From the NCBI GenBank assembly GCA_964057225.1, contig OZ059899.1:14880001-14944000 (forward strand): DNA of 64,000 nucleotides, given 5' to 3'. Shown piece by piece: positions 1 through 64,000 of the stretch (its first letter is position 1; each line of letters begins with the position of its first letter). A program made the translations under genes and the position numbers. Below the pieces are notes generated by a model that was not told the DNA's origin, ran no database searches, and worked only from the letters and a program-made list of their open reading frames with translations. The DNA comes from Auanema rhodensis. Its lineage: Eukaryota > Animalia > Nematoda.

Positions 1-13600: not shown

Positions 13601-15421
13601 AAAGAGATCAGTATCAAATGGGTCGTACGAAAGTATTCATTAAGAATCCTGAATCGGTTTAGATCTTATGAATCACTAAACTAACTATTTCATTTCCAGC
13701 TTTTCCTTCTCGAAGAACGTCGTGAGCGAAAGTATGATGGCTTTGCTCGAACAATTCAAAAAGCTTGGAAGAAATATCATGCTCGTGAACGACATATGAA
13801 AGAAAAGGTTAGCTTTCTCTATATAGGCTTTTTACAATTGTCGCGTTGATTATAGGAACAAGCTGCTGATCTGTTTTTCGGGAAGAAAGAACGTCGACGA
13901 TTTTCTCTCAACAGAAATTTTGTGGGCGACTATATTGGCTTGGAGCATTATCCTGCACTTCAGGTTTGTTGATCTTAAAATTAATTTTAAACTTTTCCTC
14001 TTTTAGTCATTGGTTGGCAAACGTGAACGAGTTGAATTTGCTCATACAATGAATAAGTATGATCGTCGATTTAAGGTTGACAGCATATGATCTTTAAAAC
14101 CTACTGATTCATTTGTTTATAGGTTTCTAAGCTTGATGTACTTGTAACATCGAAACATCTTACTATGATTGGTAGAGAAAAAGTAAAAAAAGGTCCTGAA
14201 AAGGGCAGATTAGTAGAAATCATCAAGAGGTAAATGTTAATACCAGTTTTAGCATAATGATTGTGTTTGCAGACAAATAGATTTACCAAAAATATCGAGT
14301 ATTGGATTAAGTCCCTATCAAGATGATTTTTTGGTGGTTCATGTAAAAGATGATTACTCATCTTTCATTGAAACTCCTTTCAAAACTGAATTTTTGACCG
14401 TTTTAACGTAAAAATTTTCTCATTTATCCTTATTTCTTTTTTTCATTTTTTAGAAAACGTTATAAAGAACGAACAAATGGGGTTAATTTGGTACTAGAAT
14501 TTAAACCTTCTCATACGATCACTCTAAAGAAGAGTCGATTTGGAGGTGGAACTCGTACTCTTCAGTTTAGTCTTGATCCTTCTGGAAATGCCAAAGCTGT
14601 TCTTACACCTAAAGGAAATACTTTGAATATTGTCATTGGTCAAGGTCTCGCCAACACAACTAGTAGGAAAAGTTATCTTGATCATTTTGCAAATTCTCCT
14701 TTTAGGACCTTCGACTCAACGTCCAGCTGCTGGTTATCAGCGTAGAAAAGATCAATTGCGTGTTTCCGGGCGGAAAGTATCAAATAAATCTCTTCAAAGT
14801 CCCGTCAATTCGAATGCAGCTTACAACCCCGGTAACTTGATCAAGCAAGATGTAGGTCCAACGAATAGTCTTGGCGTTGTAAATGAGGTAATTAAACTTT
14901 TTCTGCTCTGTTAATAGAATATCTGCAGATACCATCATCTATATTGAATAGATCCGCGTCTATTCGACAACAATCACAGCAGCAACAGCAACAGCAGCAA
15001 CCACAGACGCAACAGCAGACTGCTCGTATTCCTGGTAATGGAGTAAACCCTGCTATGATGGGAGGAGTTCCTACTGCTTTAGCTGGCATGAATTTGAACC
15101 AGGGTGCAAATGTGAGTTACTTAAGAGAAAACATAGCATGAACTAACTTGTTCCAGGCCGGAGCAACTAGACCGACTCCTAAGCCCAAGCCTCCTGTAAA
15201 GCCAAAACTATATCCTGTTGTTACTGCTCTTTATGCTTATGATGCACAAGACACTGACGAATTATCATTCAACGTAGGAGATGAAATCGAACTCACCCAA
15301 AAACGTTAGTCAGCTTTTTCTTTGTACAACTCAATTTTACATTTCAGACGAATCTGGTTGGTGGCAAGGTAAACTTCGCGGTAAAGTCGGGCTTTTCCCC
15401 GCAAATTATGTGCAACAGTAA
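10687..15421 (+). CDS. hum-1: Class I unconventional myosin (long-tailed myosin IE/F type with C-terminal SH3), about 28 exons
   Basis: First coding exon is ATG only (10687-10689), then [21 protein letters not shown]; P-loop [42 protein letters not shown]-like region, TH1, polyQ/GPA region and SH3 ending [21 protein letters not shown] (TAA 15419-15421); N-terminus matches my recollection of C. elegans HUM-1. Confidence 0.95.
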
Positions 15422-15507
15422 CTTGTTTTCTGTATATAAAATCTTCAAAACAAAAATTGACAGTCTCAGATTCGGCCGTTGCCAAGAGTTTAGTGTTGTA
15501 CTATGCT

Positions 15508-15959
15508 TTACAAATTGCTCATACTAGATCTTTTTTTTTTATATTTAAAATTGCCTGTGTTACATTACTGGTCTGTGATTAATTGAAAAACTCATATTTG
15601 CTTTTAAAGAGATTTATTTATACTATCAATATAATAATAAAATTTAATAAAAGTTTTTTCATAACATTGTTTTCATTACATTTTATTATAAACAAACCGC
15701 TAATTTTTACAAACAAATTTAAAATATTGAGTGAAGTTTGGTCCATTTTACAATTAAAAATTTCAAAACACGGTTGTGTTCCATTTCATTTTTCCAATTC
15801 AGATTAATCAAATTAAATGTTTCAGTGCTTACTTGATTAAAGGAGTCGAAAAAAGTTGAATAAAAATGAGAAATAATTCAAATAATTAAAAGTAAGTTAA
15901 CTAAATAAATTTCTATTTAATATAAATAAGTTTATATATTATTTTATGAAATTAATAAA
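15508..15959 (+). repeat. Left copy of a 452-bp direct duplication (myosin 3' UTR / intergenic DNA)
   Basis: Same sequence as 50179-50630 (offset 34671) apart from 2 substitutions seen (AAGGAGTC vs AAGAAGTC; TATAAATAAG vs TATAAGTAAG); identical 74-aa spurious ORFs at 15583 and 50254. Confidence 0.95.
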
Positions 15960-16254
15960 ATATTTGAACCGAATTAATGATTATCAGTGGAGCGCAACTC
16001 CAAAAAGTGTTATTCTCTGGTATGGTTTTAAAGAAAAAATATGATTAACAATAATAAATTCAGTATTATCAAACTTAAATATATGAAATCAAACCCGTAG
16101 AACCTGAAAAACAGATCAAAATTCAAAAATATGGTCAAATTAAGGAGATATAACGCCTTGAACATAGCCCTTATAGTGAGGCTATATTGCCTTAAGGTTG
16201 ATATCATATATCCATTTTTTATTTTATCATATAGTTACCAATTATATATAAATG

Positions 16255-16326
16255 TGGTCAATAGCCAAAAGGATAAGATGACAGACTAATAACCAAACAG
16301 TCCAAGATCGAATCCCCTAGGATACT
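16255..16326 (+). pseudogene. Degenerate tRNA-like sequence (tRNA-Arg-like pseudogene or SINE head)
   Basis: TAGCCAAAAGGATAAG (A-box/D-arm like) ...CAGACT... AAGATCGAATCC (B-box like) at tRNA spacing; colinear with tRNA-Arg pattern TGGCCTAATGGATAAGG...TGACT...AGGTTCGAGTCC; stems poorly paired. Confidence 0.4.
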
Positions 16327-16362
16327 GAACTGAACATAAGGTAAGACAAAGATTATAGAAAA

Positions 16363-17316
16363 GAGCCGAGGATCAGGAGCCCGAGGATCAGGAGCCCGAG
16401 GATCAGGAGCCCGAGGATCAGGAGCCGAGGAGGAGAAACCCGGGGACGAGTAGCCCGCGGATCAGGAGCCCGAGGATCAGGAGCCCGGGGACGAGGAGCC
16501 CGGGGACGAGGAGCCCGAGGATCAGGAGCCCGCGGATCAGGAGCCCGGGGACGAGGAGCCCGAGGATCAGGAGCCCGCGGATCAGGAGCCCGCAGATCAG
16601 GAGCCCGCGGATCAGGAGCCCGAGGATCAGGAGCCCGCGGATCAGGAGCCCGGGACGAGGAGCCCGAGGATCAGGAGCCCGCGGATCAGGAGCCCGGGGA
16701 TCAGGAGCCCGGGGATCAGGAGCCCGGGGATCAGGAGCCCGGGGATCAGGAGCCCGGGGACGAGGAGCCCGAGGATCAGGAGCCCGGGGACGAGGAGCCC
16801 GAGGATCAGGAGCCCGGGGACGAGGAGCCCGCGGATCAGGAGCCCGCGGATCAGGAGCCCGCGGATCAGGAGCCCGGGGACGAGGAGCCCGCGGATCAGG
16901 AGCCCGGGGACGAGGAGCCCGCGGATCAGGAGCCCGGGGACGAGGAGCCCGAGGATCAGGAGCCGAGGAGGAGAAACCCGAGGATCAGGAGCCGAGGAGG
17001 AGAAACCCGAGGATCAGGAGCCGAGGATCAGGTGCCGAGGAGGAGAAACCCGAGGATCAGGAGCCGAGGAGGAGAAACCCGAGGATCAGGAGCCGAGGAG
17101 GAGAAACCCGAGGATCAGGAGCCGAGGAGGAGGAACCCGAGGATCAGGAGCCGAGGAGGAGGAACCCGAGGATCAAAACGACAAGGACATATTGACAATC
17201 CTTTTGGAGCCTGAAGATCAGGAGCCCGAGAAGGAGGAACCGAGGATCAGAAACCCGAGGAGCAACCCCCGCGGACGAAGAGCCCGAGGAGGAGCCCGAG
17301 AAGGAAGAGCCGAGGA
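16363..17316 (+). repeat. GC-rich minisatellite, 15-bp unit GAGGATCAGGAGCCC (variants GCGGATCAGGAGCCC, GGGGACGAGGAGCCC), changing to a 29-bp unit after ~16950
   Basis: Directly visible tandem repeat, roughly 60 units, strongly GC- and purine-rich relative to flanks. Confidence 0.95.
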
Positions 17317-20300
17317 AAATAATTTCAGCTTGGGTATTCAGATGTGTAGAATCTGAATTTTCTGGTGAGATTTGGCTAGGTCTTCTGATTTTTCCGGAAA
17401 AGGGGTTTATACCGACTCCATCCACAAGATTTGTTCACAAAAAAGTTCAGGCTGTAGTCACGTTGTTCCCGGTGAATGATTGATTTCCTCAAAATTCATC
17501 TACTAAAATCAAAAAAAAATAGTTTGAGATTGGGTATTCAGATGTGTAGAATCTGAATTTTCTGGTGAGATTCCGCTAGGTCTTCTGATTTTTCCGGAAA
17601 AGGGGTTTATACCGACTCCATCCACAAGATTTGTTCACAAAAAAGTTCAGGCTGTAGTCACGTTGTTCCCGGTGAATGATTGATTTCCTCAAAATTCATC
17701 TACTAAAATCAAAAAAAAATAGTTTGAGATTGGGTATTCAGATGTGTAGAATCTGAATTTTCTGGTGAGATTTGGCTAGGTCTTCTGATTTTTCCGGAAA
17801 AGGGGTTTATACCGACTCCATCCACAAGATTTGTTCACAAAAAAGTTCAGGCTGTAGTCACGTTGTGCCCGGTGAATGATTGATTTCCTCAAAATTCATC
17901 TACTAAAATCAAATAAAAATAGTTTGAGATTGGGTATTCAGATGTGTAGAATCTGAATTTTCTGGTGAGATTCCGCTAGGTCTTCTGATTTTTCCGGAAA
18001 AGGGGTTTATACCGACTCCATCCACAAGATTTGTTCACAAAAAAGTTCAGGCTGTAGTCACGTTGTGCCCGGTGAATGATTGATTTCCTCAAAAATCATT
18101 TACTAAAATCAAATAAAAATAGTTTGAGATTGGGTATTCAGATGTGTAGAATCTGAATTTTCTGGTGAGATTTGGCTAGGTCTTCTGATTTTTCCGGAAA
18201 AGGAGTTTATACCGACTCCATCCACAAGATTTGTTCACAAAAAAGTTCAGGCTGTAGTCACGTTGTTCCCGGTGAATGATTGATTTCCTCAAAATTCATC
18301 TACTAAAATCAAAAAAAAATAGTTTGAGATTGGGTATTCAGATGTGTAGAATCTGAATTTTCTGGTGAGATTTGGCTAGGTCTTCTGATTTTTCCGGAAA
18401 AGGGGTTTATACCGACTCCATCCACAAGATTTGTTCACAAAAAAGTTCAGGCTGTAGTCACGTTGTTCCCGGTGAATGATTGATTTCCTCAAAATTCATC
18501 TACTAAAATCAAAAAAAAATAGTTTGAGATTGGGTATTCAGATGTGTAGAATCTGAATTTTCTGGTGAGATTCCGCTAGGTCTTCTGATTTTTCCGGAAA
18601 AGGGGTTTATACCGACTCCATCCACAAGATTTGTTCACAAAAAAGTTCAGGCTGTAGTCACGTTGTGCCCGGTGAATGATTGATTTCCTCAAAATTCATC
18701 TACTAAAATCAAATAAAAATAGTTTGAGATTGGGTATTCAGATGTGTAGAATCTGAATTTTCTGGTGAGATTCCGCTAGGTCTTCTGATTTTTCCGGAAA
18801 AGGGGTTTATACCGACTCCATCCACAAGATTTGTTCACAAAAAAGTTCAGGCTGTAGTCACGTTGTGCCCGGTGAATGATTGATTTCCTCAAAAATCATT
18901 TACTAAAATCAAATAAAAATAGTTTGAGATTGGGTATTCAGATGTGTAGAATCTGAATTTTCTGGTGAGATTCCGCTAGGTCTTCTGATTTTTCCGGAAA
19001 AGGGGTTTATACCGACTCCATCCACAAGATTTGTTCACAAAAAAGTTCAGGCTGTAGTCACGTTGTGCCCGGTGAATGATTGATTTCCTCAAAAATCATT
19101 TACTAAAATCAAATAAAAATAGTTTGAGATTGGGTATTCAGATGTGTAGAATATGAATTTTCTGGTGAGATTCCGCTAGGTCTTCTGATTTTTCCGGAAA
19201 AGGGGTTTATACCGACTCCATCCACAAGATTTGTTCACAAAAAAGTTCAGGCTGTAGTCACGTTGTGCCCGGTGAATGATTGATTTCCTCAAAATTCATC
19301 TACTAAAATCAAATAAAAATAGTTTGAGATTGGGTATTCAGATGTGTAGAATCTGAATTTTCTGGTGAGATTCCGCTAGGTCTTCTGATTTTTCCGGAAA
19401 AGGGGTTTATACCGACTCCATCCACAAGATTTGTTCACAAAAAAGTTCAGGCTGTAGTCACGTTGTGCCCGGTGAATGATTGATTTCCTCAAAAATCATT
19501 TACTAAAATCAAATAAAAATAGTTTGAGATTGGGTATTCAGATGTGTAGAATCTGAATTTTCTGGTGAGATTCCGCTAGGTCTTCTGATTTTTCCGGAAA
19601 AGGGGTTTATACCGACTCCATCCACAAGATTTGTTCACAAAAAAGTTCAGGCTGTAGTCACGTTGTGCCCGGTGAATGATTGATTTCCTCAAAAATCATT
19701 TACTAAAATCAAATAAAAATAGTTTGAGATTGGGTATTCAGATGTGTAGAATCTGAATTTTCTGGTGAGATTCCGCTAGGTCTTCTGATTTTTCCGGAAA
19801 AGGGGTTTATACCGACTCCATCCACAAGATTTGTTCACAAAAAAGTTCAGGCTGTAGTCACGTTGTGCCCGGTGAATGATTGATTTCCTCAAAATTCATC
19901 TACTAAAATCAAATAAAAATAGTTTGAGATTGGGTATTCAGATGTGTAGAATCTGAATTTTCTGGTGAGATTCCGCTAGGTCTTCTGATTTTTCCGGAAA
20001 AGGGGTTTATACCGACTCCATCCACAAGATTTGTTCACAAAAAAGTTCAGGCTGTAGTCACGTTGTGCCCGGTGAATGATTGATTTCCTCAAAAATCATT
20101 TACTAAAATCAAATAAAAATAGTTTGAGATTGGGTATTCAGATGTGTAGAATCTGAATTTTCTGGTGAGATTCCGCTAGGTCTTCTGATTTTTCCGGAAA
20201 AGGGGTTTATACCGACTCCATCCACAAGATTTGTTCACAAAAAAGTTCAGGCTGTAGTCACGTTGTGCCCGGTGAATGATTGATTTCCTCAAAAATCATT

Positions 20301-23300
20301 TACTAAAATCAAATAAAAATAGTTTGAGATTGGGTATTCAGATGTGTAGAATCTGAATTTTCTGGTGAGATTCCGCTAGGTCTTCTGATTTTTCCGGAAA
20401 AGGGGTTTATACCGACTCCATCCACAAGATTTGTTCACAAAAAAGTTCAGGCTGTAGTCACGTTGTGCCCGGTGAATGATTGATTTCCTCAAAATTCATC
20501 TACTAAAATCAAATAAAAATAGTTTGAGATTGGGTATTCAGATGTGTAGAATCTGAATTTTCTGGTGAGATTCCGCTAGGTCTTCTGATTTTTCCGGAAA
20601 AGGGGTTTATACCGACTCCATCCACAAGATTTGTTCACAAAAAAGTTCAGGCTGTAGTCACGTTGTGCCCGGTGAATGATTGATTTCCTCAAAAATCATT
20701 TACTAAAATCAAATAAAAATAGTTTGAGATTGGGTATTCAGATGTGTAGAATCTGAATTTTCTGGTGAGATTCCGCTAGGTCTTCTGATTTTTCCGGAAA
20801 AGGGGTTTATACCGACTCCATCCACAAGATTTGTTCACAAAAAAGTTCAGGCTGTAGTCACGTTGTTCCCGGTGAATGATTGATTTCCTCAAAATTCATC
20901 TACTAAAATCAAAAAAAAATAGTTTGAGATTGGGTATTCAGATGTGTAGAATCTGAATTTTCTGGTGAGATTCCGCTAGGTCTTCTGATTTTTCCGGAAA
21001 AGGGGTTTATACCGACTCCATCCACAAGATTTGTTCACAAAAAAGTTCAGGCTGTAGTCACGTTGTTCCCGGTGAATGATTGATTTCCTCAAAATTCATC
21101 TACTAAAATCAAAAAAAAATAGTTTGAGATTGGGTATTCAGATGTGTAGAATCTGAATTTTCTGGTGAGATTCCGCTAGGTCTTCTGATTTTTCCGGAAA
21201 AGGGGTTTATACCGACTCCATCCACAAGATTTGTTCACAAAAAAGTTCAGGCTGTAGTCACGTTGTGCCCGGTGAATGATTGATTTCCTCAAAATTCATC
21301 TACTAAAATCAAATAAAAATAGTTTGAGATTGGGTATTCAGATGTGTAGAATCTGAATTTTCTGGTGAGATTCCGCTAGGTCTTCTGATTTTTCCGGAAA
21401 AGGGGTTTATACCGACTCCATCCACAAGATTTGTTCACAAAAAAGTTCAGGCTGTAGTCACGTTGTGCCCGGTGAATGATTGATTTCCTCAAAAATCATT
21501 TACTAAAATCAAATAAAAATAGTTTGAGATTGGGTATTCAGATGTGTAGAATCTGAATTTTCTGGTGAGATTCCGCTAGGTCTTCTGATTTTTCCGGAAA
21601 AGGGGTTTATACCGACTCCATCCACAAGATTTGTTCACAAAAAAGTTCAGGCTGTAGTCACGTTGTGCCCGGTGAATGATTGATTTCCTCAAAATTCATC
21701 TACTAAAATCAAATAAAAATAGTTTGAGATTGGGTATTCAGATGTGTAGAATCTGAAATTCCTGGTGAGATTTGGCTAGGTCTTCTGATTTTTCCGGAAA
21801 AGGGGTTTATACCGACTCCATCCACAAGATTTGTTCACAAAAAAGTTCAGGCTGTAGTCACGTTGTGCCCGGTGAATGATTGATTTCCTCAAAATTCATC
21901 TACTAAAATCAAATAAAAATAGTTTTAGATTGGGTATTCAGATGTGTAGAATCTGAAATTCCTGGTGAGATTTGGCTAGGTCTTCTGATTTTTCCGGAAA
22001 AGGGGTTTCACAGACTCCATCCACAAGATTTGTTCACAAAATAGTTCAGGCTGTAGTCACGTTGTGCCCGGTGAATGATTGATTTCCTCAAAAATCATTT
22101 ACTAAAATCAAATAAAAATAGTTTGAGATTGGGTATTCAGATGTGTAGAATCTGAATTTTCTGGTGAGATTCCGCTAGGTCTTCTGATTTTTCCGGAAAA
22201 GGGGTTTATACCGACTCCATCCACAAGATTTGTTCACAAAAAAGTTCAGGCTGTAGTCACGTTGTGCCCGGTGAATGATTGATTTCCTCAAAATTCATCT
22301 ACTAAAATCAAATAAAAATAGTTTGAGATTGGGTATTCAGATGTGTAGAATCTGAAATTCCTGGTGAGATTTGGCTAGGTCTTCTGATTTTTCCGGAAAA
22401 GGGGTTTATACCGACTCCATCCACAAGATTTGTTCACAAAAAAGTTCAGGCTGTAGTCACGTTGTGCCCGGTGAATGATTGATTTCCTCAAAATTCATCT
22501 ACTAAAATCAAATAAAAATAGTTTGAGATTGGGTATTCAGATGTGTAGAATCTGAATTTTCTGGTGAGATTCCGCTAGGTCTTCTGATTTTTCCGGAAAA
22601 GGGGTTTATACCGACTCCATCCACAAGATTTGTTCACAAAAAAGTTCAGGCTGTAGTCACGTTGTGCCCGGTGAATGATTGATTTCCTCAAAATTCATCT
22701 ACTAAAATCAAATAAAAATAGTTTGAGATTGGGTATTCAGATGTGTAGAATCTGAAATTCCTGGTGAGATTTGGCTAGGTCTTCTGATTTTTCCGGAAAA
22801 GGGGTTTATACCGACTCCATCCACAAGATTTGTTCACAAAAAAGTTCAGGCTGTAGTCACGTTGTGCCCGGTGAATGATTGATTTCCTCAAAATTCATCT
22901 ACTAAAATCAAATAAAAATAGTTTGAGATTGGGTATTCAGATGTGTAGAATCTGAAATTCCTGGTGAGATTTGGCTAGGTCTTCTGATATTTCCGGAAAA
23001 GGGGTTTCACAGACTCCATCCACAAGATTTGTTCACAAAAAAGTTCAGGCTGTAGTCACGTTGTGCCCGGTGAATGATTGATTTCCTCAAAATTCATCTA
23101 CTAAAATCAAATAAAAATAGTTTGAGATTGGGTATTCAGATGTGTAGAATCTGAAATTCCTGGTGAGATTTGGCTAGGTCTTCTGATTTTTCCGGAAAAG
23201 GGGTTTATACCGACTCCATCCACAAGATTTGTTCACAAAAAAGTTCAGGCTGTAGTCACGTTGTGCCCGGTGAATGATTGATTTCCTCAAAATTCATCTA

Positions 23301-26300
23301 CTAAAATCAAATAAAAATAGTTTGAGATTGGGTATTCAGATGTGTAGAATCTGAATTTTCTGGTGAGATTCGGCTAGATCTTCTGATATTTCCGGAAAAG
23401 GGGTTTATACCGACTCCATCCACAAGATTTGTTCACAAAAAAGTTCAGGCTGTAGTCACGTTGTGCCCGGTGAATGATTGATTTCCTCAAAATTCATCTA
23501 CTAAAATCAAATAAAAATAGTTTGAGATTGGGTATTCAGATGTGTAGAATCTGAAATTCCTGGTGAGATTTGGCTAGATCTTCTGATATTTCCGGAAAAG
23601 GGGTTTCACAGACTCCATCCACAAGATTTGTTCACAAAATAGTTCAGGCTGTAGTCACGTTGTGCCCGGTGAATGATTGATTTCCTCAAAAATCATTTAC
23701 TAAAATCAAATAAAAATAGTTTTAGATTAGGTATTCAGATGTGTAGAATCTGAATTTTCTGGTGAGATTCGGCTAGATCTTCTGATATTTCCGGAAAAGG
23801 GGTTTATACCGACTCCATCCACAAGATTTGTTCACAAAAAAGTTCAGGCTGTAGTCACGTTGTGCCCGGTGAATGATTGATTTCCTCAAAATTCATCTAC
23901 TAAAATCAAATAAAAATAGTTTGAGATTGGGTATTCAGATGTGTAGAATCTGAAATTCCTGGTGAGATTTGGCTAGATCTTCTGATATTTCCGGAAAAGG
24001 GGTTTATACAGACTCCATCCACAAGATTTGTTCACAAAAAAGTTCAGGCTGTAGTCACGTTGTGCCCGGTGAATGATTGATTTCCTCAAAATTCATCTAC
24101 TAAAATCAAATAAAAATAGTTTGAGATTGGGTATTCAGATGTGTAGAATCTGAAATTCCTTGTGAGATTTGGCTAGGTTTTCTGATTTTTCCGGAAAAGG
24201 GGTTTATACCGACTCCATCCACAAGATTTGTTCACAAAAAAGTTCAGGCTGTAGTCACGTTGTGCCCGGTGAATGATTGATTTCCTCAAAATTCATCTAC
24301 TAAAATCAAATAAAAATAGTTTGAGATTGGGTATTCAGATGTGTAGAATCTGAAATTCCTTGTGAGATTTGGCTAGGTTTTCTGATTTTTCCGGAAAAGG
24401 GGTTTATACAGACTCCATCCACAAGATTTGTTCACAAAAAAGTTCAGGCTGTAGTCACGTTGTGCCCGGTGAATGATTGATTTCCTCAAAATTCATCTAC
24501 TAAAATCAAATAAAAATAGTTTGAGATTGGGTATTCAGATGTGTAGAATCTGAAATTCCTGGTGAGATTTGGCTAGGTCTTCTGATTTTTCCGGAAAAGG
24601 GGTTTATACCGACTCCATCCACAAGATTTGTTCACAAAAAAGTTCAGGCTGTAGTCACGTTGTGCCCGGTGAATGATTGATTTCCTCAAAATTCATCTAC
24701 TAAAATCAAATAAAAATAGTTTTAGATTGGGTATTCAGATGTGTAGAATCTGAATTTTCTGGTGAGATTCGGCTAGATCTTCTGATATTTCCGGAAAAGG
24801 GGTTTATACCGACTCCATCCACAAGATTTGTTCACAAAAAAGTTCAGGCTGTAGTCACGTTGTGCCCGGTGAATGATTGATTTCCTCAAAATTCATCTAC
24901 TAAAATCAAATAAAAATAGTTTGAGATTGGGTATTCAGATGTGTAGAATCTGAAATTCCTGGTGAGATTTGGCTAGATCTTCTGATATTTCCGGAAAAGG
25001 GGTTTATACAGACTCCATCCACAAGATTTGTTCACAAAAAAGTTCAGGCTGTAGTCACGTTGTGCCCGGTGAATGATTGATTTCCTCAAAATTCATCTAC
25101 TAAAATCAAATAAAAATAGTTTGAGATTGGGTATTCAGATGTGTAGAATCTGAAATTCCTTGTGAGATTTGGCTAGGTTTTCTGATTTTTCCGGAAAAGG
25201 GGTTTATACCGACTCCATCCACAAGATTTGTTCACAAAAAAGTTCAGGCTGTAGTCACGTTGTGCCCGGTGAATGATTGATTTCCTCAAAATTCATCTAC
25301 TAAAATCAAATAAAAATAGTTTGAGATTGGGTATTCAGATGTGTAGAATCTGAAATTCCTTGTGAGATTTGGCTAGGTTTTCTGATTTTTCCGGAAAAGG
25401 GGTTTATACAGACTCCATCCACAAGATTTGTTCACAAAAAAGTTCAGGCTGTAGTCACGTTGTGCCCGGTGAATGATTGATTTCCTCAAAATTCATCTAC
25501 TAAAATCAAATAAAAATAGTTTGAGATTGGGTATTCAGATGTGTAGAATCTGAAATTCCTGGTGAGATTTGGCTAGGTTTTCTGATTTTTCCGGAAAAGG
25601 GGTTTATACCGACTCCATCCACAAGATTTGTTCACAAAAAAGTTCAGGCTGTAGTCATGTTGTGCCCGGTGAATGATTGATTTCCTCTAAATTCATCTAC
25701 TAAAATCAAATAAAAATAGTTTTAGATTGGGTATTCAGATGTGTAGAATCTGAAATTCCTGGTGAGATTTGGCTAGGTTTTCTGATTTTTCCGGAAAAGG
25801 AGTTTATACCGACTCCATCCACAAGATTTGTTCACAAAAAAGTTCAGGCTGTAGTCACGTTGTGCCCGGTGAATGATTGATTTCCTCAAAATTCATTTAC
25901 TAAAATCAAATAAAAATAGTTTTAGATTGGGTATTCAGATGTGTAGAATCTGAAATTCCTGGTGAGATTTGGCTAGGTTTTCTGATTTTTCCGGAAAAGG
26001 AGTTTATACCGACTCCATCCACAAGATTTGTTCACAAAAAAGTTCAGGCTGTAGTCACGTTGTGCCCGGTGAATGATTGATTTCCTCAAAATTCATTTAC
26101 TAAAATCAAATAAAAATAGTTTTAGATTGGGTATTCAGATGTGTAGAATCTGAAATTCCTGGTGAGATTTGGCTAGGTTTTCTGATTTTTCCGGAAAAGG
26201 AGTTTATACCGACTCCATCCACAAGATTTGTTCACAAAAAAGTTCAGGCTGTAGTCACGTTGTGCCCGGTGAATGATTGATTTCCTCAAAATTCATCTAC

Positions 26301-29300
26301 TAAAATCAAATAAAAATAGTTTGAGATTGGGTATTCAGATGTGTAGAATCTGAAATTCCTGGTGAGATTTGGCTAGGTTTTCTGATTTTTCCGGAAAAGG
26401 GGTTTATACCGACTCCATCCACAAGATTTGTTCACAAAAAAGTTCAGGCTGTAGTCATGTTGTGCCCGGTGAATGATTGATTTCCTCTAAATTCATCTAC
26501 TAAAATCAAATAAAAATAGTTTTAGATTGGGTATTCAGATGTGTAGAATCTGAAATTCCTGGTGAGATTTGGCTAGGTTTTCTGATTTTTCCGGAAAAGG
26601 AGTTTATACCGACTCCATCCACAAGATTTGTTCACAAAAAAGTTCAGGCTGTAGTCACGTTGTGCCCGGTGAATGATTGATTTCCTCAAAATTCATCTAC
26701 TAAAATCAAATAAAAATAGTTTTAGATTGGGTATTCAGATGTGTAGAATCTGAAATTCCTGGTGAGATTTGGCTAGGTTTTCTGATTTTTCCGGAAAAGG
26801 AGTTTATACCGACTCCATCCACAAGATTTGTTCACAAAAAAGTTCAGGCTGTAGTCACGTTGTGCCCGGTGAATGATTGATTTCCTCAAAATTCATCTAC
26901 TAAAATCAAAAAAAAAATAGTTTTAGATTGGGTATTCAGATGTGTAGAATCTGAATTTCGTGGTGAGATTTGGGTAGGTCTTCTGCTTTTTCCGGAAAAG
27001 GAGTTTATACCGACTCCATCCACAAGATTTGTTCACAAAAAAGTTCAGGCTGTAGTCACGTTGTGCCCGGTGAATGATTGATTTCCTCAAAATTCATCTA
27101 CTAAAATCAAATAAAAATAGTTTTAGATTGGGTATTCAGATGTGTAGAATCTGAATTTCGTGGTGAGATTTGGGTAGGTCTTCTGCTTTTTCCGGAAAAG
27201 GAGTTTATACCGACTCCATCCACAAGATTTGTTCACAAAAAAGTTCAGGCTGTAGTCACGTTGTGCCCGGTGAATGATTGATTTCCTCAAAATTCATCTA
27301 CTAAAATCAAATAAAAATAGTTTTAGATTGGGTATTCAGATGTGTAGAATCTGAAATTCCTGGTGAGATTTGGCTAGGTTTTCTGATTTTTCCGGAAAAG
27401 GAGTTTATACCGACTCCATCCACAAGATTTGTTCACAAAAAAGTTCAGGCTGTAGTCACGTTGTGCCCGGTGAATGATTGATTTCCTCAAAATTCATCTA
27501 CTAAAATCAAATAAAAATAGTTTTAGATTGGGTATTCAGATGTGTAGAATCTGAATTTTCTGGTGAGATTCGGCTAGGTCTTCTGATTTTTCCGGAAAAG
27601 AGGTTTATACCGACTCCATCCACAAGATTTGTTCACAAAAAAGTTCAGGCTGTAGTCACGTTGTACCCGGTGAATGATTGATTTCCTCAAAATTCATCTA
27701 CTAAAATCAAAAAAAAATAGTTTTAGATTGGGTATTCAGATCTGTAGAATCTGAATTTCCTGGTGAGATTCGGCTAGGTTTTCTGATTTTTCCGGAAAAG
27801 GAGTTTATACCGACTCCATCCACAAGATTTGTTCACAAAAAAGTTCAGGCTGTAGTCACGTTGTTCCCGGTGAATGATTGATTTCCTCAAAATTCATCTA
27901 CTAAAATCAAATAAAAATAGTTTGAGATGGGGTATTCAGATGTGTAGAATCTGAATTTCCTGGTGAGATTCGGCTAGGTTTTCTGATTTTTCCGGAAAAG
28001 GAGTTTATACCGACTCCATCCACAAGATTTGTTCACAAAAAAGTTCAGGCTGTAGTCACGTTGTTCCCGGTGAATGATTGATTTCCTCAAAATTCATCTA
28101 CTAAAATCAAATAAAAATAGTTTGAGATGGGGTATTCAGATGTGTAGAATCTGAAATTCCTGGTGAGATTTGGATACGTCTTCTGATTTTTCCGGAAAAG
28201 GGGTTTATACAGACTCCATCCACAAGATTTGTTCACAAAAAAGTTCAGGCTGTAGTCACGTTGTTCCCGGTGAATGATTGATTTCCTCAAAATTCATCTA
28301 CTAAAATCAAATAAAAATAGTTTGAGATGGGGTATTCAGATGTGTAGAATCTGAAATTCCTGGTGAGATTTGGATACGTCTTCTGATTTTTCCGGAAAAG
28401 GGGTTTATACAGACTCCATCCACAAGATTTGTTCACAAAAAAGTTCAGGCTGTAGTCACGTTGTGCCCGGTGAATGATTGATTTCCTCAAAATTCATCTA
28501 CTAAAATCAAATAAAAATAGTTTGAGATGGGGTATTCAGATGTGTAGAATCTGAAATTCCTGGTGAGATTTGGATACGTCTTCTGATTTTTCCGGAAAAG
28601 GGGTTTATACAGACTCCATCCACAAGATTTGTTCACAAAAAAGTTCAGGCTGTAGTCACGTTGTGCCCGGTGAATGATTGATTTCCTCAAAATTCATCTA
28701 CTAAAATCAAAAAAAAAATAGTTTTAGATTGGGTATTCAGATGTGTAGAATCTGAATTTCCTGGTGAGATTTGGGTAGGTCTTCTGATTTTTCCGGAAAA
28801 GGGGTTTATACAGACTCCATCCACAAGATTTGTTCACAAAAAAGTTCAGGCTGTAGTCACGTTGTGCCCGGTGAATGATTGATTTCCTCAAAATTCTTCT
28901 ACTAAAATCAAATAAAAATAGTTTGAGATTGGGTATTCAGATGTGTAGAATCTGAAATTCCTGGTGAGATTTGGATACGTCTTCTGATTTTTCCGGAAAA
29001 GGGGTTTATACAGACTCCATCCACAAGATTTGTTCACAAAAAAGTTCAGGCTGTAGTCACGTTGTGCCCGGTGAATGATTGATTTCCTCAAAATTCATCT
29101 ACTAAAATCAAAAAAAAATAGTTTTAGATTGGGTATTCAGATGTGTAGAATCTGAATTTCCTGGTGAGATTTGGGTAGGTCTTCTGATTTTTCCGGAAAA
29201 GGGGTTTATACAGACTCCATCCACAAGATTTGTTCACAAAAAAGTTCAGGCTGTAGTCACGTTGTGCCCGGTGAATGATTGATTTCCTCAAAATTCTTCT

Positions 29301-32300
29301 ACTAAAATCAAATAAAAATAGTTTGAGATTGGGTATTCAGATGTGTAGAATCTGAAATTCCTGGTGAGATTTGGATACGTCTTCTGATTTTTCCGGAAAA
29401 GGGGTTTATACAGACTCCATCCACAAGATTTGTTCACAAAAAAGTTCAGGCTGTAGTCACGTTGTGCCCGGTGAATGATTGATTTCCTCAAAATTCATCT
29501 ACTAAAATCAAAAAAAAAATAGTTTTAGATTGGGTATTCAGATGTGTAGAATCTGAATTTCCTGGTGAGATTTGGGTAGGTCTTCTGATTTTTCCGGAAA
29601 AGGGGTTTATACAGACTCCATCCACAAGATTTGTTCACAAAAAAGTTCAGGCTGTAGTCACGTTGTGCCCGGTGAATGATTGATTTCCTCAAAATTCATC
29701 TACTAAAATCAAAAAAAAAATAGTTTTAGATTGGGTATTCAGATGTGTAGAATCTGAAATTCCTGGTGAGATTCGGCTAGATCTTCTGATATTTCCGGAA
29801 AAGGGGTTTATACAGACTCCATCCACAAGATTTGTTCACAAAAAAGTTCAGGCTGTAGTCACGTTGTGCCCGGTGAATGATTGATTTCCTCAAAAATCAT
29901 TTACTAAAATCAAATAAAAATAGTTTGAGATGGGGTATTCAGATGTGTAGAATCTGAAATTCCTGGTGAGATTTGGATACGTCTTCTGATTTTTCCGGAA
30001 AAGGGGTTTATACAGACTCCATCCACAAGATTTGTTCACAAAAAAGTTCAGGCTGTAGTCACGTTGTGCCCGGTGAATGATTGATTTCCTCAAAATTCAT
30101 CTACTAAAATCAAAAAAAAAATAGTTTTAGATTGGGTATTCAGATGTGTAGAATCTGAATTTCCTGGTGAGATTTGGGTAGGTCTTCTGATATTTCCGGA
30201 AAAGGGGTTTATACAGACTCCATCCACAAGATTTGTTCACAAAAAAGTTCAGGCTGTAGTCACGTTGTGCCCGGTGAATGATTGATTTCCTCAAAAATCA
30301 TTTACTAAAATCAAATAAAAATAGTTTGAGATGGGGTATTCAGATGTGTAGAATCTGAAATTCCTGGTGAGATTTGGATACGTCTTCTGATTTTTCCGGA
30401 AAAGGGGTTTATACAGACTCCATCCACAAGATTTGTTCACAAAAAAGTTCAGGCTGTAGTCACGTTGTGCCCGGTGAATGATTGATTTCCTCAAAAATCA
30501 TTTACTAAAATCAAAAAAAAAAATAGTTTTAGATTGGGTATTCAGATGTGTAGAATCTGAAATTCCTGGTGAGATTCGGCTAGATCTTCTGATATTTCCG
30601 GAAAAGGGGTTTATACAGACTCCATCCACAAGATTTGTTCACAAAAAAGTTCAGGCTGTAGTCACGTTGTGCCCGGTGAATGATTGATTTCCTCAAAATT
30701 CATCTACTAAAATCAAAAAAAAAATAGTTTTAGATTGGGTATTCAGATGTGTAGAATCTGAATTTCCTGGTGAGATTTGGGTAGGTCTTCTGATTTTTCC
30801 GGAAAAGGGGTTTATACAGACTCCATCCACAAGATTTGTTCACAAAAAAGTTCAGGCTGTAGTCACGTTGTGCCCGGTGAATGATTGATTTCCTCAAAAT
30901 TCATCTACTAAAATCAAAAAAAAAATAGTTTTAGATTGGGTATTCAGATGTGTAGAATCTGAAATTCCTGGTGAGATTCGGCTAGATCTTCTGATATTTC
31001 CGGAAAAGGGGTTTATACAGACTCCATCCACAAGATTTGTTCACAAAAAAGTTCAGGCTGTAGTCACGTTGTGCCCGGTGAATGATTGATTTCCTCAAAA
31101 ATCATTTACTAAAATCAAATAAAAATAGTTTGAGATGGGGTATTCAGATGTGTAGAATCTGAATTTTCTGGTGAGATTTGGATACGTCTTCTGATTTTTC
31201 CGGAAAAGGGGTTTATACAGACTCCATCCACAAGATTTGTTCACAAAAAAGTTCAGGCTGTAGTCACGTTGTGCCCGGTGAATGATTGATTTCCTCAAAA
31301 TTCATCTACTAAAATCAAAAAAAAAATAGTTTTAGATTGGGTATTCAGATGTGTAGAATCTGAATTTCCTGGTGAGATTTGGGTAGGTCTTCTGATTTTT
31401 CCGGAAAAGGGGTTTATACAGACTCCATCCACAAGATTTGTTCACAAAAAAGTTCAGGCTGTAGTCACGTTGTGCCCGGTGAATGATTGATTTCCTCAAA
31501 ATTCTTCTACTAAAATCAAATAAAAATAGTTTGAGATTGGGTATTCAGATGTGTAGAATCTGAAATTCCTGGTGAGATTTGGATACGTCTTCTGATTTTT
31601 CCGGAAAAGGGGTTTATACAGACTCCATCCACAAGATTTGTTCACAAAAAAGTTCAGGCTGTAGTCACGTTGTGCCCGGTGAATGATTGATTTCCTCAAA
31701 ATTCATCTACTAAAATCAAAAAAAAAATAGTTTTAGATTGGGTATTCAGATGTGTAGAATCTGAAATTCCTGGTGAGATTCGGCTAGATCTTCTGATATT
31801 TCCGGAAAAGGGGTTTATACAGACTCCATCCACAAGATTTGTTCACAAAAAAGTTCAGGCTGTAGTCACGTTGTGCCCGGTGAATGATTGATTTCCTCAA
31901 AATTCTTCTACTAAAATCAAATAAAAATAGTTTGAGATTGGGTATTCAGATGTGTAGAATCTGAAATTCCTGGTGAGATTTGGATACGTCTTCTGATTTT
32001 TCCGGAAAAGGGGTTTATACAGACTCCATCCACAAGATTTGTTCACAAAAAAGTTCAGGCTGTAGTCACGTTGTGCCCGGTGAATGATTGATTTCCTCAA
32101 AATTCATCTACTAAAATCAAAAAAAAAATAGTTTTAGATTGGGTATTCAGATGTGTAGAATCTGAATTTCCTGGTGAGATTTGGGTAGGTCTTCTGATTT
32201 TTCCGGAAAAGGGGTTTATACAGACTCCATCCACAAGATTTGTTCACAAAAAAGTTCAGGCTGTAGTCACGTTGTGCCCGGTGAATGATTGATTTCCTCA

Positions 32301-35300
32301 AAATTCTTCTACTAAAATCAAATAAAAATAGTTTGAGATTGGGTTTTCAGATGTGTAGAATCTGAAATTCCTGGTGAGATTCGGCTAGATCTTCTGATAT
32401 TTCCGGAAAAGGGGTTTATACAGACTCCATCCACAAGATTTGTTCACAAAAAAGTTCAGGCTGTAGTCACGTTGTGCCCGGTGAATGATTGATTTCCTCA
32501 AAATTCTTCTACTAAAATCAAATAAAAATAGTTTGAGATTGGGTTTTCAGATGTGTAGAATCTGAAATTCCTGGTGAGATTCGGCTAGATCTTCTGATAT
32601 TTCCGGAAAAGGGGTTTATACAGACTCCATCCACAAGATTTGTTCACAAAAAAGTTCAGGCTGTAGTCACGTTGTGCCCGGTGAATGATTGATTTCCTCA
32701 AAATTCATCTACTAAAATCAAAAAAAAAATAGTTTTAGATTGGGTATTCAGATGTGTAGAATCTGAAATTCCTGGTGAGATTCGGCTAGATCTTCTGATA
32801 TTTCCGGAAAAGGGGTTTATACAGACTCCATCCACAAGATTTGTTCACAAAAAAGTTCAGGCTGTAGTCACGTTGTGCCCGGTGAATGATTGATTTCCTC
32901 AAAAATCATTTACTAAAATCAAATAAAAATAGTTTGAGATGGGGTATTCAGATGTGTAGAATCTGAAATTCCTGGTGAGATTTGGATACGTCTTCTGATT
33001 TTTCCGGAAAAGGGGTTTATACAGACTCCATCCACAAGATTTGTTCACAAAAAAGTTCAGGCTGTAGTCACGTTGTGCCCGGTGAATGATTGATTTCCTC
33101 AAAATTCTTCTACTAAAATCAAATAAAAATAGTTTGAGATTGGGTATTCAGATGTGTAGAATCTGAAATTCCTGGTGAGATTTGGATACCTCTTCTGATT
33201 TTTCCGGAAAAGGGGTTTATACAGACTCCATCCACAAGATTTGTTCACAAAAAAGTTCAGGCTGTAGTCACGTTGTGCCCGGTGAATGATTGATTTCCTC
33301 AAAATTCATCTACTAAAATCAAAAAAAAAATAGTTTTAGATTGGGTATTCAGATGTGTAGAATCTGAATTTCCTGGTGAGATTTGGGTAGGTCTTCTGAT
33401 TTTTCCGGAAAAGGGGTTTATACAGACTCCATCCACAAGATTTGTTCACAAAAAAGTTCAGGCTGTAGTCACGTTGTGCCCGGTGAATGATTGATTTCCT
33501 CAAAATTCTTCTACTAAAATCAAATAAAAATAGTTTGAGATTGGGTATTCAGATGTGTAGAATCTGAAATTCCTGGTGAGATTCGGCTAGATCTTCTGAT
33601 ATTTCCGGAAAAGGGGTTTATACAGACTCCATCCACAAGATTTGTTCACAAAAAAGTTCAGGCTGTAGTCACGTTGTGTTCCCTGAATGTTCGCTTTTCT
33701 CAAAATTTATCTACAAAATTCAAACAAAAATAGTTTGAGGTTGGGTATTCAGATGTGTAGAATCTGAATTTTCTGGTGAGATTGGGCTAGGTCTTCTGAT
33801 TTTTCCGGAAAAGGTGTTTATACAGACTCCATCCACAAGATTTGTTCACAAAAAAGTTCAGGCTGTAGTCACGTTGTGTTCCCTGAATGTTCGCTTTTCT
33901 CAAAATTTATCTACAAAATTCAAACAAAAATAGTTTGAGGTTGGGTATTCAGATGTGTAGAATCTGAAATTCCTGGTGAGATTGGGCTAGGTCTTCTGAT
34001 TTTTCCGGAAAAGGTGTTTATACAGACTCCATCCACAAGATTTGTTCACAAAAAAGTTCAGGCTGTAGTCACGTTGTGTTCCCTGAATGTTCGCTTTTCT
34101 CAAAATTTATCTACAAAATTCAAACAAAAATAGTTTGAGGTTGGGTATTCAGATGTGTAGAATCTGAAATTCCTGGTGAGATTTGGATACGTCTTCTGAT
34201 TTTTCCGGAAAAGGGGTTTATACAGACTCCATCCACAAGATTTGTTCACAAAAAAGTTCAGGCTGTAGTCACGTTGTGCCCGGTGAATGATTGATTTCCT
34301 CAAAATTCTTCTACTAAAATCAAATAAAAATAGTTTGAGATTGGGTATTCAGATGTGTAGAATCTGAAATTCCTGGTGAGATTCGGCTAGATCTTCTGAT
34401 ATTTCCGGAAAAGGGGTTTATACAGACTCCATCCACAAGATTTGTTCACAAAAAAGTTCAGGCTGTAGTCACGTTGTGTTCCCTGAATGTTCGCTTTTCT
34501 CAAAATTTATCTACAAAATTCAAACAAAAATAGTTTGAGGTTGGGTATTCAGATGTGTAGAATCTGAATTTTCTGGTGAGATTGGGCTAGGTCTTCTGAT
34601 TTTTCCGGAAAAGGTGTTTATACAGACTCCATCCACAAGATTTGTTCACAAAAAAGTTCAGGCTGTAGTCACGTTGTGTTCCCTGAATGTTCGCTTTTCT
34701 CAAAATTTATCTACAAAATTCAAACAAAAATAGTTTGAGGTTGGGTATTCAGATGTGTAGAATCTGAAATTCCTGGTGAGATTGGGCTAGGTCTTCTGAT
34801 TTTTCCGGAAAAGGTGTTTATACAGACTCCATCCACAAGATTTGTTCACAAAAAAGTTCAGGCTGTAGTCACGTTGTGTTCCCTGAATGTTCGCTTTTCT
34901 CAAAATTTATCTACAAAATTCAAACAAAAATAGTTTGAGGTTGGGTATTCAGATGTGTAGAATCTGAAATTCCTGGTGAGATTGGGCTAGGTCTTCTGAT
35001 TTTTCCGGAAAAGGTGTTTATACAGACTCCATCCACAAGATTTGTTCACAAAAAAGTTCAGGCTGTAGTCACGTTGTGTTCCCTGAATGTTCGCTTTTCT
35101 CAAAATTCTTCTACTAAAATCAAATAAAAATAGTTTGAGATTGGGTATTCAGATGTGTAGAATCTGAAATTCCTGGTGAGATTCGGCTAGATCTTCTGAT
35201 ATTTCCGGAAAAGGGGTTTATACAGACTCCATCCACAAGATTTGTTCACAAAAAAGTTCAGGCTGTAGTCACGTTGTGTTCCCTGAATGTTCGCTTTTCT

Positions 35301-38300
35301 CAAAATTTATCTACAAAATTCAAACAAAAATAGTTTGAGGTTGGGTATTCAGATGTGTAGAATCTGAATTTTCTGGTGAGATTGGGCTAGGTCTTCTGAT
35401 TTTTCCGGAAAAGGTGTTTATACAGACTCCATCCACAAGATTTGTTCACAAAAAAGTTCAGGCTGTAGTCACGTTGTGTTCCCTGAATGTTCGCTTTTCT
35501 CAAAATTTATCTACAAAATTCAAACAAAAATAGTTTGAGGTTGGGTATTCAGATGTGTAGAATCTGAATTTCCTGGTGAGATTTGGGTAGGTCTTCTGCT
35601 TTTTCCGGAAAAGGGGTTTATAGAGACTCCATCCACAAGATTGGTTCACAAAAAAGTTCAGACTGTAGTCACGTTGTGCCCGGTGAATGATTGATTTCCT
35701 CAAAATTCATCTACTAAAATCAAATAAAAATAGTTTGAGATTGGGTATTCAGATGTGTAGAATCTGAATTTTCTAGTGAGATTCGGCTAGGTCTTCTGAT
35801 TTTTCCGGAAAAGGAGTTTATACCGACTCCATCCACAAGATTTGTTCACAAAAAAGTTCAGGCTGTAGTCATGTTGTGCCCGGTGAATGATTGATTTCCT
35901 CTAAATTCATCTACTAAAATCAAAAAAAAAATAGTTTTAGATTGGGTATTCAGATGTGTAGAATCTGAATTTCCTGGTGAGATTTGGGTAGGTCTTCTGA
36001 TTTTTCCGGAAAAGGGGTTTATACAGACTCCATCCACAAGATTTGTTCACAAAAAAGTTCAGGCTGTAGTCACGTTGTGTTCCCTGAATGTTCGCTTTTC
36101 TCAAAATTTATCTACAAAATTCAAACAAAAATAGTTTGAGGTTGGGTATTCAGATGTGTAGAATCTGAATTTCCTGGTGAGATTTGGGTAGGTCTTCTGC
36201 TTTTTCCGGAAAAGGGGTTTATACCGACTCCATCCACAAGATTTGTTCACAAAAAAGTTCAGGCTGTAGTCATGTTGTGCCCGGTGAATGATTGATTTCC
36301 TCAAAATTCATCTACTAAAATCAAATAAAAATAGTTTGAGATTGGGTATTCAGATGTGTAGAATCTGAATTTTCTGGTGAGATTCGGCTAGGTCTTCTGA
36401 TTTTTCCGGAAAAGGGGTTTATACCGACTCCATCCACAAGATTGGTTCACAAAAAAGTTCAGGCTGTAGTCACGTTGTGCCCGGTGAATGATTGATTTCC
36501 TCAAAATTCATCTACTAAAATCAAATAAAAATAGTTTGAGATTGGGTATTCAGATGTGTAGAATCTGAATTTTCTGGTGAGATTCGGCTAGGTCTTCTGA
36601 TTTTTCCGGAAAAGGGGTTTATACCGACCCCATCCACAAGATTTATTCACAAAAAAGTTCAGACTGTAGTCACGTTGTGCCCGGTGAATGATTGATTTCC
36701 TCAAAATTCTTCTACTAAAATCAAATAAAAATAGTTTGAGATTGGGTATTCAGATGTGTAGAATCTGAAATTCCTGGTGAGATTCGGCTAGATCTTCTGA
36801 TATTTCCGGAAAAGGGGTTTATACAGACTCCATCCACAAGATTTGTTCACAAAAAAGTTCAGGCTGTAGTCACGTTGTGTTCCCTGAATGTTCGCTTTTC
36901 TCAAAATTTATCTACAAAATTCAAACAAAAATAGTTTGAGGTTGGGTATTCAGATGTGTAGAATCTGAATTTCCTGGTGAGATTTGGGTAGGTCTTCTGC
37001 TTTTTCCGGAAAAGGGGTTTATACCGACTCCATCCACAAGATTGGTTCACAAAAAAGTTCAGGCTGTAGTCACGTTGTGCCCGGTGAATGATTGATTTCC
37101 TCAAAATTCATCTACTAAAATCAAATAAAAATAGTTTGAGATTGGGTATTCAGATGTGTAGAATCTGAATTTTCTGGTGAGATTCGGCTAGGTCTTCTGA
37201 TTTTTCCGGAAAAGGGGTTTATACCGACCCCATCCACAAGATTTATTCACAAAAAAGTTCAGACTGTAGTCACGTTGTGCCCGGTGAATGATTGATTTCC
37301 TCAAAAATCATTTACTAAAATCAAATAAAAATAGTTTGAGATTGGGTATTCAGATGTGTGGAATCTGAAATTCCTGGTGAGATTCCGCTAGGTCTTCTGC
37401 TTTTTCCGGAAAAGGGGTTTATACCGACTCCATCCACAAGATTGGTTCACAAAAAAGTTCAGGCTGTAGTCACGTTGTGCCCGGTGAATGATTGATTTCC
37501 TCAAAATTCATCTACTAAAATCAAATAAAAATAGTTTGAGATTGGGTATTCAGATGTGTAGAATCTGAAATTCCTGGTGAGATTTGGCTAGGTCTTCTGA
37601 TTTTTCCGGAAAAGGGGTTTATACCGACTCCATCCACAAGATTTGTTCACAAAAAAGTTCAGGCTGTAGTCACGTTGTGCCCGGTGAATGATTGATTTCC
37701 TCAAAAATCATTTACTAAAATCAAATAAAAATAGTTTGAGATTGGGTATTCAGATGTGTGGAATCTGAAATTCCTGGTGAGATTCCGCTAGGTCTTCTGA
37801 TTTTTCCGGAAAAGGGGTTTATACAGACTCCATCCACAAGATTTGTTCACAAAAAAGTTCAGGCTGTAGTCACGTTGTGCCCGGTGAATGATTGATTTCC
37901 TCAAAATTCATCTACTAAAATCAAATAAAAATAGTTTGAGATTGGGTATTCAGATGTGTGGAATCTGAAATTCCTGGTGAGATTCGGCTAGATCTTCTGA
38001 TTTTTCCGGAAAAGGGGTTTATACCGACTCCATCCACAAGATTTGTTCACAAAAAAGTTCAGGCTGTAGTCACGTTGTGCCCGGTGAATGATTGATTTCC
38101 TCAAAATTCATCTACTAAAATCAAATAAAAATAGTTTGAGATTGGGTATTCAGATGTGTGGAATCTGAAATTCCTGGTGAGATTCCGCTAGGTCTTCTGA
38201 TTTTTCCGGAAAAGGGGTTTATACCGACTCCATCCACAAGATTTGTTCACAAAAAAGTTCAGGCTGTAGTCACGTTGTGCCCGGTGAATGATTGATTTCC

Positions 38301-41300
38301 TCAAAAATCATTTACTAAAATCAAATAAAAATAGTTTGAGATTGGGTATTCAGATGTGTAGAATCTGAATTTCCTGGTGAAATTTGGCTAGGTCTTCTGC
38401 TTTTTCCGGAAAAGGGGTTTATACCGACTCCATCCACAAGATTTGTTCACAAAAAAGTTCAGGCTGTAGTCACGTTGTCCCCGGTGAATGATTGATTTCC
38501 TCAAAATTCATCTACTAAAATCAAATAAAAATAGTTGGAGATTGGGTATTCAGATGTGTAGAATCTGAAATTCCTGGTGAGATTTGGCTAGGTCTTCTGA
38601 TTTTTCCGGAAAAGGGGTTTATACCGACCCCATCCACAAGATTTGTTCACAAAAAAGTTCAGGCTGTAGTCACGTTGTCCCCGGTGAATGATTGATTTCC
38701 TCAAAATTCATCTACTAAAATCAAATAAAAATAGTTGGAGATTGGGTATTCAGATGTGTAGAATCTGAATTTTCTGGTGAGATTCGGCTAGGTCTTCTGC
38801 TTTTTCCGGAAAAGGGGTTTATACTGACTCCATCCACAAGATTTGTTCACAAAAAAGTTCAGGCTGTAGTCACGTTGTGCCCGGTGAATGATTGATTTCC
38901 TCAAAATTCATCTACTAAAATCAAATAAAAATAGTTGGAGATTGGGTATTCAGATGTGTAGAATCTGAATTTTCTGGTGAGATTCGGCTAGGTCTTCTGC
39001 TTTTTCCGGAAAACGGGTTTATACCGACTCCATCCACAAGATTTGTTCACAAAAAAGTTCAGGCTGTAGTCACGTTGTGCCCGGTGAATGATTGATTTCC
39101 TCAAAATTCATCTACTAAAATCAAATAAAAATAGTTGGAGATTGGGTATTCAGATGTGTAGAATCTGAATTTTCTGGTGAGATTCGGCTAGGTCTTCTGC
39201 TTTTTCCAGAAAAGGGGTTTATACCGACTCCATCCACAAGATTTGTTCACAAAAAAGTTCAGGCTGTAGTCACGTTGTGCCCGGTGAATGATTGATTTCC
39301 TCAAAATTCATCTACTAAAATCAAATAAAAATAGTTTGAGATTGGGTATTCAGATGTGTAGAATCTGAAATTCCTTGTGAGATTTGGCTAGGTCTTCTGC
39401 TTTTTCCGGAAAAGGGGTTTATACCGACTCCATCCACAAGATTTGTTCACAAAAAAGTTCAGGCTGTAGTCACGTTGTGCCCGGTGAATGATTGATTTCC
39501 TCAAAATTCATCTACTAAAATCAAATATAAATAGTTGGAGGTTGGGTATTCAGATGTGTAGAATCTGAATTTTCTGGTGAGATTCGGCTAGGTCTTCTGA
39601 TTTTTCCGGAAAAGGGGTTTATACTGACTCCATCCACAAGATTTGTTCACAAAAAAGTTCAGGCTGTAGTCACGTTGTGCCCGGTGAATGATTGATTTCC
39701 TCAAAATTCATCTACTAAAATCAAATATAAATAGTTGGAGGTTGGGTATTCAGATGTGTAGAATCTGAATTTTCTGGTGAGATTCGGCTAGGTCTTCTGC
39801 TTTTTCCGGAAAACGGGTTTATACCGACTCCATCCACAAGATTTGTTCACAAAAAAGTTCAGGCTGTAGTCACGTTGTGCCCGGTGAATGATTGATTTCC
39901 TCAAAATTCATCTACTAAAATCAAATAAAAATAGTTGGAGATTGGGTATTCAGATGTGTAGAATCTGAATTTTCTGGTGAGATTCGGCTAGGTCTTCTGA
40001 TTTTTCCGGAAAAGGGGTTTATACCGACTCCATCCACAAGATTTGTTCACAAAAAAGTTCAGGCTGTAGTCACGTTGTGCCCGGTGAATGATTGATTTCC
40101 TCAAAATTCATCTACTAAAATCAAATAAAAATAGTTTGAGATTGGGTATTCAGATGTGTAGAATCTGAAATTCCTTGTGAGATTTGGCTAGGTCTTCTGC
40201 TTTTTCCGGAAAAGGGGTTTATACCGACTCCATCCACAAGATTTGTTCACAAAAAAGTTCAGGCTGTAGTCACGTTGTGCCCGGTGAATGATTGATTTCC
40301 TCAAAATTCATCTACTAAAATCAAATAAAAATAGTTGGAGATTGGGTATTCAGATGTGTAGAATCTGAATTTCCTGGTGAGATTTGGGTAGGTCTTCTGC
40401 TTTTTCCGGAAAAGGGGTTTATACCGACTCCATCCACAAGATTTGTTCACAAAAAAGTTCAGGCTGTAGTCACGTTGTGCCCGGTGAATGATTGATTTCC
40501 TCAAAATTCATCTACTAAAATCAAATAAAAATAGTTTGAGATTGGGTATTCAGATGTGTAGAATCTGAAATTCCTGGTGAGATTTGGCTAGGTCTTCTGA
40601 TTTTTCCGGAAAAGGGGTTTATACCGACCCCATCCACAAGATTTATTCACAAAAAAGTTCAGACTGTAGTCACGTTGTGCCCGGTGAATGATTGATTTCC
40701 TCAAAATTCATCTACTAAAATCAAATAAAAATAGTTTGAGATTGGGTATTCAGATGTGTAGAATCTGAAATTCCTGGTGAGATTTGGCTAGGTCTTCTGA
40801 TTTTTCCGGAAAAGGGGTTTATACCGACCCCATCCACAAGATTTATTCACAAAAAAGTTCAGACTGTAGTCACGTTGTGCCCGGTGAATGATTGATTTCC
40901 TCAAAATTCATCTACTAAAATCAAATAAAAATAGTTTGAGATTGGGTATTCAGATGTGTAGAATCTGAAATTCCTGGTGAGATTTGGCTAGGTCTTCTGA
41001 TTTTTCCGGAAAAGGGGTTTATACCGACTCCATCCACAAGATTTGTTCACAAAAAAGTTCAGGCTGTAGTCACGTTGTGCCCGGTGAATGATTGATTTCC
41101 TCAAAAATCATTTACTAAAATCAAATAAAAATAGTTTGAGATTGGGTATTCAGATGTGTGGAATCTGAAATTCCTGGTGAGATTCCGCTAGGTCTTCTGA
41201 TTTTTCCGGAAAAGGGGTTTATACCGACTTCATCCACAAGATTTGTTCACAAAAAAGTTCAGGCTGTAGTCACGTTGTGCCCGGTGAATGATTAATTTCC

Positions 41301-43422
41301 TCAAAATTCATCTACTAAAATCAAATAAAAATAGTTTGAGATTGGGTATTCAGATGTGTGGAATCTGAAATTCCTGGTGAGATTCCGCTAGGTCTTCTGA
41401 TTTTTCCGGAAAAGGGGTTTATACCGACTCCATCCACAAGATTTGTTCACAAAAAAGTTCAGGCTGTAGTCACGTTGTGCCCGGTGAATGATTGATTTCC
41501 TCAAAAATCATTTACTAAAATCAAATAAAAATAGTTTGAGATTGGGTATTCAGATGTGTAGAATCTGAATTTCCTGGTGAAATTTGGCTAGGTCTTCTGC
41601 TTTTTCCGGAAAAGGGGTTTATACCGACTCCATCCACAAGATTTGTTCACAAAAAAGTTCAGGCTGTAGTCACGTTGTCCCCGGTGAATGATTGATTTCC
41701 TCAAAATTCATCTACTAAAATCAAATAAAAATAGTTGGAGATTGGGTATTCAGATGTGTAGAATCTGAATTTTCTGGTGAGATTCGGCTAGGTCTTCTGC
41801 TTTTTCCGGAAAAGGGGTTTATACTGACTCCATCCACAAGATTTGTTCACAAAAAAGTTCAGGCTGTAGTCACGTTGTGCCCGGTGAATGATTGATTTCC
41901 TCAAAATTCATCTACTAAAATCAAATAAAAATAGTTGGAGATTGGGTATTCAGATGTGTAGAATCTGAATTTTCTGGTGAGATTCGGCTAGGTCTTCTGC
42001 TTTTTCCGGAAAACGGGTTTATACCGACTCCATCCACAAGATTTGTTCACAAAAAAGTTCAGGCTGTAGTCACGTTGTGCCCGGTGAATGATTGATTTCC
42101 TCAAAATTCATCTACTAAAATCAAATAAAAATAGTTGGAGATTGGGTATTCAGATGTGTAGAATCTGAATTTTCTGGTGAGATTCGGCTAGGTCTTCTGA
42201 TTTTTCCGGAAAAGGGGTTTATACCGACTCCATCCACAAGATTTGTTCACAAAAAAGTTCAGGCTGTAGTCACGTTGTGCCCGGTGAATGATTGATTTCC
42301 TCAAAATTCATCTACTAAAATCAAACAAAAATAGTTGGAGATTGGGTATTCAGATGTGTAGAATCTGAATTTTCTGGTGAGATTCGGCTAGGTCTTCTGC
42401 TTTTTCCGGAAAACGGGTTTATACCGACTCCATCCACAAGATTTGTTCACAAAAAAGTTCAGGCTGTAGTCACGTTGTGCCCGGTGAATGATTGATTTCC
42501 TCAAAATTCATCTACTAAAATCAAATAAAAATAGTTTGAGATTGGGTATTCAGATGTGTAGAATCTGAAATTCCTTGTGAGATTTGGCTAGGTCTTCTGC
42601 TTTTTCCGGAAAAGGGGTTTATACCGACTCCATCCACAAGATTTGTTCACAAAAAAGTTCAGGCTGTAGTCACGTTGTGCCCGGTGAATGATTGATTTCC
42701 TCAAAATTCATCTACTAAAATCAAATAAAAATAGTTTGAGATTGGGTATTCAGATGTGTAGAATCTGAAATTCCTTGTGAGATTTGGCTAGGTCTTCTGC
42801 TTTTTCCGGAAAAGGGGTTTATACTGACTCCATCCACAAGATTTGTTCACAAAAAAGTTCAGGCTGTAGTCACGTTGTGCCCGGTGAATGATTGATTTCC
42901 TCAAAATTCATCTACTAAAATCAAATAAAAATAGTTTGAGATTGGGTATTCAGATGTGTAGAATCTGAAATTCCTTGTGAGATTTGGCTAGGTCTTCTGC
43001 TTTTTCCGGAAAAGGGGTTTATACCGACTCCATCCACAAGATTTGTTCACAAAAAAGTTCAGGCTGTAGTCACGTTGTGCCCGGTGAATGATTGATTTCC
43101 TCAAAATTCATCTACTAAAATCAAATATAAATAGTTGGAGGTTGGGTATTCAGATGTGTAGAATCTGAATTTTCTGGTGAGATTCGGCTAGGTCTTCTGC
43201 TTTTTCCGGAAAAGGGGTTTATACCGACTCCATCCACAAGATTTGTTCACAAAAAAGTTCAGGCTGTAGTCACGTTGTGCCCGGTGAATGATTGATTTCC
43301 TCAAAAATCATTTACTAAAATCAAATAAAAATAGTTTGAGATTGGGTATTCAGATGTGTAGAATCTGAATTTTCTGGTGAGATTCGCCTAGGTCTTCTGC
43401 TTTTTCCGGTAAAGGGGTTTAT
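17316..43422 (+). repeat. 200-bp satellite DNA array, ~130 head-to-tail monomers
   Basis: Monomer TTGGGTATTCAGATGTGTAGAATCTGAA...TTTTCCGGAAAAGGGGTTTATACCGACTCCATCCACAAG...AAAATAGTTTGAGA recurs every 199-202 bp with locally homogenised variants. Confidence 0.99.
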
Positions 43423-43593
43423 GATTTTTGCACCATTTTGTGCTTTTTAGACTCATTTTTCAACGAAAAAGTGGGTTAGCTCATCGAAAATTAGTCATTT
43501 TTGAGAAACATCACTTTTTGGGCTGAACGTAGAAGTGACCATTCTGCCCACTTTCAATTTTTTACTTGTATTTATTGTTTTTATTGCTATTAA

Positions 43594-43800
43594 ATGAGCT
43601 TTTCGCAAAATCTTAAACCTCTGACAAATTATGATCTCATTGAATTAGTAGAATTATTAAAGATTAAGAACTTCCGGAGAATCTTTATATGAAACAATTT
43701 GCCGAATGAAGAAATTAAAGAAAGAGAAGTTGGTATTGTAAAACTGGATTCGTCTGAAGGTGAAGGTACTCATTGGGTTTGTTACTACAAAAAAAACTAG
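43594..43800 (+). pseudogene. Maverick/Polinton (adintovirus)-type adenain-like cysteine protease, N-terminal fragment, copy 1
   Basis: Translates MSFSQNLKPLTNYDLIELVELLKIKNFRRIFI*NNLPNEEIKEREVGIVKLDSSEGEGTHWVCYYKKN*; fits the family pattern PLsNxDi..lkIxNFRGvFmRdxLP...ExGIvNLDsS.g.GTHWV.y with catalytic His; in-frame TGA at 43690, ends before YFDSFG and the catalytic Cys. Confidence 0.82.
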
Positions 43801-43860
43801 ATAAACTTTATTTATTTGTAAACAAATAACTTACGACAACATCTACTTTGGAACAAAGAA

Positions 43861-44913
43861 TTAAACAGTAACCGAATATTTGCACTTAAAATCATAGCCT
43901 CCAAGACGAATAGTATCATTTTTCTGCTCGACTTTGACTTCTGGGTTACAGCCGGTAATGAAATCTGTGTTGAATTTGTCCCAGAGCTTGTCGACGTCGA
44001 GTTTTGCAATATGCTCCACAAAAAATTCCACATCAGCGATGACTTCCAGAAATTCGAGTGTCGAGTGAATGTACACTGAGTCATAGACTGATCGATGCTT
44101 TCTAAATTTATTTAATAGAGTTATAAGAGAAATAAAAGAATCAAAAATAAATTAAACTATATAAGCTTATTATTAAATAACTTACTTTTCTGCTTTGACC
44201 CAGATATCGCTTAACTTCCAAAAGATATTGATGGAGATTTCGGATCGCTGAAGGCTTTGGGTAAGAGCATATCGGAAACAAAACTTGAGAGCATCGAGCG
44301 ACCTGGGATCGATTCCTGAAACCTTCAGATAAATACCTCCAATAAGCAATAAATATACACAATGTTCTAATCAGACCGTTTCCAATATTTCTCTCTATCT
44401 CTATACTCTCTCACTTTTTCACACTACTCACTAGACATTATTGGATAAGAGTGTGCGAGAGAGTAGAAAAATACTGTATACGGGCTTTGGTTGATTTTCA
44501 AAGGAGGAAAAACGTGGTGAATATATACCTTCTCCGCAGGAAAGATACAGCTTCTTCACTGCATAAACCGCAGCGAACCACGTCTTTTCAGCTGACTGGA
44601 TCAGATCTGGAGGCTTCTGGTTGAAGAAGTGGCGTGCTCGCTCGATGAAAGTACTGGCGTTGTACTTCTGTATATCCTCTTGAAAAACAAAATATTTATT
44701 CTAAAAAGTGTTTGCCAACTTGTAGTTTTATTTTTAGAAATTAGCATTCATAAAAAAAACAAAAAAAACCTTAATAAATCATACCTTGGACTCCCAGCCT
44801 TCCAAATCATCGATAGTCAGGCCTTTCTCCTTAAGCTCTACGCAGAGTTCGTCAAAATGGGCTTCATTCACACAAATCAGCTCGCGACCATTAACCAAAA
44901 ATGTTTTCGGCAT
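43861..44913 (-). CDS. Intact 4-exon, 223-aa PaREP1-like HEPN-domain protein, copy 1 (exons 44913-44785, 44700-44529, 44315-44186, 44101-43861)
   Basis: TTTTCAG just before ATG; three GT..AG introns (84, 213, 84 bp) with matching phases 0/1/2 give a 672-nt open CDS; AATAAA ~50 nt after the stop; motifs FIERARHFF..DLIQSAEKTWFAAVYAVK, WVKAEKKHRSVYD, DVEFFVEHI resemble PaREP1/HEPN consensus (recognised by eye). Confidence 0.8.
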
Positions 44914-45504
44914 ATCTGAAAACAAAACTTTAGTTATTAAACATGAACGAAAAATACAAATATTTGGTTTGAAGCGACTAGACAGTAAAACATTTAGAGA
45001 GAGGAAATTCAATCAAAGGTAAATGAAATAGCAGAAATAGTTAGGGTTAGCGTCCCCTCTAGCCCAACGCGTTTGCGTGTCGTTTTGCGTGCGTATAGTT
45101 CAACTGGAGCAAATGTGTGATTGTGCTCGATCACAGTGAGGAAGAGAAAAGAATTGTTCACAAAAAAGTTCAGGCTGTAGTCACGTTGTGCCCGGTGAAT
45201 GATTGATTTCCTCAAAAATCATTTACTAAAATCAAATAAAAATAGTTTGAGATTGGGTATTCAGATGTGTAGAATCTGAATTTTCTGGTGAGATTCGCCT
45301 AGGTCTTCTGCTTTTTCCGGTAAAGGGGTTTATGATTTTTGCACCATTTTGTGCTTTTTAGACTCATTTTTCAACGAAAAAGTGGGTTAGCTCATCGAAA
45401 ATTAGTCATTTTTGAGAAACATCACTTTTTGGGCTGAACGTAGAAGTGACCATTCTGCCCACTTTCAATTTTTTACTTGTATTTATTGTTTTTATTGCTA
45501 TTAA

Positions 45505-45711
45505 ATGAGCTTTTCGCAAAATCTTAAACCTCTGACAAATTATGATCTCATTGAATTAGTAGAATTATTAAAGATTAAGAACTTCCGGAGAATCTTTATA
45601 TGAAACAATTTGCCGAATGAAGAAATTAAAGAAAGAGAAGTTGGTATTGTAAAACTGGATTCGTCTGAAGGTGAAGGTACTCATTGGGTTTGTTACTACA
45701 AAAAAAACTAG
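45505..45711 (+). pseudogene. Maverick-type protease fragment, copy 2
   Basis: Same sequence as copy 1 at +1911 including the internal stop. Confidence 0.8.
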
Positions 45712-45771
45712 ATAAACTTTATTTATTTGTAAACAAATAACTTACGACAACATCTACTTTGGAACAAAGAA

Positions 45772-46824
45772 TTAAACAGTAACCGAATATTTGCACTTAA
45801 AATCATAGCCTCCAAGACGAATAGTATCATTTTTCTGCTCGACTTTGACTTCTGGGTTACAGCCGGTAATGAAATCTGTGTTGAATTTGTCCCAGAGCTT
45901 GTCGACGTCGAGTTTTGCAATATGCTCCACAAAAAATTCCACATCAGCGATGACTTCCAGAAATTCGAGTGTCGAGTGAATGTACACTGAGTCATAGACT
46001 GATCGATGCTTTCTAAATTTATTTAATAGAGTTATAAGAGAAATAAAAGAATCAAAAATAAATTAAACTATATAAGCTTATTATTAAATAACTTACTTTT
46101 CTGCTTTGACCCAGATATCGCTTAACTTCCAAAAGATATTGATGGAGATTTCGGATCGCTGAAGGCTTTGGGTAAGAGCATATCGGAAACAAAACTTGAG
46201 AGCATCGAGCGACCTGGGATCGATTCCTGAAACCTTCAGATAAATACCTCCAATAAGCAATAAATATACACAATGTTCTAATCAGACCGTTTCCAATATT
46301 TCTCTCTATCTCTATACTCTCTCACTTTTTCACACTACTCACTAGACATTATTGGATAAGAGTGTGCGAGAGAGTAGAAAAATACTGTATACGGGCTTTG
46401 GTTGATTTTCAAAGGAGGAAAAACGTGGTGAATATATACCTTCTCCGCAGGAAAGATACAGCTTCTTCACTGCATAAACCGCAGCGAACCACGTCTTTTC
46501 AGCTGACTGGATCAGATCTGGAGGCTTCTGGTTGAAGAAGTGGCGTGCTCGCTCGATGAAAGTACTGGCGTTGTACTTCTGTATATCCTCTTGAAAAACA
46601 AAATATTTATTCTAAAAAGTGTTTGCCAACTTGTAGTTTTATTTTTAGAAATTAGCATTCATAAAAAAAACAAAAAAAACCTTAATAAATCATACCTTGG
46701 ACTCCCAGCCTTCCAAATCATCGATAGTCAGGCCTTTCTCCTTAAGCTCTACGCAGAGTTCGTCAAAATGGGCTTCATTCACACAAATCAGCTCGCGACC
46801 ATTAACCAAAAATGTTTTCGGCAT
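45772..46824 (-). CDS. PaREP1-like HEPN protein, copy 2 (exons 46824-46696, 46611-46440, 46226-46097, 46012-45772)
   Basis: Same exon-intron structure and protein as copy 1. Confidence 0.8.
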
Positions 46825-47415
46825 ATCTGAAAACAAAACTTTAGTTATTAAACATGAACGAAAAATACAAATATTTGGTTTGAAGCGACTAGACAGTAAA
46901 ACATTTAGAGAGAGGAAATTCAATCAAAGGTAAATGAAATAGCAGAAATAGTTAGGGTTAGCGTCCCCTCTAGCCCAACGCGTTTGCGTGTCGTTTTGCG
47001 TGCGTATAGTTCAACTGGAGCAAATGTATGATTGTGCTCGATCACAGTGAGGAAGAGAAAAGAATTGTTCACAAAAAAGTTCAGGCTGTAGTCACGTTGT
47101 GCCCGGTGAATGATTGATTTCCTCAAAAATCATTTACTAAAATCAAATAAAAATAGTTTGAGATTGGGTATTCAGATGTGTAGAATCTGAATTTTCTGGT
47201 GAGATTCGCCTAGGTCTTCTGCTTTTTCCGGTAAAGGGGTTTATGATTTTTGCACCATTTTGTGCTTTTTAGACTCATTTTTCAACGAAAAAGTGGGTTA
47301 GCTCATCGAAAATTAGTCATTTTTGAGAAACATCACTTTTTGGGCTGAACGTAGAAGTGACCATTCTGCCCACTTTCAATTTTTTACTTGTATTTATTGT
47401 TTTTATTGCTATTAA

Positions 47416-47622
47416 ATGAGCTTTTCGCAAAATCTTAAACCTCTGACAAATTATGATCTCATTGAATTAGTAGAATTATTAAAGATTAAGAACTTCCGGA
47501 GAATCTTTATATGAAACAATTTGCCGAATGAAGAAATTAAAGAAAGAGAAGTTGGTATTGTAAAACTGGATTCGTCTGAAGGTGAAGGTACTCATTGGGT
47601 TTGTTACTACAAAAAAAACTAG
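47416..47622 (+). pseudogene. Maverick-type protease fragment, copy 3
   Basis: Same sequence as copy 1 at +3822. Confidence 0.8.
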
Positions 47623-47682
47623 ATAAACTTTATTTATTTGTAAACAAATAACTTACGACAACATCTACTTTGGAACAAAGAA

Positions 47683-48736
47683 TTAAACAGTAACCGAATA
47701 TTTGCACTTAAAATCATAGCCTCCAAGACGAATAGTATCATTTTTCTGCTCGACTTTGACTTCTGGGTTACAGCCGGTAATGAAATCTGTGTTGAATTTG
47801 TCCCAGAGCTTGTCGACGTCGAGTTTTGCAATATGCTCCACAAAAAATTCCACATCAGCGATGACTTCCAGAAATTCGAGTGTCGAGTGAATGTACACTG
47901 AGTCATAGACTGATCGATGCTTTCTAAATTTATTTAATAGAGTTATAAGAGAAATAAAAGAATCAAAAATAAATTAAACTATATAAGCTTATTATTAAAT
48001 AACTTACTTTTCTGCTTTGACCCAGATATCGCTTAACTTCCAAAAGATATTGATGGAGATTTCGGATCGCTGAAGGCTTTGGGTAAGAGCATATCGGAAA
48101 CAAAACTTGAGAGCATCGAGCGACCTGGGATCGATTCCTGAAACCTTCAGATAAATACCTCCAATAAGCAATAAATATACACAATGTTCTAATCAGACCG
48201 TTTCCAATATTTCTCTCTATCTCTATACTCTCTCACTTTTTCACACTACTCACTAGACATTATTGGATAAGAGTGTGCGAGAGAGTAGAAAAATACTGTA
48301 TACGGGCTTTGGTTGATTTTCAAAGGAGGAAAAACGTGGTGAATATATACCTTCTCCGCAGGAAAGATACAGCTTCTTCACTGCATAAACCGCAGCGAAC
48401 CACGTCTTTTCAGCTGACTGGATCAGATCTGGAGGCTTCTGGTTGAAGAAGTGGCGTGCTCGCTCGATGAAAGTACTGGCGTTGTACTTCTGTATATCCT
48501 CTTGAAAAACAAAATATTTATTCTAAAAAGTGTTTGCCAACTTGTAGTTTTATTTTTAGAAATTAGCATTCATAAAAAAAACAAAAAAAAACCTTAATAA
48601 ATCATACCTTGGACTCCCAGCCTTCCAAATCATCGATAGTCAGGCCTTTCTCTTCAAACTTTACTCGGAGTTCATCAAAACGGGCTTCATTCACACAAAT
48701 CAGCTCGTCACCATCAACCAAAAATGTTTTCGGCAT
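47683..48736 (-). CDS. PaREP1-like HEPN protein, copy 3 with divergent exon 1 (exons 48736-48608, 48522-48351, 48137-48008, 47923-47683)
   Basis: Open and spliceable like copy 1; exon 1 reads MPKTFLVDGDELICVNEARFDELRVKFEEKGLTIDDLEGWESK. Confidence 0.8.
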
Positions 48737-48976
48737 ATCTGAAAACAAAACTTTAGTTATTAAACATGAACGAAAAATACAAATATTTGGTTTGAAGCGA
48801 CTAGACAGTAAAACATTTAGAGAGAGGAAATTCAATCAAAGGTAAATGAAATAGCAGAAATAGTTAGGGTTAGCGTCCCCTCTAGCCCAACGCGTTTGCG
48901 TGTCGTTTTGCGTGCGTATAGTTCAACTGGAGCAAATGTGTGATTGTGCTCGATCACAGTGAGGAAGAGAAAAGAA

Positions 48977-50157
48977 TTGTTCACAAAAAAGTTCAGGCTG
49001 TAGTCATGTTGTGCCCGGTGAATGATTGATTTACTCAAAAATCATTTACTAAAATCAAATAAAAACAGTTTGAGATTGGGTATTCAGATGTGTAGAATCT
49101 GAATTTTCTGGTGAGATTCGCCTAGGTCTTCTGCTTTTTCCGGAAAAGGGGTTTATACCGACTCCATCCACAAGATTTGTTCACAAAAAAGTTCAGGCTG
49201 TAGTCACGTTGTTCCCGGTGAATGATTGATTTTTTCAAAACTCATCTACAAAATTCAAACAAAAATAGTTTGACGTTGGGTATTCAGATGTGTAGAATCT
49301 GAATTTTTTGGTGAGATTCGGCTAGGTCTTCTGCTTTTTCCGGAAAAGGGGTTTATACCGAGACCATCCACAAGATTTGTTCACAAAAAAGTTTAGGCTT
49401 TAGTCACGTTCTGTTCCCTGAATGTTCGCTTTTCTCAAAATTCATCCACAAAATTCAAACAAAAATAGTTTGACGTTGGGTATTCAGATGTGTAGAATCT
49501 GAATTTTTTGGTGAGATTCGGCTAGGTCTTCTGCTTTTTCCGGAAAAGGGGTTTATACCGAGACCATCCACAAGATTTGTTCACAAAAAAGTTTAGGCTT
49601 TAGTCACGTTCTGTTCCCTGAATGTTCGCTTTTCTCAAAATTCATCCACAAAATTCAAACAAAAATAGTTTGACGTTGGGTATTCAGATGTGTAGAATCT
49701 GAATTTTCTGGTGAGATTCGGCTAGGTCTTCTGCTTTTTCCGGAAAAGGGGTTTATACCGACCCCATCCACAAGATTTGTTCACAAAAAAGTTCAGGCTG
49801 TAGTCACGTTTGGCCCGGTGAATGATTGATTTACTCAAAAATCATTTACTAAAATCAAATAAAAATAGTTTGACGTTGGGTATTCAGATGTGTAGAATCT
49901 GAATTTTCTGGTGAAATTCGGCTAGGTCTTCTGATTTTTCCGGAAAAGGGGTTTATACCGACTCCATCCACAAGATTTGTTCACAAAAAAGTTCAGGCTG
50001 TAGTCACGTTGTGCCCGGTGAATGATTGATTTACTGAAAAATCATTTACTAAAACCAAATAAAAATAGTTTGAGACTGGGTATTCAGATGTGTAGATTCT
50101 GAATTTCCTGGTGAGATTTGGTTACGAATTCTGTTTTTTCCGGAAAAGGGGTTTATA
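48977..50157 (+). repeat. Terminal block of ~6 more diverged 200-bp satellite monomers
   Basis: Same monomer with private variants (TTTGACGTTGGG, GAGACCATCC, TTTAGGCTTTAG); stops at ...AAAGGGGTTTATA. Confidence 0.97.
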
Positions 50158-50178
50158 AGGTCAGGCAGTACACACAAA

Positions 50179-50630
50179 TTACAAATTGCTCATACTAGAT
50201 CTTTTTTTTTTATATTTAAAATTGCCTGTGTTACATTACTGGTCTGTGATTAATTGAAAAACTCATATTTGCTTTTAAAGAGATTTATTTATACTATCAA
50301 TATAATAATAAAATTTAATAAAAGTTTTTTCATAACATTGTTTTCATTACATTTTATTATAAACAAACCGCTAATTTTTACAAACAAATTTAAAATATTG
50401 AGTGAAGTTTGGTCCATTTTACAATTAAAAATTTCAAAACACGGTTGTGTTCCATTTCATTTTTCCAATTCAGATTAATCAAATTAAATGTTTCAGTGCT
50501 TACTTGATTAAAGAAGTCGAAAAAAGTTGAATAAAAATGAGAAATAATTCAAATAATTAAAAGTAAGTTAACTAAATAAATTTCTATTTAATATAAGTAA
50601 GTTTATATATTATTTTATGAAATTAATAAA
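50179..50630 (+). repeat. Right copy of the 452-bp direct duplication
   Basis: Matches 15508-15959. Confidence 0.95.
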
Positions 50631-50935
50631 TTATTCGAATACGATATTCAGATTTTGTGCCTGTTAAACTTCTTTATTTAGAAATGAAATATTATGTCAA
50701 AGCAAGAATGTTACCCACTAATAGTTTGAACAAGTTGAACGAAATTTGAAAAGTAGTAACTCTGCTTGATTTCATTACTAAATTGGGAAAATGTACGTGA
50801 AGCGCCGTTTCCTATTCAACATCAATATTTTTGTGGGTGAAGTCCTAAGCATAGAAGTCTATTGAAGTTACTCCATGTGACCAGTATGTTTCTAACATTT
50901 TTCTTTTAAAAACCCATTATTACTTTTATAGATTT

Positions 50936-52766
50936 ATGGATAAGAAATTGGAAGAAATAACTGATTTTCGAGATGAATATTTCGAAAAACATCCTGGTGC
51001 AAAGGAAGATGACCTTATTGCTGCATTAGAAAAGAAATATTCCCAGTTTGTCGAGGTGAGAAATTGTTCCGGGATAGTAATGAAAAGCTTTCTATATATA
51101 TTGTTTTTCTGATTGTCTCTTGATTCAGGAAATAAATTTACAAGAAACTCCTAAAGATTCCAAAACATACTTTTTCTTGTTGGGAGAGCTGTATAACATA
51201 TCTCCTCGATATGAACCTCGAGCCGAATTATATTTAAGCAAAGCCGTCAAATTAGGTTTTTCAAATATTTTGCAATAGGTATTCATATAAGTAACTATCA
51301 AATTCAGATATTAATATGGTTCCAGCTTGGCTAGAGCTTGCAGTTTTAATGTCTAAAAAGAAAGATCCCGATTTTGCAATATATTGTTGTGAGGTAGATT
51401 TTAATTTCGATTATTATTTGCCCTTATCTATATTTATAATAAAAAACTTTCAAGTACATTTCGATTTCCTTAATTAGCATTCTCTTAAATTGATATTTTA
51501 GAAGTCGTTGGAGCATGAACGGACAAGCAAAGCCCTTTACATGCTCTCCTGCGTATTGAGAATGAAAGCAATGCAACAAACAAATCTCAGTTATCATGAA
51601 AAAAATGAACTTTTGTAAGTTCATGATATTTTAATCTTTTATTGACTGACTGTTTTTCAGTCGAAGAGCAATGGCTTGTGGGATTGAAGCTGTTGCGCTA
51701 GACCCGCAGTGCGGCAAAGCTCACGTATATTTAGGAAATAGCTATTTTGTACATTTCGTTCGATCTAATAGCAGTTTTCAAGTTCTGGTAAATTGATAGT
51801 ATCAGATTAACTGTGGAATATCTGTTTATTTAGGAAAATGCAGCGGAATGTTATCGAAGAGCTTTAAAGTGCGGCTCAGAATTTAGAAATCCTGATCTTC
51901 ATCTGAATTATAGCGAAGTTTTGAAGTACTTGATATATAATTTTATTTTTCTTCAATTAATCTTTTAGATATAAACAAGATTATGGTGGAGCATTACATC
52001 ATTTGAGGTTGGCAAAGCGATTTGATCCATCCGCTACTCCGAAGGAAAAATATGAAAATTTGGTTACCTTCTTAAGTAACATACATGGTTGCATTGAGAA
52101 AAAAGGTATTTTTTTTGTGCGAATAAAGAAGTTTGAATACTTTCCAATTCAGGGAAGATCAAACCACGAAAATATCAGGAAACTTTGGAATCGTTGCAGA
52201 AATGGGAAGCAAAAATTGAGTCAAGAAAACATGTACAGTTTTTGTATTAAAAGTTGATGTTTTACACTCTATGTTTGCAGGTAGTCGATAACAAAGTCTG
52301 TAATACATATTCGAATTTGAAAGTTGGGGAAAATTCTCAAACGATTATGGTTGTTTCAGTGGTTGCTACTTTATCACACGAAGAACAAATTCCTTCGTAA
52401 GATTTTTAATTGCCTAATTAATTGTTTAAACCATTTTCTGTTCAGGACAGTTGTAGTCATTGATCGTACTGGATGTGCTTTTGCTGTAATGATCTATAAT
52501 GCTGGATCATCCTTTGGTTTCATTATAGGAGATGTTGTTGAGATCAAGAATCCTACTGTCGTTGTAGCTGAGGTATCATTCTTTAATCAAAGTGATCTGT
52601 GCTTTAACGATAATTTAATTTTCAGAATTTGAGAGTTTCTGAGACTAAGACTATTTCTGAATTAAAAATGATTCATGTGAATAATCCCACTCAACTTTCA
52701 CGAAATGGGGTTGCAATTCAGCCAGCGCACGTTGCTCCTACAAGCTTCATGCTAACAGACTCTTAG
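50936..52766 (+). CDS. TTC5: Tetratricopeptide repeat protein 5 (TTC5/STRAP) homologue, multi-exon, TPR repeats plus C-terminal OB-fold
   Basis: MDKKLEEITDFRDEYFEKHP (cf. TTC5 LYSFRDCYFETH), LGELYNISPRYEPRAELYLSKAVKL (cf. [24 protein letters not shown]), NPDLHLN, FAVMIYNAGSSFGFIIGDVVEIKNP, IHVNNPTQLSRNG; TAG at 52764-52766. Confidence 0.88.
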
Positions 52767-55700
52767 TATTATTTCAAATTAGGGATTATCCAGTATAACT
52801 AGTCGTATAAGACAGAATGCTTAAGTGATTTTAAGAGAGTGGAAAACACTCACTTCTAACTATATATGACTATCACTGCATGCATGTGCTACCGAAAGGA
52901 AATCCCTCACTTCGAAGTCGCGAACAATCTGCTGGCTTTTCGCTTTTCCTTATCGAATCTCTTTCGTTGAAGCAGATAATGCAATATGCGTAACAAATTT
53001 TTCTTCTGCTCTTTCGTTTCATCTCCACGAAAATCGTCGGTTTTCTGGAATTGCCTCCTCGCTTTTATTGTTTCATTTGCGCATAATGATTCCATACTTA
53101 TAACTGGTCCACTGTTTTCAAATGAGAATCTCATACTTCGCTTATAACTTTGATCTCTTTCATAATAAATCTTAGTCGAATCAAAATAAATGTATAAATA
53201 TTGCATGGTTCCATATCTTATTAATGAAATTTCAAATCAAAAAATAGATGATAGCCACAAATTCAATGCTGACCAGTCTCTTACTAATGAGAATTGCAGT
53301 GCTTAGTTTTTTTAGTTCATGTCTAAGAGTTATCGTTGCGAATAAACTTGATCTCTGATTGTTACCAGCATTGTTCAATGAGCAATTTTGGAAAAAAAAA
53401 GATTTTAGTGCATCTGAAACATAAATATTGTCTGTCATGTTCTTAGTTTTAGTAGGAGTTCGCATATTTAGGCTTCTGCACGTGCAACTTCATCAGCTAC
53501 ATGGATGTTGCAGTAGATAACGTTAATGGAAAAGTAAAGTAAAACGGTGACACAGTCATCTGGAAGACAAAGAAACCATATCAGTAAGGTTGTGAGTTAT
53601 TGGAAAGTTGAAAGTATGAATGTAAGTTAGCTTTCAATTCTGTGCTGTACGTTTAATCCGTCATCATCTGAATGAATAGAAAGGCTGTTTTCGAACGAAA
53701 AAATCAGCAGAAGAAAAGAATAAAACTTCTATCTGAATTGCTTCTACTTGCAAATTGAATGAAAAATAGAAACATAAGGATAAATGATGTACGTAAACCA
53801 CTACATAACTAGAAAATGGCAGATTTATGTTAAATAATTAAATTAGAAATAACTCATTTACACCCAAAAAAATGTTATTAGAAACAGTTGAAAGATTGTT
53901 TTGAAGAGATTAAGATAATTATATAACAGTTATTCATACTAACGTCTTACTATATGACACGCAAGCAGCTCAACACGAATGCAGTTCAATCAAAAGTGAA
54001 AGAAGATTCATTTATAGCTGATCATCATGACATTTTCCTTTTTGCTTTTTGTTCGTCTTACTGGACATTAGACAGCTACACCTCTCCCTCTCCCTCCCCT
54101 CTCTTTCTCTCTCTCTCTTTCTCTTTCTCTCTCTATCTTTCCATCTTCGTTTGCGTCTGAGCTCTTATGAAAGTGAGTGTCCATCCTATTACGGCTGCTG
54201 TGTTCTCATCCAACATCCTCACTCCTCCACCCTCATTTTCTATTTTTGCAATTAAATTCTTTCCAGAGACTACAGCATATGTTCGAACGCCCTTTTAATA
54301 TTCCCAAATATCTAACTTTGGCATTTTTTCGTTTTTAATTCATTCAGAAACATTAGTATAGAAGATATACCTTCACCATACTTGCATTCTGAACAGCTTT
54401 ATATAGCTTTGTGACGTAAGTTGGATACTTATGAGTTGTACCACACAAGCTGTTCTTCTTCTACCTTTATTATTCTCAATCCTATCATCTTACGTTTAAT
54501 TTATGCTAATTATTAATGAAACCACATTCATTTAAAGTTCAAAATGCACATGAATCGGTTGTTTTTCTAAAATCACATACATGTCTATGCTTGTACATTT
54601 CAGATTGTGACGACATGGTGAATTGGTTCTAAGTTCAACTTCAATCACATATACAACATACACGTCTATTATTCTCAGAACATTATTCTCCCTTCATATT
54701 CTCTCTGCACATTCATGGGAAGTGAGGTCTTTCGTTGAAGCTCTGATTAGTTTCGTGCTATATTTCGTGGTTCTTCGTCTTTTTTTTTTTTTTGTGGCTC
54801 GTCTCATGTCTCATTCTTCTGAGAAGCCTATATACCACCTATTGAACCTCACTATCTCGTTTGTGGTATGTTCTCTCTTTATTTATTTCCGGTTTCAATT
54901 GCTTCCCTGTTTCGTCATCATACACCTTCCCATATCCCCTTCCTTTCGTCCAGGTTTTCAGTATTGTCTTTGAAATTCCAAAAATATTCAAAGTTGAAAC
55001 CGTTGCATCTTTAATCTTTCTTTCGCTATTTCATTTCCCTTCATTTCTCCCTTCTTCAGTTATTTGAATTTCTTCAATTCTTTCTATAAAATCTAAATAC
55101 ATCTATCATTATCTTATTTTCTCGTATTTGTGTCTTCAACATTCTCCTGCACATTCATTCAATTGCTCAAAATCCCATTTTTCTGTTTCTTTCTCTCAAC
55201 ATTGCTCTTTGAAATCTTTTAAGAATTAAAATCAAAACCACCTGCTATGAATTTAAGATTTTTATGGATCTTACAGTTGTTCTTTTATATTTTTTTCAAA
55301 GATCTCATCCTATCATCACATAACGTCTTCAACGAGCACTTCCACCTTCTCAATCTTGTGTCAAATTTCGCTTCTGAATACGCAGATGACGATTAAGATG
55401 ACAAAAGCAAATATACCTAAAAGGTTTTTTCTTATAATTTTCCAAATTAAAACCTAGTTAGAAAACAAGCCATTATTATGAATCATTAATGAATAAAAGC
55501 ATTACATGTCTTATTTCAATCTAATTGCCTACATGGTTTATTCACTTTATTTGTATATAATTAGCAAAATTATATATTTTTTATCGAAATAATCACAATT
55601 TATTCAACAAAAAAGGAAAAAGAGATGAAAGGTTTCGCAGCTCTACTGAGCAACAGCACGGTATCCGTAGTTTGAACGCAGGTCCGCGCTGCTTGAATGG

Positions 55701-57196
55701 CGCGGAAAAGATGAACATTAATGGAATGAGAACAGAAGGAAGACCAAAGTTTTCTTGACTATCATCCATGTTCCTGTATGCTGAAATCTCCTGGGCAACA
55801 TTTTGCAAAACTCCTTTATGCCTATGATTTTCTAATAACATGCATATGTGCACATATGTCAGGACATTCGTCGAAGCAAAGCTATTCCACTTACCTGTGT
55901 CGAATTGCTTGTCTACTCACCGATTTTTTTCCGTTTCTTGCGAAAAAAATAAGCTAAAGAACACTTTTTTTTTCTTCAAATAATATTATATGAGTTTTTG
56001 TTTACAAAAATTAGATTTTTTGTTTGTATTTCGTTACATGAAAGCTTAATTTCTTACATTAGCTATGTGCCCTTCCGTATCTCATTGTTTCATCTTTTCT
56101 TTCATTTTAGATGAAACACTGAAATGGAAATAAGCTTCTAGTATTACTTGTAATGTCTTGTTCATTACTTCGTTTGGTCTTTATGTTCTTCTTACCTCAG
56201 CTCTTCTATTCTGTCCTTGTTCTATCCTTCGTCGTCTTCGTCGTGCTCTTCTGCTTTAGATTGTCGTCAAACGTCTATGCTTCATAAGCCAGAATAGACG
56301 ATGATTTATTTCTAAGCCACTTGTTACTCTTGACTTCAGATGACATGTCTTCTGATGTTTGTAATCCTAGAACATGTTAGTGCTTTCTCAATGATTTATT
56401 TAAATCTCAAAAACCTTTTTTTGCATCATTTTAAAGGTGGAATTAAGAACATTTCTTCCAGTTATTTTGCAACACCTTGTGCAGCAGCATCCTATATTAC
56501 ATGCACATTCTGTCTTTTTTTCTTTTTTCTTTCATTTCAAGTAAAAGCCTGCTCCTCCCTCCACTTCTCCTCATCCTGTCTATCACTTGACTATATCTTA
56601 TTTCTAAGTTTCAACTTGAAAACTTATCAAAAACTTGAACCATTTGAGAATGAAATGTCATAAAGCTTTATCCATAACTATATGCATATGTCTATCAGTT
56701 TTGTTTTTTAAATTCTTTTCTTTTACAAACTCACTTATACATTGTTTGTAGCAGAAAAGATCTCATAGCTTTGCGATCAACAATCTGCATGGCACATCAA
56801 TCTGCTTTTTCCAGAGTTCTTATCAAACTTTGCCATTTTCTTGCAATTTCCATATAGTAGTATATCCAATCCAATATTATCAATGAATGAAAAGAGAAAA
56901 AAACTTTTTATCCTTTCAATAACTTTGCATAGGCCAGACATCAGAGAAAGCATCAAAACATTTCGTTAAGCCAATTCATTTGGATTTGTAAATTTCATAT
57001 TGAAAATCACAAATTGTTTTGTTAATATTCATTATTCTTGGATATCTTAGATGTTCTACATGTACGCAAGACAATTTTGCTTCGGCTGATGATGATGTTG
57101 ACGTTGCTGTTGCTGCTTCTACTCTGCTACTGCCTACCGTCGCAGCCTCCTCTTGTCCTAAGTCATCTTCAGTTTTGACGATATCACTTGCCCTTT

Positions 57197-57310
57197 CTAC
57201 TCTCTCTCTCTCTCTTTCTCTCCTTCTCTCTCTTTCTCTCTTTCTCTCTTTCTCTCTTTCTCTCCTTCTCTCTCTTTCTGTCTTTCTCTCTTTCTTTCTG
57301 ATTCTCTCCC
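57197..57310. repeat. Imperfect CT-rich polypyrimidine tract
   Basis: Degenerate (CT)n/(CTTT) run. Confidence 0.8.
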
Positions 57311-60022
57311 TTCAGTTCATATAATTCTCATCATTGCCATTATTATAATATTTCTGACCACTATTGCTCTTGACTATAATCATCTTTCGTCGTGAAAACA
57401 AGACCGTTCACATGTTCCTTGTCTTCCAATCATCGTTGGAGTTGTCTAATGATTATCTGTATTATGGATAAGTTTTTGATTTTTGTTTTCTACAATAAAA
57501 AAAACTGAAAACATAATTTTGAATGTCAATGAATACAAACAGATGGGAAGACTCTTCTTCTATTGATCTAATCCTCTTGTTTCCAATTTCATCAACTTGT
57601 TTTATTAATCATAGGGAATCTTAACAATTGAAACTCTATAAAGTTGATGAAAGACCAAGAATATAATACAGAGAGTTGACAAGAATAAGAGAGAGAGAGA
57701 TGAGGGGGGTAGAGGTAGGACGAGGACGAGAGAAGGAAGTAGCAACATACACACATGTAGCAATGTCATATACGTAAGATGATTTGAAAAATAGAATAAC
57801 ACAGAAGCACATGAATATAATCTAGATTTCTTCTTATTTTTTATTGAAAATTAGCCTTTAATCTTATTTTCCGTTGTTGTTTTATAGATTCCGTTTCGGC
57901 TTATAGCTTCTTCATCTTCGTCTCCTTTTCTACTTTTTCTAAAACTTCAGAAGATGACTATTCTTTGGTAGCGCCTGCCAGCATGTTCAATTCTTCTTAT
58001 TCTTCATACTTTCACATATTTTTTCTCTGAATATTCATTCCCAATATTTTTATTTTTTCGTTCCATTTCTTTCAATACTTCATTCTTTTCTCATTTTTTT
58101 TGAACCTAATTCAAGGCAGTATTATCCAAAGTTGAATCAAAACCTTTTCGATATTCTCGACTCCCGGAGATACATACTGTGCTGCTTAAGCTATTGGCCT
58201 TCATCTAATCTGCCAGTATCAAACAAGTGCCGTTCGTTCGTGCTCTGAAGCAAGCTTCTCGCTTCGTTCACACATGCAGCAACTAGCAAAGCTTGACCAA
58301 AAGCAGCATTTTTTGCAACTTCCCAACGCATTATGGTATGCCTTTCACAAAGCATCAATACATTTCTATTCTTATCTTGAATTTCTTGAATTTCTAATCA
58401 ATTTCACTTGATTACGTTTTTTTTTTCCATTTTTTTGCAACTTCTGATGAACTCTTACACACACCCACCCTCCTACTTCTTGATCAACTAACTTCTTTAG
58501 AGTTTTAAAAGAAATCTTTGATATCATGCGAAAATCTAGAAATAGCATTTAATTGAACTAATTAATTATTGATTGAAATCTGAAATTTTTTTAATGATTT
58601 AAAGAAAAGTCTGTCATGAATCAACTTAAAAAGTTACTTCTTTTTCACATATTTACTTCGTTTTACTTTATATTTTTCGAATATTATTTGGAATAAACAT
58701 GACAGACAGCTTTTGTGAGTTGGAATTTCATGTCAATAGTTAAGGAGCGAAGTATATATATTCTCTCCCTCTCTACCTCTCTCTCCCTCTCTCTCTCTCA
58801 ATCCCTCTCTCCCCCTCTCCCTCTCTGTCTTCCAAAAAAAATGCTTAAGAAGAGAACATTGGCCAACGAAATTCTAAATTCATCTACATATGCTCATGAA
58901 CATAGATGAATTTAAGAGATTTAGATATGAAAAATCTATTTATTGCATCATATTTCTTAACGAGCTCGTAATGGGATTTGCAAACTGATCTAAGCTATCA
59001 CTTTCTGCTCTCCTTCGTCATTGTGCTCATCTTCTTCATTCACTCTTTTCATATTTCACTCAAACGATTTGACATGCGAATCAGACTAATTAGTGTTTGC
59101 ACTTCGCTTCTTCGATATTCACGTCGTGCCATCATCAGCGTAGTCGTCGTTGTAATCGTCGTTGTCGTCGTCGTCGTCGTCGTTGACCTTTGTCGATGTG
59201 CTGTAACTGTTGTGTGTCCTGCTCCAACATCATTATCAGACAGAAGAGCAGTCGAATCAGTAAAAGTCTCACCAAAGATCCCTGTCTAATTCCACTTTTT
59301 TTTCTTTTTAATTCTATCTTTAGCCATTGTTCTTTTGAACATTTTTCTGATATCTTCCTCATAATTTTACGATCTTTTCGATTATTTTCGGTCAATTCAT
59401 CCATGCTTTATAAAGCTTCCGGATTACTGACATTTCAATTATTTCCTCATGTCGACTTCATAATCAGATCAAAAACTATTCATTTATGTCTAAATTTAAC
59501 TATCATTTATAATATCTTAAAGAATTAGATAGACTCATCTACTATATCTAACCTATTCATCTGCTATGCTTTCTCGTGTTGCCGTATTTTTGCTATGGCC
59601 CTCTTGGCTAGTTCAAGACCTAGCACACAGCCTCAGCACATCCATGATCCTTCTGATGTATCTTGGGCTTTTTCATTTTTGCTTTTCTTACACAACGACA
59701 TGTATAGTACAGATGATTCTCCTTCAGTATCCATATTCATATCCGATTTATCTAATCCAAAAGATTTAATGACTGTCTGGCAGACAACCACATTGACACT
59801 AACACATGAGAGGTCTGTCCTCTTCCTTATTCGCTCCAATTCTCTTCATTTCGTTTACCCTCTCATCAAACTAAGAAAAATGAATTAGAGGATAACAGCA
59901 AATTATTTCCGTTGACAGAAGCAAATCAAGCTCAAAAAGTTATGAAAAGTTGAAACGAACAACTAGTCATGAAGATGAATTGCCTCTTCTTACTATTCTC
60001 TCTGTATTTCTTGTATTCAATA

Positions 60023-60054
<32 letters not shown>

Positions 60055-60634
60055 GATTTCTTTCTCTCACTCCTTTTAACCTCTTTTTCCTACTTAATTA
60101 CTCTTCCCTCTATCGTCCTACTCTGTCACATCGTGAATATTATGGTGCACCAAAAAAAGGCAACATCTTCTGGACGTCGACAAACAACCTCAGCGTCTGG
60201 CCGTTGACATTCTTCTGAATGATGAGACAATGGTTGATAGGAGAGAGAAAGAGAGAGAGAGTAAGAGAGAGAGGGAGAGCATATCTCGTGTGTAGTGCCT
60301 ATCTCACAAGATATGTCCGAAGAACTCTATGAACTTACAACTTAACCATATTTAACTAAAAGAAGGGAGACAACTATCTTGTCGACTTTTAATGAAACAA
60401 TCAGCAAGAAAACATTAGAAAAACAGATTATAAGAGAATTTATTTGTGATATATACAAAGCAATTTGTATGACGACAAATCTACCACACACATACATATA
60501 CACATTTTTGTCTTTTTCAACATACCATTGTTGCCATGCTAATATCCCTAATCTTCTTTCTTTTTCTTTAATTTTATTATAATAATAGACAAAAAAAAGT
60601 TCTTTTTCTCTCTTTCCCTCTCTCTCGCTCACTA

Positions 60635-60637
<3 letters not shown>

Positions 60638-60676
<39 letters not shown>

Positions 60677-60881
60677 GATTTTGGTCTAGAATTGTCTTTA
60701 GATATCAAGTATTAGGTGAAATCAACACGAAAACCTAACTCTTTGACTTGTTTTTCATGTCTTTCATTGCTACTTGATTTCTGAGTAATGGTGATCTTTA
60801 TCCTTGTTTAACTACTACTACGTATACTTCCGAAATCCAAATATCTTTGTTACTACAATTTCACCATATATAAAGAGAGAG

Positions 60882-60936
<55 letters not shown>
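60638..60936. repeat. (CT)n at ~60638-60673 and (GA)n at ~60874-60936
   Basis: Direct dinucleotide runs in opposite orientation. Confidence 0.85.
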
Positions 60937-60938
<2 letters not shown>

Positions 60939-61450
60939 TATATTCGCTTCTTTAGATAAACTTGAAATAAACAAAAAAGGAAAATATATTTCCTTTATAG
61001 AATTTGACAGCAGTAGCCAATGAATGAGGAAGTATTCTGATAGATCAAATGAGTTAGATTTGGAATTAAAGAATGTTCCATAAGGTCTTCGTATATATAG
61101 ATGGACGTCTGAGACAGAATCTAGACCAATGCAATATAGAGAAGCTTTGTATAGTTTGTTCTATTAAGATCAGATTGTTTATGTTGATATAAAATTAGTT
61201 GTTATTTATTTCTATTTTTAAATTTTTCATTTACTTTACCTTCTTTTATATTTTTTTGTGGAGATCTCAGAGAGGGACAGAGAGAGAGAGAGAGAGAGGG
61301 GGACGGAAAAGGAGAGATAAAAAAGGAAGGAGGGATGGAGGCTGGTGGTAATGAGATAAAAATGGAATTATATATTATGCATATAGTATGTGCATTTTGA
61401 TATATTGAATTTTTACTCCCTTCCTGTCTGGACTTTCTCTTTCTCTCTTT

Positions 61451-61490
<40 letters not shown>

Positions 61491-63034
61491 GTTTTTTTCT
61501 CCCTCTTTTAAAGGCATTTTAAAGAGATTTGATATGCAACCTAGTTTGTTCTTTATTGTTGTTTATAGTTTATTTCGAGCTTTTTCTCTTCATTTAGTCT
61601 CTACATTAGCTTTTTTTCTTTTTTTTTCAATACAGCAATATGTCAGCGTAAGTTTTTAGTTATATTATTAAAACTTTGATTTGATTTTCACTTAAAGCAT
61701 AGTAAAGATAAATTATATTTTGTTGTTGTCTCTTACATCATCACCGTTGTTGTCTTTGTCTCCTTTATCATTATAATCATTATATTTCAAAAAATAACTC
61801 GCCGAAATCAACAGTTTATTTTACTGAAAAAAGAAGAAAAAAAAAAGAAAATTTAAAATAATATAATATGCTAATTAGTATTATGATATGCGTGAAACAC
61901 ACGTGAACATCAATTAGTACTATGTATTTTAACCACTGCAGTTGCTGTGAACGGTTGATCTTAATCAACATAGAGTCTCTTCTCACATGATCTATGTCTC
62001 ATGTTTCTGAGAGTCTCTTGTGCTCTTCCGAATCTTCAGAGTGACGTTCGACGACGTCTATTCATCAGCCATTTTTGCAGTTTAATGTACATATGTACAT
62101 AATTTGACCCAGCTTTAAGTTTGTAACTACTTCAAAATTCTAATAAGTTCATGAATCGTGATGATGTTTTTGAAAAACTCTCCAAAATAACCAAAGAATT
62201 TCTGGAATGCCCTTTAACAAAAAATAAGCGGACGACAACATATGAGATTATGTGAAATAACTTTAAATGATCAAAAACAAAAGAAAGTTTGCAATTTTTA
62301 CTATATATAGTTATAATAAATAGAAATATGCTATGTACTAATAGAAAAGAGCAACAAGGTAAGCTACAAGTTAGAAATTTGCCAATGTCTAATCAAAGCT
62401 GGTCGGCCGTCACTAAAACTTCCCCCGACCTACCCCCCCCCCTTTTCTCTTCCAAGCACCCACCATAAAGAGCAACACACAACCATATCATGATCATCGT
62501 TATCGCGTGTCGTCATTATCAGAATCTGAATTTTATCAAAAAAAATTTATATTTTTCATTTCTTTTTTTTTGTTTTTATCCGTATAAAGTTTTTTTTGAT
62601 TCAAATTAAGTAGACTGTATGAGAAGTTGATATATCACTTTCATAGTGATAGAACAAGCGTGAAATTATTCTTAAGCTTGTTGCAAATTAAATTTTTTGT
62701 TGTAAAAATATTGAAAAAAGAAAAAAAAACGAAAACAACTGATTTGGTTTTCCTTTTACTCCTAACACTACCTCCTCTTCATCCTCCACCACCACCACAT
62801 GTACCCATCATTGTCGTCGTTTCAATCATGCAGCTGTTCTTTCTCTCAGAGTAAAACAGTAAATGTTCTTCTTCTTTTTCTTCATATATTGAAGATTTTC
62901 AGTTATTTTGAAAATTTTGATCTTAATATTCATTCGATTTTGTAGGCGACATTCTTATATTTGAATTCAAAGATTCTGAATATGTTCAAAATGTTTCTTT
63001 TTCGAAGATTAGTGGCTTTTGAACACAATTTTGT

Positions 63035-63037
<3 letters not shown>

Positions 63038-63087
<50 letters not shown>

Positions 63088-63507
63088 GATTATTTACTTT
63101 TTCTATGTATTATCATAAGTATATGTATAGAATCATATCAAGAATGTTGGGATAAAAACAAGTAACTTCAGAATCGGTTCAAATTTTCTTTCAAAATTCT
63201 TTTTCCGTGTGAAGTGATTAGTTCAAAAAATTAAATTTGTATATTGGTTGTTTGATATCAAAGACTACCATTTCTCTCTCTCTCTCTCTTTCTCTCACTC
63301 TCTCACTCTCTCACCACTTTTTTCAGGCTTCTCAATTTCGTTTTTGTTGATTATTATGTTCATATATGTATATCTATATATCTATATATACTAAAATAAT
63401 AATATATTTATTTAAATTTGAAACTTTTTCGATTAATTTTCAAAGTTTCACGAATAATTTTTCCTCAACGTATCAATGATCTTAAGACAAAATATTTCTT
63501 CCAATCA

Positions 63508-63550
<43 letters not shown>
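63038..63550. repeat. (CT)n microsatellites at ~63038-63083, ~63273-63312 and ~63512-63550
   Basis: Direct dinucleotide runs. Confidence 0.85.
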
Positions 63551-63553
<3 letters not shown>

Positions 63554-64000
63554 ATATTTCTTTGTAAAGCTATGAACATACATAGTACTACGTACATGTG
63601 TCCTGATACTAGAGGATCAATTACAGATCAGATTCCATCTGAACTCTAGCTTACAGCTTTAACATCCCAGCTTTTACTATATCCTATCACTTGAATTATA
63701 CATGTAAATATCAATGTTCAAAGTAATATTTTATATTTTTCGTTTCATCCTCATACCAGAGAGCAGTAGCGTAGCCTTTGTATGATGTTGCTCATTGCTC
63801 ACATCTTGTATTGTATACAAATCTTTTCAGATACATCTGCATCAACATCTATCATCAGAGAAAAGCCGGTCAGAGTTCATCACCCTCTCTTCAATAGCAT
63901 TTTCGTGCAAGTTTTTACTTATTTTTATGAAAAAAAAAACAATTATGATGGAATGAAAACAATAGTTTTGAGTTTCTCAAATATAAAATATTTTGAAAAA

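What the first reader, a model, noticed from the sequence alone, without database searches (positions are those of the whole stretch)
43861..48736. Hidden spliced PaREP1-like HEPN gene amplified three times inside a satellite array
Seen: joining four minus-strand exons at canonical nematode splice sites gives an uninterrupted 223-aa ORF (MPKTFLVNG...NKYFVFQEDIQKYNASTFIERARHFFNQKPPDLIQSAEKTWFAAVYAVKKLYLSCGEGIDPRSLDALKFCFRYALTQSLQRSEISINIFWKLSDIWVKAEKKHRSVYDSVYIHSTLEFLEVIADVEFFVEHIAKLD...SVTV*), with acceptor before the ATG and AATAAA after the stop, intact in all 3 copies while the neighbouring protease is dead. Knowledge: DxxQAxEKxWxAAxxAVK followed by WxxAxxLHxxxY(E/D) is the pattern of the PaREP1 branch of the HEPN superfamily, best known from archaea/bacteria; HEPN domains are often RNase toxins or nucleotide-binding modules in conflict systems. 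The conserved His is present (KAEKKH, K-x4-H instead of R-x4-6-H), so catalytic activity is uncertain. Inference: a horizontally acquired, intron-gaining HEPN-type effector in a nematode, possibly a selfish toxin, antiviral RNase or satellite-RNA-processing factor.
Basis: partly seen in the sequence, partly recalled or inferred. Interest (0 to 1): 0.92.

Follow-up and report, generated by a model that had tools for sequence, protein, structure and literature searches.

The report
Species-hopping HEPN gene in nematode satellite
A nematode satellite array holds three copies of a spliced, transcribed gene from an RNase-like (HEPN) family already reported in worms; the family likely moves between worm species on virus-like transposons, and this copy is likely a weakened remnant.

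Summary
The gene is real: three copies of a 1.7-kb cassette, four exons, 223 codons, with introns joined in transcript-type contigs of 4 of 4 runs. It belongs to a nematode PaREP1-like HEPN family: 4 of 19 relatives pass Pfam's PaREP1 cut-off, and a relative's model matches HEPN-T structures best. The headline is not new: a 2013 paper already reports PaREP1/8 HEPN acquired by Caenorhabditis (PMC3710099). 'Intact' is overstated: intron 1 uses an out-of-frame acceptor in 3 of 4 runs, and a His kept by 25 of 29 relatives is lost. Not found in print: the family spans six nematode genera; C. briggsae and C. auriculariae copies match at 51 of 51 aligned residues; this gene's GC3 is twice its neighbours'; and it abuts a broken reading frame resembling a Maverick/Polinton protease (recalled motif, unconfirmed by any search). 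Best reading: a horizontally mobile HEPN gene, likely Maverick cargo, stranded and attenuated in a satellite and tripled by unequal exchange. Nothing supports satellite-RNA processing or shows toxicity.

The parts
47683..48736 (-). HEPN gene copy 1; exons 48736-48608, 48522-48351, 48137-48008, 47923-47683; carries a divergent 63-bp tract in exon 1 (48715-48653)
45772..46824 (-). HEPN gene copy 2; exons 46824-46696, 46611-46440, 46226-46097, 46012-45772
43861..44913 (-). HEPN gene copy 3; exons 44913-44785, 44700-44529, 44315-44186, 44101-43861; transcript contigs match this copy-2/3 type
44678..44700 (-). Two competing intron-1 acceptors: exon 2 starting at 44700 (in frame, adds 7 residues that the closest full-length relatives lack) or at 44678 (out of frame, stop after 68 aa). 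The acceptor used by relatives appears to be lost near 44680.
44915..44921 (-). Likely trans-splice acceptor just before the ATG: contigs of X14 and X15 run 6 nt past it with one other letter and then end, as a spliced-leader end would (inferred; the letters are not displayed)
43594..43797 (+). Broken frame, tail-to-tail with the HEPN gene, resembling the N-terminal half of a Maverick/Polinton adenovirus-like protease (recalled motif, unconfirmed). It has a premature stop at 43690-43692 and ends near 43800. Same frame in the other cassettes at about 45505-45708 and 47416-47619.
   Evidence: no database match
43423..45148 (-). Cassette 3 (1,726 bp, non-satellite)
45334..47059 (-). Cassette 2 (1,726 bp)
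47245..48971 (-). Cassette 1 (1,727 bp)
45149..45333 (.). Partial satellite monomer between cassettes (same at 47060-47244); repeat unit 1,911 bp
17316..43422 (.). 200-bp satellite, 130.5 copies, 96% matches
48972..50157 (.). 200-bp satellite, 5.9 copies
15508..15968 (+). Left copy of a 461-bp direct duplication (99.1%, 4 mismatches) that brackets the whole 34-kb block, just after a myosin gene
50179..50639 (+). Right copy of the 461-bp duplication, just before a TTC5-like gene

Best explanation
This is a spliced, transcribed, three-copy member of a nematode family of stand-alone PaREP1-like HEPN genes that likely moves between nematode species, likely as cargo of Maverick/Polinton elements, and this copy is likely an attenuated remnant. 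Shown: gene structure, splicing, three copies, family membership, HEPN fold of a relative, two competing acceptors, loss of one conserved His, foreign-looking GC3. Inferred steps: (1) Family members are likely dimeric, metal-independent RNases or RNA binders that use the helix-3 His plus a second conserved His, as proposed for HEPN-T. (2) A mobile element carried the gene into this genome; what is left is the gene and a protease-like stub. (3) The 1.7-kb piece was inserted into one satellite monomer, replacing about 20 bp, and was tripled by unequal exchange between flanking monomers, recently, since the cassettes are otherwise near-identical. (4) Loss of the ancestral intron-1 acceptor sends most transcripts out of frame, and the in-frame product lacks the second His, so RNase output is likely low. 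(5) The exon-1 tract in copy 1 likely came by conversion from another allele or paralogue.
For: Splicing. Family: the window's in-frame model scores 203 bits over all 205 positions of a profile built from 17 relatives without it and is 49% identical to the best relative over 227 columns. HEPN: 13 of 17 relatives hit PaREP1 at E<=0.05; 4 of 19 pass the curated cut-off. The model of relative P0002 (pLDDT 87.7) has the four best Foldseek rows in 2q00/2hsb/2jpu (E 0.004-0.07) and VIA Z 12.2 to 2hsb (rmsd 3.1, 116 aligned) and 9.3 to 2jpu. 2q00 is the PaREP1/8 structure named in PMC3710099. Mobility: C. briggsae CBG02910 and C. auriculariae CAD6190801.1 are identical at 51 of 51 aligned residues, including a 13-residue stretch that reads as an off-frame translation (labels). 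This species pair also shares near-identical Maverick-borne proteases (10.1101/2022.07.12.499685 section 8). Two starred cross-lineage pairs appear in the tree (100/99 and C. bovis+Auanema 95/89). GC3 is 111 of 223 codons against 145 of 554 in neighbouring host exons, Fisher p=5e-10; Maverick cargo is described as GC-rich and intron-bearing. [quoted passage not shown] Decay. Amplification: junctions and differences; contig depth over the cassette is about 3-5 times that over TTC5 in X1, X7, X9 (a weak measure, and X1 may be the source sample).
Against: The Maverick link rests on a recalled protease motif: Pfam, PHROGs, IMG/VR and PDB gave no match. The capsid-like tail of one Heterorhabditis gene model (P0017) was not confirmed either (model pLDDT 36). 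No terminal repeats, polymerase, integrase or capsid gene were recognised in the window. [quoted passage not shown] No genomic context of any relative could be read. The cross-species identity rests on 51 residues of faulty gene models without DNA. Only 8 of 28 inner branches are starred, and the window protein's place is unresolved. High GC3 can reflect codon selection. Helix-3 His146, Glu81/Lys82, Trp84 and 35 of 39 conserved columns are kept, and X15 shows only the in-frame form, so the gene may still work. Full-length Foldseek E-values are all above 0.001, and helical bundles reach Z about 13 by chance. X11 shows no depth excess, at low coverage. No activity was measured.
Confidence: 0.5

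Rival explanations
1. Host defence gene: an old, mostly vertically inherited nematode HEPN family under birth-and-death evolution, acting as an antiviral or anti-transposon RNase or RNA sensor, with the triplication kept for dosage.
For: Proposed for Caenorhabditis PaREP1/8 expansions in PMC3710099. The family reaches Ditylenchus and Panagrolaimus, whose paralogues group by genus (starred). The gene is transcribed, and its ORF stays open while the adjacent frame is broken.
Against: 51 of 51 identity across distant Caenorhabditis species; foreign GC3; location inside a 34-kb block bracketed by a 99% duplication; out-of-frame splicing in 3 of 4 runs.
Confidence: 0.2
2. Horizontally mobile, but carried by another vector (a DDE transposon, MULE or Helitron) or by sporadic transfer; the protease-like frame is incidental.
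For: No search confirmed any Maverick part. The C. briggsae gene model CBG02910 runs into a transposase-like sequence (recalled; Pfam blank). MULE capture of Maverick cargo is published. A 461-bp duplication is unlike the 5-8 bp Polinton target duplication.
Against: The frame beside the gene reads like Polinton PRO over 68 codons (recalled). The host range overlaps that of Maverick cargo.
Confidence: 0.15
3. Active selfish toxin of a toxin-antidote element: a maternally or paternally loaded RNase kills offspring that lack the locus, and the mis-splicing limits its dose.
For: Maverick cargo gave rise to the toxin msft-1, whose toxicity is dose-sensitive. HEPN domains are toxins in prokaryotic modules. 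The block looks like a recent insertion.
Against: No antidote gene was recognised in the cassette or in the 34-kb block. No expression stage or cross data. The second His is lost. No paper holds toxin-antidote + Caenorhabditis + HEPN.
Confidence: 0.1
4. Satellite-RNA processing factor kept beside its substrate.
For: Position only.
Against: The satellite is covered more than a thousand-fold deeper than TTC5 in DNA runs, so it is genome-wide (summed contigs). The cassette interrupts a monomer like an insertion. Nothing links relatives to this satellite.
Confidence: 0.03

Closest known systems
HEPN-T (PaREP1/8) family, Pfam PF05942, PDB 2q00/2jpu
   Same: Helical core; His without the Arg of Rx4-6H; best Pfam, Atlas, PDB-profile and Foldseek hit for relatives.
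   Different: Adds an N-terminal segment of about 45 aa (two strands, helix, strand, helix) and a C-terminal helix plus beta-hairpin. It has introns and no MNT partner gene in the cassette. The window's exon 2 alone scores 14 bits, under the cut-off of 24.4.
Caenorhabditis PaREP1/8 HEPN expansions (Anantharaman et al. 2013, PMC3710099)
   Same: Same family in the same animals. The helicase-fused form described there is among the relatives found here (C. remanei P0029/P0051: DEAD plus PaREP1 hits).
   Different: Stand-alone. The family is found in six genera rather than only Caenorhabditis, with signs of nematode-to-nematode transfer. The paper's additional file was held only as 4,325 characters with no hit, so stand-alone members may already be listed there.
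Maverick cargo families WASP (WOSP in the journal version, recalled) and KRMA; msft-1/tlpr-1 (bioRxiv 10.1101/2022.07.12.499685)
   Same: Intron-bearing, GC-rich, patchy, near-identical between distant species including C. briggsae and C. auriculariae. A small N-terminal module that varies apart from the catalytic domain is reported there and hinted at here.
   Different: HEPN instead of protease or kinase. No ubiquitin-like domain shown. No intact element, TIR or antidote found. Position beside a protease-like stub rather than between TIR and integrase.

Membership tests
HEPN superfamily | All-alpha two-hairpin core of about 100-120 aa | tested here: met
   Tested on relative P0002 (49% identical), not on the window protein itself: residues 43-165 align to 2hsb at Z 12.2, rmsd 3.1, 116 aligned; the top seven VIA rows (Z>=8) include 2hsb, 1wol, sacsin HEPN 3o10, 2jpu, 4nqf
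HEPN superfamily | Canonical Rx4-6H RNase motif | tested here: not met
   His146 present (23 of 26 relatives), no conserved Arg upstream; this is the documented state of PaREP1/8
HEPN superfamily | RNase activity; dimer with composite site (dimer requirement recalled) | not testable with these tools
   No assay possible
PaREP1/8 (PF05942) | Score at or above Pfam's curated cut-off (24.4 bits) | tested here: inconclusive
   Met by 4 of 19 relatives; window exon 2 alone 14 bits, E 0.047, other 3 of 4 exons no hit; the full spliced product was not scanned against Pfam
PaREP1/8 (PF05942) | His kept, Arg lost, other conserved basic residues | tested here: met
   His146, Lys82 (28 of 29), Lys92 (28 of 30) kept (definition)
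Nematode stand-alone PaREP1-like family | Full-length match to a profile of relatives | tested here: met
   203 bits, positions 1-204 of 205; 35 of 39 conserved columns kept
Nematode stand-alone PaREP1-like family | Second conserved His in the loop after helix 2 (possible alternative catalytic residue) | tested here: not met
   His in 25 of 29 relatives, absent at window position 107
Maverick/Polinton cargo | Maverick core gene within 6 kb | tested here: inconclusive
   Protease-like broken frame ends about 60 bp from the stop codon, recognised from memory only; no database match
Maverick/Polinton cargo | Terminal inverted repeats and 5-8 bp target duplication | tested here: inconclusive
   A satellite-masked self-BLAST listed direct repeats and a 461-bp direct duplication, no terminal inverted pair; no dedicated inverted-repeat search was run, and a remnant would have lost them
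Maverick/Polinton cargo | Near-identity between distant species; GC above host | tested here: met
   51 of 51 residues C. briggsae vs C. auriculariae (protein level only); GC3 0.50 vs 0.26
Maverick/Polinton cargo | Family-wide association with Mavericks in genomes | not testable with these tools
   No nematode genomes are held; contig scans found no true relative
Nematode toxin-antidote element | Linked antidote and parental-effect killing | not testable with these tools
   No antidote candidate recognised in the cassette; needs crosses

The most novel reading that the evidence does not exclude
A third class of Maverick cargo in nematodes: a prokaryote-derived HEPN RNase that virus-like transposons still shuttle between worm genera, with a swappable N-terminal module, and that hosts defuse by splice-acceptor decay. 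It would be raw material for RNase-based selfish toxins or borrowed antiviral defence.
Probability: 0.4. Interest if true: 0.8.

Novelty: new variant of a known kind. Interest (0 to 1): 0.5.

Why it matters
The 2013 proposal that worm PaREP1-type HEPN proteins act in defence has, in the papers searched, not been followed up. A small, expressed, stand-alone member that sits in what looks like a recent insertion makes it testable by knock-out and crosses. If the Maverick link holds, it extends the only known vector of animal-to-animal gene transfer in nematodes from proteases and kinases to a nuclease, and gives a two-step route from prokaryote to nematode to other nematodes. If it does not, this is an ordinary decaying paralogue of a known family, amplified by a satellite.

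Tried and rejected
No own genome is held. Contig scans with the family alignment: viral 0 of 74 pattern hits; metagenomes 1 of 41, L001, which is a bacterial locus with the hit in an unrelated amidotransferase-like ORF (label recalled); GTDB 0 of 35 and 1 of 22 with P0037, L002, in a sugar-kinase-like ORF (label recalled) that the family profile does not score. Both were dropped, so a prokaryote-nested phylogeny was not tested; none of the named relatives is prokaryotic. BFVD gave no match under E 0.17. The PDB sequence search gave only 2jpu/2q00 at E 0.2 and four designed proteins. Homodimer prediction for P0002: no answer (score 0.12, mark 0.32), no evidence either way. Protease-like frame: no match in Pfam, PHROGs, IMG/VR or PDB; its identity stays open. 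P0017 tail: Atlas gave trypsin clusters with a low feature share (116 of 256), judged unreliable; nothing; the single-sequence model was too poor to search. Positive selection on the exon-1 tract: about 8 replacement to 3 silent changes by my parsimony count, compatible with neutrality, so not claimed. No listed holder is on record as RNA; the four guessed-RNA runs were laid and show spliced joints. Earlier scan findings: none. Literature blanks: HEPN+nematode+Maverick 0 papers; toxin-antidote+Caenorhabditis+HEPN 0; 'HEPN' 0 times in 10.1101/2023.08.22.554363; listings showed nothing further on point by title. Most subscription papers are not in the library.
Full report
Observation. The region holds three head-to-tail copies of a 1,911-bp unit, 99.2-99.5% identical. 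Each is a 1,726-1,727-bp cassette plus a partial monomer of a 200-bp satellite that runs 130.5 copies to the left and 5.9 to the right. Joining four minus-strand exons at GT-AG sites gives 223 codons in 3 of 3 copies, with an acceptor 2 nt before the ATG and AATAAA 44 nt after the stop. The whole 34-kb block (15969-50178) lies between a myosin gene and a TTC5-like gene (Pfam Myosin_head E 5e-29, TTC5_OB E 1.2e-7) and is bracketed by a 461-bp direct duplication with 4 mismatches. It therefore looks like a recent insertion (inference).

Splicing. Four public runs of one study, guessed to be RNA, were laid on copy 3. Introns 2 and 3 are skipped exactly in 4 of 4. The 106-nt form shifts the frame and stops after 68 aa, 72 nt before the next junction. 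The closest full-length relatives lack the 7 residues that the 84-nt form adds, so the acceptor they use appears to be lost here and both present acceptors are likely substitutes (inference). DNA contigs of X1, X7 and X11 match the window across this site without other letters, so it is not an assembly error. Contigs drop rare forms and give no true isoform ratios. Two contigs extend 6 nt past the 5' acceptor with one other letter, as a trans-spliced leader would (inferred). The transcript contigs match the copy-2/3 type of exon 1.

Family. Exon 2 found a C. bovis protein. From it, searches gave 8, 45 and 13 proteins, 57 in all with cluster members. The named ones come from six nematode genera: Caenorhabditis (bovis, sp. 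36, angaria, remanei, briggsae, auriculariae), Auanema, Mesorhabditis, Heterorhabditis, Panagrolaimus and Ditylenchus; the rest are unnamed. UniRef already labels three 'HEPN domain-containing protein'. The window model is 49% identical to the best relative and scores 203 bits over the full family profile. Several database fragments stop or start at the window's exon ends, which suggests the introns are as old as the family.

HEPN assignment. PaREP1 is hit by 13 of 17 aligned relatives at E<=0.05 and passed at the curated cut-off by 4 of 19. The window's exon 2 alone gives E 0.047, under the cut-off, and the other 3 exons give nothing. The AlphaFold model of relative P0002 (pLDDT 87.7) ranks 2q00, 2hsb and 2jpu first in Foldseek, though none under E 0.001. 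In VIA-align it scores Z 12.2 to 2hsb and 8.9-10.2 to six further chains, including sacsin HEPN and 2jpu. The Atlas's top hits are PaREP1 clusters (0.86, 181 of 256 features). The window protein itself was not folded. It keeps 35 of 39 columns conserved in at least 70% of relatives, including His146, but lacks the His found in 25 of 29 at position 107. PMC3710099 (passages; section 6 in full; supplement search empty) defines PaREP1/8 as His without Arg and notes that a second, more N-terminal His may serve catalysis in some HEPN-T families. It also states that a PaREP1/8 member of crenarchaeal origin was acquired by Caenorhabditis, expanded in C. elegans and C. remanei, is sometimes fused to an inactive Vasa-like ATPase domain, and may be inactive.

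Mobility. C. briggsae CBG02910 and C. auriculariae CAD6190801.1 are identical at 51 of 51 aligned residues in two blocks, one of which reads as an off-frame translation. A second C. briggsae record shares the first 39 residues and 9 more. The briggsae gene stands in three records on 16.6-16.7-Mb contigs. The tree (30 of 57 fetched proteins plus the window; most short fragments left out; no outgroup) stars this pair (100/99) and C. bovis + Auanema (95/89), but only 8 of 28 inner branches are starred and the window's place is open. GC3 is 111 of 223 against 145 of 554 in 11 hand-picked host exon stretches (p=5e-10). The preprint 10.1101/2022.07.12.499685 (passages; sections 8 and 13; supplements not seen) reports the same pattern for Maverick cargo, including near-identity between C. 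briggsae and C. auriculariae, high GC, introns and modular N-termini. Tail-to-tail with the HEPN gene lies a broken 68-codon frame (43594-43797) that reads to me like the first half of a Polinton adenovirus-like protease. That is recall: Pfam, PHROGs, IMG/VR and PDB gave no match. A Heterorhabditis gene model, P0017, joins the family's last exon to a stretch that I recall as minor-capsid-like; this too was unconfirmed. No relative's genomic context could be read. The Maverick step is therefore the weakest link. 10.1101/2023.08.22.554363 (passages) lists PRO as a Polinton core gene and does not mention HEPN.

Amplification. The cassette interrupts one satellite monomer and replaces about 20 bp of it; unequal exchange between monomers explains three copies (inference). 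Copies 2 and 3 differ at 1 position; copy 1 differs by 11 substitutions within 63 bp of exon 1 and one indel, which points to conversion from another allele. Contig depth over the cassette is about 3-5 times that over TTC5 in X1, X7 and X9 and about equal in low-coverage X11. The satellite is over a thousand times deeper, so it is genome-wide. The tool warns that depth is no copy number.

Verdict. A real, expressed gene of a known kind, probably past its prime at this locus. What lifts it above routine is the evidence that the stand-alone family crosses species boundaries and may ride Mavericks, which my searches did not find in print. Best explanation 0.5; interest 0.5; novel case 0.4 likely, 0.8 if true.

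Noticed in passing
window 15508-15968 and 50179-50639: 461-bp direct duplication (4 mismatches) brackets a 34-kb block of satellite plus cassettes between a myosin gene and a TTC5-like gene; far longer than a transposon target duplication, so the insertion mechanism is unexplained.
   Followed up: partly
window 16366-17315: GC-rich 15-bp repeat (54.7 copies, 82% matches) with long open frames of acidic or Arg/Gly repeats at the left end of the inserted block, running straight into the satellite; only a sub-threshold low-complexity Pfam hit.
   Followed up: partly
window 48653-48715: Eleven of the 13 differences among the three cassettes fall in 63 bp of exon 1 of copy 1; both versions carry some family-typical residues.
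   Followed up: partly
window 43423-43560: The cassette's 3' end is a dispersed repeat: contigs from other places match it with several other letters and a loose end.
   Followed up: no
window 44316-44528: Intron 2 (213 nt) is more GC-rich than the other introns (0.35 vs 0.21 and 0.14) and, by eye, contains an imperfect inverted repeat, possibly a small inserted element.
   Followed up: no
P0016/P0055 (C. briggsae CBG02910), P0010, P0048: Several database gene models fuse family members to neighbours (a transposase-like sequence, a DNA helicase, an SMC fragment), likely annotation artefacts of insertions next to other genes.
   Followed up: no
window 3279-5244 (-), 10770-15430 (+), 50930-52765 (+): Host genes: an SNF-family transporter, a class I-type myosin with an SH3-like tail (class recalled), and a TTC5-like gene.
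   Followed up: partly
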